Positions 1 to 64,000 of a stretch of DNA of 64,000 bases are shown in pieces (position 1 is the stretch's first letter; each line of letters starts with the position of its first letter). The notes under the pieces are model-generated. The model had not been told where the DNA came from. It did not search any database and worked only from the letters and a program-made list of their open reading frames with translations. The translations under genes were made by a program, and so were the position numbers. Origin of the DNA: Candidatus Levyibacteriota bacterium (GTDB lineage Bacteria > Patescibacteriota > Microgenomatia > Levybacterales > UBA12049); NCBI GenBank assembly GCA_963722305.1, contig CAVRKE010000002.1, positions 522,678 to 586,677 on the forward strand. Direction: 5' to 3'.

Positions 1-23
1 GTCTTTTATAAAAGCGGTAATGC

Positions 24-428
24 TTAAGGGGTTGAAAGATTAACGTTGGGGATATTTAAATTGGAAAGGGTGCCGATATTGAAGAATTGGAGGAGGAGGT
101 TAATGATAAAATAAGCCAAAAAGATCACCACTAAGCCGATGATAGCGGCAATAATATGCTCTCTGGCTTCGGCAACTTTGCTTTTGTCTCCGGTCGAGAT
201 TAGCCACCTAAATCCGCCGTAAATTAAGTAAAAGAGAGCTGCAATAACCGCAATTACAAACACCAATTGAATGGCAGCGCCAACCACGTTGCCAAAATTA
301 TTGGTGGACAGACTACACAAAATATTGAATTGTCCCCCTCCGCAGGTGTTTACTGATCCGGCGGCAAAAGCAGATGTGGCCAAAGAAAAATATGCTACTA
401 AAGATAATGGGAGAATAAGTTTTTTCAT
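24..428 (-). CDS. VirB2/TrbC-like conjugative-type pilin (signal peptide + two-TM pilin core)
   Basis: 134 aa. N-terminal signal peptide (MKKLILPLSLVAYFSLATSAFA) is followed by two hydrophobic helices flanking a short charged loop (…LIYGGFRWLISTGDKSKVAEAREHIIAAIIGLVVIF…), the architecture of TrbC/VirB2 pilins. Paralogous to ORFs 489..839, the C-terminus of 843..2318, and 17359..17763. Confidence 0.5.
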   Translation of the reverse strand: MKKLILPLSLVAYFSLATSAFAAGSVNTCGGGQFNILCSLSTNNFGNVVGAAIQLVFVIAVIAALFYLIYGGFRWLISTGDKSKVAEAREHIIAAIIGLVVIFLAYFIINLLLQFFNIGTLSNLNIPNVNLSTP

Positions 429-488
429 CTACTAATTAAATGCTAGTGCCTTTTTTGGCTGTTGTCAAGACCCATTTTAAGGCTAGCC

Positions 489-839
489 TCACGGGTTATT
501 GTAGTTAAGCGGCGCTGCACCGCTACCCAACAGAAAATTGTAAATAGCATTAATAATTAAAAAGGCGAAAAAAACAACCAATAAGCCAATGATGGCCCAA
601 ACAACCTTTTGTCTGGCGCTACTGACGCGTTGTTTATCGCCTTCGGACATCAACCAATTAAACCCTCCCCAGATTAAAAAAAACAAGGAAAGAAGAATTG
701 CTCCAACTAACAAAAGGTCAAGTCCGGTGCGGACAATTGTTAACAGGGGATCCGGCCCGCCTTCGGGCATGCCGCTGACACCGTGGATTTCTAGCGGTGC
801 ACCGTTAACACCCGGCACTGTTAAAGTAAGCAATTTCAT
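489..839 (-). CDS. VirB2/TrbC-like pilin paralog
   Basis: 116 aa. Shares the core motif with the neighbouring pilin (…LIWGGFNWLMSEGDKQRVSSARQKVVWAIIGLLVVFF… vs …LIYGGFRWLISTGDKSKVAEAREHIIAAIIGLVVIF…). In tandem with the adjacent pilin genes, with a 4-bp gap to the upstream gene. Confidence 0.5.
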   Translation of the reverse strand: MKLLTLTVPGVNGAPLEIHGVSGMPEGGPDPLLTIVRTGLDLLLVGAILLSLFFLIWGGFNWLMSEGDKQRVSSARQKVVWAIIGLLVVFFAFLIINAIYNFLLGSGAAPLNYNNP

Positions 840-842
840 ATT

Positions 843-2318
843 TTACTGGGCAAAACCCGGCAGCTGTAAAATGTTCACTCCGATAATCTGCAGAATAATC
901 AGCGAAAGGATAACAAATAATAACCCGATAATCGCAGCGGTGAGCTGGTCCCTGGCGTTTTTAATATTTTCCGGATTGCCTTGGGAAACCATCATCCGGT
1001 AACCGGAGATAATGATTAAAATTACGGCAATCCCGCCGGCAATACTAAGAATTAGTCCTAAAATTGCCTGAGCGATTTGGTCCGGAGAAGTGGTAATGTC
1101 TCCAATGGCAGTATCGCAGGTAAAAGTATTATTCGGTTCCGGTGTACAGAAGGGCTGGTTTGGGGCAGGGGGAAGTCCAATGCCCTGGAGATCATTAATC
1201 GACTCACAGTAGAATTCCCCTCCGGTTGTAACCCCTCCCTGTAAGCAAACATACCCACTGCAGCATCCGCCAGTGGCCCCTGGCGCGGCATTAGGAGCAC
1301 AAGGGGATGGGTTTTGTGGGGTTCCGTCAGTATTAGTGCCACAGGTGCCTCCACCATAACAGGAATATGTTCCCCCAGTGGTTACGCCTCCCGAACTGCA
1401 AATTTGTCCGGCGCAGCATGAGCCTGCTTGAGCCAATCCCGCTGTGACAGTGGGGTTACAGCTAGACGGGGGAATAGGGGGGTTGGAAGAGGAGTTGCAG
1501 TAATTTAGCGTGCTCACACAACCATATGTAGTATTTGGGTTGGTAGATCCAGCAGTATTGGTTACTACACAACTAAAGTATGTACAACAGCCGTGATTTG
1601 ACTTATTGTCATTTGGGTTACAGGAGGTTGGATTGTGGCCGTTAATGCAGGTTGCCGCAGTATAAACGCAGGCGTAATATTCTGGTGTATTATCAGCAGG
1701 AGGATTAGGTACATGGTGATAACAGGTATAGCCGTCGCAACAGGGATTGGGAGTACAGGAAGTAATATTAGTAGGGTTGGTGCAGGCACCCGGAGCTGAT
1801 GCACTAGAATAACAGCAGGTTGTCGCGCCTGTACAATCAGAGGTTGCCACTTCGCTGCCACCATTGCAGTCGTTTGGGTCTATACAGTTGCCGCCGTAGT
1901 CTCGTTTACAGAAAAGAGGAATGCAACAACTTCCACCTCCTACAGCTGAACAATAGCCTGTAGAGCCTACCATCTGGATGTATCCTGACTGGCACGCGGA
2001 GCCAGACTGACCAGGCTGACATTCCCCGCCCATTGCGCTGCAGGTATCTTCGCAGCAATAATGGGGGTTTGCGGGGTTTGTGGGGTTTGCACAAGCAGGG
2101 TCTGAAGTAGTAGTATAACCGGTAGGGCAGACCTCTCCGCCACCTAAACCATTGGTTGTCGAACAGCTATATGCTTGGTTAGGGCCGCAAGTACCGGCAA
2201 ATACAGATTTAACAGGAGCAAGAATACTTAAGAACAAAAAGATAAAAACAGAAGTGAATAAATAAATGAATAGCCTTCGCACAAGTTTATGATAGAACAA
2301 AAACTGAATAAAATGCAA
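843..2318 (-). CDS. Secreted cysteine/threonine-rich protein with C-terminal VirB2/TrbC-like pilin domain (pilin fusion)
   Basis: 491 aa. Long N-terminal signal/TM region, then ~380 aa very rich in Cys (many CC and CxxC), Thr, Gly, Asn and Pro. The C-terminal ~80 aa (…IAVILIIISGYRMMVSQGNPENIKNARDQLTAAIIGLLFVILSLIILQIIGVNILQLPGFAQ) matches the pilin core of the neighbouring genes and of 17359..17763, which ends …NVLKIPGFSP. Confidence 0.5.
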   Translation of the reverse strand: MHFIQFLFYHKLVRRLFIYLFTSVFIFLFLSILAPVKSVFAGTCGPNQAYSCSTTNGLGGGEVCPTGYTTTSDPACANPTNPANPHYCCEDTCSAMGGECQPGQSGSACQSGYIQMVGSTGYCSAVGGGSCCIPLFCKRDYGGNCIDPNDCNGGSEVATSDCTGATTCCYSSASAPGACTNPTNITSCTPNPCCDGYTCYHHVPNPPADNTPEYYACVYTAATCINGHNPTSCNPNDNKSNHGCCTYFSCVVTNTAGSTNPNTTYGCVSTLNYCNSSSNPPIPPSSCNPTVTAGLAQAGSCCAGQICSSGGVTTGGTYSCYGGGTCGTNTDGTPQNPSPCAPNAAPGATGGCCSGYVCLQGGVTTGGEFYCESINDLQGIGLPPAPNQPFCTPEPNNTFTCDTAIGDITTSPDQIAQAILGLILSIAGGIAVILIIISGYRMMVSQGNPENIKNARDQLTAAIIGLLFVILSLIILQIIGVNILQLPGFAQ

Positions 2319-2338
2319 GCCCTCCCGTGATTGCTGAT

Positions 2339-2725
2339 TTATGATTTTGGATTAATGAATGTTTTGCTTTTTCTGATAAGCCCTTGTAAAAGTGGCCCGA
2401 CGATATTTGATTGTTCAACTAAATCTTGAAAATCTTTCTCAGCCAAGTAGTTTATGTCTTTTGCGATTAATATAAAATTTTTAAGCTCGGACAATGAACC
2501 TTTTGCCAGATAATAAAACTGGACCTTCTCTTTGTAAGTTTGTCTACCGAATCCTTCAGCAATATTTGCGGTAATTGAAGCAGCCGCTCGTCGCATCTGG
2601 TCCACAAGTGAATATGTCTCTTCTCTTGGAAAACTTTTGGTAATTTTATAGGCCAAGATTACCAGTTTATGTCCTTCTCGCCAAACATTTAAATCTGTAA
2701 ATGTTTCTATTTTCCCGTTTTTCAT
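2339..2725 (-). CDS. Four-helix-bundle protein (23S rRNA intervening-sequence protein family, TIGR02436-like)
   Basis: 128 aa. Motif LVILAYKITKSFPREETYSLVDQMRRAAASITANIAEGFGR…LAKGSLSEL is the hallmark of the '23S rRNA IVS / four helix bundle' family. Confidence 0.6.
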   Translation of the reverse strand: MKNGKIETFTDLNVWREGHKLVILAYKITKSFPREETYSLVDQMRRAAASITANIAEGFGRQTYKEKVQFYYLAKGSLSELKNFILIAKDINYLAEKDFQDLVEQSNIVGPLLQGLIRKSKTFINPKS

Positions 2726-2763
2726 AAATCTTTAATCAATAATCTGTAATCTTTAAATTCACA

Positions 2764-4131
2764 TCAGGATGTGAATTTAAACCCGCGGCCTTTGGCGGTC
2801 TGGAGATGCTGTGGAGTATTGGGGTTTTCTTCAATCTTTTTTCTGACCCGGAAAATCAACTGGTCTAAAGCCTGGTCGGTTACACCCAAGGTAGTTTTGG
2901 CTTCTTTCCAAACAGCGTTAATAATTTCCTCCTTTTCCAGCACCCGCTCTTTGTTTTCCAGCATAAATTTAAGCAGCCGGTACTCAAGCGAAGTTAATTT
3001 ATCCGAGATTAATAGCTCGCCTTTGAGGATTTCTTGGGCTTCATTGAGCGAAAAGTGCTCATCCTGTTTTGAAAGTGTTTGTTTTTCTTTAATAAAATCC
3101 GCAAACAAAGAAATGCTTAACAGACCATTTTTAATCAGCCCGACGTTTTCCAGATAACGCAGTTCTTCAGTGTCGGAAGCCAGGGGTTTGGCGCCAACGG
3201 AGAGAAAATTCTGTTCAAAGGGAGTTAAATAATTCCAAATCGCGGCCAAGGTATTGCGGATGGTTTTTTGTTCGAGTAAGAATTTTCTCAGCAGCAATTT
3301 ATTCTCAAATTGTTGCTCGGTGGCCAACAACGCCTCAACCGATAGCAGCAATAAACTACTGTGCCCACCGGTTAATTGCAAAACCTCATCCAACAGTTTT
3401 GGCTCAATTTTTTTCTCGGTGATTTTCTCTAAATAGGAAACCCGGAATTTAATCCCCACCTCATCATATATCGGTAGGTAAATCACTTTGCCCACTACAT
3501 ATTCATAAAAGTCGGATAAAAAGCTGGCTTCCAGAATATCTTCCAGCGGCCGGTTGAGGGAAAAGACCACCGAAAAGCGGTATTTAGCCCTATTCCTTAA
3601 AATTCTTAGGTTGGCAAAAAAATCGCTGTCCACCACCGAAAGGTATTCTTCAAAGCGGTCAAACAAGAAAACGATGGTCAATTCTTTTTCCAGGGCCAGA
3701 TAATCAACGGTTTTTTTTAAGCCCTGAAACAAAACCAATTCGTCTTTAAACTCCAGGCTTTCTTTAAAAATCTGGTTGGCAACGGCGTATTCTGCGTCTT
3801 TTTTCCTTTCGCGCAGCGAATCAACCAAATTTAAAAAGATAAACTTTGTCGCATCAAGCAACGGCCTTTTTTTGATTTCGGAAAAATTTAAATAAACAAA
3901 ATGAAACCAACTTTGCCGTTCTTCGCTGACGTGTTTAATCCTGACGTTGCGGTTGTAAGCCAACAGCCCCAAGAAATTGGAGCGGCCGGCCCCGGGAACG
4001 GAAACCACTTGGCAGGAGCTGCCTTCTTTAATAAAACCCAAAATTTTTTCAATTTCCGCAAAACGGGTATTTTCCGGATACAGAGCTTCGAAATGGGCAG
4101 ATTCGATGGTTGCATTATCTAGTTGTTTCAT
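2764..4131 (-). CDS. ATPase-like (degenerate Walker A) protein with C-terminal OmpR/PhoB-type winged-helix DNA-binding domain
   Basis: 455 aa. N-terminal P-loop-like VSVPGAGRSNFLGL (Arg in place of the Lys in GxxGxGK) and Walker-B-like IVFLFDRFEE. C-terminal …LTSLEYRLLKFMLENKERVLEKEEIINAVWKEAKTTLGVTDQALDQLIFRVRKKIEENPNTPQHLQTAKGRGFKF fits the trans_reg_C (OmpR) consensus. Confidence 0.5.
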   Translation of the reverse strand: MKQLDNATIESAHFEALYPENTRFAEIEKILGFIKEGSSCQVVSVPGAGRSNFLGLLAYNRNVRIKHVSEERQSWFHFVYLNFSEIKKRPLLDATKFIFLNLVDSLRERKKDAEYAVANQIFKESLEFKDELVLFQGLKKTVDYLALEKELTIVFLFDRFEEYLSVVDSDFFANLRILRNRAKYRFSVVFSLNRPLEDILEASFLSDFYEYVVGKVIYLPIYDEVGIKFRVSYLEKITEKKIEPKLLDEVLQLTGGHSSLLLLSVEALLATEQQFENKLLLRKFLLEQKTIRNTLAAIWNYLTPFEQNFLSVGAKPLASDTEELRYLENVGLIKNGLLSISLFADFIKEKQTLSKQDEHFSLNEAQEILKGELLISDKLTSLEYRLLKFMLENKERVLEKEEIINAVWKEAKTTLGVTDQALDQLIFRVRKKIEENPNTPQHLQTAKGRGFKFTS

Positions 4132-4190
4132 GATTTAAAATTTCTAATTTTTAATTCCTAATTTCTAGTCAAATCCGAATTTAACAATAA

Positions 4191-4445
4191 CTAATGTTTA
4201 TTGTTACTAGATTTAATAATAGCATTAAATATGAGATTAAGCTCTTTTGCTTCTTGCCACAAGATTCTTGCTTCCTTTTTCGTCTCCGGTAAGGTTGTGG
4301 CGATTAACTGGTTAATAAGAGAATTTGTAATTGCGTTTTGGGAAATTTTTTTGCAAAACACAATAATACTCTCCGCAAATTTAGTAGTTCTTTCTTCTAA
4401 ATCGTATTTATTTGGGTTTTCTTTTATTGGCACTTGACTAGTCAT
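4191..4445 (-). CDS. Short four-helix-bundle (23S rRNA IVS family) protein
   Basis: 84 aa. YDLEERTTKFAESIIVFCKK…NSLINQLI matches the N-terminal consensus of the four-helix-bundle family (DLEERT.FA..II.FCKKL). Shorter than usual. The overlapping + ORF 4201..4437 has no recognizable features. Confidence 0.45.
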   Translation of the reverse strand: MTSQVPIKENPNKYDLEERTTKFAESIIVFCKKISQNAITNSLINQLIATTLPETKKEARILWQEAKELNLIFNAIIKSSNNKH

Positions 4446-4543
4446 TAGAAATTAATAATTTAGGATTTGTGTAACTAAATTGTAAACTTTCTGTAAGCTT
4501 AATATCAAGCTTCTACCGCCAACTTCTTTTAAACTCCCCTCGT

Positions 4544-7500
4544 ATGGAAAACGAAAATTATGTTGTCAAGCCGGTTGAAAAACCAGTTGTGCAACAAAAA
4601 CCAAATGAATTGACAAGCAGGCCCAATTCTCCTAAGCTGAATAGAGAGGGGAATATTTTTATGGCAGATACAGTAAACGAAAGCGCACCGACAGGTAACG
4701 GACAAGGGACATCGGATGTTAAAGCAACAGCTGAATCAGGTACTGGAACCGTAACAGCTGAAGATACAGAAGCCAGTGCCAAAGAAGCAAATTCTAACCC
4801 CGCAAAAACAGCAGCCAACGCTGAAGAAGCGGCCAGAGCTAGAGATGAAGAAGCCACAGCCAGAGAGGCAGCAGCCAGAGCCAGAGAGGAAGAGGCAGCC
4901 GGTGAAGAAGACGAAAGCGGAGAAGAGCCAACAGCCAAGACAGCCGGGGAAGACGAAAATACAGCTGAAGAAGCCACCCAAGAGCAGCAGGAGTGGGCAG
5001 CAGAAGCATGGACTTATTTAAATTTGTTAGGTGAGGAAGAAATTAGCGAAGATGACTTACAGGCGCAGCAAAAGAAAATAAGTAAAGGGATTGGTCCTAA
5101 CGGGAAAAAAATGACAATGGATGTTATCGCTAACACCGAATTGGAGGACGAAGAGCGCATCCGGGCAGTGGAAGTAATGCTGCAGCGCGAGAGCAATCCT
5201 TTTAGCGAAGAACAAAAAAAACTGCTGATTGCCGCACACGAAGTCGGCGCAAACGAACCAGGGCGTCTTCCCAACACCATGGCAGGCGCTTATAACTATA
5301 CACAGGAACAGTTAGGAAAGAAAATAAAAAAATTAAAAGAGGCGGGAATAGAGAGCGCAGGAGACCGCCGAAAATTAATCGAAAGCGGTCTGATGGGAAA
5401 GGGATTTAACATCGGTAAAACGGGCATTAATGATGCAGTTATTCTAAACGAAATTAATACGATAGAGTTAATGGTTAATATAGCTATCAGTCAAGAAGCA
5501 AAGATTGAACGGTTACGTGAAGCCATGGCAAGGCTGTCAAGCATGCCGCCTTCGGCAGATAAAGATATTGCCCTAAAAAGGACTAAATTTCATTTGATTA
5601 AAGAATCAATAATGGGTAAAGAAGCTGCCGAGGAGTCAAGACGAAAAGAACCAAAAATATGGGATGGGACACAGGGTTATCAATGGCCCGAAACATATTA
5701 CGAGAATCAATACAATAATCCTGACCGTAAGCTCCACGACAGTCTTCAGGATAACTTTAATAAGATGTTTGATAAGCTTTCGCCTCAGCATGGTGTTGAT
5801 GCAGGCTTAGTCGATTTTATTGTTAACCTGCCTGATTCAAAATTACTTTTTTCGCTTGTCAATAAAATCGCCGCTTTACCTTTGGAAACGGAAATTGCCG
5901 ATTATGAAATCAGTTTCTACGCCAATGCGGTTTTAGATAATATCAAGGAATCTTTATCCAAATCTGCTGCCGGTCCTTCCGTTGAGAGGAGAGAAAGGCA
6001 AACTAAGGTGAATAATCTCTTGGAAGCATACCGACATCTACACCAGATGAATAAATACATCGCCACCGATAATGCCGACCATTTTGCAGATGGGTCAGGC
6101 TCTATTCTGCCGGAGCATCTCCAGGCTTTGCTGGATGTTAAAGGTGTTGATGTGCTGATGAATTTATATGACTCGGGCTACATGAGTTTAATAACAGGAA
6201 CAGATAAATGTGTAACTGTTGCCAATGAAGAAAGGTTACTCGGTAAAGAACTGGAAGGCAGCGAGCTAAAACAGGCGGTTAACAATCTGGGCCGGGTAAG
6301 GTCTATCGGTTCAATCGAGGATCAAATACGCCATTTGGTTGATTTGGCAAGAACCAACCCTTTTCTTTCGGAATTACAAGGTATGACCGATGAGGAAATC
6401 CGTCACGCCATTGGTTGCGCCAGGGTTTTATATAATGATTCTTTACGGTCGGTGGAGGTAGTTTCCTTGGGTGAATGGCGAAAAGGTGCCGAACTTCGGT
6501 CGCCGCCTAAGGAACGCGCTGCCAGACTTTGGTCTCTTGGCTGGGAATGGAAAAGGTTTGAATCGGGCAAAGCCACCGGAGGAATGTGGGTATTAGACCG
6601 TATGCTGACGCACCACCAGGGACTGCGTGTCAAACAGGGTTGGGGGAAAACTTCGATTACCAGATTATCCGGAGGCAAAGATCTTAGAGACTTTGAACTT
6701 AATGGCTTACTCAACGGGGCGAGCATTTTTGCCACCTGGAGGACAGAGGGTACAATTATTGAGCAGGCACCAATAGTCATAGATGGTGAATTAACCACGC
6801 TTAGTAGATACATTCAAGCAGAAAAGGCAAAGAACGAGGAGCCTACTAATCCCCATAAGCTTAAGCCGGATGAGCTTTTAAGACACATCTTCTTGGTTGG
6901 TAACCAGTTAAAACCGGAATTCACCAACGCTTATGGAGTATTGTTAAAATTAGACGATGTTCTTCCTAAAGAACTCGATTCAAAAGAGCTAAAAGATGCT
7001 AAAAAAGCTGTCAGAACCGCCATCCTTAAACGAATGGCCGAGGAAACGCCGATGGCTTTGGCATTTTTAACGGCGGGGATGGATTTTGATTCCCAAAAAG
7101 GAAAAGTTCCGGCATTCCATAGAGATTCTCAGGGAAGACAGCTCACGCTAGATGATTTTCGAGATTTTGCCAAAACACTTAACCCTGACACAAATGAAAC
7201 TTACAGGGATTTATTACTAAAATTAATCACTACCAATGAAATACGCTTGGCCAGCATCAAAAACAACACAGTAGATTTGGGGCGTCAAGCAAAAGGGGTG
7301 TTGGGTCCGTCTTCGCCAATCTTAAACTTGAACGATATTATTTTTGATCCAAGTAGTGGTGGTGCAAAACAGGATTTTCAAGTAGAACTTAGTGGTGCTG
7401 AAAAAGAGCTCTTAGATCAAATTCAAGCTTATGGTAATGACGTGGCAGAGGAGTTGGCTGAGGTCCGTTTTCCCTATAACCCGGTAATGAATGACGTAGT

Positions 7501-8146
7501 CTGGGGAACAGTTGATTTTCGAAAAGCTGGAGCAATTTATTTTAGCCGTCAAGTCGGCGATGATGTCGCCAGGTTTCAGACGGAAAAAAAACTCGAGGCT
7601 GTTAATCGCGAACCGACCATGGAGCCAAAAAATGCCATTGAGGCGATACATGAGGGGGCAAAAATTCTGGACGGGCCAAACGGCAGGGACAAAGTTCAAG
7701 ATGAGTTCTTGCCTTTGATTATGGCCTTGGCTGATTTTTACCGGGCAGGAGGACAACTGGGTGATGGACCACTGGCCACTTTAATGAGGTGGGGACTGCA
7801 TAATACTTGGTATGCGAAGGAATTAGCGAACATACTGAATACTTCTAATTCGGTTGCTCAGGAGTATGGTGGAGCAAAGGCCCCGTGTCTTGATCAGTTG
7901 GCGATGAACGACTGGTTCAATGACGTCTTGGTAGCCGAGCTTACCAGAAGAAGTATTAAATCAAAATTATCGGATGGTACAGTCTATAACTTTGCCGACA
8001 TTGACGGCTGGTTGAGGAGAAAATACGGACTGTCCTTTTTTGGATTACCGCTTTGGCTAATAGTGGTATTACAGAATCTGTTCCCAATAGCGCTGGGCGG
8101 CGGTGTGATTGTGGCCGGGAGAAAGGCCACCGGAGAACAGAAGTAA
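4544..8146 (+). CDS. Giant hypothetical protein (1200 aa): Ala/Glu-rich low-complexity N-terminus, C-terminal transmembrane anchor
   Basis: Longest ORF in the window. The N-terminal ~150 aa are an acidic Ala/Glu/Thr-rich low-complexity region. The C-terminus …LSFFGLPLWLIVVLQNLFPIALGGGVIVAG is hydrophobic (tail anchor). No P-loop or other catalytic motif recognised. Confidence 0.45.
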   Translation: MENENYVVKPVEKPVVQQKPNELTSRPNSPKLNREGNIFMADTVNESAPTGNGQGTSDVKATAESGTGTVTAEDTEASAKEANSNPAKTAANAEEAARARDEEATAREAAARAREEEAAGEEDESGEEPTAKTAGEDENTAEEATQEQQEWAAEAWTYLNLLGEEEISEDDLQAQQKKISKGIGPNGKKMTMDVIANTELEDEERIRAVEVMLQRESNPFSEEQKKLLIAAHEVGANEPGRLPNTMAGAYNYTQEQLGKKIKKLKEAGIESAGDRRKLIESGLMGKGFNIGKTGINDAVILNEINTIELMVNIAISQEAKIERLREAMARLSSMPPSADKDIALKRTKFHLIKESIMGKEAAEESRRKEPKIWDGTQGYQWPETYYENQYNNPDRKLHDSLQDNFNKMFDKLSPQHGVDAGLVDFIVNLPDSKLLFSLVNKIAALPLETEIADYEISFYANAVLDNIKESLSKSAAGPSVERRERQTKVNNLLEAYRHLHQMNKYIATDNADHFADGSGSILPEHLQALLDVKGVDVLMNLYDSGYMSLITGTDKCVTVANEERLLGKELEGSELKQAVNNLGRVRSIGSIEDQIRHLVDLARTNPFLSELQGMTDEEIRHAIGCARVLYNDSLRSVEVVSLGEWRKGAELRSPPKERAARLWSLGWEWKRFESGKATGGMWVLDRMLTHHQGLRVKQGWGKTSITRLSGGKDLRDFELNGLLNGASIFATWRTEGTIIEQAPIVIDGELTTLSRYIQAEKAKNEEPTNPHKLKPDELLRHIFLVGNQLKPEFTNAYGVLLKLDDVLPKELDSKELKDAKKAVRTAILKRMAEETPMALAFLTAGMDFDSQKGKVPAFHRDSQGRQLTLDDFRDFAKTLNPDTNETYRDLLLKLITTNEIRLASIKNNTVDLGRQAKGVLGPSSPILNLNDIIFDPSSGGAKQDFQVELSGAEKELLDQIQAYGNDVAEELAEVRFPYNPVMNDVVWGTVDFRKAGAIYFSRQVGDDVARFQTEKKLEAVNREPTMEPKNAIEAIHEGAKILDGPNGRDKVQDEFLPLIMALADFYRAGGQLGDGPLATLMRWGLHNTWYAKELANILNTSNSVAQEYGGAKAPCLDQLAMNDWFNDVLVAELTRRSIKSKLSDGTVYNFADIDGWLRRKYGLSFFGLPLWLIVVLQNLFPIALGGGVIVAGRKATGEQK

Positions 8147-8175
8147 AGTTTGTTATTGTTGTTCTTGTTCTTGTT

Positions 8176-9816
8176 CTATACTCCAAACCACCCTCTGACA
8201 GCACCGCCGATTCCAGGGCGCTGTCCTTGGGTAGGAGTTTTCATAAAGCTTCTGGCTGCGCTTTGGGCGCCTCCGCGGACCACCGCTGTGCCTCCGCTAA
8301 CGGCCGTGGCTACTCCGCCCAGACTAATCCCCGGAGCTTTGAGGGCTTTTCGAACAACCACAATTGCTTGCGGAGTGGTAAAAATAATCCCAAGTCCGAT
8401 GATTGCGCCGATGATATTCGGGGTGGCGATTGAGCCAATCAGTGGCGGAACAAACGGATTAGTTTGTGCCGTCCCAAACTTATCCATAAAGACAGCCCCC
8501 AAGAGAAACATCCCAATAGTGACGGGAAATGCGGACAGGTTGGCGACAAGGTCTCTTATCCACGGGCCAAAACCAAGCTGGTTATTGCTGGCCGGAATCA
8601 GGCCCAAGGCAATCCAAAAAGGCGCAAAGACAATGTCGATTAAAATAAAAATGTAAGCGGAAATCAGGGTAATCCACAGCCTAAGGAGCATCACAATAAT
8701 TGCCGCCCCGAGAATTAAGAGAGTTAAACTTTTTGTAATTACCCAGGCAATCTGGGAGGCCAAAACTGCACCGACAACTGCGCCAACTAAGGCGCCAATT
8801 ATGGGACCAATAATCGGGACTGCTTCACCAACGTCAGTAAAAAATCCTGCTACCTTACCGGCAAGCACTGCCCCGACAATGGTCCCTAACATTCCAAAAA
8901 TCGCACTTCCGGCGGGGTTGTTAAAAACTGAGGCAGCCAGGTTTGCGACTGTATCGCTGGTAGTTCCGGCAACTCCCCCCAACCCCCCGACATTGGCCAT
9001 GTTAGTGGCTTGGTTTAAGGCATCAAACGGGTTCAGTGCCGAAGGAACGGCCGTAATAGCGTTTTGTATTGTCGGGTCGGCGGAGCCGATTAAGTTGGTG
9101 ATCAGATAAACCGTTACATACATTAGATCAATTAAAAATCCGGCAATGGCAAAGGACAAAGTGACTAAAATAATGCCGATAATTATTTTGGGTATCTGGT
9201 TTTGGATCGTCATGACGGTGCGGGGGTCAATGCGTACCCGCAGCATAATAGCCACGCCGATGAGTAAGAAAATGGCCACAAATAAAATATAGATGCTGTT
9301 ACGAAAAGCAACCCACAGGCTCATGATCGGTGAGAGTTGATTAAAGCCGTTACCCGGTCCGGCGGCATAGGATTTTTGCCCAAAACCAAAACTTTTTGAG
9401 AGATACGCATAGTATTCGGCCGGCTCAGCCGGAGGGGTATATAAAGAAGCGATGCCAAAAGTCATTAGCCCTATTACTCCGCCCCCGTTTTCGACAAAAC
9501 CAATTCTGCCGGATTTGGGATCAACCCCTAAACACTTTTGTTCCGGATCGGTGGGATTGGAACCAAACATTTGGCAAAGCATGGCGTTGGAGGCTTCAAG
9601 CATCATGCTTTGCGCATAAGTGTTCATGTTTTTGGGAACATCAGGATTAGTATTCGGGGTTAAATATTGATTTGCTTGCGTTTGGACATTACTGGTAGTT
9701 TGAGCATGGGCAACAGGCAGGAAAAGGCAAAAGGCAACCAGGAAAATAAAGATTACCGAGAACAGTCGGACCGCTCTTCGCGTAAAGCTTCGTAACGGCA
9801 AGGCAGTAAGTTGCAT
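8176..9816 (-). CDS. VirB6/TrbL-like polytopic membrane protein (putative)
   Basis: 546 aa. Signal peptide, a ~150-aa extracytoplasmic domain, then ≥6 TM helices and a Gly/Ala-rich C-terminal tail. Shares motifs with ORF 14928..17354 (…WVAFRNSIYILFVAIFLL…LSFAIAGFL… vs …WVAVRNITYAMFVLLILI…FSFAIARFL…). The topology resembles TrbL/VirB6. Confidence 0.4.
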   Translation of the reverse strand: MQLTALPLRSFTRRAVRLFSVIFIFLVAFCLFLPVAHAQTTSNVQTQANQYLTPNTNPDVPKNMNTYAQSMMLEASNAMLCQMFGSNPTDPEQKCLGVDPKSGRIGFVENGGGVIGLMTFGIASLYTPPAEPAEYYAYLSKSFGFGQKSYAAGPGNGFNQLSPIMSLWVAFRNSIYILFVAIFLLIGVAIMLRVRIDPRTVMTIQNQIPKIIIGIILVTLSFAIAGFLIDLMYVTVYLITNLIGSADPTIQNAITAVPSALNPFDALNQATNMANVGGLGGVAGTTSDTVANLAASVFNNPAGSAIFGMLGTIVGAVLAGKVAGFFTDVGEAVPIIGPIIGALVGAVVGAVLASQIAWVITKSLTLLILGAAIIVMLLRLWITLISAYIFILIDIVFAPFWIALGLIPASNNQLGFGPWIRDLVANLSAFPVTIGMFLLGAVFMDKFGTAQTNPFVPPLIGSIATPNIIGAIIGLGIIFTTPQAIVVVRKALKAPGISLGGVATAVSGGTAVVRGGAQSAARSFMKTPTQGQRPGIGGAVRGWFGV

Positions 9817-9922
9817 ATCAATTATTAGTTTGTATTATTTTTTTGCTTTTGTCAACTTCGCTGTTAAATTGTTTACTATGTGTTGTTTTATCAAGTGGAG
9901 CGAGGTTCAAGGCCGTGCGACA

Positions 9923-9952
9923 TACTTAAGCCATTACCTCAAGGCTTAAGTA
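9923..9952. promoter_or_regulatory. 10-bp inverted repeat (tacttaagcc N10 ggcttaagta) in divergent intergenic region
   Basis: Perfect 10-bp arms separated by 10 nt, in the 280-bp AT-rich region between divergently transcribed genes 8176..9816 (-) and 10098..11504 (+). Confidence 0.3.
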
Positions 9953-10097
9953 CAATAAGATTAAAAATATGTAATATTCTTGTAATGTTTATGTCAAGCT
10001 AATTATTGAAACTCAGGCTACAATACTGCCTGTAAAAAAGAGAGATTGGTTTGACAAATTATTTAAAACTAATCTAGACTGGAAAGAGAGGATATTT

Positions 10098-11504
10098 ATG
10101 GAAGGAGCAATAGCAGCAGTACCAGCAGAAGTAGTAGCAGGAGTAGCAGTGAGCGCAGCGGTGCCGGTAGCAGCAGCAGGGGCAGAAGCAGCTGTTTCTG
10201 GTGTTGCGGCAGCAGCAGCGCCAGTGGTGGAAGCAGCGGTGGAAGGTGCTTCTAGCGCTGCGGCAAGTACAGCGGAGGCAGCTGCGGGTGTGACATCAGG
10301 CATTGCTGATGCGGCAGCCGGAGCAACCTCTGAGTTGCCCTTGGTCGGGGCATCTTTGACAGGAGAAGCAACCGTACCATTATTGAAAACGACAACCACA
10401 GCTGCCACAGACACTGCAGGTGCAGCAGCTGAAGTCTCTCCAGCTCTTGCAGGGCCTGCTGCAGATTTCATTCCTGCGCCAGCCGAACCGGCGACAACCG
10501 CCGAAGGCCTTGCGGCAAGAGTAGCCGATGTTAGAGACATGGTCAAAGATAGAGAAGGAGGAGACGGTAATGGTGGATCGGCTGACGCTGCTGCACTCGA
10601 GACAACAATAGATCAATCGGTTGGAGAGCAAGAAGCAACAGGAGTTGCACCGGTCCCTGAAAATGGCGGAGCAGCCCAAAACGCTCATCTTGCAGAAGCG
10701 CAAACCGCTGAAGCCAGAACGCAAAGAACGCAAGAATTAACAGAGAGCGTAAGAAATGGAACCGCGACAGATGCGGATCGCGCCGAATTGAATAAATTAA
10801 ATCAAGAAACAGCCTGGGCGGAAGAACACCGAATGTTAAAAGAGAGAATTTTAAAAGGAGAACCATTGTCAGATAAGGAACTGGCAAGGTTAAACAGCTA
10901 TGAAAAGAACGGAACTCCTGGAGAGGAAACTCCAGCGTCACAGGTGGAAGCAGTAGCTACGGAACCAGCTGCAGCGGAAGCCAAAGCGGGTGACGCAGCT
11001 CATGCCCAACCACAACCAATAGAAGGAGAAATACCGGGGAGACCAAGCCTTAGAACTAGGTGGACTAGTGAATTCAGACGAGCAAAGAGAGACTTGGAGG
11101 CAAAAGCCATAGCCAACGGTGTAAACATCAAAGATCCAAAAGTAAAACAACAGATAGAAAATGATGCTGCTCAACAGCGTTATGAGGCTGTTGTCGGAAC
11201 AACCCCGTTAACAGACGAAATTGCAAAAGATCAAGTTTATAAAAAAGCTTTCGGTAAACGATTAGATGATGCCAGAGTAGCACTAAAGCCGGGGGAGAAA
11301 ATTGACCTCGAAGCAATTCAAAGAGATGCTATAGCGGATTATTTGGAGCATTGGGATAAAGCAGCAGTTACGGAAAAAGTCAAAAGGTGGGTAAAAAGAC
11401 ATGGGAAAAGTTTGCTTATGTTATTAGCAGCGGTGGTTTTTGGGGGTGCAATTGAAACAGGAAAACAAGGAACCGAGCCTGCGCGCAATCCAGGTAGAGC
11501 ATAG
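10098..11504 (+). CDS. Ala-rich hypothetical protein with C-terminal TM anchor
   Basis: 468 aa. The N-terminal ~100 aa are almost entirely A/V/G/E/S. The middle is charged/coiled-coil-like. The C-terminus …SLLMLLAAVVFGGAIETG is hydrophobic. Antisense ORFs (10013..10546, 10380..10733, etc.) are artefacts of GCN-rich codon periodicity. Confidence 0.4.
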   Translation: MEGAIAAVPAEVVAGVAVSAAVPVAAAGAEAAVSGVAAAAAPVVEAAVEGASSAAASTAEAAAGVTSGIADAAAGATSELPLVGASLTGEATVPLLKTTTTAATDTAGAAAEVSPALAGPAADFIPAPAEPATTAEGLAARVADVRDMVKDREGGDGNGGSADAAALETTIDQSVGEQEATGVAPVPENGGAAQNAHLAEAQTAEARTQRTQELTESVRNGTATDADRAELNKLNQETAWAEEHRMLKERILKGEPLSDKELARLNSYEKNGTPGEETPASQVEAVATEPAAAEAKAGDAAHAQPQPIEGEIPGRPSLRTRWTSEFRRAKRDLEAKAIANGVNIKDPKVKQQIENDAAQQRYEAVVGTTPLTDEIAKDQVYKKAFGKRLDDARVALKPGEKIDLEAIQRDAIADYLEHWDKAAVTEKVKRWVKRHGKSLLMLLAAVVFGGAIETGKQGTEPARNPGRA

Positions 11505-11550
11505 TGTGGCGAGGAGATGGAATAAAAAACTCACTCCTTATTTTTGACTT

Positions 11551-12396
11551 TTGCTTTTACTCAGTCTATGCTTAGATTGTATGGAAAATAGGGAGAAAGG
11601 ATACGTTACCTTACTGCTTATAATCCTGATTGCCTTTGGTTTTTTATTAAGCGGCGGGTTAATGCCCCTGCTGCAACAGGCAATCACCAGTACAGACCGC
11701 TATCAGTTGGTAGACCGGCCAACCTTTACGCCTCATAATACGCTGCAGTTTTCGACTCTTAGCTTTGTCTATAACGCCCCTCCGGTGGTTTGTAACCCGG
11801 GGTCGAATTTTGGAGACGAACCAGGCATTCTCTATGCTTTTATGCCGGGGTCCAGCCAGTCCCTGACACCCGGCGGGCAAATAAAAGTCTGGTATACCGA
11901 TGAACACGCCTTGACCTTAGGGAAAAATCCGGGGGTGTCTCCTGTGCCGGACACTCACGTCTTGAGTAATCCTGGGGTTGGAGATACAACAGCCAGAGAC
12001 AGCAGTAACCTTCTTTATTATCCGGGTTTGTATATTACCGATATTACCAATGATGCGTCAAGTACAGCCGGGGATGCGCAAAACGGCGGAACAGGTATTC
12101 CGCCATCAATGGTCTACGGCTACTGGAAAGCGTTGGGGGACAGCGATCCTAATTGTGGCGGTGGCGACTGTAATTTACCAGCGGGGGCAGACCAATTCTC
12201 TTCCATTCCCAGCGCAGACCTTAACACTAACACTGGAAGCAGGGGAACGGAAACCGGTTTTCAGGCGGAAATAATCTGGAATGTTGACAGTTTAGGGCTT
12301 ACCCCGGGACACCAATACAGGGCACAGTTTGTGATTCATGATGGGGACAGAGACGGAGATATCGGCCTCGGCTGCGTTTGTCCAATCAACTTCTAA
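11551..12396 (+). CDS. Hypothetical exported protein (N-terminal hydrophobic segment; alternative start at 11581)
   Basis: 281 aa. MENREKGYVTLLLIILIAFGFLLSGG is hydrophobic with a pilin-like flavour but lacks the conserved Glu5. The remainder is a Gly/Asp/Asn-rich soluble domain ending …GDRDGDIGLGCVCP. Confidence 0.35.
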   Translation: MLLLSLCLDCMENREKGYVTLLLIILIAFGFLLSGGLMPLLQQAITSTDRYQLVDRPTFTPHNTLQFSTLSFVYNAPPVVCNPGSNFGDEPGILYAFMPGSSQSLTPGGQIKVWYTDEHALTLGKNPGVSPVPDTHVLSNPGVGDTTARDSSNLLYYPGLYITDITNDASSTAGDAQNGGTGIPPSMVYGYWKALGDSDPNCGGGDCNLPAGADQFSSIPSADLNTNTGSRGTETGFQAEIIWNVDSLGLTPGHQYRAQFVIHDGDRDGDIGLGCVCPINF

Positions 12397-12408
12397 AACA
12401 GCTTTCCA

Positions 12409-14775
12409 CTATTTGGCTGCAGCAATACTGATTGGAGATGGAATATTTGAGGATGGTTGAGCGGTTGACGTGGCAGGCGGTACAGACGGAGTCGGTTGGA
12501 TAACTCCGACTGTTTGACCATTCTGTTGAGCGGTTGTCGTTGGAACAGATTGCGGTGTGGCTAATTTTTGAAAAGTATACACTTCTTTTGTTTGGTCGAA
12601 ACCCACCACAATCGTCTCTCCGGCAACAAACTGCTTCTGTATCAGTAGTGTGGCGATCGGGTTTTCAATCACGGACTGAATAAGTCTTCGCAAGGGGCGT
12701 GCCCCATATATCGGGTCATAACCTTCCTTCGCCAGCTGCTCAAGCGCCTTCGGGTCAATAGTGAACATTACTTGTTGGTCAATCAAAAGCTTGGCGGTTT
12801 TTTGTAACTGGAGTTTGGCAATTTCCAGCATATGTTTTTGCCCGAGAGGATCAAACATAATCACATCGTCAAACCTGTTTAAGAGTTCGGGTTTGAAAAA
12901 TTTATGCAGTTCGTTTTCAACCAACGCTTTGACTTTTTTCAACTCCTCAGAAGAAACTTCATTTTTATTTTGCAATTCTTGTTGAATAAGGCTGCTGCCG
13001 ATGTTTGAGGTAGCGACGATAATCGTATTTTTAAAAGAAATCACATTACCTTTATTATCGGTTAGCCTTCCGTCTTCCAAAATTTGCAGTAAAATGTTAA
13101 AAACGTCCGCATGGGCTTTTTCCACTTCATCAAAAAGCACCACCGAATACGGTTTAATTCTGACCGCCTCGGTTAGTTGACCTCCTTCTTCATAGCCGAC
13201 ATATCCGGGAGGCGCACCAATCAGCTTAGCCACTTCGTGTTTTTCCATATATTCGCTCATGTCAAGTCGTATCATTGCCTCTTCTTTGCCAAAGAGAACT
13301 TCCGCCAGCGTTTTGGCAAGTTCGGTCTTTCCAACGCCGGTGGGACCTAAGAAGATAAATGAGGCAATCGGTCTAGTTACATTTGTCAAACCGATTCTGC
13401 CGCGGCGTACCGCCTCAGCAATGGCTTTGACGGCAACCTCTTGATTAATCAGGCGCTTATGAATTAAATCTTCCAGATGCAGTAATTTCTCGCTTTCGTC
13501 TTCGTTAAGTTTGGTAATCGGGATATTAGTCCATTTGCTAATCACCAACTCGATGTCTTGGCGGGTCACCTGGTTGGAGGTGCGCTTTCCGGACTCCGTA
13601 GAAAGCCGTACGTCTGCCGCTGCTTCATCCAGTACGTCAACCGCTTTGTCGGGCAGGTAACGGTCGCCTATATATCGTTTGGAAAGTTTTACCGCCGCCT
13701 CAATTGTCTCATCGGTGAAGACAACTTTATGAAACTCTTCGTACTTTGATTTTAGAACATTAATCATTTTTACCGCGCTTTCTTCCGGCGGTTCTTCGAC
13801 CAATACAGTCTGGAATCTTCGCTCAAAGGCCTTATCCTTTTCAATATATCTTCGGTATTCGCTAATGGTCGTACTGCCGATAATCTGCAGTTGTCCGCGC
13901 GCAATAAAAGGTTTAATAATGTTTGAGGCGTCCAACGAGCCCTCTGTTTGGCCGGCACCGATGAGCGTCTGAATTTCGTCAACAAAGAGGATGATTTTCC
14001 CTTCGGAGAGTTGCACTTCTTTGATTACCTTTCTTAATCTTTCTTCGAATTCCCCCCGGTGAGATGCCCCCGCCACCAGCGAGGCGATATCTATTTGGAT
14101 AATCCGTTTACCGATCAGTTCATGTGGGACTTTACCCTCAATAATCAGCTGAGCCAACCCTTCAACAATGGCGGTTTTTCCAACACCGGCGTTTCCGATT
14201 ATCACCGGATTATTTTTTATTCTGCGTAAAAGTATGTGTATGGTCCGGTCGATTTCATTAGTTCTTTCGGCTACCGGGTCAAGCTTGCCTTCTTCGGCTA
14301 ACTTGGTGATGTCTGTTCCGAATTCAAGCAGCACGGATTTATTACCAAAGTTATATTTGGTGGAGTTTGCCAACTTTTCCTGAACTTTTTCTTTTTGTAT
14401 TCCTTCTGTTGCCAGGATAGCGGACGCGTTAATGTCGGCCGACATAACAGCCATCAAGATATCTTCCGGCATCACAAAATCCATTTTCCTGTCTTTGGCC
14501 AAAATAAAGGCTTGTTCTAAAAGTCTCTTGGTGTCCTCACCAAGGCTTGGTTGGCCATCATATGTTCCAACTTGTTCCTTCGACTGAATTTCTCTGGCAA
14601 TATCCCCGGCTTTTAGCGAGAATTGTTCAATTAATTGAAAAATTTCCTGATCGTATAAAAGGCCTAAAAGCAGTTGTTCCGGTTGAATTGTCGGTTGTTT
14701 CATGCGTATGCTTTCTTTCTCCGCGGCCGCCAATATCTGAAGTGAGCGCTGGTCCAAATGCGTTAAGACGGTCAT
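12409..14775 (-). CDS. clpC: ClpC/ClpB-family AAA+ chaperone ATPase (two Clp_N repeats, two AAA+ modules)
   Basis: Two Walker A motifs ([15 protein letters not shown] and [15 protein letters not shown]). Clp_N repeats ([16 protein letters not shown]…; …[15 protein letters not shown]…). The ORF track extends to 14931 (840 aa), but the Clp_N domain starts at the internal Met (MTVLTHLDQ…), giving ~789 aa. Confidence 0.7.
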
Positions 14776-14927
14776 GTCCTCTTTGGTAGTAGGGGAAACA
14801 ACGGCAGTAGCTGCCGGAATAGTTGGAGCTTGGACGGAAACATTATCCGTTTGCTGGTTAACCGGTTCTGTTTGTGAAAAAAGATTATCTAACATAATTA
14901 TATTATGCGCAGAAATTGTCAAAGCCG

Positions 14928-17354
14928 TCAATTAATTTTGGTTTTATCATTCTCATCAGCTTCAACCTCTTCGCTTAGTTCCTTGGCCTGTGCTTTTTTT
15001 GCCCCCTTTTCAACCAAAGTTTCTTCACTTTCTTCTTTCTTTGCCAATTCCTGCAGGGCCGATTTTCCCGCCGCAAGCTTGGCCTTAAGATAAGCAATAA
15101 CTTCTGTCTGCGAAAAGCCCCCGATTAAAAGGAAGGGAAGAATGTTGGAGACCGAAGAAAGGCCTTCCCGAACTTTGACCGGATCGGGCGAAGAGAGTAA
15201 AGTAATTGCTTCCGAAACGGTAGTTCCGTCATCTTCAATCCAGGATTTCCTGTCGGGATATTTATCGGGAGGGATATCAATTTGCAAATAATTTTCCAGC
15301 CATAAATCCTTTACGGCTTCATAGTCATCAAAGCCCACTGTTTGTATTTGGTTAACGGTAGGAAGACTAACAGTAGGAGTTACCTGCGGTGCGCCCGAAG
15401 CGGTTGCTTCTGCGGTTTTTGCCGCTTCCGGCTTTTTAACGGTATTTGCGGCAGAAAGAATAGATTTTGCCAAGACATCTCCTTTGGTTGTTTCGTCGGT
15501 AAGTTTTTCACGCAAGTTTGTGTAATATTGTTTTTCGGCAGAGGTAGTATTTACCTGCGGGTTGGCAATTTTCGCAAGAGCCTCCGTTGTTTGTTGTAAC
15601 TGTTGAGTTCCCTCCTGAGTGCGTTTTAACCTGGCACTTTCAAACTTGACAATATCACGCATGGTCGGTATAGGGAAGCTGATTAAAGTTGTTGTCGGCC
15701 TGGTCAAAATTTCGGGTTTAAATCTGGCGATCATTTCTGTTCGGTTGGTGGTCATTTTAGTCTGGCGGTTGTTTACGGTTGAAGTAGAGATATTATTTTG
15801 TTGAATCTGATTAACTGTTTGGTTTTGTGTTTGGTTTTGTTGGGTCGTACTGGCAAATTGCGTATGCGACGTTTGTCCAGCCTGTTGCCCGGTTTCTTGT
15901 TGCGTTGGAATGTTTATTGTCGCCCGTCTTAGATTAAGCTCTTTTTGTATTACGCTTTGCTGTTTTTGTTGAATCTGATTAACTGTTTGGTTTTGTGTTT
16001 GGTTTTGTTGGGTCGTACTGGCAAATTGCGTATGCGACGTTTGCCCAGCCTGTTGCCCGGTTTCTTGTTGCGTTGGAATGTTTATTGTCGCCCGTCTTAG
16101 ATTAAGCTCTTTTTGTATTACGCTTTGCTGTTTCGGTATCTTAAGAGCTTCTCCGGCTGGGAATTGTCCAACCGGAAGAGGACCAGGTGATTGGGGTTTT
16201 TTTAAGAATGCCAAACCATTATTGATAAGGTTATTTTGAATGTTATTTATATATGGAGGCGCGTGGTTTTTCCCGAAATCGTAATTTGAGAGAAACTCCA
16301 AGAGTATTTGCAAGAGAATAAAAGGCATAAGAATTGCTACCCATAACATCAGTAAAGCAACGATAAATTGCGTAAATGTTTCATTGTTGTTAAGACTGTT
16401 GGTAAGGCTTAGTGTCTGACCGGGTCCTCCTACTAGAATGCTGATGGCGGTCGGATAAGTAAGTCCGACCGGGTTTGCAAAATTAAAAGGCAGGACAAGA
16501 ATATTGCTTTTCCAAATAATAACGATTGCCGATAAAAACAAGGAAAAAAGCGGAGCATATAATAACCACCTCAAAAACTCATTCCTGATTATTTTCACTG
16601 TACTTCTGGTCGGGAAATAGAAGATGATAATCGGCAAAAGCGGAGAGGCAACGAGAAAAAACCACAAAATAATTTTTCTAACCATGAGAATAAAACCGAT
16701 AACATAAAAAGTCACCGAACTCAGCTTGATAAGAAGAAGAGAAATAAATGCGGGCTCGTCGAAAGTTGCCCCAAATCTCCTAAAGCCGGAAAAGTTCTCA
16801 TAGGAAAAGCCGATGTTGACGACATCTTTAGCGGTAATAACACCGTTACCGGATACATTAAAGAAAAATGCCTGAAAGATGTCTGCTATTTGATATAAAA
16901 ATCTGGCAATAGCAAAAGAAAAGGTAGCAAGTAGTAATACAATAATAAATTTTTTGACAAAAACAAGAACTCCTACATTACTGCCGCCGCTTATTATAAT
17001 TAAAAAAGCGGCAATTAGAATAAGCAAAACGAACATTGCATAGGTGATATTTCTAACCGCAACCCAGACATTTATTAGCGGAGCATCCAGGTAATCCCAT
17101 TTATAATTAGTAAGCATCCAATCCATAAAATTTGCCGATCTAGATGCTGTTTCTCCTAAGAAAGTTACCGTTGGATCCTGGACCCAATCTCCGGAAGCAA
17201 GGGGAGCTACCATTGGAGTCGGCGTTGGAGTCGGAACAGCCTGAGCAAAGGCAGTCGGAGCGGACAAAGTAAAGAAGGAAAGCAAAGACCGTTCTTTATA
17301 AAAGGGGAGAATAAAAAGTAGTCCTAGGATACCGATAAAAAAAATACGTTTCAT
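14928..17354 (-). CDS. VirB6/TrbL-like polytopic membrane protein paralog with Gln/Thr/Asn-rich tandem-repeat tail
   Basis: 808 aa. Signal peptide, PTPTPTP linker, extracytoplasmic domain, ≥6 TM helices sharing motifs with ORF 8176..9816, then a long hydrophilic tail containing two near-identical 56-aa repeats (KQQSVIQKELNLRRATINIPTQQETGQQAGQTSHTQFASTTQQNQTQNQTVNQIQQ). Confidence 0.4.
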   Translation of the reverse strand: MKRIFFIGILGLLFILPFYKERSLLSFFTLSAPTAFAQAVPTPTPTPMVAPLASGDWVQDPTVTFLGETASRSANFMDWMLTNYKWDYLDAPLINVWVAVRNITYAMFVLLILIAAFLIIISGGSNVGVLVFVKKFIIVLLLATFSFAIARFLYQIADIFQAFFFNVSGNGVITAKDVVNIGFSYENFSGFRRFGATFDEPAFISLLLIKLSSVTFYVIGFILMVRKIILWFFLVASPLLPIIIFYFPTRSTVKIIRNEFLRWLLYAPLFSLFLSAIVIIWKSNILVLPFNFANPVGLTYPTAISILVGGPGQTLSLTNSLNNNETFTQFIVALLMLWVAILMPFILLQILLEFLSNYDFGKNHAPPYINNIQNNLINNGLAFLKKPQSPGPLPVGQFPAGEALKIPKQQSVIQKELNLRRATINIPTQQETGQQAGQTSHTQFASTTQQNQTQNQTVNQIQQKQQSVIQKELNLRRATINIPTQQETGQQAGQTSHTQFASTTQQNQTQNQTVNQIQQNNISTSTVNNRQTKMTTNRTEMIARFKPEILTRPTTTLISFPIPTMRDIVKFESARLKRTQEGTQQLQQTTEALAKIANPQVNTTSAEKQYYTNLREKLTDETTKGDVLAKSILSAANTVKKPEAAKTAEATASGAPQVTPTVSLPTVNQIQTVGFDDYEAVKDLWLENYLQIDIPPDKYPDRKSWIEDDGTTVSEAITLLSSPDPVKVREGLSSVSNILPFLLIGGFSQTEVIAYLKAKLAAGKSALQELAKKEESEETLVEKGAKKAQAKELSEEVEADENDKTKIN
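15795..16135. repeat. Two-copy ~168-bp near-perfect in-frame tandem duplication inside CDS 14928..17354
   Basis: The sequence ttgttgaatctgattaactgtttggttttgtgtttggttttgttgggtcgtactggcaaattgcgtatgcgacgtttg… is repeated head-to-tail (copies begin near 15798 and 15967), with a single visible mismatch (gtttgtcc vs gtttgccc). Confidence 0.8.
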
Positions 17355-17358
17355 TCCA

Positions 17359-17763
17359 TTAAGGGCTAAAGCCTGGAATTTTTAAAACATTAACCGTGAT
17401 AACTTGAATAAAAACCAAGGCAAAAACTGCTAATAAAAGACCGGCGATAGATGAATATAGATATCTTTTTCCTTTCCTAACCTGCATGGGGTTTCCTTGA
17501 GAGGTCATCAGGATGTAACCTGCGTAAATAATACCAAGCACAGCAACGCCTCCTATGAGTGACAGCCCAATACCATAAAATTTTTCGACAAATCCAACCG
17601 GGTCATTGGGAATACATCCAAAATCGGTAAGTGTCTCATTGACTAGGCAGTCCATGCTATGTTTAGCGTAGCACATTTTTGTCAATGGTTCTAGATAGCA
17701 CGAAGTTTCTAAAGTGGAGAAATTTAAATAAGTTAGTACATAGGGCGGGATTTGGGCGGGCAA
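17359..17763 (-). CDS. VirB2/TrbC-like pilin paralog
   Basis: 134 aa. The C-terminal half (…GIGLSLIGGVAVLGIIYAGYILMTSQGNPMQVRKGKRYLYSSIAGLLLAVFALVFIQVITVNVLKIPGFSP) is alignable to the C-terminus of 843..2318 (…ISGYRMMVSQGNPENIKNARDQLTAAIIGLL…NILQLPGFAQ). Confidence 0.5.
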   Translation of the reverse strand: MPAQIPPYVLTYLNFSTLETSCYLEPLTKMCYAKHSMDCLVNETLTDFGCIPNDPVGFVEKFYGIGLSLIGGVAVLGIIYAGYILMTSQGNPMQVRKGKRYLYSSIAGLLLAVFALVFIQVITVNVLKIPGFSP

Positions 17764-17962
17764 GATGGGATGATTTTCGAACTACTCATTGGTTAGAGAT
17801 TATAAACTATCCGGAAATTACACTACAACAAACGCAGCAGTTACTTAATTTCGTAGTTTAATTATACCCCACCATGCTTTACGCTATAATTTGAGGTTAC
17901 GTAGTTCCCCCTGATGTTGAGCTTCAGCGAAATCCTGAGCTTTGCGAATGGAGACGACGTTA

Positions 17963-17997
17963 GAGACCAGGAATCTTTTGTCAAGACCCCTGGTCTC
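17963..17997. other. 9-bp-stem hairpin (gagaccagg N17 cctggtctc) just downstream of IS110 transposase stop
   Basis: Perfect inverted repeat directly read. Lies 20 bp beyond the transposase stop on the minus strand. Could be a terminator or an IS-end structure. Confidence 0.35.
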
Positions 17998-18016
17998 AAA
18001 GTGTTACCGATGTATC

Positions 18017-18964
18017 TCATCCAGGTATATAAGGTGTCTGCCTTTTTAAAACTGCATATACTCTATTGAGCAGTTTTCTTGATACCGCAATGGTTGCTTC
18101 TTTGTACCTCTTTCCCTCAGCTCTCTTCTTCTCGTAATACGCCTTAAGTTTCTTATCATGCCGTTGTGCAATAGAAGCTCCTGTATAGAGCATCTGTCTA
18201 AGGTAAGGAGAGCCTCTTTTAGTTAAATGGGTATTATGGTGTAATCTTCCTCCTGATTGTTTGACCTTTGGATCCAATCCCGCATAAGCAACGAGGGCTT
18301 TATCTGATTTGAACTGATTAATATCTCCGATTTCCGCAAGAAGTACCGTTGCTATTGTTTCTCCCACTCCCGGTATAGAGCAAAGCAGTTTAACAAGTTT
18401 TGAATCAACCTCTTCTTCTGCTTTCTTCCTAAATGCTTTGATTGACTGTTCTATGGTATCAATACAGACCTGCAACTCCTCAAAAGAAGCTGTATCATCC
18501 GGATCTACCTCTTGTACGTGCTGTTGTATTAGTAAAAGACGCTGTTTCATGTGTGTTAGCTTTATGGCGGTTCTCTCATGGGTTTTGGCAATGTGAAAAG
18601 TTTGGGTACTTATCAGCCTTCCTTCTCCGGCAAGAGCCAGCTTAGCAATGGTTAATGCGTCTTGAGGGTCAGTTTTTCTCTTTCGAACAGTTGCTTTGGT
18701 ATATTGCTTAGTCACAATGGGATTTAATAACCTCAATGGTATTTTAGAAGAAAGAGCCAAAAGTGCAAGTACCCTGTGGTATTCGGTAGTTGCCTCACAA
18801 GAGAGCAGCATCTTTTTGTACGGAAGAGCATTTAACCACTTATCGATACTTTCCTTGTTATTCTTAACGGTAAATGAATGCTTTATTCGTATTGATTTAT
18901 CAATTGCCACAGCAACAAGGGTGTCTTTTGAGACATCTACGCCTACAACTATCATTTTCATCAC
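18017..18964 (-). CDS. IS110-family transposase (DEDD-type)
   Basis: 315 aa. N-terminal MIVVGVDVSKDTLVAVAID is the characteristic IS110/IS116/IS902 start. C-terminal region (…LCSIPGVGETIATVLLAEIGDINQFKSDKALVAYAGLDPKVKQSGG…) matches the Transposase_20 domain. Confidence 0.7.
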   Translation of the reverse strand: MMKMIVVGVDVSKDTLVAVAIDKSIRIKHSFTVKNNKESIDKWLNALPYKKMLLSCEATTEYHRVLALLALSSKIPLRLLNPIVTKQYTKATVRKRKTDPQDALTIAKLALAGEGRLISTQTFHIAKTHERTAIKLTHMKQRLLLIQQHVQEVDPDDTASFEELQVCIDTIEQSIKAFRKKAEEEVDSKLVKLLCSIPGVGETIATVLLAEIGDINQFKSDKALVAYAGLDPKVKQSGGRLHHNTHLTKRGSPYLRQMLYTGASIAQRHDKKLKAYYEKKRAEGKRYKEATIAVSRKLLNRVYAVLKRQTPYIPG

Positions 18965-19225
18965 CTCCTTTTCTTTTAAGCCTTAAAGAAAGAAGAGAAA
19001 GAGAAGAAAGAAAAGGAGAGCTTAAAAGTCTTGCCTTAGGAAGTACTACGATATGCTTGTTGGTTATGTGTGCCTTCAAGCACAACCAGGAATAGATCGC
19101 TTTCTACTTACCGGGAAGACCAGTTGCTCTAACAGTGGGCATAGTAAAAATACTATCCCGAAACCTATTTTCGCTGGCTCTCCGTTTTCAGTATACCTTT
19201 CTCTAGGGGAATGATACAAACCTGT

Positions 19226-19819
19226 TTAATATCTACCAGTATAATCTCTTAAAGCTTCCAGCTGCCTGGTAAGTCTTCCTCCTGCAGCTGAATAAGTTTC
19301 ATCAACTAACTTTGTTAGATTATCTCCGTCTAGAGCCAGTTCTTCTGGTTTTTTCCCAAGCTCAGCAGCAAAAACCTCTCTAGCTGCTTCGCTGTAAGCT
19401 ATTGGATTTGTTAACCTAAGTTGCTCTGCAAAATCAGCTGATTCAATAATGCTTCTTTGTAGCTCTCCTAAACTTTCGGTATCATCATTAATACCCGGAG
19501 GCTGAATATTTTCTCTTTTTGCGATTTGCCTTGCGCCCTCCAGAGTAAGGCCCAATGTCGCCTTTTGCGCTTCTAATACTTTTGCATCTGTTAATTCTGC
19601 ATCAGGAACATCCACCAAGGAATGACTAAAGTCTGTTAAAACAGGACTATCTCGAAAACAGGAAAAACCACTATCTCTTCTCTCTTGATCTATTCTTGCA
19701 AGCTGTTGTCCTAATCTCGCTGCTTCAGTAAATCTTGTTCTTAACTCTGGTGGCTTAGATGCTTGTTCAGCAGCTGGTGGAGGTTTAACGGCAATTTCGG
19801 TTGCTACTGCATCTGTCAT
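19226..19819 (-). CDS. Hypothetical protein
   Basis: 197-aa ORF between the IS110 element and tRNA-Ser(GGA). No motifs recognised. Confidence 0.35.
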   Translation of the reverse strand: MTDAVATEIAVKPPPAAEQASKPPELRTRFTEAARLGQQLARIDQERRDSGFSCFRDSPVLTDFSHSLVDVPDAELTDAKVLEAQKATLGLTLEGARQIAKRENIQPPGINDDTESLGELQRSIIESADFAEQLRLTNPIAYSEAAREVFAAELGKKPEELALDGDNLTKLVDETYSAAGGRLTRQLEALRDYTGRY

Positions 19820-19869
19820 AAATAAAGAATAACATATGTGAATAAATTGTCAATTTTGAGGCTAATTTG

Positions 19870-19956
19870 CGGAGAGAGGGAGATTCGAACTCCCGGTAGT
19901 CTTACGACTACAAACGCTCTCCAAGCGTTCCGATTAAACCGCTCTCGCATCTCTCC
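19870..19956 (-). tRNA. tRNA-Ser (anticodon GGA)
   Basis: Manual fold of reverse complement: acceptor GGAGAGA/UCUCUCC; anticodon stem AACGC/GCGUU with loop UUGGAGA (anticodon GGA); long variable arm GUAGUC…GACUAC; T-arm GGGAGUUCGAAUCUCCC; discriminator G; no encoded CCA. Confidence 0.8.
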
Positions 19957-19991
19957 AGTGAGGCTATTATAATTTATTTATAGATTCTACG

Positions 19992-20420
19992 CTAGATGCT
20001 ATTAGTTAATAATTGCTTTGCTTGATTCCAGACTTTTTTGTCCGAAGCGTAAGTTAGTCTATTTTCCACTTCATCTTCTGCTAGCCACTCAACCTTTTCC
20101 ATTTCAAAATCATGTTTGTTAATATCTCCGTCTACGAATTCCATTAAGAAATAATAGACGGTTTTTTTGATTTTTTCGCCCTCAAATTGATACCAATATT
20201 CAACCGGCGTTAGCGGCTTAATAATTTTACCTTTCGCTCCGGTTTCTTCTTCCACTTCTCTTAGGGCCGTCTCTTCTTTTTTCTCATCCTTAATATGGTC
20301 GCCGATTAAACCTTTGGGGAAAACCCAGCCGTGATGCTGCGAATGCTGGGAAACCAGAATTAAATTTTGCCCATTTTCTTTCTTAACGACAATTCCACCG
20401 GCGGAAAATTCAAGCTTCAT
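19992..20420 (-). CDS. NUDIX hydrolase
   Basis: Perfect Nudix box GDHIKDEKKEETALREVEEETG (Gx5Ex7REVxEExG). Confidence 0.7.
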   Translation of the reverse strand: MKLEFSAGGIVVKKENGQNLILVSQHSQHHGWVFPKGLIGDHIKDEKKEETALREVEEETGAKGKIIKPLTPVEYWYQFEGEKIKKTVYYFLMEFVDGDINKHDFEMEKVEWLAEDEVENRLTYASDKKVWNQAKQLLTNSI

Positions 20421-20430
20421 ACTTCATTCT

Positions 20431-21204
20431 TCAGGCCTCGACCCTTGAGAAAAGGTAGCTCCCAAGAGCGAGGATTAGCGAAGAAATTATAACAAGTACC
20501 GCAAAATCTGTCACCAGTCCAAAATGTGTCACGCCGGTCAGACTGCCCCTGACTGCGTCAACGCCATAAGCCAGCGGATCAAAAGAGGAAATAATGGAAA
20601 GAAAGCTGACTACTCCGGCCAGGGGGAAAAGCGCGCCGGATAAAAAGAAAGTCGGTTGGACGACAAAATTCATAATTAACTGAAAGCCCTGCATGTCCTG
20701 CAAAACCGAAGCAATCGAAATCCCCAAAGCAGTAAAGAACAGCGCGACTAGAAACATCGCAATTAAAGCCACGGGAATCATCAGAAGATGTTCTACTTTA
20801 AAGCCGATCAGCATTGATAAAATTAAGACAAAAATTCCTTGAATAAGCGCGACAGTTGCTCCGCCCAGGGTTTTGCCAAGCATAATTTCAAAGCGCGTAA
20901 TCGGCGCGACCAAAGTTTCCTTTAAAAAGCCAAATTGGCGGTCCCAAATAACCTGAATACCGGCAAACACACCGGTAAACAGAATGCCCATACAAACCAC
21001 CCCCGGTCCTAAAAACTGGAAATAATTTCCCTGTCCGGCGCGTTGGAAAACCGGGCCCAAACCAAAGCCCAAAGCCACTAAAAATAATAATGGTTGTCCC
21101 AAAGAGCCGACCAGTCTCGCCCGAGAGCGAAAATACCTGATTAATTCCCTTTTCCAAAGAATATAAACTGCACTCATCTTATCTATTCCTCCATCGAAAA
21201 GCAT
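20431..21204 (-). CDS. ABC-2 type exporter permease
   Basis: 257 aa with six predicted TM helices. Immediately downstream of, and overlapping, the ABC ATPase gene. Confidence 0.6.
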   Translation of the reverse strand: MLFDGGIDKMSAVYILWKRELIRYFRSRARLVGSLGQPLLFLVALGFGLGPVFQRAGQGNYFQFLGPGVVCMGILFTGVFAGIQVIWDRQFGFLKETLVAPITRFEIMLGKTLGGATVALIQGIFVLILSMLIGFKVEHLLMIPVALIAMFLVALFFTALGISIASVLQDMQGFQLIMNFVVQPTFFLSGALFPLAGVVSFLSIISSFDPLAYGVDAVRGSLTGVTHFGLVTDFAVLVIISSLILALGSYLFSRVEA

Positions 21205-21976
21205 GCGCTCTTAGCTTATCTGTTCCGCTAGCTTCTTCATCACGGATCGCTGTTCCGGTAAATTTCAAAAAGGCTTCTTCCAGAGTTTTGGTCTGGGTCT
21301 GTTCCATCAGTTTCGCGGCTGTTCCGGTCTCAATTATTTTTCCGTGATCCATAATCGCAATTCGCTGGGCGATTTGTTGTGCTTCTTCCATGTAATGGGT
21401 GGTGAAAAAAACGGTGATTTGTGTTTCTTTATTTAAATCTTTTAGATACTCCCAAATTTTATTCCGGGTTTGCGGGTCCAAGCCCTGGGTCGGCTCGTCC
21501 AAAAATAAAATTTCCGGTTTATGCAGTAGGCCGCGGGCAATTTCCAGTCTTCTTTTCATGCCGCCGGAAAAAGTTTTGACCAACTCGTTCTTTCGGTCCC
21601 ACAACTCAACAAATTTCAAGAATTTTTCCAAGCGTTCTTTGAGCTCATGGCGGGGGACTTTGTAGAGAACGGCGTGAAATTCCATATTCTCCATGGCGGT
21701 TAATTCATCATCTAAACTTGGGTCCTGAAAAACAATGCCGAAAGTTTTGCGGGCTTTTTCGGGATGGGTAATGGCATCAACACCGTTTAATTTGATACTT
21801 CCGCTGGTGGGTCTTAAAAGGGTTGTCAACATTTTGATGGTAGTGGTTTTGCCGGCGCCGTTTGGCCCTAAAAAAGCAAAAATTTCGCCTTTGGGAACGT
21901 TGAATGAGACATTGTTCACGGCGGTAAAATTGCCGAAGGTTTTAGTTAGATTTTGCGCGTTAATGATATCGTCCAT
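21179..21976 (-). CDS. ABC transporter ATP-binding protein
   Basis: Walker A GPNGAGKTT, signature LSGGMKRRLEIA, Walker B ILFLDEPT, H-loop. Confidence 0.8.
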   Translation of the reverse strand: MDDIINAQNLTKTFGNFTAVNNVSFNVPKGEIFAFLGPNGAGKTTTIKMLTTLLRPTSGSIKLNGVDAITHPEKARKTFGIVFQDPSLDDELTAMENMEFHAVLYKVPRHELKERLEKFLKFVELWDRKNELVKTFSGGMKRRLEIARGLLHKPEILFLDEPTQGLDPQTRNKIWEYLKDLNKETQITVFFTTHYMEEAQQIAQRIAIMDHGKIIETGTAAKLMEQTQTKTLEEAFLKFTGTAIRDEEASGTDKLRAHAFRWRNR

Positions 21977-22052
21977 TGTTTTATTATCTCAGAGATTTAA
22001 AAAATTTAAAAGAGTTTAGATAAGAGGGTCTAATAATAGACTGAGGAAAAGC

Positions 22053-23171
22053 TTAGAAAGTGGTTGTTAGTGGACTACCCAGCCCCGTCACATAATCATA
22101 ATGCTTGCGCGCCTGACAGTAATAGCCACAATCGCCGTTACTGCCACTTCGAATATCGCGGAAATAACTGGCATTGTTGTTTGATGCCTTGTCGGTATAA
22201 AATTTAGCATTGTCTGCCGACAGCCCCAAGGATTTAATAGCCGCCCACTGCGGCGCTCCGGCGCTGGTGCCGCCAACGACATACCAGCCTTTTTTGGATT
22301 TGCCGGTGGTTTTATAAATAGAAAAACCGGACTCCGGCGCGGCATTATAGGCAACATCGGGAATTGCCCGGTGGCCTTGCGCTTTAGCAATGGCGTAATC
22401 AACTTGTTGTTGTGGCTCGGGTTCATAAGCGCTGACGCCCCCGCCACTGCCAGCCCAGGCAGTTTCGGAAGAAACTTGGCCGGATGAAGTAAAAGTTAAT
22501 TTGGTTCCGCCAACTGCCACCACGTTTGGTGAAGCCGCCGGCCAGCTGGCACCGCTGCCGTTATCGCCCGAAGAAGCAAAAAAAGTGATTCTTCCCGATG
22601 GGTCAACAAAGTGGCTATCCAGCGTTACTTCATCGGAAAATTCCGCACCACCCCAACTCATGGAAATTGCCACCACACCGGCTTGTTTACGGGCATAATC
22701 AATGGCGTCAAGCAAATTTTTACCACTCGGCGTTTTGGCTTCTACCAAGAGAATTTTAGCCTCCGGGGCAATGGCGTGTGACCATTCCACATCCAGCGAT
22801 GTTTCCATCGCCCAGCCGGAGTTGCTACTGGTACCCATGGCGTGTTTGCTAAAACAGCCGTTAGCAGTGGTGCAAGGCGGTAAATTAAATTGCTGGCTAA
22901 AAATATTTAAATCTTTTTCAATCGTCTTATCGTCATAAGCTCCGACAATGGCAATTACACCGTTTCCGCCGCTTGAGGGTAAGTTGTAAGCGTGTTTGAT
23001 TTGCTCGGGTGATAATCCAGCCGGGTTTTTGCTGGCACCACCGAATTGATGGATTGGCGGGCGGCCTTTAAAATTAGCAAAACGGTAAGCAGCTTGAACT
23101 TGCGAAGACAGCAGAAGATAGCTGAAAAAGATGATGGACAAAATTATCGGGCAAAATAATCTGTGTCGCAT
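22053..23171 (-). CDS. Secreted serine peptidase, sedolisin (S53)/subtilase-like
   Basis: Signal peptide, then motif SMSWGGAE and catalytic-Ser motif VVGGTSAGAPQWAAI, which resembles the S53 GGTSxxAPxWA pattern. Confidence 0.5.
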   Translation of the reverse strand: MRHRLFCPIILSIIFFSYLLLSSQVQAAYRFANFKGRPPIHQFGGASKNPAGLSPEQIKHAYNLPSSGGNGVIAIVGAYDDKTIEKDLNIFSQQFNLPPCTTANGCFSKHAMGTSSNSGWAMETSLDVEWSHAIAPEAKILLVEAKTPSGKNLLDAIDYARKQAGVVAISMSWGGAEFSDEVTLDSHFVDPSGRITFFASSGDNGSGASWPAASPNVVAVGGTKLTFTSSGQVSSETAWAGSGGGVSAYEPEPQQQVDYAIAKAQGHRAIPDVAYNAAPESGFSIYKTTGKSKKGWYVVGGTSAGAPQWAAIKSLGLSADNAKFYTDKASNNNASYFRDIRSGSNGDCGYYCQARKHYDYVTGLGSPLTTTF

Positions 23172-23303
23172 GTTTAATTGTTAATTAAGACAATTTTATT
23201 GTAGCAAATTTTTTAAAAAATGTTAAGGGGGCAGGACGAAATAAATTTACTCTGTAAATTTAAACGTCCCAGCAACGTTTGCCGATTTATCGGCATTATG
23301 TTG

Positions 23304-23386
23304 CGGAGGGTACAGGATTCGAACCTGTGCGAACTTTCGCTCACTGGTTTTCGAAACCAGCGCCTTAAACCACTCGGCCAACCCTC
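23304..23386 (-). tRNA. tRNA-Ser (anticodon CGA)
   Basis: Reverse complement GGAGGGU…; anticodon stem CUGGU/ACCAG with loop UUCGAAA (anticodon CGA); long variable arm GAGCGAAAGUUCGC; T-arm CAGGUUCGAAUCCUG; discriminator G. Confidence 0.8.
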
Positions 23387-23443
23387 CTTTGCAGCCATGC
23401 TTATTTTAACACAAAATACAGCTCACTTCAGTTCGCAGAGTGT

Positions 23444-24601
23444 TTAAATGGTTTTTATCCGAAAAGTTGTGGGTAAAGATTGCTTCTGATATTTTGCGCT
23501 TATTCCATAACAGAAATAGATGCCCGGTGTTGCTTTCCATGTTTTGTCCGTTATTATTTTAACCATTTTGCTGTCAATATCAAAACTAAGCCTAGTAAAT
23601 CCGACTTCTTTTAAGAAACCAAGCATGGGATTTAAGTAAAAAGGAAAGTACCACAGATTGTTTCCCGTGTTTTTGTAAGCCTGCTCAAGCGTTTCGAAAT
23701 CCCGCAAAATACTGTTTAAAATTCTTGGTGTACCTAAATGATAGGCGCCGTTAAGTGGAGGTAAGGGTTTTACCTCGTCAATAATCAACAGCTCTGATGC
23801 GTTGCTCATTTTTTTTACATAATCAATAATGGCCAAAAATCCGTTTATCGGCAGATAGGCTCTTTGTTTACTCTGTAAAGCCCAAGAGGAAAAATCAAAT
23901 GAATAATATCCGGTTGTAAAAATCCCGTTTTGGAAAATAATCCCTCTTCTTTTGAGGTCGTTTGCGGACAAAACAATCTCTGCCAATATTCCGTTTTCGA
24001 TTTTTATTCCCAGCATGGCATCTGCAAGATTCTTCCGCGAGGTTGTGTTTACAACCACTTCGTTTGGCATACTATCCAGACTGAAAGGGAAAATTGTCAG
24101 ACTTTTCTGCGGTTTTAATTGGCGAACTGATTCTAAGAGGAAAAAGTTTTTCGGTTGGTTTTTCCCAATTTTATTCCATAAAGATTGGTTTATCTCAATG
24201 CCCGCCCACTTAAGAACCAAATTCATTTTATTAGCCAGTTTTAAGCTTTCTTTTCCTAACGCTCCGTCACCTGTTCCCACCTCAACAACCGAATTTAGGG
24301 AATATTTCTGACAAAGCTTAATAATCGCCTCCGGCCAGACTTTGGAGACATTTGTTTTGCCAAAATCGCTGTGGGTTTTGTAATAGCCGTTTTCGCCAAA
24401 CATCTCCTGGGCAATAAACTCTCCAAAAGTTAAGCTGCCACCCCTTTGTTGGCAAAGGTTTTCTAAGTCTTTTGTCAGTTTTGTGTTTGGCAACTGCACT
24501 TTCTGCCAGCCGAAGTTTTTTGCCTCCCAAGTTTTTAGATTCCTGGTGGGAGTAAATATTCTGGCCGACAAAAATTTAAAATAGTCTTTTAGTACGCGCA
24601 T
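23444..24601 (-). CDS. Class I SAM-dependent methyltransferase-like protein (MidA/DUF185-like)
   Basis: 385 aa. Glycine-rich SAM-binding motif VVEVGTGDGALG in the N-terminal third. Length and layout resemble MidA-family proteins. Tentative. Confidence 0.4.
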   Translation of the reverse strand: MRVLKDYFKFLSARIFTPTRNLKTWEAKNFGWQKVQLPNTKLTKDLENLCQQRGGSLTFGEFIAQEMFGENGYYKTHSDFGKTNVSKVWPEAIIKLCQKYSLNSVVEVGTGDGALGKESLKLANKMNLVLKWAGIEINQSLWNKIGKNQPKNFFLLESVRQLKPQKSLTIFPFSLDSMPNEVVVNTTSRKNLADAMLGIKIENGILAEIVLSANDLKRRGIIFQNGIFTTGYYSFDFSSWALQSKQRAYLPINGFLAIIDYVKKMSNASELLIIDEVKPLPPLNGAYHLGTPRILNSILRDFETLEQAYKNTGNNLWYFPFYLNPMLGFLKEVGFTRLSFDIDSKMVKIITDKTWKATPGIYFCYGISAKYQKQSLPTTFRIKTI

Positions 24602-24618
24602 CTTGCAGGAAGAAGCTG

Positions 24619-24691
24619 CGTCCTCGGGGAGAGTCGAACTCCCAACCTAAGCGTCCGCAACGCTTCACTCTATCCATTGAGCTACGAGGAC
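24619..24691 (-). tRNA. tRNA-Arg (anticodon GCG as read; unusual)
   Basis: Reverse complement GUCCUCGUAGCUCAAUGGAUAGAGUGAAGCGUUGCGGACGCUUAGGUUGGGAGUUCGACUCUCCCCGAGGACG. Anticodon stem AAGCG/CGCUU with loop UUGCGGA gives anticodon GCG. Short variable loop. Discriminator G. Confidence 0.65.
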
Positions 24692-24828
24692 TCGTCAAAA
24701 CTGGATTTTGCGCCTTCATCCTCATTTCTTCGGATTCCGGCTGTCAATCGGTTTCTCCTCTTACATTGCCATGCAATTCTAGAAGTAAGATAGAGCTATT
24801 ATAACATTACAAAGGCTTGGAGCGAAAA

Positions 24829-25350
24829 TTATTTATTTTCCAGAGGGAAGTTTTTAGCCAGCCAGTTACCGGATTTTTCCATAAAGGTTGGTTTGATGTA
24901 TTCCCGAAAAGGTAAATAAGGCAGTAGGGCTGCTTTAACTTTTTCCTTATCCATGCTGCCTAAGGTAATGATTAATTCTCCCGGGAGATAGCTTTGGGTC
25001 CGGATGTGAATAGTGTCTGTGCCTTCATCTTTAAAGTAAAAATCATAGAGCTCTTTCCAAAGAAAAAAGGCATCCTCAACCATGACACCTTCGGAGCTAA
25101 TCCGGTAATGGAAATCTTTGGGTGGAATAGCCGCCAGGGCGAATCCGACAAAAACCAGAGAAAGAACAACGACCATTAACATATATTGCGAAAATAAAAA
25201 TAAAATTACTTCTACGAGGAGCATCACCAATAAGGCTGTCAGATAAAATTGCCTAGTCCTTTTTTTAAACGGTCTGCCTGGAGCAGTCCATTCAATCGGC
25301 GTGAATTCGGTTTGTTTCCCTTCCGTTTCTTTGTTAACTTCCTCGGGCAT
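24829..25350 (-). CDS. Hypothetical membrane protein (two N-terminal TM helices)
   Basis: 173 aa. A hydrophobic hairpin (…YLTALLVMLLVEVILFLFSQYMLMVVVLSLVFVGFALAAI…) is followed by a soluble domain. Confidence 0.4.
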   Translation of the reverse strand: MPEEVNKETEGKQTEFTPIEWTAPGRPFKKRTRQFYLTALLVMLLVEVILFLFSQYMLMVVVLSLVFVGFALAAIPPKDFHYRISSEGVMVEDAFFLWKELYDFYFKDEGTDTIHIRTQSYLPGELIITLGSMDKEKVKAALLPYLPFREYIKPTFMEKSGNWLAKNFPLENK

Positions 25351-25463
25351 AATTCTACTTTAGACGAATAATCGTTTTAAGTCAAGAAAAGGTTGTTTGA
25401 CTGAGGCTGTTCTGATATACTTTAATTCGCGGAGAGGTCGTCCCACAAGGGGACTACTCTCAA

Positions 25464-25550
25464 GGAGAGGTCGCATAGTGGACTAGTGCGGTGCTCTTGA
25501 AAAGCACTGAGGTTGCAAGACTTCCGTGGGTTCGAATCCCACCCTCTCCG
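25464..25550 (+). tRNA. tRNA-Ser (anticodon UGA)
   Basis: GGAGAGG acceptor; D-arm GUCGCAUAGUGGACUAGUGCGG; anticodon stem GUGCU/AGCAC with loop CUUGAAA (anticodon UGA); long variable arm; T-arm GUGGGUUCGAAUCCCAC; discriminator G. The ORF-track start at 25526 lies inside this tRNA. Confidence 0.8.
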
Positions 25551-25552
25551 CA

Positions 25553-26788
25553 ATGAAAGTTTACTTTAAGAGCTTCTATTTATTTTTATTCTTTTCGATA
25601 GCCTATCTGATACTTGGAATAAGCATTACAAACACTGTAAACGCAAAAGAAATTTTCAAACTTGACTTTCGTTCTTTTTATACCTCAGCATTAATGATTC
25701 AGCACGGGATATCAGAAAATTTTTATAATTTTAATACACAGTTCTATTTTCAAAAATCTATTTTTAATCTTCCTAACAGTCAGTTCTTGATGCCGTTTCT
25801 TAATCCTCCCTATGTTGCTGCAATTTATTACCCGTTTATTTTTTTATCTTTAAAAAATGCTTATTTCGTATTTTCAATATTAAATATTTTTATATCTCTA
25901 ATTTCTTTCTACACCTTACTCAGTGAGCTATATAAGAAGGAAAGTAACTTATCAAAATACTCTTTAAGTTTATTGTTTTTGCTTCTTTTTTTCCCTGTTT
26001 GGGTAACTATAGTGCAGACCCAGGTTTCATTTTTTCTTTTATTAAGTTTAGTCGGAAGCTGGTATTTTTTAAAACATAAAAAGACGATTGCTTCAGGGAT
26101 TTGTTTGTCCTTACTTTTTATTAAGCCGCACCTTGTGATATTGCCTTTGTTTTTTCTCATAGTAAAAAAACAGTGGGAAGTTATATTTGGCTGTTTTATT
26201 GCAGGACTTATGTTATCAATAATCTCGTTTTTAATAGTTGGCTATTCGGGATTAATAAATTATTTACAAGTTTTGGTTAAAATGTTGTTCGTGGGAAGTA
26301 GTTTTGCGATTCACCCACAACTAGAGCCAACTCTAAGAGGATTTTTACAATATATTTTTCAAACTAGTGAGATATTAAAAATTTATATTCCCCTTGCCAC
26401 AGGGATATTAATCATCATCTCTTTTCTATTATTTTTTACTAAGGGTAGGCTTAATTCAAACTCGAGAACATTCGATTATCAATGGGGCTTGTTAATTGTT
26501 TCAGTAATACTTACAAGCCTACACACAAATTATCATGATTTAGTATTGCTTCTCTTTCCGATATTGCTTATTCTGAAATCGATTACAAAAGTACAGTTGG
26601 TCTACCTTTTTGTTACCGCGATAGACTTTATATTTTTAGCCTTTGCGTTTACACCGTTTCTTCTTTTTCCTATTATCGCAATTATATTTCTAATATTAAT
26701 GTATATAACCAAAGCTCAAAATCTACCCGATAGCCCTCGAAACATCAGCCTAGCCAGTACCAATTTACAAAAAATAAGGAAAAAATAA
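25553..26788 (+). CDS. Polytopic integral membrane protein (possible GT-C/DUF2029-like glycosyltransferase)
   Basis: About 411 aa from the first ATG after the tRNA (MKVYFKSFYLFLFF…). At least 10 hydrophobic helices. Function inferred only from general architecture. Confidence 0.4.
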   Translation: MKVYFKSFYLFLFFSIAYLILGISITNTVNAKEIFKLDFRSFYTSALMIQHGISENFYNFNTQFYFQKSIFNLPNSQFLMPFLNPPYVAAIYYPFIFLSLKNAYFVFSILNIFISLISFYTLLSELYKKESNLSKYSLSLLFLLLFFPVWVTIVQTQVSFFLLLSLVGSWYFLKHKKTIASGICLSLLFIKPHLVILPLFFLIVKKQWEVIFGCFIAGLMLSIISFLIVGYSGLINYLQVLVKMLFVGSSFAIHPQLEPTLRGFLQYIFQTSEILKIYIPLATGILIIISFLLFFTKGRLNSNSRTFDYQWGLLIVSVILTSLHTNYHDLVLLLFPILLILKSITKVQLVYLFVTAIDFIFLAFAFTPFLLFPIIAIIFLILMYITKAQNLPDSPRNISLASTNLQKIRKK

Positions 26789-27911
26789 ACAATAAAATAG
26801 CAAAAACCAACAGCGTAAAGAAATAGCTTTTATTTCTAAGTACCTGCGCTCCGTATAAAAACAACGGGAAAGAAATTGTTTGGTATCTGGTAAAAGACAT
26901 GGTGTCGGTGGTCAAAAGCGGGCCTAACCATAAAAGAAAGCTGATTAACCAAAGCTTGGGGTTAATTTTTTTCCGAGAGATAACCAGAAGAATTAAGGTG
27001 ATGATAATAATTAAAATGTCCAGTTGTGAATAGTGAAAAGAATGCATAGGCAGTGAAAAAAAACTAAGAACTAAGATTAAATTATGAATAATCGGTATCT
27101 GAATACCGCTCCAGGCATATCTGATAGCTATAAAATATAAAAAATTTCCGGTTTGTAAATAACAATAAATGGCCCAAAGCAAAAACGGCAAAAAAGAGAA
27201 AATTAAGTAGATAATTAGTTTGTTGATGTGGATTTGTTTTCTTCTCAGTCCTTGCCAAAGATAAAACAAAAAAAGCGGAAATAAAAACAACCCGGTAGCC
27301 CTGGTTACCATGAGAGCGGCTAACGTAATTGAAGTAATAAACCATTTGTTGGATAACAGTCCATAGCTAAACCAAACTAAAAAAAATAAAAATAGGCTTT
27401 CGCTAAAATAACTCCGGTAAAACAGGCTGAATGGAAACAAAAATAACAGAAAGATTGTTTTAAAAGCAATGCTCGAGGTATAAAATTTTTTAAGCACAAA
27501 ATAAAGACTGAAGAAATTAAGAATTAATAGAAGGTTTGTTAGCGCAAAGGCCGAAAGCTCAATATTGCGTATGGGCAAATTGACAATGGATAAGGTTAGT
27601 GGGTAAAACGGAAAGAAGGCATAAGATAATCCACCCATAAGATTTTTATTGGTTAGTGTTTCTGTAACCGGATTTTTGGGGTATCCCTTTTGGGCAATTT
27701 TTAAATACCATTGCGCATCATACTGGCCCAAAGCATTTAATAGGTTAAAGCTTTTTTTAGTAACTCTTTGGTCGGGAAGGTAATGGTGTGCGTTAGTAGA
27801 ATAATTATAGCTGTTAAAAGGAACTTTGGTATTAAAAAGAATGATAAAACAATAAAGAAGAAGGTTGATTATAAGAAAAAGGCTTAAGTTTAAACAAAAT
27901 TTCTTATTCAT
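26745..27911 (-). CDS. Polytopic integral membrane protein (possible GT-C mannosyltransferase-like)
   Basis: 388 aa, multi-TM. Convergent with the preceding gene and overlaps it by 44 bp at the 3' ends. Confidence 0.35.
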   Translation of the reverse strand: MNKKFCLNLSLFLIINLLLYCFIILFNTKVPFNSYNYSTNAHHYLPDQRVTKKSFNLLNALGQYDAQWYLKIAQKGYPKNPVTETLTNKNLMGGLSYAFFPFYPLTLSIVNLPIRNIELSAFALTNLLLILNFFSLYFVLKKFYTSSIAFKTIFLLFLFPFSLFYRSYFSESLFLFFLVWFSYGLLSNKWFITSITLAALMVTRATGLFLFPLFLFYLWQGLRRKQIHINKLIIYLIFSFLPFLLWAIYCYLQTGNFLYFIAIRYAWSGIQIPIIHNLILVLSFFSLPMHSFHYSQLDILIIIITLILLVISRKKINPKLWLISFLLWLGPLLTTDTMSFTRYQTISFPLFLYGAQVLRNKSYFFTLLVFAILLFIFSLFFVNWYWLG

Positions 27912-27922
27912 TATTGCATGGT

Positions 27923-29719
27923 TTATCGGCTGGCCCTTAGGGCGTTAATAATAACGGCTACATCAATGGCTTCCTGCAAAAATGCTCCGCCTAAAGGCGG
28001 AATAAAACCCAAAGAGGCAAACACCATACCTAAAATACTGATGCCGATCCCCACAAAAATACTTTGTTTGGCAATTGCAATCGTCCGCTTGGCAATATTT
28101 AAACTATCAATCACCAGGGAAAAATTGCCACCCAAGAAAACCATATCCGCCGCTTCGGAGGCGGCGGTTTGCTCTTCGTTACTAAACACCATGCCAACGT
28201 CAGCCAGCGCTAACGCCGGCGCGTCATTAATGCCGTCACCGACCATGGCCGTGACTTTGCCCTGCTTTTTCAGTTCCGCAATGCCTGCTTGTTTATCTTC
28301 GGGTTTGGCCTCGGCTTTAATCACAATATTGCCGCCAAGATCAGCAACCACTTTTTCGGCCGCTTCCTTTTTATCGCCGGTAAAAATAAATAAGTCAAAA
28401 CCGCGCTCCCTGAGGTCCTGAATAATCTTTTTCGATTCCTGTTTAATTTCGTCTTCAAATTGGAAAGTGGCCAACTGAGTTTTGTTCTCAAACACACCGA
28501 TCATCATTCCTTCTCGGCTTGGTAATTTGGAAAGCGTATAGGTTTTGTTGTTCACTTCGCCGGAAATACCCGAGCCGATCTTCTCTTCGATCTTGTCGGC
28601 GTGCCAAAGCGGCACTTTGTGTTCTTTGGCATACGTCACTACTGCCTTGGCCAGAGGATGCAAAGAGCTTCTTTCAATGCTTTGCGAAATTGCCAGAATT
28701 TCTTCATCAGAATATTGTTTGCTTAAATTTGTAAATGCGGAAACTTTCGGAATGCCCAATGTAATGGTGCCGGTTTTATCAAAAATTAAAGCCTGCGCTC
28801 TTGATAAAACTTCCAAAGCCGCCAGTTTTTTGACAATAATGTGTTTTTTGGAAGATAAATTCACTCCACCCAAAAGCGCAATCGGCGTAGCAATAATTAA
28901 CGGGCAGGGAGTGGCAATGGCTAAAACTGCCAAAGCGCGGATTAAATCAAAGCCGGAAAAAACATAAGCAAAAGCCGTAATTAAAAGCGTCACAATGGTA
29001 AAAACTCCGGAATATTTGTCGGCCAGGCGGACGAGTGGCGATTTTTCGTCCTGAGCCGATTTAACCATCTGAATGATTTTGTTGTAAGTGGAATCGCCGC
29101 TTTCTTTAGTGACTTTAACCACAATCGGCTGGCCGATGTTAATTGTTCCGCTTCTAATCGGATCGCCTTCAATCTTTTCCAGCGTGTAAGGCTCTCCGGT
29201 TAAAGAGGACTCGTCGGTTAAGCCATCCTCCGACACTAAAACTCCGTCAAGACCAATCACTTCGCCTTTGCGCACAAAAATCTGCTGGCCTTTTTTGACT
29301 TTTTCAATCTGCACTTTTTCGCCGATTTTAGCATTTGTCCAAAGAAAAACTTCATTGGGAATTCTTTCCGCCAGCTTGGTTAAAGATTTTTTCGCCTGCG
29401 AAACGCCGTAATCCTCAAGCGTCCGGCCGCTGGCAATCATCAAAGCTAAAATGGCGGCGACTAGATATTCCTGCGTGGCTAGCGAGACGATAATGGCTAA
29501 AATCGCAATATAATCCAGGGCAAAATTCTTTTTCAAAAGCGAAGTAGCGGTTTCGTAAAAAAGCCGGTAACTACCCAAAAGTGTGGCCAGAATTGCCACC
29601 ATTGCCGCAGTGGTATTCCACTGTAAAACCAGCAGAAGAAGATAGAGAATTATTAAAACGATGACAATTGCCGGAATGCGGAAAGTGTTCAAAAGTCCGA
29701 CTTTTTGCTTCATGCTCAT
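27923..29719 (-). CDS. P-type ATPase, P1B-like (heavy-metal/cation translocating), lacking N-terminal metal-binding domain
   Basis: Phosphorylation motif DKTGTITLG; hinge MVGDGINDAPALALADVG. TM6 reads …AIATPCPLIIATP (a TPC variant of the CPx motif). 598 aa. Confidence 0.7.
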   Translation of the reverse strand: MSMKQKVGLLNTFRIPAIVIVLIILYLLLLVLQWNTTAAMVAILATLLGSYRLFYETATSLLKKNFALDYIAILAIIVSLATQEYLVAAILALMIASGRTLEDYGVSQAKKSLTKLAERIPNEVFLWTNAKIGEKVQIEKVKKGQQIFVRKGEVIGLDGVLVSEDGLTDESSLTGEPYTLEKIEGDPIRSGTINIGQPIVVKVTKESGDSTYNKIIQMVKSAQDEKSPLVRLADKYSGVFTIVTLLITAFAYVFSGFDLIRALAVLAIATPCPLIIATPIALLGGVNLSSKKHIIVKKLAALEVLSRAQALIFDKTGTITLGIPKVSAFTNLSKQYSDEEILAISQSIERSSLHPLAKAVVTYAKEHKVPLWHADKIEEKIGSGISGEVNNKTYTLSKLPSREGMMIGVFENKTQLATFQFEDEIKQESKKIIQDLRERGFDLFIFTGDKKEAAEKVVADLGGNIVIKAEAKPEDKQAGIAELKKQGKVTAMVGDGINDAPALALADVGMVFSNEEQTAASEAADMVFLGGNFSLVIDSLNIAKRTIAIAKQSIFVGIGISILGMVFASLGFIPPLGGAFLQEAIDVAVIINALRASR

Positions 29720-29809
29720 TTGATTATAACAGTTGCAGCCTCAATTTGTAAGAATTCTGTAAAGTTAAAATGAAGCTAAATAAACCTAATTGGTTTACAA
29801 TTTTGCCAT

Positions 29810-31279
29810 ATGTCAGTAGAAGCATTAGGATCAATCGCAGTGGGAGTCGGCGAGGCAGTTTCAGCCGCTCCTGCGCTTGGCGCAGGAGCCGGCGGTGTTG
29901 CATCTTTGGCCGGTTCGGGCGTGGAAGCAAGTGGAGGATCTTTTGCAGCCGGTTTAAATGCGGCTAGTTTATTTTCGGAAACAGTTCCGTTTACTGCTTC
30001 GGTAGGAGCAGTTCCGGAGATGGCACCGGCAAATGCCGGTGACGTCTTTTCATCTTCTTGGCAGACGCTTGCGGAAGCGCCAAAGTCTTTATCAACAGTT
30101 GAACCGGTAGTAAAGCCGCCGGATGTTTTTAACGGCTTGGGTTTTGAGTCTTTTAGTGGGCATATCGCTTCTGTTCCGGAAAGGCCAATCGCAAATCCAA
30201 ATGAGATTTTCTCCCAGTCTTCTTGGATAACAATTGGAAAGGCCAAGGAGACAGCTGCCGGTCTGGTATCGGATGCTGCTCCCGAGCCGCCGGGCGCAGT
30301 GGAAAATACAAATGCTGAAAATCTTAATCTTAACATTGCCGCTATCCCGGAAACAGCGGAAGAGACTCAAATAAAGGAAGAGGAGTGGCTGACAATAGCG
30401 GAAAAACCTCAAGAAGCAGAGTTTTTACCGGGAGAAGTTTCAATTCAGCCGGAAGGGGCTGTTGCCCAAGGATTAAGCGACTTGCAGGCTGAAGGATTAC
30501 AGGTTTTGCTCGAAAGTGCAGTTGCCGGTGAAGCAGTTCAAGCTCAAGCAGCCGAAACGCTTGAGCAGAATAGGCTGGCGGAAAAAGTGGTTGGGCTGCT
30601 TGTCGAAACAGGCGTATCCGCAACTGAATCTGAGGCGAGAAAAAGAGTTGGGGCAATAGTTTTAGAACAGGGAGAGTTATCTGAAGATGCAGTCGGTAGG
30701 GTAAAAACAGAAATGGTGATGGCAACAGCACTAAAAACAGAAGCTAGAGTTCAGCCGATTACCGAGACCAATTCCGAAAGAGCAAAAATAGAAACTGAAG
30801 TAACCCAGGTTGGAATACAAACCGAAGACAAGCGGGAGAAACCAGAGCTGAAGAAGTTATCTGAGCAAGCGCCTGTTGTTGATGAGGTTGCCCAAGCTAA
30901 CAGAAAAAAAACAGCGGGTGAAATAATTTCCGCCCTTTTTGGCAGAGCAAGACGAGAGAGTGTGCAAAGAGTTGACAGTCAAGAAGTTGCAGACGGCTTA
31001 GAAAGAAAAAGCGAGAATAAAAGTTTCTTGTTGACCCAGTTGATGGTTCCGCATCTTCCCGATGGGTCTTTAGAGGAAGCGGCAGGGGCGGTAGAATCTT
31101 TAGGGGATTTACAAGCAGATTTTTCAAAAGAAAATGAAAACAGAATACTAAGTAGAGTTGATAAAATTCTGGACGAACACGTGCCGGTTAAAATTTCAGA
31201 TTCAACTGCAAAAAGGGTTTCAGTCAAAGAGGTTAAGGAAGTCCTCAAACACGCAATGGGAAATAACGTTTTAGTCTAG
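29810..31279 (+). CDS. Ala/Gly/Glu-rich hypothetical protein
   Basis: 489-aa ORF. The N-terminal ~100 aa are Ala/Gly/Ser-rich low complexity; the remainder is acidic. Overlapping antisense ORFs (29776..30336, 30342..30731) are attributed to codon periodicity. Start codon uncertain. Confidence 0.3.
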   Translation: MSVEALGSIAVGVGEAVSAAPALGAGAGGVASLAGSGVEASGGSFAAGLNAASLFSETVPFTASVGAVPEMAPANAGDVFSSSWQTLAEAPKSLSTVEPVVKPPDVFNGLGFESFSGHIASVPERPIANPNEIFSQSSWITIGKAKETAAGLVSDAAPEPPGAVENTNAENLNLNIAAIPETAEETQIKEEEWLTIAEKPQEAEFLPGEVSIQPEGAVAQGLSDLQAEGLQVLLESAVAGEAVQAQAAETLEQNRLAEKVVGLLVETGVSATESEARKRVGAIVLEQGELSEDAVGRVKTEMVMATALKTEARVQPITETNSERAKIETEVTQVGIQTEDKREKPELKKLSEQAPVVDEVAQANRKKTAGEIISALFGRARRESVQRVDSQEVADGLERKSENKSFLLTQLMVPHLPDGSLEEAAGAVESLGDLQADFSKENENRILSRVDKILDEHVPVKISDSTAKRVSVKEVKEVLKHAMGNNVLV

Positions 31280-31298
31280 GTCGGAGCCAAGTCTGACT

Positions 31299-31390
31299 TG
31301 GCGGAGGAGGTGAGATTCGAACTCACGCGAGCTTATTCAGCTCAGGGGGTTAGCAACCCCCCGCAATGGACCAAGCTATGCGACTCCTCC
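31299..31390 (-). tRNA. tRNA-Ser (anticodon GCU), CCA encoded
   Basis: Reverse complement GGAGGAG…; anticodon stem GGGGG/CCCCC with loop UUGCUAA (anticodon GCU); long variable arm GAGCUGAAUAAGCUC; T-arm GUGAGUUCGAAUCUCAC; …CUCCUCC-G-CCA. Confidence 0.8.
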
Positions 31391-31526
31391 TCGTCGCATC
31401 TCAACTTCGCGTTTTCATCCTCACTTCGTTCGGAATTCAACTTTTTGTTGGATGCTCCTCTTAAAATTCCTTACGGAATTTTAGAATGTATAAGTGATTA
31501 TATCACGGGAAGAAGTTATTTTATAC

Positions 31527-32180
31527 CTACCTGGCTGTCCTTTTGGCTTCCAAATATTTTTTGCCGTGGCCGACATTGGTGTTAATCGGAACGCCCTTTT
31601 TACAAAGCGGGCATTCTTTCTCGTCAAAAGCTTCAGCCTTTAAAATGCCCAAGGCCGTAAATGGGCCACCGACAGTCTTACTCGTCACATTTTTTGGATC
31701 GCGGTTAACCATCACGCAAACAGCTGCCACTTTGCCGCCCGCTTTCTTGACTGCATCGACCACTTTTTTTACCGATATGCCGGTGGTGGTCAAATCTTCA
31801 ATCACCAAAACCTTTTTACCTTTCAGGAATTTATCGTAACCGCGTCTGAAAATCTGTTCGCTTTCTATGGCCGACGCCGTAGTCCCTTTATCCTTTTCCG
31901 TATAAACGGCCATTATTTCCTTTTTTTTCAATTTCGACAAATAATATGCAGTCCACTGGCAAAGGATAGTTCCGCCAACTGCCGGTGCTGCGACTATATC
32001 GATATCTCTGTCTTTGAATTTTTCGGCAAACATTTTGCCAACTTGTGCAGTTTCTTTAGTGTGCGGATACAAAGCATCCTTGTTGATATACACGCTACCG
32101 TGCTTGCCGGAAGTGTAAACAAAATGTCCGTCGGTTAAAACCGCCCCAACTTTTTTAAGAATCGAAATTACATCGCTCAT
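31527..32180 (-). CDS. pyrE: Orotate phosphoribosyltransferase (type I PRTase)
   Basis: PRPP-binding motif VLVIEDLTTTGISV. About 217 aa. Translationally coupled (ATGA overlap) to pyrF upstream. Confidence 0.55.
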   Translation of the reverse strand: MSDVISILKKVGAVLTDGHFVYTSGKHGSVYINKDALYPHTKETAQVGKMFAEKFKDRDIDIVAAPAVGGTILCQWTAYYLSKLKKKEIMAVYTEKDKGTTASAIESEQIFRRGYDKFLKGKKVLVIEDLTTTGISVKKVVDAVKKAGGKVAAVCVMVNRDPKNVTSKTVGGPFTALGILKAEAFDEKECPLCKKGVPINTNVGHGKKYLEAKRTAR

Positions 32181-33010
32181 TTTACCCCTTTCCGGACAGC
32201 ATTAATGCTCTCTCTTAATTTTTCCGCTTCGAGCCTCGCTTTTTGGGCAAAATCTTCACCGCTCGAAGCAAAAATAATACTTCGGGAGGCATTAATAACA
32301 AATCCTTCGCCAGTTTTATCCATGGCGTATTGGACTGATTTTTCCAAGTCTCCGCCTTGGGCGCCAACACCGGGAATAAGCAGTAGGACATTGGGAGCAA
32401 TCTTTCTGACGGTTTTTATTTCATGAGCGTAAGTTGCGCCAACCACCAACCCGCAATTGTGGTTTTTGTTCCAAACAGTAGCCACGCGTTTGGCGACCAC
32501 TTGATAAAGCGGTTTGCCGTTAACCATTAAGTCCTGAAATTCGCCGGCGCCCGGATTGGAAGTGCGGCATAAGATGTAGCAACCCTTATCGGCTCTTTTT
32601 AAAAACGGCTCTAGCGCTTCATGGCCAAGGTAGGGATGTAAAGTAATTGCGTCTGCGCCTAAATATTCAAAAGTGAATTTATCGTAGCGGTCGTTGCTCT
32701 CGCCGATATCCGCCCGTTTGACGTCTAAAATAATTGGGATTTTCGGATATTTTTCTTTGAGGTAATCACAGGTCATTTTCAGCTGCAAAATCCCGTATTC
32801 ACCCTGGACTTCATAAAAAGCGCTATTTGGTTTATAACAGGCAACCAAGTCATGGGTGGCGTCGATAATGGCTTTATTAAATGCAAATTGCGGATAGCGG
32901 TTTTCCAGTAAAAATTTCGGGAGTTTATTAAAATTACTGTCCAAACCAACGCACACCAGGGAATCATTCTTTTTAATGATGGCAGATAATTTTTGGTTAT
33001 AGGTCAGCAT
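32177..33010 (-). CDS. pyrF: Orotidine-5'-phosphate decarboxylase (type 2-like)
   Basis: 277 aa. N-terminal …LVCVGLDSN… and …ILDVKRADIG… motifs typical of OMP decarboxylase. Sits between pyrD and pyrE. Confidence 0.6.
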   Translation of the reverse strand: MLTYNQKLSAIIKKNDSLVCVGLDSNFNKLPKFLLENRYPQFAFNKAIIDATHDLVACYKPNSAFYEVQGEYGILQLKMTCDYLKEKYPKIPIILDVKRADIGESNDRYDKFTFEYLGADAITLHPYLGHEALEPFLKRADKGCYILCRTSNPGAGEFQDLMVNGKPLYQVVAKRVATVWNKNHNCGLVVGATYAHEIKTVRKIAPNVLLLIPGVGAQGGDLEKSVQYAMDKTGEGFVINASRSIIFASSGEDFAQKARLEAEKLRESINAVRKGVK

Positions 33011-33012
33011 AA

Positions 33013-33972
33013 TTAGTGCGCCACGCCGACAATTTCCTGTAAACTCTTAATCTTTTCCTTGGCCATATACTCCCTAAGTCCGGTTTTGATTTCTGCAAAA
33101 ACGCCCAGCCCTTTAAAATAAATTGCACTGCCTACTCCGACCAAGGTGGCACCGGCCATCATCATTTCGACCGTATCCTGCCAAGTGGTGACGCCACCCA
33201 TGCCGATAATCGGGATTTTCACCGCATCATAAATATTGTAAATAGCATTTAAAGCCAGCGGAAAAACCGCCGGGCCGGATAAGCCTCCGAATTTTGCGCC
33301 AAGCGTCGGTTTTCTGGTGCGGATATCGATTAACATACTGGGGCTATAAGTGTTAACAGCTACAATGGCATCGGCGCCAGCCTGTTCACAACCCTTAGCA
33401 ACGTCGGCAATATTCGGAACATTTGGAGTCAATTTTGCCAGCACTGGTGTTTTGCCCATAATCTTTTTAACCGCTTTTACTGCGGCGGACGCCGAAGCGC
33501 AGCCTACTCCTAAAGCTTTGCCCATATCGTCTTCGACATTCGGGCAGCTTAAATTAAGCTCAAATAACGGTGGATTAAGCGGTGCAAATTCATGGGCGAA
33601 CTTTTCAAAATCTTTAACGCGGGTGGCAAAAACGCTGACAATAACCGGAACAGGTGAAGTTTTAAGAAAATCTTTAATCAGTTTTTTGCCCTCCGTCATT
33701 CCAGGTCCTTTAAGCCCGACAGAATTAAGAAATCCATGATCGTATTTGACTACTCTGGGAATTGGATTTCCTTCGCGGGGCTTAGGCGTTAGGGATTTGG
33801 TGGTAATTCCTCCGACTCCGGCTTTAATCATGACTTCATGGTCTTTGGGAATTTGCTGGGCAATACCTGATGGAAGAACAATAGGATTAGGAAAAGTAAC
33901 GGAGCAGAATTTAACCGATAGACTATCCTTAGCCATTTGCGTAATATTACACCATTTTTCCACCTTCGGCAA
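33013..33972 (-). CDS. pyrD: Dihydroorotate dehydrogenase (class 1 catalytic subunit-like)
   Basis: 319 aa. Motifs …NPIVLPSGIA…, …GGITTKSLT…, …NLSCPNV…, …IGMGGV… characteristic of the DHOD TIM-barrel. Confidence 0.65.
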   Translation of the reverse strand: MPKVEKWCNITQMAKDSLSVKFCSVTFPNPIVLPSGIAQQIPKDHEVMIKAGVGGITTKSLTPKPREGNPIPRVVKYDHGFLNSVGLKGPGMTEGKKLIKDFLKTSPVPVIVSVFATRVKDFEKFAHEFAPLNPPLFELNLSCPNVEDDMGKALGVGCASASAAVKAVKKIMGKTPVLAKLTPNVPNIADVAKGCEQAGADAIVAVNTYSPSMLIDIRTRKPTLGAKFGGLSGPAVFPLALNAIYNIYDAVKIPIIGMGGVTTWQDTVEMMMAGATLVGVGSAIYFKGLGVFAEIKTGLREYMAKEKIKSLQEIVGVAH

Positions 33973-33984
33973 GAGTCTTGTTGT

Positions 33985-34782
33985 TTAAGACAAATGTCTA
34001 TTTAACAAAAGGTACATGATGTAGGCGCTGATGACAGAAATTATAAATGAAGTAAGAGTGCCAATTATTAAACCAGAATGCGGATATAGAATCCCCACGC
34101 TAATCGCGTAAGTTGAGCAAGTAACTGGCGCACTCACCATAATAGTCTTCATTACTGCAGCGGAAAAGTTCTTTCCGTGAGCAAGGTAGGTAATAATCAT
34201 GGTTGAGAGCATAATTGCGGGAAAAGATGCAAAAGCCCCGCCTAGAATTGGTCCGCCTAATTTAGTCATAACTACCGCAACGCAGACAATCGTTCCGCTT
34301 AAAATTGCCCTAAACATTAGTTGCGGGAGAGTTCTTTTTATCTTTTGCTGTCCGGAAGAAGTAATTTTTAATATTTTTTCTACCAAAACATAAGATATTA
34401 TTACTAATAATCCACAGCCTAATAATGAGAGTGGAAGATTATTGAAGTTAATAGCCACAAGACCTAGTGCCAGAATAAACCAACTAATTAATGCGGTAAT
34501 AAGGGACGAAATGAAATTAAAGCGCAAAAATAAAATGTAAATCGCCACAAATAAAGCGTCAATACCTGACACGATTGGAACAATATTGGTTGCTTCAGCA
34601 GCAATTGTTGTAGATTGTGTCCAGGCGATAAAAAATAAAGTAATGACAATTGTAGATGGAATTCCAATGATGATTCCACCTATTTTGGAACCAAATTTTT
34701 CTGCCAGTAAAGTTGCTGTAGTAATCCAAGTTGCACCAACAAAAAAAGCGATGATTAGCTTAAGATAAAGAATATCAATCAT
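33985..34782 (-). CDS. Hypothetical polytopic membrane protein
   Basis: 265 aa with ~8 hydrophobic helices. Sits between pyrC and pyrD. Confidence 0.4.
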   Translation of the reverse strand: MIDILYLKLIIAFFVGATWITTATLLAEKFGSKIGGIIIGIPSTIVITLFFIAWTQSTTIAAEATNIVPIVSGIDALFVAIYILFLRFNFISSLITALISWFILALGLVAINFNNLPLSLLGCGLLVIISYVLVEKILKITSSGQQKIKRTLPQLMFRAILSGTIVCVAVVMTKLGGPILGGAFASFPAIMLSTMIITYLAHGKNFSAAVMKTIMVSAPVTCSTYAISVGILYPHSGLIIGTLTSFIISVISAYIMYLLLNRHLS

Positions 34783-35821
34783 GATTAATAAAATTTCCGT
34801 TAGCTACAAGAGGTTTGTTATTTAAAACCACTGTTTGAACTCTGCCGTAAGCTGTCCAACCATCAAACGGTGACCAGCCGCATTTTGTTTGGTAACCGTT
34901 TGTGCCGATGACATATGATTCTTCCGGGTCGAGTTCGACAAAAGTATCAACTTGTTCGGGCAGGTTAAAGATTCGGCGCGGCGCGTCGTAAAGCAAGCGC
35001 ACAACGTCCGCTTTAGTCAATTTTCCTTCATGCGCAGCCTTAAACATTAAACCAAGGGTGGTTTCTAAATTCGGAACGCCAAAAGGCGGCTTGTCGCTTA
35101 ACTTTTCTTCTTTGGTGTGCGGGGCGTGGTCGCTTTCGACAATGTCGATTGTGCCATCCGTTAGTCCCTGCCAAAGTGCTTCTTGGTCAGCTTTCGTACC
35201 AAGTGGAGGTTTCATCATTGCAAACGGTCCTAATGCTTCAACATCCTTATCGATTAGGAATAGATGGTGGGGGGTTGCTCCAGCGGTTACCGGTAACCCT
35301 TGTTTTTTAGCTTGCCTTACCATTGCGACTTCTTCCGCCTTAGAAATGTGGCAAATATGTAGTCTGCGTTTGTGTTTTTCGGCCAAAGCAATTGCTAGCT
35401 TGGCTTTTTCCATTTCCGCATGAACTAAAATTGGTTTTTCAGATTGCCAAGCCATAAAAATTTGTTCAATAACTTCTGGATCTTCAATCAGTAAATCTCC
35501 GGTGGTCTGGTTTAAGTAAACTTTTAAACCGAAAACCCGCGGATGGGAATAGGCGGCAGAAAATTGGTCAAGATTTTTGCCATTGGTGCCGAAATGAAAT
35601 CCGACTGTGCAAATTGCTTTCTTATCAGCTAGTCTAATTTTTTCTTCCAAAGCTCCCAAAGTAAAAGTAGGAGGTTTATTGTTAGGCATGTCTAAAACAA
35701 AAGTAAATCCGCCGGCCACCGCCGCACGGCTTCCGGTCAAGAAATCCTCTTTGTGGGTAGCGCCTGGTTCTCTTAAGTGAACATGGACATCAATAAAGCC
35801 GGGATATCTTTTTAAGGCCAT
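34775..35821 (-). CDS. pyrC: Dihydroorotase (amidohydrolase superfamily)
   Basis: N-terminal metal-binding motif GFIDVHVHLREPG; the rest of the fold is consistent with cyclic amidohydrolases. Confidence 0.6.
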   Translation of the reverse strand: MALKRYPGFIDVHVHLREPGATHKEDFLTGSRAAVAGGFTFVLDMPNNKPPTFTLGALEEKIRLADKKAICTVGFHFGTNGKNLDQFSAAYSHPRVFGLKVYLNQTTGDLLIEDPEVIEQIFMAWQSEKPILVHAEMEKAKLAIALAEKHKRRLHICHISKAEEVAMVRQAKKQGLPVTAGATPHHLFLIDKDVEALGPFAMMKPPLGTKADQEALWQGLTDGTIDIVESDHAPHTKEEKLSDKPPFGVPNLETTLGLMFKAAHEGKLTKADVVRLLYDAPRRIFNLPEQVDTFVELDPEESYVIGTNGYQTKCGWSPFDGWTAYGRVQTVVLNNKPLVANGNFINHD

Positions 35822-35862
35822 AACTCAAACAGAGTATAGCACGGAGGGGGAAATTTTCAAAC

Positions 35863-36492
35863 TTAAACTTGGTAGGAGTAGATTTTGGCGGGAGTATATT
35901 CGTAAGAGCACATTTCCTCGTTGGTAAGATGCTCAAAATACTTTCGCATTGGCCTTAAAGCGTTAGCGGAGGTGGAGATAAGCACCACGTCGTCAGGTTT
36001 TAGGGTTGGTAAAACGTCATTTAAAAAAGCCATTACCCTGACTTCAACGTCTTTAATGCATTCTCCTCCGGGCGGAGGGACGTCATAAGAACGGTGCCAG
36101 AGCTTGAACTGCACGGGATTTTCTCTTTCTACTTCATCTTTGTTTTTGCCGGTTAAATTGCCGTAATCGCGTTCTTTGATCCTTGGATCGGTAATAATTT
36201 CCACCCCCTGATGGTAACCGTTTAAAACCAGCTGCAGTGTATGCTGTGAGCGGATTAAATCGGATTGGTACGCTTTAGTAACTTTTTCATCTTTCAGTTC
36301 CTCACCCATTTTTTTGGCCTCTTCAATGCCCGCGGGAGTTAAATCGGATTGCCGAAAGCCGGAAAAAGTGTGGGATAAATTGTCTTCGGTTTGTCCGTGA
36401 CGGAAAATAAATAATTTCGCCATAGAATCATTATAATACAAATTGATGGGATTTTTAGACTTGGTTTTTCCGAAAAAATGCGTGGTGTGCAA
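35863..36492 (-). CDS. Histidine phosphatase (phosphoglycerate-mutase-like) family protein
   Basis: RHG motif LFIFRHGQTEDN near the N-terminus. Confidence 0.6.
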   Translation of the reverse strand: MHTTHFFGKTKSKNPINLYYNDSMAKLFIFRHGQTEDNLSHTFSGFRQSDLTPAGIEEAKKMGEELKDEKVTKAYQSDLIRSQHTLQLVLNGYHQGVEIITDPRIKERDYGNLTGKNKDEVERENPVQFKLWHRSYDVPPPGGECIKDVEVRVMAFLNDVLPTLKPDDVVLISTSANALRPMRKYFEHLTNEEMCSYEYTPAKIYSYQV

Positions 36493-37180
36493 AAAGGGAG
36501 GTAGTTATCTTTGCGAACAGTGCTTTACTTATCTTTCTTTTGATGCAAAATCGCTTTGCCTAGTTTGCAATAATCCTTCGTTTAATAATCTCTCCCATCC
36601 AGGCTGCAAACGTAAATATACCATTGACGGCTGCTTCTCCGCTCTTGCCTATAACAAGACCGTCCAAAAATTAATTTTTAATTTTAAGTACAAACCATAT
36701 TTAACCGATTTAAAAACGGTTTTAACCGATTTGTTTTACGAAAGCATTATCCAAAACGAACAGTTTAATAAGCAAATTAAAAGGGGAGAGTGGATTTTTG
36801 TGCCAATTCCGTTGTCACCAGCAAGGCTTCGCAAGCGCGGCTATAACCAGGCGGAAATTTTGGCTCAAGAGCTGTCGAAAAAATTTAACTTCCCGGTGCA
36901 AAATCTTTTGCAGAGAATAAAAGATACTCAAACACAAGTTGGCAGATCAAGTATCGAAAGAAAAATGAATATCAAAGACGTGTTCGAAATCATAAATCAT
37001 CCTTCGGCAAGCTCAGGCCATAGCGCTGAGAGCTCAGGCTCAAAGAGATTTCGCAAAAATTGCTCAATTTTCCTGGTGGATGATGTGGTGACAACCGGCT
37101 CAACACTTTTGGAAGCAGCCAAAATCCTCAAAAGAAATGGTGCGCAGAAAGTTTTTGGCTTGACACTGGCGAGGGATTAG
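36443..37180 (+). CDS. comF: ComF-family protein (competence protein F / PRTase-like)
   Basis: N-terminal double CxxC zinc ribbon (KKCVVCKK…CEQC…CLVCN). C-terminal PRTase motif IFLVDDVVTTGSTL. Confidence 0.6.
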   Translation: MMGFLDLVFPKKCVVCKKGGSYLCEQCFTYLSFDAKSLCLVCNNPSFNNLSHPGCKRKYTIDGCFSALAYNKTVQKLIFNFKYKPYLTDLKTVLTDLFYESIIQNEQFNKQIKRGEWIFVPIPLSPARLRKRGYNQAEILAQELSKKFNFPVQNLLQRIKDTQTQVGRSSIERKMNIKDVFEIINHPSASSGHSAESSGSKRFRKNCSIFLVDDVVTTGSTLLEAAKILKRNGAQKVFGLTLARD

Positions 37181-37701
37181 AGGTCGACTAAACCTAACAA
37201 GCGGCTGATAAGAGAAGGATTTTTTTTCTCGGCAGCCAGCGGAGCGCTTCCGGCAGGAGCAGAGACGGGCTCCGCAGATTCGGTTGTAACAGCAGTCGCT
37301 GTTTCTTCGGAAACAACCGGTGCAGCCTCAGGTTCCGATTCAGCGACCGGTTCAGCCGGTGCAGCAACAGATTCATCAGGAGCTGTTTCGGGAACAACCA
37401 TCATCGGGTCGGCTGTCAGTGCTGGTTCGGGTTGAGCAGCAGTTACCGGAGCCGCTTCCGGCTCAGATGCACCAGGAAGAACACCGTCTTCACTGGTTGT
37501 AAAAGATGGGTTTGCTACTTCCGGTTCGGGCACCGGTGAAGATACTCTTTGAGTAGGCTCAGTTGGAGTAGGCGTCAGCGGAGCAGCGGTTGTTGAGTCT
37601 GGGGTGACATCAGGCGTTAAATCAGGATTAATAGCCGGCGCCGGCGTTGTCGGTTCTACTGGTTGAATTATTGGGTCGGTTGGATTGGTTGTTTGATCCA
37701 T
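37177..37701 (-). CDS. Pro/Thr/Ala/Glu-rich low-complexity hypothetical protein
   Basis: 174-aa ORF with extreme compositional bias. Coding status uncertain. Confidence 0.3.
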   Translation of the reverse strand: MDQTTNPTDPIIQPVEPTTPAPAINPDLTPDVTPDSTTAAPLTPTPTEPTQRVSSPVPEPEVANPSFTTSEDGVLPGASEPEAAPVTAAQPEPALTADPMMVVPETAPDESVAAPAEPVAESEPEAAPVVSEETATAVTTESAEPVSAPAGSAPLAAEKKNPSLISRLLGLVDL

Positions 37702-37792
37702 GTATTTATTACTTTCACATATTTGCGCTTTTCTGTCAAGCAGGAAAAATGCTAGTTAGCTTTAATTTTAGCATAAGTTATATAATAAAAGC

Positions 37793-38449
37793 ATGCAGAT
37801 TTTCGGGACGGATTTTGATGGAGTAATTATTAACATTGAGCCGGAAAAAGCGGTTGTGTTTGCAGAACTAGTGAATCGCAAGTGGAAAGCGGATAAAAAC
37901 GAAGCGGCTAAGTTCTGGCGCGAATTTCTCGGGACATCGAGAAGGCACAAATTCGACCATTTCTACGAAAAGATGTTCGGGAAAAAGCTGGATGAACAGA
38001 CCTATCAGTTAATTAGAGCAGAATATGGTAATTATTTAAAAACAAATTTTTATCCAAAGGTCAAATTCCTTCCCGGCGCCCTCGAAATACTTAAATTGGC
38101 CCGTGAGAATTTCGATTTTACTTTTGTCTCGAGCGGCATGCCATTGGATGAAATCAATTATCTGATTCAACTTTTAGGGCTAACAGAGTATTTCGATGTG
38201 GTTTTAGGTACAGATAATGTCTATAAGTCAAAAAATGAACATTTTGCGGAATTACTTAAAGATAAGCATCCAGATTTATTCGTTTTCCTGGCCGATGGGG
38301 CTAAAGATATGGAAGTGGCCAAAAAATTCGGTGCTAAAGCAATCGCTGTTTTAACCAACCGTCCTAAAAAAGAACTCGTAAAAGCTGGGGCGGATTTTAT
38401 CTGCCAAACCCCGCTTGAGGCAATCCCAATTCTGCAAAAAATGCTCTAA
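37793..38449 (+). CDS. HAD-superfamily hydrolase
   Basis: Motif I FGTDFDGVI (DxDG). C-terminal …FLADGAKDMEVAKKFG… resembles motifs III/IV. Confidence 0.6.
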   Translation: MQIFGTDFDGVIINIEPEKAVVFAELVNRKWKADKNEAAKFWREFLGTSRRHKFDHFYEKMFGKKLDEQTYQLIRAEYGNYLKTNFYPKVKFLPGALEILKLARENFDFTFVSSGMPLDEINYLIQLLGLTEYFDVVLGTDNVYKSKNEHFAELLKDKHPDLFVFLADGAKDMEVAKKFGAKAIAVLTNRPKKELVKAGADFICQTPLEAIPILQKML

Positions 38450-38504
38450 TCCAGCCCCATAGATTGCAAAAATACGAGAATGTGGTAAGATAGCAAAACA
38501 AATT

Positions 38505-39788
38505 ATGGCTTCAGCAGAACATCCTTCAATAGGCGATAGAATACGCGGGATAAGAGCAAATTCACGATTAACCCGTGAGCGTTTGTCACCTGAATCACGT
38601 TCACAAATCTGGATGGAAAGATATGAATCTCCAAACGGAATGGTTGGGGCAGCTGCGCATTTCGGCGAAAGATTTCCTCGTTGGCGCGTTGACAAGATAA
38701 TCCGTGAGAAAGTAAAACAAGAGCCAAGCGAGACAACAGGCTTCGATGTCTTATATCGTACTCCGGAAGGAGAATCTTTAGCGGAAATAGATAACTATAT
38801 GGCCGATGTTGCAAAACGTATGGTAGAAGATGCTCTTAGACAAAAAGGTTGGAGCATAGACGAAGTTGATGTTTTAGATTTTACCAGTAGTATGGGGGAC
38901 TTAGGAACGGCTAGAAAGATAGCGACTGCTATCGGTATAAAAGATGAAGCTATTAGAAGCGGAAAAGTGAAAGTTACCGGAAAATATATTGCTTGTGACG
39001 GTTCGGGTAAGGCTTTATATGAAAGGCTTTCGGATGAACAAAGTCGGGGTAAAAAAGTACTGCTTTTATCAATTGATCCGGTTACCAGTTTAATGCCTTT
39101 TGATCCAAACAAAGTTGATTCTGCTTCAATGCAGATATTTTCAAACGGAGCTGCGGTACTTGCATATCAGCCGGGAATTGACATGAGACTTTTGCCGGGC
39201 ATTGGCATAACTGAAGGTCGTAAGGACGAAGAGGGAATTAGAGCAATTCCACGTTATTATAGGCATATTAAAGGTTTGGAAGGTGGTCCTTTATTTGTGT
39301 TTAACAACGACGGTGTAATCGAAGAGGTGACAAGTTATCCATATCCGAGTAACGAGAATGGTGAAATGCATCCGAGAAAAACCTTGGAATTTTTTGTTAA
39401 CAACGCTAGCGAAATACTGGAAAAAGTTTACAAAATGTATAAAGAGCGATATTCAGATAGAGAGCCGGATTTCGTGGTTGGCCATCATCCAAGCGCCCAA
39501 GTATTAGAGAGTCTTAGGCGTAAGATGACCAATGTTTTATTTGGCGGAACACGTAAAAACTATATTCCTACATTCTTAGATAAGATGAAATGGATTGTGA
39601 ATGACGGAAACTCAAGCGGATCAACTTCACTTATAGCTTTTAATCGCTTAATGGCAGATTATAAACCTGGGGAACACGGGTTATACATCAGTTTTGGGGC
39701 AGGCGGGTCGTTCACGGTATTCGGCATTGAGATAGGGCCGGGTAGTAAGGGAGTAGCTTCAGATCAACTTCAGACTTTAGCCGCTTAA
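38505..39788 (+). CDS. Thiolase-fold 3-oxoacyl-ACP synthase III (FabH)/type III PKS-like protein with ~130-aa N-terminal extension
   Basis: Active-site Cys context …GKYIACDGSGKALYE…; His region …VGHHPSAQVLESL…; C-terminal …GNSSGSTSLIAFNRLMADYKPGEHGLYISFGAGGSFTVFGIEI matches the FabH C-terminal domain (GNTSAASIPLAL…G…L…FGGG.TWG). Confidence 0.55.
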   Translation: MASAEHPSIGDRIRGIRANSRLTRERLSPESRSQIWMERYESPNGMVGAAAHFGERFPRWRVDKIIREKVKQEPSETTGFDVLYRTPEGESLAEIDNYMADVAKRMVEDALRQKGWSIDEVDVLDFTSSMGDLGTARKIATAIGIKDEAIRSGKVKVTGKYIACDGSGKALYERLSDEQSRGKKVLLLSIDPVTSLMPFDPNKVDSASMQIFSNGAAVLAYQPGIDMRLLPGIGITEGRKDEEGIRAIPRYYRHIKGLEGGPLFVFNNDGVIEEVTSYPYPSNENGEMHPRKTLEFFVNNASEILEKVYKMYKERYSDREPDFVVGHHPSAQVLESLRRKMTNVLFGGTRKNYIPTFLDKMKWIVNDGNSSGSTSLIAFNRLMADYKPGEHGLYISFGAGGSFTVFGIEIGPGSKGVASDQLQTLAA

Positions 39789-39795
39789 GGCCAAT

Positions 39796-39828
39796 AAAAA
39801 ACCCCGAACATTATGTCAGGGTTTTTTG
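39796..39828. terminator. Putative bidirectional terminator hairpin between CDS 38505..39788 and the tmRNA 3' end
   Basis: aaaaaaccccgaacattatgtcagggttttttgt: a GC stem (aaccc/gggtt) flanked by an A-run and a T-run. Confidence 0.35.
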
Positions 39829-40234
39829 TGGAGATGTCGAGCAATGAACTCGAGTCCAAGATAACATTATAAAAATTTCTACAAGCTTATCCGATTTTTA
39901 AGAGTCGCTTTATCCTTTTCCAGTCGGAAGGAATAAATAAAGTCAAGATTATAAATTCGATAAGGAACTAATCAGCCTCCTTATTATTTCCTAGGCTAAG
40001 TTTATGCCCTAAAAGTTCCACCTAGGAGAGAACTTAAAGGACACCTTCAATCGGCTTTAAGCAGCAAGTGCCAAAGCGGGTTGAGAGAGTCTAATGGACG
40101 GAAGCATTGCTGCTACCTTATCCATCAGACTTGAAATGCTAGTTTTAGCATTTATATTTGACTTGTTTTACGGCATTAAGTCATTGCCGGCTTGCAGTTT
40201 TTAAAGTGCGTTCTTGTCGATGCAATGCATCCCC
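39829..40234 (-). ncRNA. ssrA: tmRNA (ssrA)
   Basis: On the minus strand: 5' end GGGGAUGCAUUGCAUCGACAAGAACG… (cf. canonical GGGG.UG.AUUC.G.AUUCGACGGGA); tag reading frame ending …GCU UUG GCA CUU GCU GCU UAA (= …ALALAA*) at ~40057–40095; 3' tRNA-like end with T-arm UCGAG-UUCAUUG-CUCGA and acceptor strand CAUCUCC pairing with 5' GGGGAUG, including a G3·U wobble, plus discriminator A. Immediately downstream of smpB on the same strand. Confidence 0.65.
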
Positions 40235-40296
40235 AAGTCCTAGAATTATACACTGTTGTCTTCCAGATGTCAAATTTATCGAGCCTCAGCTTAGCT

Positions 40297-40731
40297 TCAG
40301 CTACCTATCTCGTGCTCGATATTTCTTTGGATGTCTTTTTTCTTAATTGATTCGCGCTTTTCATACTTTTTCTTACCCTTCCCAAGGGCAATTTCGACTT
40401 TGACAAAGCCGTGTTTAAAATAGAGCGAAACCGGCACTAAGCTCAAATTGGCACTTTGCATTTTCGACTTTAAAGCCAGAATTTCTTTTTTATGCAGCAA
40501 CAGCTTTCTGGTCCTTTTTTCATCATAATCCTCGACTTGCCCGCTTTGATAAGGCGAGATGGTGGTATTAACCAGATAAATTTCACTGCCGATAATTTTA
40601 ACGTAAGCGCCGGTTAAATCAGCCCGACCTAGCCGGACAGCTTTGACTTCCGAGCCAAACAAATTGATCCCTGCTTCCAGGGTTTCGGACAAACTATAAT
40701 CAAAATGAGCCTTCTTATTTGTAATTTTCAT
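40297..40731 (-). CDS. smpB: SsrA-binding protein SmpB
   Basis: 144 aa. …AHFDYSLSETLEAGINLFGSEVKAVRLGRADLTGAYVKI… is the conserved SmpB core. Confidence 0.85.
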   Translation of the reverse strand: MKITNKKAHFDYSLSETLEAGINLFGSEVKAVRLGRADLTGAYVKIIGSEIYLVNTTISPYQSGQVEDYDEKRTRKLLLHKKEILALKSKMQSANLSLVPVSLYFKHGFVKVEIALGKGKKKYEKRESIKKKDIQRNIEHEIGS

Positions 40732-40853
40732 GGTTCGACTGCGCTCACCACAAGTACTCTTATCTAACTCAAATTTTTACCGAGCTCAAGATAACAAGTA
40801 CTTGGACAAAAACGCAACACTATGATACTTTAAATGGTAATAAATGTAAATTC

Positions 40854-42341
40854 ATGGCCTATTTTAAAAAACATCTGGACTTGCTAATTTTACTGGTAAT
40901 TGGCATAGCTGCGTTTATCCGGGGAATAATGTTTCTGGACCCGGATTTTGGCTGGCATCTGCGAATGGGGCAATTAATCCTACAGAAGGGGATACCACTA
41001 ACAGATCCCTTCTCCTACACTATGCCCTCTTATCATTTTGTTGACCATGAATGGCTGACAAACATTTTTCTTTCTTTGGGCTATAAAACAGTCGGAATTT
41101 TAGGGTTGTCATTAGTTTTTAGCTTGATTTTTATGGCGGCACTATTTTTGGTAATTCCGCCAAAATTCAAAAATTATGCGCCTTTGCCGCTGGCTCTGGC
41201 CGGGGCAACCATGCTTGGTTTTAGCGGGATAAGAACGCAACTTGTCACCTGGTTTTTCCTGGCGCTACTCTTAAGGATTATTTTTACGGAAAAACTGTGG
41301 CAGAGATGGAAACTGCTTATTCCGCTCCTGTTTGTCCTTTGGGCCAACTTGCATGGTGGGTTTGCGGTTGGCATCATGCTCTTGTTTGCAGTTTTTATTT
41401 TTAAAACGCTGCAAAAAAGAAAGATTGAGTGGCAAATCTTAGTCATTACCAGCATTTCCTTACTGGTTACTCTTATTAATCCCTATGGCGTTGGCCTTTG
41501 GCATGAAATCTGGATGGTTGAATCGGACAATTTTGCCAGGTGGAGAATTGCCGAATGGTTTCCGGGAATTTTTTATCTGGATATTGCCATGCTTTGTCTA
41601 TTTACTCTATCTTTTTCTTTTATTCTTAGGTACAGAGAGAGCCTCGGGGGTTTAAAAATATTTGTTTATTTATTGCTGCTTTTCATGGCCGCTTCAAGCC
41701 TCCGACACGTTCCGTTGTGGGCTTTAAGCGCGATACCGCTCACCGCAGGAGCCATTAACTGTTTAAACGTAAAGGTCGGTAAAAAGAAAGAGGGCAAATT
41801 GAAACTGGCCAAACTAAAGACAGTGTTAACGCTCGTAATTGGGCTGATCCTGGTGTGGGAAATAGGTATTAGCATCAATGGTGCCTATAATTTTAGCGAA
41901 CAAAAATATTATCCTGTCCAGGCCGTAAATTTTCTCAGTAAGCAAAGTCTGAAGGGCAATTTATTTGCCAGCTACAACTATGGTGGTTACTTAATCTGGA
42001 AGCTACCGCAAAAAAAAGTGTTTATTGACGGCCGGATGCCGTCTTGGAGAAGAACAGGGGTTTATCCGAATGAGGCCAATTATATTTTTAAAGATTTTGT
42101 CAAAATGTCCGAAGATAAGAACTACTTTAAGCAAATGCTACAAAAATATCACGTCCAATACGTGCTTTTACCGGTTGCAAAAACTGCAAATAATAAAGAC
42201 ATACTTCCGCCCCAGATTAGGAAAATTATCCAGAATATACTGTGGGGGGGGCCGCATGGGGCGGTTTTTACTATGGATTTAAGTAGTTTGGGAATGAAAA
42301 AAATTTATAACGACGGACAGTTTGTTATTTACAAATGGTAA
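40854..42341 (+). CDS. Polytopic membrane protein, GT-C-type glycosyltransferase-like
   Basis: 495 aa. About 11 N-terminal TM helices with a C-terminal soluble domain, an architecture like ArnT/PMT-family glycosyltransferases. Tentative. Confidence 0.4.
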   Translation: MAYFKKHLDLLILLVIGIAAFIRGIMFLDPDFGWHLRMGQLILQKGIPLTDPFSYTMPSYHFVDHEWLTNIFLSLGYKTVGILGLSLVFSLIFMAALFLVIPPKFKNYAPLPLALAGATMLGFSGIRTQLVTWFFLALLLRIIFTEKLWQRWKLLIPLLFVLWANLHGGFAVGIMLLFAVFIFKTLQKRKIEWQILVITSISLLVTLINPYGVGLWHEIWMVESDNFARWRIAEWFPGIFYLDIAMLCLFTLSFSFILRYRESLGGLKIFVYLLLLFMAASSLRHVPLWALSAIPLTAGAINCLNVKVGKKKEGKLKLAKLKTVLTLVIGLILVWEIGISINGAYNFSEQKYYPVQAVNFLSKQSLKGNLFASYNYGGYLIWKLPQKKVFIDGRMPSWRRTGVYPNEANYIFKDFVKMSEDKNYFKQMLQKYHVQYVLLPVAKTANNKDILPPQIRKIIQNILWGGPHGAVFTMDLSSLGMKKIYNDGQFVIYKW

Positions 42342-42343
42342 GT

Positions 42344-44122
42344 TTATTTTAAGTCAATTTCGTAGATTTTTCCGCCGGAGAGAACATAGGCCTTTTTATC
42401 TTTTTCCAGCACTTCAAAATCTTTGGCATTTTTTATTACATTGGCTTGGTATTGGTTTTTATAGTTGCCGCTTTTGTCAAAAACGACCATTCTGGAGTTG
42501 CCGTTATCAAGAATATAAAGATTAGTATCGCCAATGCTGGTAAAAATTCCGCTTGGGTTTAGAAGCGGTTTGTCCAGGCCGTTCAAAGAAAAACTATCCG
42601 CGTTGCCCCTAGTGTATTTGGTTGCCGTTCCGTCGGATAACAGAACGTAAACATCACTATCGATGGCCATCGAAACCGCTTTGGATAAATCGGGCTGAGT
42701 GCCAGTGAAATAATTGCTTTTGGAAAATCCCGAGTCGGTCTGCACATATTTTAAAATCTGGTTTTGCTTTTTGTCCAAAACATAGATATTACCAAAATAA
42801 GTTGACAGCCCGCCCGCCTCCTGCCAGTCCCCGCTATTAGTGATAAGAGTTTTTTTATTGGAACCGTCCGGATTTAAGGAAAAAACCTGGTCCGTCGTCA
42901 GTCCGTAAATATAACTGTCATCTTCGGTAAAGTATAATCCGCTATTTTTGCTTTCCGCCGAAAGCAGCGAGCTAACGCTTGGGTCAACTTGTTTTGCTTG
43001 GGTAGCGGTTACGCCGGAAGTTTGATTAAGAGCGAGATTGACTTTATCAAGTAAGCTAAGTACCTGCTTTTCCTCGGTTGAGTTTTTGGGAAGTTTGTCT
43101 TTACCGTTTTCAAGAATATTTTGGGCCTCGGAAAAACTATTCCGCGCCAGGTTTTGGTTTAGGCTGGCTAAACTCTGCCCTTCGTCATAGGCTTTTTGCG
43201 CCTGAGGATAAATGCTTTGGAAAGCAGCTTGGGTTTTTTCGTTTTGCTGTTTATTGATGGCAAAAATAATGCTAGCGACAAAAACAATTAAGATGATGGC
43301 GACAATGGTTAAGATTACTTTTCTGGAGTGGTTTAAACCGTAGGTTTGTGGCAGCTTTATTCTGGACGAAAAGTTAGCGATCATAGCTTTTGCTTTGTCA
43401 ACGATGTTAATTTTTTCCGCTACGCTCGGAGCGTAGAAAGGCGACTGGCTAGTTTCTGTACTGAGGGTTTCTGCTGCGCTTTCCGGCTCCTCCAAAGAAG
43501 CGGCAAGGGCTTCTTCTGCCGCTGCCTTGTAATTGACGATTATCGCCGTTGCACCCGCCTCTTCCTTTTCGTGGACTAAAGGCGCCAGATTTTCGGCCGC
43601 TTCCGCCGGCGAGAGGTTATCCATAAACTCGGTCAGGGTACCAATGGAAATGATGTCCGAGAACTGTTTGGTCTGAAGAATAATAATATCGCCGTCTTGC
43701 AAAAAACCCGAAGCCACTTTGAGTGAAGTCTGGGGAAGGTCTTTGGCTTCCAAGAGATTGCCCAATTTTTCCCCTCTTTTTAAAGCAACACTGCCATTGC
43801 CTAAAACATAAACATATAAGACGTTATTAACCACAGAGCCGATGACGAAAGAGCAGTTTACTTCTGGGGGAATTTTTGTAGAGGTTGTCGTTACGGCCTG
43901 TTTTATTGATTCCAGGTCCTTAGTTTCCAGTGTAAAAAACTCCTGTTCTAGCGTATCCAAAATTTCTTTGCCTAAAACATTTAAGTAGTCTTTTTCCGGG
44001 GATTCTTCTTCGGTTTCCAAAGACAACACCGCAAACAACTTGCCGGCGTTATAGGCCTGCGACCAGGAGTAGGCATTTGGATTCGCCACGATTTTTGCAA
44101 AAGTCAGGTTTGATTCAGGCAT
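42344..44122 (-). CDS. Membrane-anchored protein with C-terminal β-propeller-like repeats
   Basis: 592 aa. Central TM helix (…VILTIVAIILIVFVASIIFAI…). C-terminal repeats of the YVLD/YVLL type (…NIYVLDKKQNQILKY…, …DVYVLLSDGTATKY…, …NLYILDNGNSRMVVFD…, …AYVLSGGKIYEIDLK) resemble NHL/YVTN blades. Confidence 0.4.
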   Translation of the reverse strand: MPESNLTFAKIVANPNAYSWSQAYNAGKLFAVLSLETEEESPEKDYLNVLGKEILDTLEQEFFTLETKDLESIKQAVTTTSTKIPPEVNCSFVIGSVVNNVLYVYVLGNGSVALKRGEKLGNLLEAKDLPQTSLKVASGFLQDGDIIILQTKQFSDIISIGTLTEFMDNLSPAEAAENLAPLVHEKEEAGATAIIVNYKAAAEEALAASLEEPESAAETLSTETSQSPFYAPSVAEKINIVDKAKAMIANFSSRIKLPQTYGLNHSRKVILTIVAIILIVFVASIIFAINKQQNEKTQAAFQSIYPQAQKAYDEGQSLASLNQNLARNSFSEAQNILENGKDKLPKNSTEEKQVLSLLDKVNLALNQTSGVTATQAKQVDPSVSSLLSAESKNSGLYFTEDDSYIYGLTTDQVFSLNPDGSNKKTLITNSGDWQEAGGLSTYFGNIYVLDKKQNQILKYVQTDSGFSKSNYFTGTQPDLSKAVSMAIDSDVYVLLSDGTATKYTRGNADSFSLNGLDKPLLNPSGIFTSIGDTNLYILDNGNSRMVVFDKSGNYKNQYQANVIKNAKDFEVLEKDKKAYVLSGGKIYEIDLK

Positions 44123-44139
44123 GTCTGTTTAAGTATTGG

Positions 44140-44373
44140 CTATAGTATAACAAGCGCTGTCAAAAAAAGCGAAACCGCCACCGCAAAAAGCAAAACAGCA
44201 GCCGTCTTTACAATTGAAGAGGAATTGTCATCATTGACAATCGTATTCATGGTGTTGACCTGTTTAATAACGACCAAAAGGAAGATGATAAAAGCCAGAT
44301 CAAGAATTAAAACCCCTCCTTTGACAAAAGAATTCATTTGCGATAGCACTAAGAAATGAGTCAAATTATTCAT
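44140..44373 (-). CDS. Small membrane protein (hypothetical)
   Basis: 77 aa with two hydrophobic segments. 8-bp overlap with the upstream gene. Confidence 0.3.
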   Translation of the reverse strand: MNNLTHFLVLSQMNSFVKGGVLILDLAFIIFLLVVIKQVNTMNTIVNDDNSSSIVKTAAVLLFAVAVSLFLTALVIL

Positions 44374-45046
44374 GTTGTTTGCCGATTAAACCCTCAATTA
44401 CATGTACGATTTCTTCAGGCTCCGGGGCCGATTCAAAAGTAAAGTTATCCAAAGAGCCGGCAGTTTGGATTAAAATATCGCCATAGTCAAAAAAACTGCG
44501 GATAACCCCAACCTGGGCATAACTGACGTCTTGAACCAGGCTTAATTTGGTGGTGGCGACATCTTTATAAACCAAGCCGGAGAAATCAACATCAATCACC
44601 CGTCTATCGGTGATTAAGGCGACATTATAGTACCAGGTGATGAAGTTAATATATAAGTAGGTTGCGATTGCCAGATAATAGGTAACAAAAAAAACAAGGT
44701 AAAACTTAAAAGTAAGAAAAGCAAACGGATTTTTAAACAAGTGCTGTGCGAGCAAAAGCAAAAGCGGCAGTACCGCCAGAAAAAGTCCGATTAAAATCCA
44801 TTTGGCGTTGGTCATAAAATCTCTCCTGAAAAAAAGGAGGACTTTTTCTCCTTCCTCTTGAGTTTGGAAAGAGATACCGTCCGGGGCTTTGCAAAAAGAA
44901 GAAAATAAATGGACTGTATTTTTGGGGATGGTTAATGGGGGAACAAACGGGAATGATTTATCTCTTTTTTCCTGCTTTTCCAAAGTATAAGGTTCTTCGG
45001 GAATAACGCTTTTTGCTTTCGGTTCGGCGACAAAAATATCCGGCAT
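44366..45046 (-). CDS. Membrane protein with bacterial PH (bPH_2/DUF304, YdbT-like) domain
   Basis: Two TM helices, then …WYYNVALITDRRVIDVDFSGLVYKDVATTKLSLVQDVSYAQVGVIRSFFDYGDILIQTAG… typical of DUF304. Confidence 0.45.
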   Translation of the reverse strand: MPDIFVAEPKAKSVIPEEPYTLEKQEKRDKSFPFVPPLTIPKNTVHLFSSFCKAPDGISFQTQEEGEKVLLFFRRDFMTNAKWILIGLFLAVLPLLLLLAQHLFKNPFAFLTFKFYLVFFVTYYLAIATYLYINFITWYYNVALITDRRVIDVDFSGLVYKDVATTKLSLVQDVSYAQVGVIRSFFDYGDILIQTAGSLDNFTFESAPEPEEIVHVIEGLIGKQHE

Positions 45047-45053
45047 AAATCTA

Positions 45054-46841
45054 TTATTTTTCTACATTATACAACGGTCCGACAATCTGGATGTTGGCCG
45101 GTGCCCTTAAGTTAAAATAATTCTTAAAATCGTTACCTGAAAAACTGGTACTACCCGCATTTCCAGAGACATTCACGCTGCTGGTTTTGCCTGAGCCAAA
45201 GTCTACCGATACGGAAATATCACTGATGTTGTTGTAGGGAGTGACGCCTCTATTTTGCAGTTCTTGCTCAACTCTTCCGGCGTCCCAGGTGTCGGTTCCG
45301 GCCGGATTGGCTTTATCGGTTTGGTATAAATGGTTGACAGTACCGGAGTCTTTTTGGGCAAGCAGAATAACATTAACAATGTCCGCGACCTCGCTGCTTT
45401 GCAGCCAAGCAGTGCCGTTATAGGAACTTCGTGAGCCCCAGTCGCAATAAAACCAGGGCGAATCTTTATCGTAAGCATTGCTGTTTAAGTCGGAGAAGCT
45501 GTTGACGCTGCCTGATGTATCTTGGGCATTTTTGGTCCAGGCAGTGCTTGCCCAACCAATGTCTCCCGATGAATGAATATACCCGCCGTGAGTTGAGGAA
45601 AACCAGGCCTTAATCGGCTGTCCACCCTGCAGCATGACTTGTCCTGCGGTTTGATCAACCGCCTGTTCCCAGTTTCCGCCTTTGGGATTGGGTTGGAAAA
45701 CCTGGCATTGGTCGGTAGCACAAATAGGACTGGCGCCATTATTGGTGGCTGCCAAAACATAGGACCTGACGGCAATGGCCTGGGCTTTTAAGGCAGCCAA
45801 ATTATTATCCGTCCAGGAATCCGGGACTTCGTAAATCCTTCGAACATAGTCTTCCAAGGAATAAGTGCCATAGCCGGTAACGGTTATCTGTGTACTTTCG
45901 TTAGCGCCCGAAATGGAGTCGTAATTATAATAAGCTTGCAAAATTTGATTGTAGTCTTGTCCGGCCTTGGCTCTTCCCCAAGCCCCATACTGGTTAAGCC
46001 CGACTCGGTTGGGGACACCGTAAGTGAAGAAACCGAATTTTGGTGAAAATCCCGGGTCTTTGCCAACGTCACTTGAACAACCTCCGGCAGTGCTGGCGTA
46101 AAGCGGAATATTTAGCCCCGCCAGTCTTGAATTGAGGATTTGCTGCTGAATTGCGTTAAGCTCGGATAGCTGGTTTGATAACTTTGTCTGGTAGGCTTCT
46201 GCTCCGGAAACAAGTTGGTCCAGTTGGGCGGATTGCTGGTCAAGGTTAGCTTTTAAAGAAGTAAGGCTGGCTTCCTGGTTTTCCAACTGTTTCTTTTTAG
46301 TCTGCAAATCCTGAATGGTCACGGCAATGTTGGTAATGATGGCTTTATCTCTGTCGGCGTTGGCTCTTTGATATCCCAAGACCTGAGTGAACTCCGACGC
46401 AGTCGAAGAAGAAAGAAAAATTATTAAAGGCGAATCAGAATACGATTTTATGTAATAGTCTCTGATGGTCGCATCTAAAATCTGTTGCTGTTTGGCCAAA
46501 TCTTGATAGCCTTGGTTAATATCTGTTGCTTTTTGGGCTAAATTTATTTCAATTTGCGCCACTGTGTTTTTTATTCCCTGGATTTGTTGATTAAGTGCGT
46601 CTAAACGGGCTTGGTTAGGTGCCAGTGCTTTGGTGAGGTCGGATAACGCTTGTTGGTCAGAAGCAGCGCAAGCACTGGCTTTGTCTTGGCAAGGCTGTCC
46701 GCTTATCCCGTCACCGTAACAGATGCCGCCCGGAGCAGTTAAATTATCGCAACTGGTGTCATCTGCCTTTGATGTTGGAATCATGATGATACCAACGCTT
46801 AAAAATAGAATAAGAAATAGTAAAAAGAGCAGTTTTTTCAT
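45054..46841 (-). CDS. SpoIID/LytB-domain protein (peptidoglycan lytic/amidase-enhancer family) with N-terminal coiled coil
   Basis: Likely start at MKKLLFLLFL (signal peptide); the ORF track extends to 47087. A Gln-rich coiled-coil segment is followed by a C-terminal domain with …EDYVRRIYEVPDSWTDNNLAALKAQAIAVRSYVLAAT…ICATDQCQVFQP… matching SpoIID/LytB. Confidence 0.6.
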   Translation of the reverse strand: MKKLLFLLFLILFLSVGIIMIPTSKADDTSCDNLTAPGGICYGDGISGQPCQDKASACAASDQQALSDLTKALAPNQARLDALNQQIQGIKNTVAQIEINLAQKATDINQGYQDLAKQQQILDATIRDYYIKSYSDSPLIIFLSSSTASEFTQVLGYQRANADRDKAIITNIAVTIQDLQTKKKQLENQEASLTSLKANLDQQSAQLDQLVSGAEAYQTKLSNQLSELNAIQQQILNSRLAGLNIPLYASTAGGCSSDVGKDPGFSPKFGFFTYGVPNRVGLNQYGAWGRAKAGQDYNQILQAYYNYDSISGANESTQITVTGYGTYSLEDYVRRIYEVPDSWTDNNLAALKAQAIAVRSYVLAATNNGASPICATDQCQVFQPNPKGGNWEQAVDQTAGQVMLQGGQPIKAWFSSTHGGYIHSSGDIGWASTAWTKNAQDTSGSVNSFSDLNSNAYDKDSPWFYCDWGSRSSYNGTAWLQSSEVADIVNVILLAQKDSGTVNHLYQTDKANPAGTDTWDAGRVEQELQNRGVTPYNNISDISVSVDFGSGKTSSVNVSGNAGSTSFSGNDFKNYFNLRAPANIQIVGPLYNVEK

Positions 46842-46925
46842 TGCCTGTTTATTATAACAGACAGGCGCTGTTTCAGGTTTGCAAAATGTCAATAAAAGTG
46901 CTACTCTTCGCTTGAAGGAAAGTGT

Positions 46926-47534
46926 ATGGAAGAGTCTCCCATTGAAGCAATTCCTGCCTTCGGCCCTCAAACTAAAAGACCGGTCAATAAAAGATTTATC
47001 TATCTGGTCCTGATAATTCTTTTTCTGCTGGTTGCCTTCTTCAGTTATAAAGTTTTTGGTCCAAAAAGCAAAGGGACGATTTCGCAAAAACCAGCAATAA
47101 CCACTCCCGCGTCAAACGCGGCTAACGCAATGCCTACTTCCACTATTTTGCCTACTGTTTCGCAAGAGCAAACGCCAACCTCAAGTCCAAGCCTCTCTGA
47201 CACGCCGACACCGCTGCCAACCCTCAACCCGGTTGATCCAACCACCGGTCTTGACCGAAGTCAGTTATCGGTAACTGTGGAAAACGGTAGCGGAGAAGCG
47301 GGTGTAGCGGGAAAAGCGGCGGCAAGCTTAGCGCATTTGGGTTATAACGTCAGCGCAACACAGAATGCGGATAACTTTAATTACACAAACGTAACCATTC
47401 AAATTAAAGCGGCAAGCCAAGATTATTTAAGTCTTTTGCAAACAGATCTGGGATCAAGTTATACAATAGGGACAGCCTCAGCAGACCTTCCTGATAGTTT
47501 TTCCTCCGACGCGCTGGTAATAATTGGCCAATGA
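46926..47534 (+). CDS. LytR_C (LytR/CpsA/Psr C-terminal)-domain membrane protein
   Basis: N-terminal TM, a Pro/Thr/Ser-rich linker, then …LSVTVENGSGEAGVAGKAAASLAHLGYNVSATQNADNFNYTNVTIQIKA…. Confidence 0.55.
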   Translation: MEESPIEAIPAFGPQTKRPVNKRFIYLVLIILFLLVAFFSYKVFGPKSKGTISQKPAITTPASNAANAMPTSTILPTVSQEQTPTSSPSLSDTPTPLPTLNPVDPTTGLDRSQLSVTVENGSGEAGVAGKAAASLAHLGYNVSATQNADNFNYTNVTIQIKAASQDYLSLLQTDLGSSYTIGTASADLPDSFSSDALVIIGQ

Positions 47535-47647
47535 GCTATAAATTTCTAATTTCTAAACCCTAATTAAATCCCAATATCCAAAATTCAAATCTGCAAAATC
47601 GTAAAATGGGCATTTATCATTTATCATTCATCCTTTATAATTAATCT

Positions 47648-48154
47648 GTGAAAGTATATTTGGCAACGGACCATGCGGGATTAGAAATAAAAAATAAAGT
47701 CATTGACTATTTAAAAAATCTTGATTACGAAACAGAGGATTGCGGGCCATTTGAATTTAATAAAGATGATGACTATCCGGATTTAATCGCCAAAGCCGCG
47801 GAAAAAGTTTCCAAAGACCCGGATAATTCAATGGGGATAGTGTTTGGTGGTTCAGGCCAGGGAGAAGCAATGGTGGCCAACAAGTTCAAGAACATCCGCT
47901 GCGCTTTATTTTATGCGGAAGCAGTACCGGTTGAGGCAATTGACATTACCGGGATTAAAAGCAGTGATTCTTTTGAGATGTTGAAGTTAACCAGGGCTCA
48001 CAATAATGCGAATATGCTTTCTTTGGGAACCCGTTTTTTAAGCGAAGAGCAAATCCTAAAAGCGGTGAAAATTTTTCTGGACAGTCCGTTCCCGGGTGAA
48101 GAAAGACACCAAAGAAGAATAGAGAAGATTAAAAAGATAGAAGAAAATGTCTAA
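47648..48154 (+). CDS. rpiB: Ribose-5-phosphate isomerase B (RpiB/LacAB family)
   Basis: MKVYLATDHAGLEIKNKVIDYLK… N-terminus and …GIVFGGSGQGEAMVANK… core. Confidence 0.75.
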   Translation: MKVYLATDHAGLEIKNKVIDYLKNLDYETEDCGPFEFNKDDDYPDLIAKAAEKVSKDPDNSMGIVFGGSGQGEAMVANKFKNIRCALFYAEAVPVEAIDITGIKSSDSFEMLKLTRAHNNANMLSLGTRFLSEEQILKAVKIFLDSPFPGEERHQRRIEKIKKIEENV

Positions 48155-48253
48155 TTTAAAATTTCGAATTTCTAATCAAATCCAAAGGTTTTAAATTTAA
48201 AAATTGAAACATTCATTAGAAATTAATAATTAGTAATTAAAAATTGTATATTT

Positions 48254-48889
48254 ATGTCTGACATTATTCCAGGCATTTTGGAAAAAAGCTGGGAAGAGGT
48301 TGAAAAAAAGATTCAGTTACTTTCGCCTTTTGCCAAATCGCTTCACGTCGATGTCATCGACGGAAAGTTTGTCAATAATTTGACTTTTTTAGATCCGGCG
48401 CCCTTTGTAAAGTACAAAGACCAATTTTTCTTGGAAGTTCACCTGATGGTTGAAGAGCCGGTTAATTACCTCAAGCCCTTTGCTCAGGCTGGTTTTAAGC
48501 GGTTTTTGGGACATATTGAAAAAATGAGTGACCAGGCGGAATTTGTGGCCGAAGGCCAGCTTTTGGGTGAGGTTGGTTTGGCTTTAGACGGTCCAACCGA
48601 CTTAAATGCAATTAAAATTCCGTATGATGATTTGGATACAATTATTTTTTATGTTTCGGAGAAGGTGGGCTTTTCCGGTCCGCCAATGCTTCCCGAAAGA
48701 TTGGAGAAAGTTAAAGCCTTCCGGCTAAAATCAGACATTCCAATTGAAGTTGACGGAGGAATAAAAGATGCGACGATACTTTCAGCTAAAGAAGCCGGAG
48801 CAACGCGTTTTGTCGCCACCTCTTTCATTTCAAACGCTCCGGATCCGAAAACCGCCTACGACAAACTGGTAAGCTTAACCCTTGGCTAA
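48254..48889 (+). CDS. rpe: Ribulose-phosphate 3-epimerase-like
   Basis: …SLHVDVIDGKFVNNLTF… (cf. HxDxMDGxFVPN) and …VDGGIKDATI… motifs. Confidence 0.6.
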   Translation: MSDIIPGILEKSWEEVEKKIQLLSPFAKSLHVDVIDGKFVNNLTFLDPAPFVKYKDQFFLEVHLMVEEPVNYLKPFAQAGFKRFLGHIEKMSDQAEFVAEGQLLGEVGLALDGPTDLNAIKIPYDDLDTIIFYVSEKVGFSGPPMLPERLEKVKAFRLKSDIPIEVDGGIKDATILSAKEAGATRFVATSFISNAPDPKTAYDKLVSLTLG

Positions 48890-48929
48890 GTTGAAATTTT
48901 GACCTCAAGACTTTTGCTATAATCAGCTT

Positions 48930-49655
48930 GTGCAGGACTTTTCTTTTAATAACGACAATTTAAAATTAAACGGCACACTTTTTTACCCTTCCCATAAAAA
49001 AGCTAGCAATCCGGCCATTCTTTTTGTTCACGGTTGGACCAGTGAGAGAAAAAGAAGTTTTCAATACGCCAAAGCACTGGTTGATTTAGGTTTTGTTTGT
49101 CTACTTTTTGACATGCGAGGACATGGAACCAGCGAAGGCGATATTAAAACTTCCTCCAATAAAGATTTTTTAAGCGATGTCGCCGCCGCCTATGATTATC
49201 TTTCAAAAATGGGCGACATAGACAAAGAAAATATCAGCGCTGTCGGAACAAGCTTTGGTAGTTATTTAATAACACTCCTTTCAGCTAAAAGAAAACTTCA
49301 GAATCTGGTGCTGCGTGTTCCGGCAGATTACCTAAACCAGAATTTTAATAAATCAAAAATGCTTTATAGCAGCAATATAGAGGAGATCAGAAGCTGGAGA
49401 GAAAAACCCAAAAACCCCTCCGAAACATATGCTTTAGAAGCATTAAACAACTTTGACGGGCAAGTTTTGATTATTGAGGCGGGAAAAGACGATACCATTC
49501 CACAGCAGACAATTTTAAATTATATGAATGCAGTAAAAGATAAATCCAAATTGACGCACATTCTTTTGAAAGACGCTCCTCATAGCCTAAAAGAAGGGAG
49601 ATTTAGAGACGAAGTCGAGCAAGTGTTTGCGAGGTGGTTTCAAAACAAACGCTAA
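48930..49655 (+). CDS. Alpha/beta-hydrolase fold protein
   Basis: …ILFVHGWTSE… and nucleophile elbow AVGTSFGSY (GxSxG); C-terminal Asp/His region. Confidence 0.55.
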   Translation: MQDFSFNNDNLKLNGTLFYPSHKKASNPAILFVHGWTSERKRSFQYAKALVDLGFVCLLFDMRGHGTSEGDIKTSSNKDFLSDVAAAYDYLSKMGDIDKENISAVGTSFGSYLITLLSAKRKLQNLVLRVPADYLNQNFNKSKMLYSSNIEEIRSWREKPKNPSETYALEALNNFDGQVLIIEAGKDDTIPQQTILNYMNAVKDKSKLTHILLKDAPHSLKEGRFRDEVEQVFARWFQNKR

Positions 49656-51973
49656 TGTCCTCCCGAAGGTGAAATTGTCGCGCTGGGGCTATGGATAAAG
49701 TTACAATCAGAGGTATTTTCCGTTCCTTTAATAAAATATTCGTCTCTTCCTTGGCATTTTCGCACTACCACATCACTGGGCATTTCCTCAACCAGATTGG
49801 AAGCGTTAGCGGGGAGCAGCAGATTCATGATTTTATTCCAAATGGGCGCGGCTCCGGTGATTCCGGAGGCAAGGGTTTGGCTCATCGGTGAATTGTCATT
49901 ATTACCAACCCAAACCGCAACCAAATAGTTGGGTGTAAAGCCAAAAGTCCAGTTGTCCCTTTTATTGTCGGAGGTACCGGTTTTAACCGAGACCGTATGT
50001 CCGGGAATATTCAACGGCGAATTAAGGCCAAACTCCAAAGAGCGCGCATTGTTATCGGCCAAAATGTTGGAAATAATAAAAGTCACACCCGAATCAAGGA
50101 CCTGATTAGGCAGTTCTTCCTGTTTTTGATAAAGAAGGTCATTGTCGTGGTCTGTCACTTTCAAAAGCGGATCTAAATCAACTCTTTTACCAAGATTGGC
50201 AATGGTTCCGTAGACAACGGCCATATCGGTCATTTTAACTTCCGCTGCACCAAGAGTAATCGATAACCCGTACTGACTGGGATCCCCCCAAGTGGTAATG
50301 CCCATTTTTTTGGCCAGGTTAACCATAGTGGAAACGCCAATTTTTTGCAAAGTTTTGACCGCCGGAACATTAAAGGAATTGGCAAAAGCAAATCTTAGCG
50401 GCACTTTTCCGTGGAAAGTACCATCATAATTTACCGGCGAGTAGGGTGTACTGCCGGGAATAAAATAGGTCACCGGTGAGTCGTCAAGAATAGTTGCGGC
50501 GGTAAAACCGTCACTTAAAGCCGCCGAATAAGTAACGACTTTAATTGATGAACCGGGTTGACGTAAGGACGTAGTGAGGTTGACGTTACCGCCGTTTGGG
50601 TCATTATAATCATGGCTACCAACCATGGCTAAGATATCGCCGTTGGCCGGATCGGTGACCAGAGCCGCACCGTTGGTTAAATTGAGGTATGCGTCATTAG
50701 TCACTTCCTCGCTAACGATGTCCTGGACTTTATTTTGTAAATTTAAATCAAGGCTGGTGGTAACGATTAAGCCGCCTTTTTCAACCATTGGTAATCCGAA
50801 TTTTTGCACCAATAAATCCTTAATATACATCACAAAATGGGGAGCAAAGATTGGTGTTTGCGGCGGCTGAAAAGCCAAGTCTTCACTTAAGGCCTGGTTT
50901 TCCTGGTCTTTGCTAATGTATCTAAGTTCCAGCATTTTTGCCAAGACCTCTTTTTGTCTCTGTTTCCAAAGGGTGGGATTGTCTCCATAAGGAGAGTAGG
51001 TGGTTGGCGCCTGCGGCATACCGGCCAAAAACGCAGACTGTGCTAAATCAAGTCCTTTGACGTTTTCCCCAAAATAGGTCTCAGAGGCCGCCTCAATTCC
51101 CCAAGCCGTTCCGCCATAAGGTACCTGGTTAAAATACATTTCTAAAATTTCGTTTTTGCTGTAAATTCTTTCCGCCCAGAAAGCCAGAATGATCTCCTTA
51201 ATTTTACGGGAAATACTGACCTCCGGCGTTAACAGGGTGGATTTAATCAGCTGTTGGGTAATGGTTGAGCCTCCTTGAATTGGCTTGCCGCTTAAATCGG
51301 CAATGGCCGCTCTGATGATGGCGTTAATATCAAACCCGGGGTTTTGGTAAAAATCCTTATCTTCAATGGCAATGGTGGCGTTAATCAGATTTTTGGGAAT
51401 TGAGTTTAAGGGAACCAAGGTCCGGTTTTCATTGGCGTAGATTTGGTAGAGAAGATTACCGTTGCGGTCATAAATTTTGGTGGTCTGTGGGATTTCCATT
51501 TGTGAAAGCTCGCTTGGATTAGGCAAACTGCTTAAAAATTCGTAAGCTGAAATAGGGATAACCACAAACACAATACAAAAGAAGAGCCCGAAAATGAAAA
51601 ACTTAAATTTTAGCTTGATCTGTTTTGGCGGAGGGTAAAAGGTAACCAAACGTTCTTTAACCGCCTTTTTCTTGATTATCTTTTCTCGTCTTTTGGGCCG
51701 AAATTTGCGCTTAATATTTTTGGAGAAAAGTAGCAGTCGAAACTTAGAAAGCGCAAAATAATTATCGACTGTCCTTTTCGCCGTTTTACTATATGACAAA
51801 ATTTTTTCAGCTGTTTTTCCCGGAATTTTCAGAATTTGTAAGGCTAAGTAAAACAAAAATTTGATTAAGAATTTTGTAATCTTCCAAGCGATGCCGAGAT
51901 AAAAAAGCACGAAATCGCCGATCTCGGTTAAAATTAAGATGACCGCGTTAATTAAAACAACTAATAACTTCAT
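49652..51973 (-). CDS. Class A penicillin-binding protein (GT51 transglycosylase + transpeptidase) with long basic N-terminal extension
   Basis: GT51 motifs EDKDFYQNPG, GGSTITQQLIKS; TPase motifs GSSIK, SFN, KTGT. Confidence 0.8.
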   Translation of the reverse strand: MKLLVVLINAVILILTEIGDFVLFYLGIAWKITKFLIKFLFYLALQILKIPGKTAEKILSYSKTAKRTVDNYFALSKFRLLLFSKNIKRKFRPKRREKIIKKKAVKERLVTFYPPPKQIKLKFKFFIFGLFFCIVFVVIPISAYEFLSSLPNPSELSQMEIPQTTKIYDRNGNLLYQIYANENRTLVPLNSIPKNLINATIAIEDKDFYQNPGFDINAIIRAAIADLSGKPIQGGSTITQQLIKSTLLTPEVSISRKIKEIILAFWAERIYSKNEILEMYFNQVPYGGTAWGIEAASETYFGENVKGLDLAQSAFLAGMPQAPTTYSPYGDNPTLWKQRQKEVLAKMLELRYISKDQENQALSEDLAFQPPQTPIFAPHFVMYIKDLLVQKFGLPMVEKGGLIVTTSLDLNLQNKVQDIVSEEVTNDAYLNLTNGAALVTDPANGDILAMVGSHDYNDPNGGNVNLTTSLRQPGSSIKVVTYSAALSDGFTAATILDDSPVTYFIPGSTPYSPVNYDGTFHGKVPLRFAFANSFNVPAVKTLQKIGVSTMVNLAKKMGITTWGDPSQYGLSITLGAAEVKMTDMAVVYGTIANLGKRVDLDPLLKVTDHDNDLLYQKQEELPNQVLDSGVTFIISNILADNNARSLEFGLNSPLNIPGHTVSVKTGTSDNKRDNWTFGFTPNYLVAVWVGNNDNSPMSQTLASGITGAAPIWNKIMNLLLPANASNLVEEMPSDVVVRKCQGRDEYFIKGTENTSDCNFIHSPSATISPSGGH

Positions 51974-52021
51974 AACAGGGAATCTGCAATTGGCTGATTA
52001 TACTATAGGTATATAAGAATA

Positions 52022-54223
52022 TCAATGAGTTGGAGTGGGGGTTGGCGAGAGGTTTGGATGGGGACAACTTAGGCAATATCTGTCACCGGTCGGGTCGATA
52101 TAAACGGTTTCATTTTTAGTAGTCAGGTTATTCGTTTGGCCTTTGGCCGGTAAGTCTTGCGTGGTACTGTCAACTTGAGTGTCCCCGGTAACAATTTGAC
52201 CGTGGCTCGCTTCGGTGCCTTTAAGAATGTATTCGAACCTGGTCGGACAAGTTGCTCCGCTGACAGTCGTTGCCAGTCCCGTGTCGGAACAGACCGCTTT
52301 TTGGATAATATCCGGCGGCCGGGACATTGGCTCAGGAGCTCTGTCTTTCAAAAGATGCGACATAATGTCATTCCAGATCGGCGCGGCGCCGGTGATGCCG
52401 GAAACCAAGCCGCTCATTTGTGAATTATCGTCATTGCCCACCCAGGCGGCGACTAGGAATGAGGGAGTATAGCCGATGGTCCAATTGTCCCGGAAGTCGT
52501 TGGTGGTGCCGGTTTTGACCGAGACTGTTTGGCCGGGGATTTTAAGCTGCGAATTATCGCCAAATTCCATCATCCTAGCGTTGTTATCGGCCAAAATGTC
52601 GGAAATGATAAAAGCCACACCGTCCGGCAGAACTTTTTTGCCAAAAATCGGACTTAAAGGCGGAGTATATTCTTCCAAAACTTTGCCGGTTTTATCGGAA
52701 ACCTTCAAAATAGGCTGCAAATCAACCCGGTATCCCGCATTGGCGAAAACGCCAAAGGCAGTGGCCATATCGACCATTTTTACTTCCGCCCCACCCAAAG
52801 TCAGAGACAGTCCGTAACGCTGTGGGTCGGTAAAAGTAGTGATACCCATGGCCGAAGCAGTCGCCACCATGGCCTCCACCCCGTTTAACTCCAGCATTTT
52901 GACCGCCGGAATATTAAAAGAGTTGCCCAAAGCGTAGCGCATTTGCACCAGTCCGTGCCATTTGCCGTCATAATTGACAGGACAATAATCCGTTCCGCCC
53001 TGGTTCGGGAAGCAAATCGGCTGGTCAATAAAAGTGGTCGCAGCATTATAACCTTTCAGAAGCCCGACGGCATAGTTTATTGGTTTTATTGAGGAGCCCG
53101 GTTGTCTTAAAGCGGTGGTAATATTTACGTTGCCGTCTATTTGGCTGTCAAAATAATCTTTACTGCCAACCATGGCTAAAATTTCGCCGGTTCCCGGTTG
53201 AGTAACCAACGCCCCGCCATTAGTCACATGATAGTAAGTCGGCAGAGCGTCAACTTCGGTTTGCACCATTTTCTGAGCGTAATTTTGGATGTCTAAATCA
53301 AGACTGGTAATCACTTTTAAACCGCCTTCTTCGACCATTTTTTCGCCGTACTTGGCAATTAGTAAATCTTTAATATATAAAACAAAATGGGGAGCTTCGA
53401 TATCGTTGGTAAATTTTTTGTATTGCAAGTTTTCCTTTTCGGCTGCCTGCTCCTGGGCCTTGGTAATATAACCCTGCTGCTGCATGGCCGTTAGTACCTC
53501 AATCTGTCTATCTTTGCCCTCTTCCGGGTGGGCGCCAAACGGCGAAAACTCGGTCGGGGCTTGGGGTAATCCGGCCAAAAGAGCGCTCTGGGCCAAATCC
53601 AAGTCTTTGGCGTGTTTGCCAAAATAAGTCTCGGAGGCTGCCTCAACACCATAAGCGGTTCCGCCATAAGGCACTTGATTTAAGTACATTTCCAGAATTT
53701 GGTTTTTGGAATAGATAGTTTCGGTGGCGAAAGCTAAAACCACTTCTTTAATTTTTCTTAAAATTGTCTGCTCCTGAGTGAGCAAACTGTTTTTAACCAG
53801 CTGCTGGGTCAGGGTGGAGCCTCCCTGGATTTGGCGATGAAAAACAGTCGAAATAAAAGCCCTGGCAATGCCGCGGAAATCAACGGCGCCGTGCTGGTAA
53901 AAACTTTTGTCTTCAATGGCGATGGTTGCTTCCTGCATATATTTCGGAATGGTGCTTAAAGGAATGAAGGTTTGGTTTTTCTTGTCGTAAATGTTGTATA
54001 ACAACTTTCCGTTGCGGTCGTAAATGAGCGTTGATTGCGGGTTATTAGTGCTGCTTAGTTTGGTCGGAAGAGGCAAATCACGCAAAATAAAATAATAAAA
54101 TGAAAAAACAAACAAAACGAGGATTCCGACCAGCAAGCACTTTTTCCACTGGTGTTTTTTAAGGCGGACTTTTCGCAAGACCTTTTTATGCGGCCTAAAA
54201 TTTTTAAAAAGCGAAATTTTCAT
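52022..54223 (-). CDS. Class A penicillin-binding protein (second tandem paralog)
   Basis: EDKSFYQHGA, GGSTLTQQLVKN; GSSIKP, SFN, KTGT. Confidence 0.8.
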   Translation of the reverse strand: MKISLFKNFRPHKKVLRKVRLKKHQWKKCLLVGILVLFVFSFYYFILRDLPLPTKLSSTNNPQSTLIYDRNGKLLYNIYDKKNQTFIPLSTIPKYMQEATIAIEDKSFYQHGAVDFRGIARAFISTVFHRQIQGGSTLTQQLVKNSLLTQEQTILRKIKEVVLAFATETIYSKNQILEMYLNQVPYGGTAYGVEAASETYFGKHAKDLDLAQSALLAGLPQAPTEFSPFGAHPEEGKDRQIEVLTAMQQQGYITKAQEQAAEKENLQYKKFTNDIEAPHFVLYIKDLLIAKYGEKMVEEGGLKVITSLDLDIQNYAQKMVQTEVDALPTYYHVTNGGALVTQPGTGEILAMVGSKDYFDSQIDGNVNITTALRQPGSSIKPINYAVGLLKGYNAATTFIDQPICFPNQGGTDYCPVNYDGKWHGLVQMRYALGNSFNIPAVKMLELNGVEAMVATASAMGITTFTDPQRYGLSLTLGGAEVKMVDMATAFGVFANAGYRVDLQPILKVSDKTGKVLEEYTPPLSPIFGKKVLPDGVAFIISDILADNNARMMEFGDNSQLKIPGQTVSVKTGTTNDFRDNWTIGYTPSFLVAAWVGNDDNSQMSGLVSGITGAAPIWNDIMSHLLKDRAPEPMSRPPDIIQKAVCSDTGLATTVSGATCPTRFEYILKGTEASHGQIVTGDTQVDSTTQDLPAKGQTNNLTTKNETVYIDPTGDRYCLSCPHPNLSPTPTPTH

Positions 54224-54280
54224 TCAATAATAATACCACCATTAAGATCGACTGACAACGTTTTTAACGATTGTTATATA

Positions 54281-55324
54281 ATGGGTCTAATGAATATTGC
54301 TTCTTGGCTTTCGACCTTAACCACATTCTCAATCCCGAGCCTGGGTTTGAATTGGATTGACATCTTGGTTTTAGTGGTCGTTATTTTTTATGCCGTTCAG
54401 GGTTATTTCTTAGGGTTTTTAATTGCGTTGATTGATTTAGTCAGTTTTGCACTGTCATTTCTCTTGGGTATTGCTTTTTACGGAGTTGTTTCCAATTTGC
54501 TGGTTAAATATCTGTCGGTGCCCCAGGGATTTGCCAATGCCATCGGCTTTTTTGCAATAGCGGTTTTATTTGAAATTATTTTTACGCTGCTGATAAAATT
54601 AGTGATTACGAAACTGCCGGTATTTCGGCTGGAAAAAAGTAAGCATGAATTAATCACTATCATTAATAAATTCACCGGTATCATCCCCGGTGCTTTATCC
54701 GGTCTTTTGCTATCTTCGTTTATTTTGAGCTTAATTATTGCTTTGCCGTTTGCGGTTTTTCTGAAACATTCGGTAACAAATTCCAAAGTCGGCAGCATTC
54801 TGGTTGCCAATACCCAAGGCTTTACTAAAGACTGGCAGAATATTTTCGGCGGCGCGATTGACGATACGCTGTCATTTTTAACCATTGAGCCAAAAAGCAA
54901 TGAGTTGGTCAGCCTTAACTTCAAAACCAGCAATGTTTCCGTAGACAACGCGGCCGAGCAACAAATGTTTATTGACGTTAATCATGAACGTACTTCGCGA
55001 AGTATTCCGGCACTGACTCTTTCCGACTCTTTAACCGCCGTAGCCAGAGCCCATTGCACGGACATGTTTAAGCGGGGATATTTTTCTCATTACACGCCCG
55101 AGGGACTTTCACCATTTGACAGACTGGCTCAGGCTGATATAATTTTTAATTATGCCGGAGAGAATTTGGCGCTTGCGCCAAGCGAGGATTTGGCGATGAA
55201 AGGGCTGATGCAAAGTGAAGGGCATAAAGAAAATATTCTCTCGACCAATTTTCGGCGGATTGGAGTCGGAGTCATCGACGGAGGCATTTACGGGGAAATG
55301 TTTTGCCAGGAATTCACGGACTGA
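54281..55324 (+). CDS. CvpA-like membrane domain fused to CAP/SCP (YkwD-like) domain
   Basis: Start taken at MGLMNIASW… (the ORF-track start at 54152 overlaps the PBP gene). Four N-terminal TM helices (…IDILVLVVVIFYAVQGYFLGF…). C-terminal …ARAHCTDMFKRGYFSHYTPEG…GENLA…SEGHKENIL…FRRIGVGV matches the CAP domain. Confidence 0.55.
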   Translation: MGLMNIASWLSTLTTFSIPSLGLNWIDILVLVVVIFYAVQGYFLGFLIALIDLVSFALSFLLGIAFYGVVSNLLVKYLSVPQGFANAIGFFAIAVLFEIIFTLLIKLVITKLPVFRLEKSKHELITIINKFTGIIPGALSGLLLSSFILSLIIALPFAVFLKHSVTNSKVGSILVANTQGFTKDWQNIFGGAIDDTLSFLTIEPKSNELVSLNFKTSNVSVDNAAEQQMFIDVNHERTSRSIPALTLSDSLTAVARAHCTDMFKRGYFSHYTPEGLSPFDRLAQADIIFNYAGENLALAPSEDLAMKGLMQSEGHKENILSTNFRRIGVGVIDGGIYGEMFCQEFTD

Positions 55325-55330
55325 ATTTAT

Positions 55331-56374
55331 ATGCTTTATAACTTAAAAAGTGTCAAGGACGCTCAAGTTCAAAATCAGACGGTGCTGTTAAGGGCTGACT
55401 TGGACGTGCCAATTGAAGATTTGCAAATTCGGGACGACACAAGGCTGAATGCCTGGTTTCCGACCCTTGAGTATCTGCTGCAAAATCAGGCTAAAGTCAT
55501 CATTGTCGGTCATTTGGGCAGGCCCAAAGGTGCAGACGAAAAATTCACCTTAAAACCGGTGGCAGAGTGGATCGCCGCTAAACTTCAAGGCCAGGTTCAA
55601 GATGAAAAAATCGGCGATTTCGCTGCCTGGAAAATAACTGACAGCGTTTCGCTTTTGCAAAACATCAGATATTATCCCGAAGAAGAGGACAATAATCCGG
55701 AGTTTGCCAAAAAGCTAGCCTCACTGGCCCAAATTTTTGTCAACGATGCCTTTGCTACCGCTCACCGGGCACACGCCTCAACCGAAGGAGTGGCGCATTT
55801 TCTTCCCTCATTTGCCGGTTTAAGGGTTTTGGAAGAAGTTGAAGTGCTTTCCAAAGTGCTGGAAAACCCCGACAGGCCGTTAGGAGTGATTATCGGCGGT
55901 GCCAAAATCGAAACCAAGCTGCCGTTGGTAGAGAAAATGCATGCTCTGGCGGATATGGTTTTGGTCGGCGGAACAATTATGGGCAACGAGGCAATCATTT
56001 CCGAAGTTGCCAAGAAACCAAGCGAACACAACTGTGTTTTACTGACTGCTTCGCCAATTGCCAATAAAATGGACGCCACTGTCGAAAGTATGCAAAAATT
56101 CGTCGCCGCGCTTCAAAACATGAAAACGATTGTCTGGAACGGACCGATGGGGCAAATCGAAATTGAAGAGTATCAATCGGGGACACTCGCTCTGGCAGAA
56201 GGCATCATCAAAATTCCGGCCTATACCGTGCTTGGCGGGGGAGACACGATAGGATTTCTCAAAAAGAAAAATTTGCTCGATAAATTTTCCTTTGCCTCGG
56301 TCGGCGGCGGCGCCATGCTCGAATTTCTCTCCGGTGAAAGATTGCCAGGACTCGTCGCCCTTGAGCAGAAATAA
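55331..56374 (+). CDS. pgk: Phosphoglycerate kinase (short form, 347 aa)
   Basis: …VLLRADLDVPIED…IRDDTRL…VIIVGHLGRPKG…; C-terminal …GGGAMLEFLSGERLPGLVALEQK. Confidence 0.8.
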   Translation: MLYNLKSVKDAQVQNQTVLLRADLDVPIEDLQIRDDTRLNAWFPTLEYLLQNQAKVIIVGHLGRPKGADEKFTLKPVAEWIAAKLQGQVQDEKIGDFAAWKITDSVSLLQNIRYYPEEEDNNPEFAKKLASLAQIFVNDAFATAHRAHASTEGVAHFLPSFAGLRVLEEVEVLSKVLENPDRPLGVIIGGAKIETKLPLVEKMHALADMVLVGGTIMGNEAIISEVAKKPSEHNCVLLTASPIANKMDATVESMQKFVAALQNMKTIVWNGPMGQIEIEEYQSGTLALAEGIIKIPAYTVLGGGDTIGFLKKKNLLDKFSFASVGGGAMLEFLSGERLPGLVALEQK

Positions 56375-56431
56375 TTTATTGAGTAGTTAGCTAGATTTTA
56401 TAGGATTTTATATTTAAAATCTTGACAAATA

Positions 56432-56455
56432 CTATAATGATATATATCATTATAG
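56432..56455. promoter_or_regulatory. Perfect 24-bp palindrome ctataatgatatatatcattatag overlapping a TTGACA-containing promoter-like region upstream of the TrpR/YerC-like gene
   Basis: Verified by eye to be its own reverse complement. TTGACA at 56422–56427 lies immediately upstream. Confidence 0.45.
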
Positions 56456-56512
56456 TAAACAAATAAGGTAGGTTGGGTAATTGTAAAAAGTAAAGATTTA
56501 AATAAATTTAAT

Positions 56513-56956
56513 ATGGCGCAGGTTTCTAAATACCCAGTAAGTAAAGACGTTTCAGACAGGATGTCTGAAGTATTTCAGCTGACAATTTCTTCTCTCAATA
56601 GTAAAGAAGACATCGAAGAATTTTTTGCGGAATTTCTTTCACCGGTTGAAAAGATCATGCTGGCGAAAAGATTATCGATTGCTGTCCTTTTGGCAAAAGG
56701 CTATACCTATCCCTCAATAGCAGCAGTTCTCAGAGTAACTCCAAGTACAATCGCCAGCGTCAGCCTAGCTTTAAAATATAAGGGGAAAGGCTACCAAAAA
56801 GCAGTCGAGAAAATATTGGTTAATGAGAAAATGAATGATTTCTGGCAAAAGATTGAAGATGCCCTAGACGGATTACCGCCGACAAAAGGCAGTTTTATTT
56901 ATTATCGCGATAAATACGAAAAGGAAAAGAGAAAGAAAAAGCTTAAAGCATTTTAG
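56513..56956 (+). CDS. TrpR/YerC-YecD-like DNA-binding protein
   Basis: 147 aa. …FLSPVEKIMLAKRLSIAVLLAKGYTYPSIAAVLRVTPSTIASVSLALKY resembles the Trp-repressor-like YerC/YecD HTH. Confidence 0.5.
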   Translation: MAQVSKYPVSKDVSDRMSEVFQLTISSLNSKEDIEEFFAEFLSPVEKIMLAKRLSIAVLLAKGYTYPSIAAVLRVTPSTIASVSLALKYKGKGYQKAVEKILVNEKMNDFWQKIEDALDGLPPTKGSFIYYRDKYEKEKRKKKLKAF

Positions 56957-56972
56957 TTCATTATTGAATTAT

Positions 56973-57053
56973 TCTCCGGCGAACGCCTGCCCGGTCTGGT
57001 TGCCCTCGAACAAAAAATCATAAAAGCGTGGGTTTCAAAAGAAGAACCTCGTT
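56973..57053 (+). pseudogene. Recoded duplicate fragment of the pgk 3' end (…FSGERLPGLVALEQKIIKAWVSKEEPR*)
   Basis: ttctccggcgaacgcctgcccggtctggttgccctcgaacaaaaa encodes SGERLPGLVALEQK, identical to the last 14 aa of pgk (56330–56374), but with about one-third of the nucleotides different (synonymous). Confidence 0.45.
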
Positions 57054-57056
57054 AAA

Positions 57057-57320
57057 TTATCGATACCTCAACTTCATTCCAACTATAAATACGCTTAAAA
57101 TAAGAACAACGATGTTAACTGAGATAACAGGAATAGACGAAAGAAGCAATCCATAAGCTGTCCAGCAAAAAGAAGAAAAAGCAATCATGGTAAAGGTAAT
57201 AAACGAAATGCTTTTTGTATCTTTTGTTTTCCAAACCCTAAAGGCTTGAGGAAAAAACATTATAATTCCTATTCCCGCTGCGGTGAATCCAAAAAAATTT
57301 GCAAGTTGTAGATTACTCAC
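57057..57320 (-). CDS. SemiSWEET / PQ-loop (MtN3-like) 3-TM transporter
   Basis: 87 aa, three TM helices. PQ motif …IIMFFPQAFRVWKTKDTKSISF…. Confidence 0.5.
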   Translation of the reverse strand: MSNLQLANFFGFTAAGIGIIMFFPQAFRVWKTKDTKSISFITFTMIAFSSFCWTAYGLLLSSIPVISVNIVVLILSVFIVGMKLRYR

Positions 57321-57448
57321 GTTTGTATATTCGATTATATCAAATTTTAATTTTCCTCTTGTTCACTTTCCGAAAAATTTGCTATACTGAATTTGTATGG
57401 TGAAGTACATGAGCTTCGCTCAGTACCTCGTAAAGGAGAAAAATTAAT

Positions 57449-58555
57449 ATGACTCGGGTCGCAATAAATGGGTACGGAAGAATTGGGAGGGTAGCACATC
57501 GGGTCATCCTCGAAAAATATTTCAACGACGTTGATATCGTGGCCATTAATGCCGGTTCCTCAACCGATATCAGAGGCTGGATGTACCTTTTAAAATACGA
57601 CACTTCTTATGGTCCGATTTATTCCTTGGATGTTTCCTACCAGGAAAAAGAGGAAAATCCAGCGCTTAAGGATTTAATCGGCTATCTTTTGCTCGACAAC
57701 AAAAAAATTCCGGTTATCTCGCAAAAAGACGCCACTTTGCTTCCTTGGAAAGACCTCGGTGTTGACGTAGTTATTGAATCAACCGGACATCTGGAAACAG
57801 AGGAAAAATTAAAAGCGCACTTAACCTCAGGTGCTAAGGCGGTGGTTCTTTCGGCCCCGGCCAAAGAAGGCAATGTGCCAACCATTGTGATGTCAATTAA
57901 CCAGGATAAAATTGCCGGCCAAACTTTAATTAACAATGCTTCCTGTACCACCAACTGTATTGCGCCTGTCGCCAAAGTGATGGTGGATGCATTTGGCGTC
58001 GAAAAAGCGATGATGACAACCATCCACAGCTACACTTCGGACCAAAAACTGGAAGACGGCGGGCATAAAGATTATCGAAGAGCCAGAGCAGCCGCCCAAA
58101 ACATTATCCCGACTTCAACCGGTGCCACCATTGCGGCGGCCCAGGTGATCCCGGAGCTCAATGGTGTTTTCGGCGGGCTTTCGGTTAGGGTTCCGGTGGC
58201 AGTCGGCTCTCTTTCCGATTTCACTTTTGTTCTCAAACGCCAAACTACCAAACAGGAAGTCAACGATACTTTAAGAAAGGCTTCGCAGACGCCGGCCTTT
58301 AACGGCATTATGGCGGTGACCGACGACCCCTTAGTTTCCAGTGATATTATCGGTAGCCCTTATTCCTCAATTGTTGACCTTTCTCTGACCCAGGTGATTG
58401 GCAACATGGTTAAAATTATTGCCTGGTACGACAATGAATACGGATACGCCAACAGACTGGTAGAGGCAGTGATCGCTATCGCTACGCCGCCTCAATCGGC
58501 GTCCACAGCGCCTACACTTCAACAACCCGCTGCTCCCCAACAACCAACAGCATGA
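57449..58555 (+). CDS. gap: Glyceraldehyde-3-phosphate dehydrogenase with Pro/Gln-rich C-terminal tail
   Basis: N-terminal INGYGRIGR (NAD binding); active site SCTTNCIAPV; …WYDNEYGY…. Confidence 0.85.
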   Translation: MTRVAINGYGRIGRVAHRVILEKYFNDVDIVAINAGSSTDIRGWMYLLKYDTSYGPIYSLDVSYQEKEENPALKDLIGYLLLDNKKIPVISQKDATLLPWKDLGVDVVIESTGHLETEEKLKAHLTSGAKAVVLSAPAKEGNVPTIVMSINQDKIAGQTLINNASCTTNCIAPVAKVMVDAFGVEKAMMTTIHSYTSDQKLEDGGHKDYRRARAAAQNIIPTSTGATIAAAQVIPELNGVFGGLSVRVPVAVGSLSDFTFVLKRQTTKQEVNDTLRKASQTPAFNGIMAVTDDPLVSSDIIGSPYSSIVDLSLTQVIGNMVKIIAWYDNEYGYANRLVEAVIAIATPPQSASTAPTLQQPAAPQQPTA

Positions 58556-59151
58556 GTAAGACAAACCAACCAATTGAACTATCCGGAGTTAGAAACATTA
58601 CCATTTCCGGCAGAATTGGCGCCGGCGCCACCACCCTTGCCGTTAAACTGTCGGCAGAATTTCACTGGCCGCTTTTGGAGGGTGGGGAATTATTTGCCCG
58701 TATCCATCGAGAATTAAACATTGACCAAATTAATGTTTTGCAAAGGCCGGATCAATTTGATTTACAATTTGAAGAAAAGATCAAAAATATTTTAACCCAC
58801 GAAAAGCAGCAGATTATCCAAAGTCATTTGGCAGGCTTTGACATCCAGGGGATTACCGGAATTTATAAAATTTTAGTGATTTGCCAGGACGAACATGGAG
58901 AAGACAAGGCGGACATCCGCATTGACCGACTAATGAACCGAGACGGGATTTCAATTGAAGCAGCCAAACACGAAGCCTTAGAGAGAGAAAAAGAAAACCT
59001 GACAAAATTTAGAAAGTTATATGCCCATAATGACCCGAACTGGATTTACTGGAACCCGAAATATTATGATTTGGTAGTGAATACTTATTCGCTAAATAGG
59101 GAAGAGGCTTTTAAATTTGTCTTGGAAGAAATCGGTTACAAGCGGCCATAA
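58552..59151 (+). CDS. Cytidylate-kinase-like P-loop protein with degenerate Walker A
   Basis: ITISGRIGAGATTLAVKLSAEF aligns to the CMP-kinase P-loop (IAIDGPxGSGKST) but lacks the Lys. Start overlaps the gap stop (ATGA). Confidence 0.35.
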   Translation: MSKTNQPIELSGVRNITISGRIGAGATTLAVKLSAEFHWPLLEGGELFARIHRELNIDQINVLQRPDQFDLQFEEKIKNILTHEKQQIIQSHLAGFDIQGITGIYKILVICQDEHGEDKADIRIDRLMNRDGISIEAAKHEALEREKENLTKFRKLYAHNDPNWIYWNPKYYDLVVNTYSLNREEAFKFVLEEIGYKRP

Positions 59152-59159
59152 ACTCCCCC

Positions 59160-60336
59160 ACATGTTTCTGAGTAGGCTGAGATACATAGGTACCACTTTT
59201 GAACTACAATAGCGGTTCAAAAGGAGGTGAAACCTATGAAATCAAAAGCACATAAGCCGGCATTGTATCATCCATGGGGATACACAACCTGGAGAGCAAT
59301 TGAAAAGGGAAAAGATAACTACTGGGATTATCTTCGTATTCAGGCAAAGTTGAATAAACTATCTCCAAAAGGACAACTTCATTTGGAATGGGTAATCTTT
59401 TACTACACGTTTGGAGAAAGAAACGTTAGTAAAACCACTAAGCACTTTGGTATTGCAAGAAAGACTCTAAGAGTCTGGTTAAAACGGTTTGACGGTAAGT
59501 TTATCAAAAGTCTTGAAGAGAAACCGAAAAGACCAAAACAAGTTAGGACATGGATGGTATCTCAAAAAGAAGAGGAGCAAATTATTGCGCTTCGAAAAGA
59601 AAACATGGAGCTTGGTAAAAGAAAATTAAAGATTCTCTACGCTAGAAAATACCAGGAGAATATCTCAACTTGGAAGATTGAACGGGTAGTAAGAAAGCAC
59701 AAATTATTCCAAGAGAAAAAGAACGGATACGTTAAAAGAAGACCTAAACAGCCTCGAATTCGTATCCATAAGGTAAAAGAACTATTACAGGAATATCCTA
59801 CGGGAGTAGTCTGGCATACGGACAGTATTATTATCTGGTGGTATGGCACAAGAAAAGTTATCTTCACAGCCTTAGAGAACAAAACTAAGCTTGGCTTTGC
59901 CAGAGTATACAAAACAAACTCTTCGGCAAATGCTGCAGACTTTCTGAAACGACTAAGCTATTTAAGCAATAATCAGCTTGCCATTATTCACTCTGACAAT
60001 GGATCTGAGTTTGATAAGGATTTTGCAAGAGTATGTGAAATACTTTCCATCCGACAAGTATTCTCCCGCCCCCATACGCCCAAGGATAATCCTTGTCTTG
60101 AGAAGTTTAATCATACAGTACAAAGAGAGTGGCTTAGTTTTTCTGTCATAGGGCTTGATGAAATTGATGAAGCAAATATTGATTTAACAGAATGGTTAGT
60201 CAAATACAACAGTATTCGTCCGCATCAAGCCCTTGACTACAAAACTCCTTTGGACTATGCTTATGAGCAATCTCCTCAACTGGTACCAATGACCCCAGCC
60301 CAATCAGTTTCTTGTTCAGCTGTAGTATAATAACGA
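59160..60336 (+). mobile_element. IS481-like insertion sequence (limits approximate; terminal inverted repeats not confidently identified)
   Basis: Transposase ORF with ~70 bp upstream and 8 bp before the next gene. The only candidate IR is weak (gtttctgagtaggctgag vs reverse complement of cccagcccaatcagtttc). Confidence 0.3.
59227..60330 (+). CDS. IS481-family-like DDE transposase (rve integrase core)
   Basis: N-terminal HTH region. DDE core …VWHTDSII… (D), …IIHSDNGSEF… (D), …PHTPKDNPCLEKFNHTVQREW (E). Confidence 0.65.
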   Translation: MKPMKSKAHKPALYHPWGYTTWRAIEKGKDNYWDYLRIQAKLNKLSPKGQLHLEWVIFYYTFGERNVSKTTKHFGIARKTLRVWLKRFDGKFIKSLEEKPKRPKQVRTWMVSQKEEEQIIALRKENMELGKRKLKILYARKYQENISTWKIERVVRKHKLFQEKKNGYVKRRPKQPRIRIHKVKELLQEYPTGVVWHTDSIIIWWYGTRKVIFTALENKTKLGFARVYKTNSSANAADFLKRLSYLSNNQLAIIHSDNGSEFDKDFARVCEILSIRQVFSRPHTPKDNPCLEKFNHTVQREWLSFSVIGLDEIDEANIDLTEWLVKYNSIRPHQALDYKTPLDYAYEQSPQLVPMTPAQSVSCSAVV

Positions 60337-60337
60337 C

Positions 60338-60871
60338 ATGAAGAAGTACCTGTTGATATTTTTGCTGATTTTATTTTTGTTGCCTTTCCAAAAAGCTCAG
60401 GCCCAGAGTACACCATCGGCAGAAATTTTAAATGTCCAATACGACCTCCCTTATACGGGGGTTTTACCGGATAACCCGTTATATTTTTTAAAAGCCTTAA
60501 GAGACAATGTTTTAGGACTATTCATTACGGACCCGCTAAAAAAGGCGCAGTACGATTTGTTAATGGCAGATAAAAGGTTGAGTGGGGCAGAGGCCTTGCT
60601 TAACAAAAAAGAAGACGCCTTAGCAATTACCACTCTTTCCAAATCAGGCAACTACTTTTTTCAGTCAGTGCAAGAAGCAATCATTGCCAAGACTCAAGGA
60701 AGTGAGGTAAACGACATTGCCGGAAAATTGGTTGCAGCCTCTTTAAAACATCAACAAATAATTTTTCAGATGATGGCAGTGGCTAACAAAAATACCAAGG
60801 GAACTTTACAGGCGTCTTTAAGTAGAATTAAAGACTTCCAAATAAGTGCGGAGGCATTAAAGTCTAGTTAA
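60338..60871 (+). CDS. Secreted hypothetical protein (signal peptide)
   Basis: MKKYLLIFLLILFLLPFQKAQA signal peptide, then a helical-looking 150 aa. Confidence 0.4.
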   Translation: MKKYLLIFLLILFLLPFQKAQAQSTPSAEILNVQYDLPYTGVLPDNPLYFLKALRDNVLGLFITDPLKKAQYDLLMADKRLSGAEALLNKKEDALAITTLSKSGNYFFQSVQEAIIAKTQGSEVNDIAGKLVAASLKHQQIIFQMMAVANKNTKGTLQASLSRIKDFQISAEALKSS

Positions 60872-61066
60872 GAGTTTAAGTCTCCATAAAAGAACATATT
60901 TTATCTTCTGTCTAGATTAAGACTTTGTGGTGTCAGGATATAAATTTTATTCTATTTTTGCAGAGTTGAAAGTTTTCCCAAAAAGCGAAGCTAAAAATAA
61001 TGTTGATCTTCTTTGATACAGAAGTTAATAGTTGACAGGGCAGATCTAGTGCCATATTATTTTTTT

Positions 61067-61082
61067 GGCACTATATCTAGCG
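61067..61082. promoter_or_regulatory. Candidate NrdR box (ggcactatatctagcg)
   Basis: 13/16 match to the published NrdR-box consensus acaCwAtATaTwGtgt. Lies ~55 bp upstream of nrdR. An adjacent 8-bp inverted repeat tagtgcca…tggcacta spans 61045–61075. Confidence 0.35.
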
Positions 61083-61135
61083 TTTTAAGGCATCAAAGAC
61101 GCTTTAAAAACGGCAAAGGGTGCCAAACATTAGAT

Positions 61136-61585
61136 ATGAAGTGTCCATATTGCGGAAGTAAGGAAACAGAAGTCGTCGAGACCAGAGATAGCGAGGATTT
61201 AGAGACAATTAGAAGACGAAGAGAATGTTTAAAGTGCCAAAAAAGATTTACGACTTACGAAAGAATTGAAAATATCGATTTAATTGTTATTAAAAAGGAC
61301 GGTAGAAGGGAACAATTTGACCGGGATAAATTAAAGCGAGGAATCATTAGGTCTTGCGAAAAAACCAAAGTATCTCTTGAAGACATTGAAAAGATAGTCA
61401 CGGAAATCGAGCGGGAATTAAGGACTGCCGATTCGGTTGAAGTAGAAAGTAAAAGAATCGGACAGATGGTTGCTCAGCGATTAAAAACAATGGACAAGGT
61501 GGCATACATTCGCTTTTCGAGCGTTTTTCGAAGATTTGTTGATGTTGAGGATTTTGAGAAAGAAGTCAAAAGGCTGATTAAGTAG
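61136..61585 (+). CDS. nrdR: Transcriptional repressor NrdR
   Basis: Start at MKCPYCGSKETEVVETRDSEDLETIRRRRECLKCQKRFTTYERIE (zinc ribbon) followed by an ATP-cone. The ORF-track start at 61013 is upstream of the conserved N-terminus. Confidence 0.8.
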   Translation: MKCPYCGSKETEVVETRDSEDLETIRRRRECLKCQKRFTTYERIENIDLIVIKKDGRREQFDRDKLKRGIIRSCEKTKVSLEDIEKIVTEIERELRTADSVEVESKRIGQMVAQRLKTMDKVAYIRFSSVFRRFVDVEDFEKEVKRLIK

Positions 61586-61625
61586 TGTTAACTACCGATA
61601 AAATAATCCTTAAAAGGATAATAAT

Positions 61626-64000
61626 ATGAAATTAGACGGAATAAGACAGAAAGTATTTTTAGACAGGTACTCCTTGAAAGATCCGAAAGGCAACCCGCTT
61701 GAAAAAACTCCCGATGAAATGTGGAGAAGAGTGGCCAAAGGAATTGCCCGAGTGGAACGGCCAAAAGACCGCAAAAAATGGGAGAGGAAATTCTATGAAG
61801 CCATGCAGGACTTTAAATTCCTGCCGGGCGGAAGAATTTTGGCCGGTGCCGGCACCGGTTTTGACATCACTTATTACAACTGTTTTGTTATTCCCAATCC
61901 TCCGGATTCCCGCGGCGGGATCATGGCCAACTTAACGCAAATGATTGAAATCATGGCTCACGGCGGCGGAGTAGGGCTGAATCTTTCATCTCTTCGACCC
62001 CGCGGTTCAAGAGTGAAAAAGGTCAACGGTTTCTCCTCAGGTCCGATTAATTGGGCAGAGCTTTATTCGCTGGCTACCAAAGACATTGTCCAGCAGGGTG
62101 GTTCACGACGCGGCGCCTTGATGCTGATGCTTTGGGATTGGCATCCGGATATTGAAGAATTCATTACCGTTAAACAAGACTTAAACAAAATCAACGGTGC
62201 CAATCTGTCGGTTTGCCTGTCCGACGCTTTTATGGAAGCGGTGAAAAAAGATGCCAACTGGGATTTGGTTTATCCGGATTTGGACGACCCAAAGTACGAC
62301 AAAAAATGGAGCGGGGAGTTGGAAGAATGGAAAAAAATCGGCGGGAAAGTAAAAGTCTTAAAAACCATTAAAGCGCGCTATCTCTGGGATTTAATCTGCA
62401 CGGCTGCCTGGAAATCCGCCGAGCCTGGACTGCACTTCTTAGACAGAAGCAACAAGCGCTCAAACACCTGGTATTTCGAGCACTTAATTGCGACCAATCC
62501 TTGTGGAGAACAACCTTTGTCTGCCTGGGGAGTTTGCAATCTTGGGGCCATGAACCTCTCGGCCTACGTTAAAAACAAACAATTTGACTTCGAAGCCTTT
62601 GCCAAAGATGTCAGAGTGGCAGTTAGGTTCCTCGATAACGTCATTGACGATACCAGTTACTTTTATAAAGAAAATGAAAAAGTGGCCAAAGACATTCGTA
62701 GACAAGGCTTGGGAATTTTGGGACTGGCCGACGCTCTCATCAAAATGGAAGTAAAATATGGCGGGGATGAGTCACTTAAAATCATTGACAAAATCTTCAA
62801 AACCTTAAGAGATAACGCTTATATTGCCTCTTCCGATATTGCCGAAGAAAAAGGTTCGTTCCCCAAATACAACAGGGAAAAATATCTGGAAGGTTTCCAT
62901 ATCAAAAGACTGCCGGAAGAAATCAGGAAAAAAATTGCCAAACAGGGAATGCGCAACGCGGTCTTAATGACCATTGCTCCGACCGGTTCCACCTCGCTTT
63001 TGTCCGGTGTCTCATCGGGAATTGAGCCGGTTTATGAGTTCGAATTAATCAGGCGCGACAGACTGGGTGAACATATCATGTACCACCCGCTTTTTGAAGA
63101 ATGGAAAAAAGCCCACCCCAACGATAAAAAACCCGATTATTTTGTTTCGGCCAACGACTTAACACCGGAGGAGCACGTTAAGGTGCAGGCGATTGCCCAG
63201 GATTATATTGATGCTTCGATTTCCAAAACCGTCAACGCTCCGAAAAACCATACCGTTGAGGACGTAAAGAGACTTTATACCATGGCTTATGATGCGGGGC
63301 TTAAAGGTATCACTTATATGCGCGACGGCAGTCGGGCCGGGGTTTTAACCCGCAAAGACGAAGCAAAACCCGAGCTGAAAGCGCAGACTTCATTGCCGGT
63401 TTTACCCAGGCCGATAATGGTTGAGGGGGTCACTTACGGAACAGACACGCCGGTTGGGAAAACCTATATCACGATAAACCATGACGAAAACAAACAACCG
63501 TTTGAAGTATTTATTACGGTTGGAAAATCCGGTTCGGATGTGGCGGCCATGGCCGACGCCTTGGGCCGGATGATTTCTCTAAACCTAAGAATTAACGGGG
63601 CGCTTCCACCAAGGGAAAGGATTAGACAGGTGGTGGCGCAACTGATCGGCATCGGCGGAGCCAGAAGTGTCGGTTTTGGTGAAAATAAAGTCCGTTCGCT
63701 TCCCGATGCCATTGCTAAAGTGTTATCTAAACACTTTGAGTTCAGAGTCAATGGTATGGTCGAGGATAAGAAACCGGAAGCCGTAAGTCAAAACGGCAAC
63801 GGCCACAATGGAAATGTTGCCAACGCTCATCTTGCCAACGGGCATAACCAGCCGATTGCGGCGGATGCCCTACCAAAAGAAGAGATTGTCAAAATAGAGC
63901 AATTGAGCCTGCAGACTCCGTCGGGCTCACTGGCGATGACTGAAGCGACCGCCACCGGGCTGTATGATATTTGTCCGGAATGCGGGGGAGCGAGTCTGGC
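61626..64000 (+). CDS. nrdJ: Class II (adenosylcobalamin-dependent) ribonucleotide reductase, 3'-truncated by window end
   Basis: No stop codon from ATG 61626 to the window end. Translated by eye: MKLDGIRQKVFLDRYSLKDPKGNPLEKTPDEMWRRVAKG… The last residues include the C-terminal zinc-finger motif …CPECGG. The ORF track lacks it because it runs off the window. Confidence 0.8.
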   Translation, partial: MKLDGIRQKVFLDRYSLKDPKGNPLEKTPDEMWRRVAKGIARVERPKDRKKWERKFYEAMQDFKFLPGGRILAGAGTGFDITYYNCFVIPNPPDSRGGIMANLTQMIEIMAHGGGVGLNLSSLRPRGSRVKKVNGFSSGPINWAELYSLATKDIVQQGGSRRGALMLMLWDWHPDIEEFITVKQDLNKINGANLSVCLSDAFMEAVKKDANWDLVYPDLDDPKYDKKWSGELEEWKKIGGKVKVLKTIKARYLWDLICTAAWKSAEPGLHFLDRSNKRSNTWYFEHLIATNPCGEQPLSAWGVCNLGAMNLSAYVKNKQFDFEAFAKDVRVAVRFLDNVIDDTSYFYKENEKVAKDIRRQGLGILGLADALIKMEVKYGGDESLKIIDKIFKTLRDNAYIASSDIAEEKGSFPKYNREKYLEGFHIKRLPEEIRKKIAKQGMRNAVLMTIAPTGSTSLLSGVSSGIEPVYEFELIRRDRLGEHIMYHPLFEEWKKAHPNDKKPDYFVSANDLTPEEHVKVQAIAQDYIDASISKTVNAPKNHTVEDVKRLYTMAYDAGLKGITYMRDGSRAGVLTRKDEAKPELKAQTSLPVLPRPIMVEGVTYGTDTPVGKTYITINHDENKQPFEVFITVGKSGSDVAAMADALGRMISLNLRINGALPPRERIRQVVAQLIGIGGARSVGFGENKVRSLPDAIAKVLSKHFEFRVNGMVEDKKPEAVSQNGNGHNGNVANAHLANGHNQPIAADALPKEEIVKIEQLSLQTPSGSLAMTEATATGLYDICPECGGASL

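Follow-up and report, generated by a model that had tools for sequence, protein, structure and literature searches.

Why does the end of pgk occur a second time behind a small regulatory gene, and how did that gene come to lie there while pgk remained intact? The question is raised by a 64-kb window (the whole stretch of 64,000 nucleotides analyzed here) in which a yerC-like gene separates two copies of the last pgk codons. The genomes of candidate phyla radiation bacteria are tiny and contain few recognizable mobile elements, and the gain and exchange of accessory genes in them is therefore poorly understood. The features from pgk to gap are given below, with T and R denoting the upstream and the downstream copy of the pgk end.

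55331-56374, plus strand: pgk (phosphoglycerate kinase, 347 aa), intact; Pfam PGK PF00162, E 6.3e-96
56314-56374, plus strand: T, working pgk terminus (MLEFLSGERLPGLVALEQK and stop), upstream copy in the repeat alignment
56375-56421, plus strand: spacer from the pgk stop to the yerC promoter, which by comparison with relatives would be the left part of the inserted block
56422-56450, plus strand: promoter-like site of yerC (TTGACA, 17 nt, TATCAT), 11/12 consensus matches, same arrangement in relatives
56430-56457, no strand: perfect 28-bp palindrome TACTATAATGATATATATCATTATAGTA, presumed YerC operator, overlapping the promoter-like site
56513-56956, plus strand: yerC-like gene (147 aa, TrpR/YerC family, helix-turn-helix) with a TAG stop; PF01371
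56959-57016, plus strand: R, probable displaced earlier pgk terminus (IIELFSGERLPGLVALEQK) from the repeat alignment, 5' part degenerate, 14-codon core intact
57017-57056, plus strand: 12-codon open continuation of R (IIKAWVSKEEPR and stop) by ORF reading, ending next to the SemiSWEET stop
57057-57320, minus strand: SemiSWEET/PQ-loop gene (87 aa), variable occupant of the pgk-gap spacer; PF03083 E 7.4e-10, PF04193 E 2.6e-08
57359-57388, plus strand: promoter-like region of gap (TTGTTC ... TATACT), read from the sequence, right edge of the variable spacer
57449-58555, plus strand: gap (glyceraldehyde-3-phosphate dehydrogenase); PF00044 and PF02800

The end of pgk is present twice

Alignment of T (56314-56371) with R (56959-57016) gave a direct repeat of 58 nt, identical at 42/58 positions (72%) and equivalent to the last 19 codons of pgk. 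The local alignment score was 52, while the maximum among 200 shuffles of the downstream sequence was 26. When the N- and C-terminal peptides of the 80 ORFs of at least 100 aa were compared with the window, this repeat was the strongest match lying beyond the coordinates of the ORF concerned (E 4.8e-10); the other strong matches (E 1e-6 to 2e-8) involve apparent paralogous or overlapping ORFs that lie far apart. The shuffle control and the window-wide peptide scan together rule out a chance similarity of T and R.

The 14-codon core SGERLPGLVALEQK occupies 56330-56371 in T and 56975-57016 in R, with 31/42 bases identical. Its 11 differences are spread over 10 codons, and all 11 are synonymous. 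The original prediction, made from the letters of the window, had described such a repeat of the last 14 codons with unchanged amino acids, and it holds under formal alignment. A by-eye reading of the codon table agrees, at several positions, with the higher third-position GC claimed for the downstream copy, as R has C or G where T has A or T (CGC, CTG, CCC vs AGA, TTG, CCA). The in-frame continuation of about 12 codons is likewise present, R staying open for 12 more codons to 57056. This continuation is not conserved in L009 (loci of relatives are given L numbers), where the identity drops to 35-47% after 57017; some functional PGK homologs are longer by 3 to 13 aa at the C-terminus.

The pgk product has the same length and end as several close homologs (70-88% identical), and the gene is intact by way of its replacement end. 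R lies directly behind the TAG stop of yerC and in frame with it, and the orthologous R of L009 shows the same junction, TAG TTCA TTAT.

The yerC-like gene and its palindrome

The product of the yerC-like gene matches the Pfam family Trp_repressor (PF01371) with E 1.8e-11 and 44.4 bits, which exceeds the gathering cut-off of 27 and bears out the presence of a TrpR/YerC-like gene between the copies. We found 308 homologs, mostly of exactly 147 aa and with an invariant C-terminal F. The original prediction also placed a promoter-like region and a perfect palindrome between the copies. Both are there, the palindrome measuring 28 bp and not 24 bp. It overlaps the promoter, co-varies with the YerC protein lineage, and is presumed to be the YerC operator. 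At loci where yerC does not adjoin pgk, a lineage-specific palindrome was found upstream of yerC and again after its stop in ~47/57 cases.

Within the TrpR / YerC-YecD family (PF01371), the cassette gene is ordinary in scoring above the curated cut-off and in having a palindrome over its own promoter. It differs in being the 147-aa form with a conserved lysine-rich C-terminal part, and also from most Microgenomates, which carry the same palindrome on both sides of yerC; neither a second yerC nor a second operator was found in the window. Judged by these homologs, yerC is not exotic and belongs to a conserved Levybacteria/Microgenomates family with a putative palindromic operator of its own. 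No publication that connects YerC with the candidate phyla radiation was found, and the analysis highlights this regulator, flanked on both sides by its own palindrome across Microgenomates.

Three readings of the region behind yerC were rejected. If yerC were a mobile gene leaving a tail relic of any upstream gene, relics should follow it elsewhere; the non-pgk loci show a palindrome after yerC and no relic. That R took the place of the downstream palindrome as an RNA structure or a terminator is contradicted by a consensus fold with 0 pairs, no terminator-like site and no Rfam match. R as a general YerC read-through extension is contradicted by the frame relative to yerC, which differs among lineages, and by TAG being an ordinary stop.

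Empty and occupied sites in relatives

In the comparison with relatives (Levybacteria, candidate phyla radiation), yerC is present between pgk and gap at 16 loci. A copy of the pgk end (hereafter a relic) follows yerC in 13/16, either directly after the stop or, in L022, ~90 nt beyond it; the three occupied loci that have none are L021, L094 and L095. In no relative is the second copy part of a longer real gene; such a gene had been named as the finding that would speak against a relic. Loci without the cassette were also found, as the original prediction had suggested looking for. In L100, pgk is followed by the gap promoter and gap, and in L002 and the closest relative, L098, by other small genes with no yerC at the locus. 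The presence of yerC is patchy even between sisters. The window (with yerC) and L098 (without) form a pair by the identity of their flanking genes (cvpA 92%, pbp 92%, gap 95%), and the same difference separates L009 (with) from L100 (without) and L001 (with) from L002 (without; PGK 88%).

Comparison of the window with L098 showed that homology ends at 56334, within the tail and just past the conserved GGGAMLEFLSG block. The spacer at 56375-56421 is poorly conserved in L009 (63-67% identity with gaps) and is unlike the native flank TA(A/G)CC(T/C)CAA found behind the intact tails of empty sites. The sequence around R has counterparts at such sites. In L093, R and its flank align over ~110 nt with the intact pgk tail and flank of the empty site L002, the homology beginning exactly at GGCGGCGGC. 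R plus TAGCCCCAA in L009 and the intact tail plus TAGCCTCAA in L100 are identical at 37/42 bases. Moreover, L013 has a minus-strand gene behind R whose homolog in L098 follows the intact tail. Because R and its flank are collinear with the intact pgk end and the adjoining sequence in close relatives without the insert, we believe that R, together with the native sequence downstream of it, is the resident end of pgk and that T belongs with the cassette. The downstream copy would then be the relic of a pgk end, as originally proposed, with the origins exchanged: R would be the resident end and T the one that came with the cassette. The flanks of T and R are unrelated and that of R matches native flanks, which rules out a tandem duplication of the segment from the tail to yerC.

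At least three cassette types besides yerC are also followed by a pgk-tail copy. A second relic lies directly behind a toxin-antitoxin pair in L015 and L017, a relic follows an epimerase-like gene in L107, and a decayed one follows a 394-aa gene in L101. The left edge of nearly all relics falls in or just after the (GGC)n-GCA-ATG block. The gene order pbp, cvpA/CAP, pgk ... gap, cmk-like is conserved, and the motif TTTCCTCTTGTT...AAAATTTGCTATACT ahead of gap recurs in L002, L100, L098 and L101. The spacer content differs among close relatives and comprises yerC, SemiSWEET, a RelB/RelE-like toxin-antitoxin pair, NADAR, IS200 TnpA, an epimerase-like gene, or nothing. Conserved flanks around differing content, together with a mosaic divergence that points to different ages of insert and flanks, are the marks of a variable islet that lies between core genes and is exchanged by homologous recombination. 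SemiSWEET is absent from the pgk-gap spacer of every relative locus examined, where other genes are found instead. Should PGKs ending in ...LEQKIIKAWVSKEEPR beside a SemiSWEET gene exist, they would indicate that R was once the working end of a pgk-SemiSWEET allele, before the entry of yerC.

Age of the insert and codon-like evolution of the relics

Between the window and L009, the synonymous divergence (pS) is 0.44 for yerC vs 0.64-0.74 for pbp, cvpA, pgk and gap, and between L014 and L015 it is 0.27 for yerC vs a background of ~0.5. The yerC block is younger than the genomic background. Within pgk, the divergence between the window and L098 is mosaic, with a pS of 0.53-0.69 in the 3' third and of 0.31-0.48 in the rest. 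T of the window differs from T of L009 at 11/42 positions; the two are no more alike than the background, an observation at odds with a simple, recent transfer of T together with yerC.

The relics have codon-position entropies of 8.3, 5.9 and 22.1, and the working tails of 8.1, 5.4 and 21.8, so that the relics as a set resemble a draw from functional tails. Pairs of relics with the same junction differ mainly at position 3 (35/83, vs 26/166 at positions 1 and 2 together; Fisher p 9e-6). By this pattern R appears to evolve like coding sequence and not like a freely decaying scar, a behavior that is not fully explained. The synonymous-only differences between T and R are what selection would be expected to leave between two diverging alleles that both function. 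One ancient insertion with neutral decay thereafter was rejected, since synonymous sites are saturated among members of the clade, yet most relics are still recognizable. Lineage-specific codons are common to T and R in L107, L022 and L013, which an in-situ duplication would fit as well.

Proposed history of the locus

We think it probable that R is the earlier resident pgk end, that a self-contained cassette recombined into the last ~20 codons, and that the tail is a hot spot exchanged among lineages. The cassette would consist of the replacement pgk tail (T), the spacer, the promoter with its palindromic operator, and yerC. Since it would have been joined with its replacement tail, pgk would not have been shortened, and its earlier tail would have come to lie, along with the native flank, directly behind the yerC stop. 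The proposed acquisition by recombination with a diverged pgk allele is supported by the alignment, the empty sites, the synonymous-only differences between T and R and the pgk mosaic, except that it is not confined to one event private to this genome.

The pgk tail is read here as a recurrent hot spot for the entry of promoter-bearing cassettes, every one of which leaves a displaced tail behind. The hot spot of this Levybacteria clade would span the sequence from the conserved pgk block GGGAMLEFL(S/A)G to the gap promoter. Its occupants, with their own promoters, would be yerC, the RelB/RelE-like toxin-antitoxin pair, the 394-aa gene, the epimerase-like gene, SemiSWEET and others, successive occupants being separated by pgk-tail copies. 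The occupied allele may be swapped between lineages, and a crossover inside a tail copy might shift part of a recently functional tail into the relic position. Such crossovers would explain the synonymous recoding and the codon constraint of the relics. The position-3 bias of same-junction relics is explained in the hot-spot model only if the relics have been refreshed repeatedly from functional tails.

No recombinase gene was found in or near the cassette, and neither a tyrosine nor a serine recombinase among the ~45 long ORFs of the window, so that we infer the joining mechanism. It may be host general recombination and not a dedicated recombinase, by one of two routes, with either the conserved tail block serving for homologous exchange or the GC-rich (GGC)n codons serving for homology-facilitated illegitimate joining. 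The pgk locus may be a concrete case, traceable in many metagenomes, of a fixed hot spot at the end of an essential glycolytic gene. Single-gene cassettes would enter it without breaking pgk, and each event would leave a dated marker in the form of the displaced tail.

Alternative explanations

The pgk tail might instead be an attachment site, embedded in coding sequence, for a site-specific recombinase encoded elsewhere. The cassettes would then circulate as circles with one tail copy, similar to integron cassettes or Xer-dependent modules, and the relics would remain intact because they are working sites. Such a site would account for four unrelated cassette types that each end at a stop followed by a tail copy starting in the same ~30-nt stretch, and for the existence of two-relic arrays. 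It would also suit the patchy distribution between sister genomes and the fact that relics keep codon positions 1 and 2, those that never vary in the working tail. However, no integrase was found in the cassettes, in any examined relative locus between pgk and gap, or in the window. An identical crossover core is likewise missing, the longest exact run shared by T and R in the window being 7 nt (TCTCCGG). The relics show no conserved attC-type secondary structure (RNAalifold on 13 relics predicts 0 pairs), their left edges vary, and some are clearly decaying (that of L101, and those of the window, L009 and L018 in their 5' parts). We regard an attachment site as unlikely. It seems a little less likely again that the last ~20 codons of pgk are the recombination site of a cassette system of the candidate phyla radiation, its cassettes being captured, stacked and exchanged by a recombinase encoded elsewhere or by specialized host recombination. 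Tail copies would then stay codon-intact because any of them may become the working pgk end after a rearrangement. If the tail copies are working recombination sites, they would represent a new kind of cassette-capture system; if they are by-products of ordinary recombination, they would still be a useful natural record of exchange between lineages.

In-situ duplication is improbable. Here break-repair or a transposition-like insertion would have copied ~50-70 bp of the target, and T and R, identical at birth, would have diverged later with occasional gene conversion. The near identity of T and R over 32 nt in L022, their 6/51 differences in L013 (codons 4-20), the rare AGG codon found in both copies of L107, and the own genome's tail being the nearest sequence for many relics are all consistent with this origin. 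In the window, L006, L023 and L018, however, T and R differ at most synonymous and at hardly any replacement sites. A neutral copy born identical would gather mostly replacement changes, because only 29% of random changes in R would be synonymous. Furthermore, R has the native flank and T a different one, and between T and R there is neither a transposase nor a terminal repeat of the kind expected of an insertion sequence or transposon, the duplication itself being 58 nt long and diverged.

The codon-like constraint in same-junction relic pairs raises the idea that R is expressed, either as an 18-20 aa peptide that starts at the ATG kept in MLEFL or as a YerC read-through extension in the window, L009 and L018, mimicking the C-terminal segment of PGK. 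The stop position of R is mostly kept, the ATG is kept in 11/15 listed relics, and the yerC relics with neither ATG nor TTG at this place (window, L009 and L018) coincide exactly with the ones that lie in the frame of the yerC stop. Nevertheless, we consider this very doubtful. The frame relative to yerC varies (0, +1, +2), which argues against a single recoding mechanism, no convincing ribosome-binding site was seen by eye, and TAG ends 8/45 long ORFs here. The yerC genomes L021, L094 and L095 lack R, others have disabling changes (P to L, G to D, L101), and relics also occur behind unrelated cassettes. We know of no role for a PGK-tail peptide.

Finally, R as the remnant of a second complete pgk downstream of yerC, placed under a downstream YerC operator and later deleted internally, is most improbable: L022 does have, between yerC and R, half an operator, a site like those for ribosome binding and a stub of 16 codons (MDSQYSIFDLKVKNYA and stop) that loosely resembles PGK N-termini (a weak similarity), and two working copies that had coexisted for long would account for a divergence at synonymous sites only, but none of the ~100 loci has a second pgk or any pgk fragment except the tail, yerC located elsewhere never adjoins pgk, and relics follow non-yerC cassettes too.

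Comparison with known systems

The preferred history, with cassettes entering a hot spot at the pgk tail, has partial parallels in several known systems. Like an integron array, the locus occupies one fixed position in the chromosome, where single-gene cassettes alternate with a recurring site of ~60-70 nt. It differs in that neither intI nor attI was found in the window or in the examined relative loci, and in that the recurring site is a piece of coding sequence without a conserved hairpin. Whereas integron cassettes are mostly promoterless and in one orientation, yerC and the toxin-antitoxin pair carry their own TTGACA/TATAAT-type promoters, and some cassettes are on the opposite strand (SemiSWEET and gene X on the minus strand).

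Serial insertions at tRNA and tmRNA genes produce tandem genomic islands of the form gene, repeat, island, repeat, island, repeat. The arrays at pgk are similar in being built at one conserved gene end with each unit bounded by a repeat of that 3' end. The islands differ in having integrases, lengths of kilobases and an exact core in an RNA gene, whereas the repeated sequence at pgk is a recoded protein-coding tail.

In homology-facilitated illegitimate recombination during natural transformation, one homologous arm anchors the incoming DNA and the other end joins at a short GC-rich microhomology; published papers use the mechanism under this name. Here pgk or gap could serve as the anchor, and the (GGC)n codons are the GC-richest stretch nearby. 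This process alone does not explain joints in the same 30 nt for four cassette types and is not known from these organisms.

The closest known analog appears to be the prophage e14 (and phage 21) in the 3' end of icd of Escherichia coli, with its icdC pseudogene. In both cases, the insert lies within the last codons of a gene of central metabolism and brings a replacement end, so that the gene stays functional, the original end survives beyond the insert as a short C-terminal fragment, and most differences between the two ends are conservative or synonymous. As with e14, the insert in pgk is bracketed by a direct repeat of the target gene's 3' end, the target gene is intact, and there are empty sites (L100, L002 and L098). 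In a passage of PMC13626634, which cites Hill et al. 1989 (PMC210168), loss of e14 is described as recombining both icd ends into a working chimera. The systems differ in their inserts, as e14, a prophage of 15 kb, encodes an integrase and has a defined attachment core, whereas the insert in pgk is ~645 bp long and holds only yerC, a single regulator gene, between T and R, with no recombinase found in the window. They differ also in the use of the site, which at pgk is shared by several unrelated mini-cassettes, sometimes in tandem.

Layout of the pgk-gap spacer

The 3' end of pgk is present twice in the window, once at the working terminus (T) and once behind a TrpR/YerC-family gene (R). The features of this region are as follows.

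55331-56374 (+): pgk, 347 aa (Pfam PGK, E 6.3e-96), C-terminus ...GGGAMLEFLSGERLPGLVALEQK and stop
56314-56371: T, 42/58 nt identical to R
47 nt: spacer between the pgk stop and the yerC promoter-like site
56422-56450 (+): yerC promoter-like site, TTGACA, 17 nt, TATCAT
56430-56457: perfect 28-bp palindrome overlapping this site
55 nt: yerC leader, between palindrome and start
56513-56956 (+): yerC-like gene, 147 aa (Pfam Trp_repressor PF01371, E 1.8e-11), stop TAG
56959-57016: R, immediately 3' of the yerC TAG and in frame with yerC; the stretch reads FIIELFSGERLPGLVALEQKIIKAWVSKEEPR and stop
57057-57320 (-): SemiSWEET gene, next after R
Between SemiSWEET gene and gap: conserved gap promoter-like region
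57449-58555 (+): gap, 3' of that region

The local alignment of T and R has a score of 52; none of 200 shuffles exceeded 26. All 11 base differences in the 14-codon core are synonymous. In a search of the window with the terminal peptides of every ORF of at least 100 aa (80 ORFs), T/R was the top match outside an ORF's own coordinates (E 4.8e-10). The recoded duplicate of the pgk end in the original prediction is thereby confirmed. The perfect palindrome described between the copies is also present, and its length, 28 bp rather than 24, is the sole correction to that observation.

Among the PGK homologues P0121-P0240, the GGGAMLEFL block is near-invariant (single substitutions in 7 of 120). 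The final ~8 residues differ widely between homologues, as does the position of the stop, with extensions of 3 to 13 aa among them; this fits frequent rearrangement at the end of the gene. On the gap side, a leader hairpin at 57395-57426 (+) folds with -13.9 kcal/mol (z -2.2); its core, ...CTTCG(A/C)(C/T)TTCGCTCAG..., also occurs in the relatives' loci L002, L006, L094 and L029, a similar element precedes a different gene in L029, and Rfam gave no match to the hairpin. The gap gene of L100 is called as three overlapping pieces (4076-5235), probably assembly frameshifts or a pseudogene.

The yerC-like gene and its palindrome

The YerC-like protein has 308 homologues, nearly all from Levybacteria/Microgenomates; most are exactly 147 aa long, and the C-terminal F is invariant. 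In about 47 of 57 distinct loci not adjoining pgk (L011-L092; e.g. L012 3960-4480), a 24-30 bp palindrome lies on both sides of yerC, one over the promoter and one 3-40 nt past the stop, whatever gene is downstream. Its sequence is lineage-specific and co-varies with the YerC protein lineage across Microgenomates. This bracketing of yerC most simply suggests that the palindrome is a putative operator of the YerC-like protein.

Proteins encoded away from pgk are at most 72% identical to that of the window, and all examined homologues of at least ~79% identity sit between pgk and gap (16 loci including the window). The downstream palindrome is absent in this pgk-gap clade, half of it being kept only in L022. 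Tandem copies or fragments of yerC also occur: in L039/L040 a yerC C-terminus (...KKAF and stop) lies directly 5' of the next yerC palindrome, and in L025 an N-terminally truncated second copy follows the first. In L020 a GC-rich palindrome of 20 nt, CCTGCCTGCCGGCAGGCAGG, interrupts yerC close to its 3' end (2915-2940) and shifts the frame, such that the ORF (163 aa) continues into the relic in another frame.

Tail copies in relatives and the resident pgk end

A pgk-tail copy is found 3' of yerC in 13 of the 16 pgk-gap yerC loci, directly after the stop in 12 and ~90 nt beyond it in L022, where the half operator and the stub of a short ORF intervene; none lies behind yerC in L021, L094 or L095. 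No other pgk fragment or second pgk gene was found in any locus examined. In most lineages the relic has its left edge within the codons GGC GGC GGC GCA ATG or just past them; erosion of this edge is seen in the window, L009 and L018. Relative to yerC, the relic is in frame 0 in the window, L009 and L018, in frame +2 in six other loci and in frame +1 in two, which rules out a read-through YerC-R fusion as a general feature.

The comparison with related genomes suggested in the original prediction turned up several close relatives without yerC in this position: L100 has pgk, TAG CCTCAA..., the gap promoter and gap in order, and L002 and L098 carry other small genes instead. The relic with its downstream flank is collinear with the intact tail and flank of such empty sites. 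R of L093 aligns with T of L002 over ~110 nt, homology starting exactly at GGCGGCGGC; R of L009 matches T of L100 at 37/42 bases with the flank TAGCC(C/T)CAA in common; and in L013 R is followed by a homologue of the gene that lies behind the intact tail of L098. These alignments point to R as the resident pgk end in its native place, and to T, spacer and yerC as the inserted block. Two further results agree: homology between the window and L098, its nearest relative, stops at 56334, within the tail just past the conserved block, and pS in the pgk 3' third of this pair is 0.53-0.69 versus 0.31-0.48 elsewhere in pgk.

Patchy distribution and proposed renewal of the relics

Host relationships were judged from flanking genes. 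By this measure the nearest relative of the window is L098 (cvpA 92%, pbp 92%, pgk 88%, gap 95%), followed by L099, L100 and L009; L001 and L002 are sisters (PGK 88%). In each of three sister pairs one member has yerC with R and the other lacks them; the tail duplication is not a private scar of the window genome. The window and L009 have an idiosyncratic junction (TAG TTCA TTAT...) and a degenerate R 5' part in common, and their pS is 44% in yerC versus 64-74% in pbp, cvpA, pgk and gap. The lower yerC divergence and the common junction indicate that the block was transferred between lineages, or homogenised between them, after the hosts diverged.

Since synonymous sites are saturated between most clade members (pS 0.6-0.8), a relic that formed a single time and was untouched since should no longer be recognisable. 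Relics as a set nevertheless equal the working tails in codon-position variability (entropy [8.3, 5.9, 22.1] versus [8.1, 5.4, 21.8]), and four independent same-junction relic pairs differ at 26/166 sites of positions 1+2 versus 35/83 of position 3 (Fisher p 9e-6). For many relics the nearest sequence is the tail of the genome that carries them (L013, L015, L017, L022); the relics of L006 and L023 and the second relic of L015 are distant from that tail and similar to tails found in other lineages. Relics showed no conserved RNA fold and no Rfam match. Less probable readings are that R is translated or that it serves as a recognition site; we infer that relics are repeatedly renewed through exchange with functional tails. 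Any recombination of occupied with unoccupied alleles would have this effect if the crossover lay inside the tail. It would also explain why in the window and L009 the 5' part of R, always carried along with yerC, is degenerate and the 3' part pristine.

Other occupants of the site

In L015 and L017 the first relic is followed by a RelB/RelE-like pair, and a second relic directly adjoins the pair on its far side. L107 carries an epimerase-like gene and then EFLAGVRLPGLVALEQK with a stop (40/50 bases match its own tail), and L101 a 394-aa gene and then the decayed relic EFLICECLHRLVVPEQK with a stop (38/54 bases match). Further spacer occupants are NADAR, IS200-type TnpA, SemiSWEET and several small unknown genes. 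TnpA lies 5' of yerC beside an orphan gap promoter region, a copy broken off inside its -10 box (L001 5560-5718, L013 800-1350), which makes this a locus with both pgk tail and gap promoter duplicated.

Other features of the window

An IS481/rve-type transposase gene (59227-60330, +) lies between cytidylate-kinase-like and DUF5667 genes; these are adjacent in L006, L100 and L098, so it is a separate insertion in the window genome. An IS110-family (DEDD) transposase gene (PF01548, PF02371) is at 18017-18964 (-). Two class A penicillin-binding protein genes (transglycosylase and transpeptidase) stand in tandem at 49652-51973 (-) and 52022-54223 (-), upstream of the cvpA/CAP-pgk unit, as they do in L101. 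The ORFs at 843-2318 (-) and 17359-17763 (-) have a similar C-terminal hydrophobic segment, and the former matches type IV secretion pilin family PF18895.

Mechanism of cassette joining

Neither the cassette nor any of the fetched spacers contains a recombinase, and none was found among ~45 long window ORFs; the only transposases of the window, one IS110-type and one IS481-type, are outside the pgk-gap spacer. The longest exact run common to T and R is 7 nt. Host functions are the simplest account of joining. They might act through homologous recombination within the highly conserved block GGCGGCGGCGC(A/C)ATGCTNGAATT. Alternatively, homology would anchor the DNA on one side, in pgk or in gap, and the other joint would form illegitimately at the (GGC)n stretch, which is GC-rich. 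A dedicated site-specific recombination system at the pgk tail is placed second, because four unrelated cassettes have the same kind of junction.

The best explanation, in which we have somewhat better than even confidence, is that host recombination joined a T-spacer-yerC cassette into the pgk tail, displacing R, at a recurrent hot-spot. The original proposal of cassette acquisition by recombination with a diverged pgk allele is thus supported, with the refinements that R would be resident, that the event is not private and that other cassettes use the site. This account leaves unexplained that T of the window and T of L009 show no unusual similarity, that T and R have lineage-specific codons in common in L107, L022 and L013, and the operator half and ORF stub between yerC and R in L022.

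Relation to known systems

The nearest known parallel is e14 in E. coli icd. The element supplies the icd end, and the old end persists beyond it as the icdC fragment; the two ends differ conservatively, and a working chimera of them arises by recombination when e14 is excised (PMC13626634, with Hill et al. 1989). The pgk locus has the same anatomy, with a replacement end on the near side and the old end on the far side. Unlike e14/icd, it shows neither an integrase nor an identical core, it differs in scale, and its site is used by several mini-cassettes. Unlike an integron, it has no intI and no attC-type fold, and its cassettes bear their own promoters. The locus is therefore of a known kind, in which an insert enters a protein-coding gene at its 3' end and brings a replacement end; what is new here is a multi-cassette hot-spot form, with no recombinase found, in a candidate-phyla-radiation lineage.
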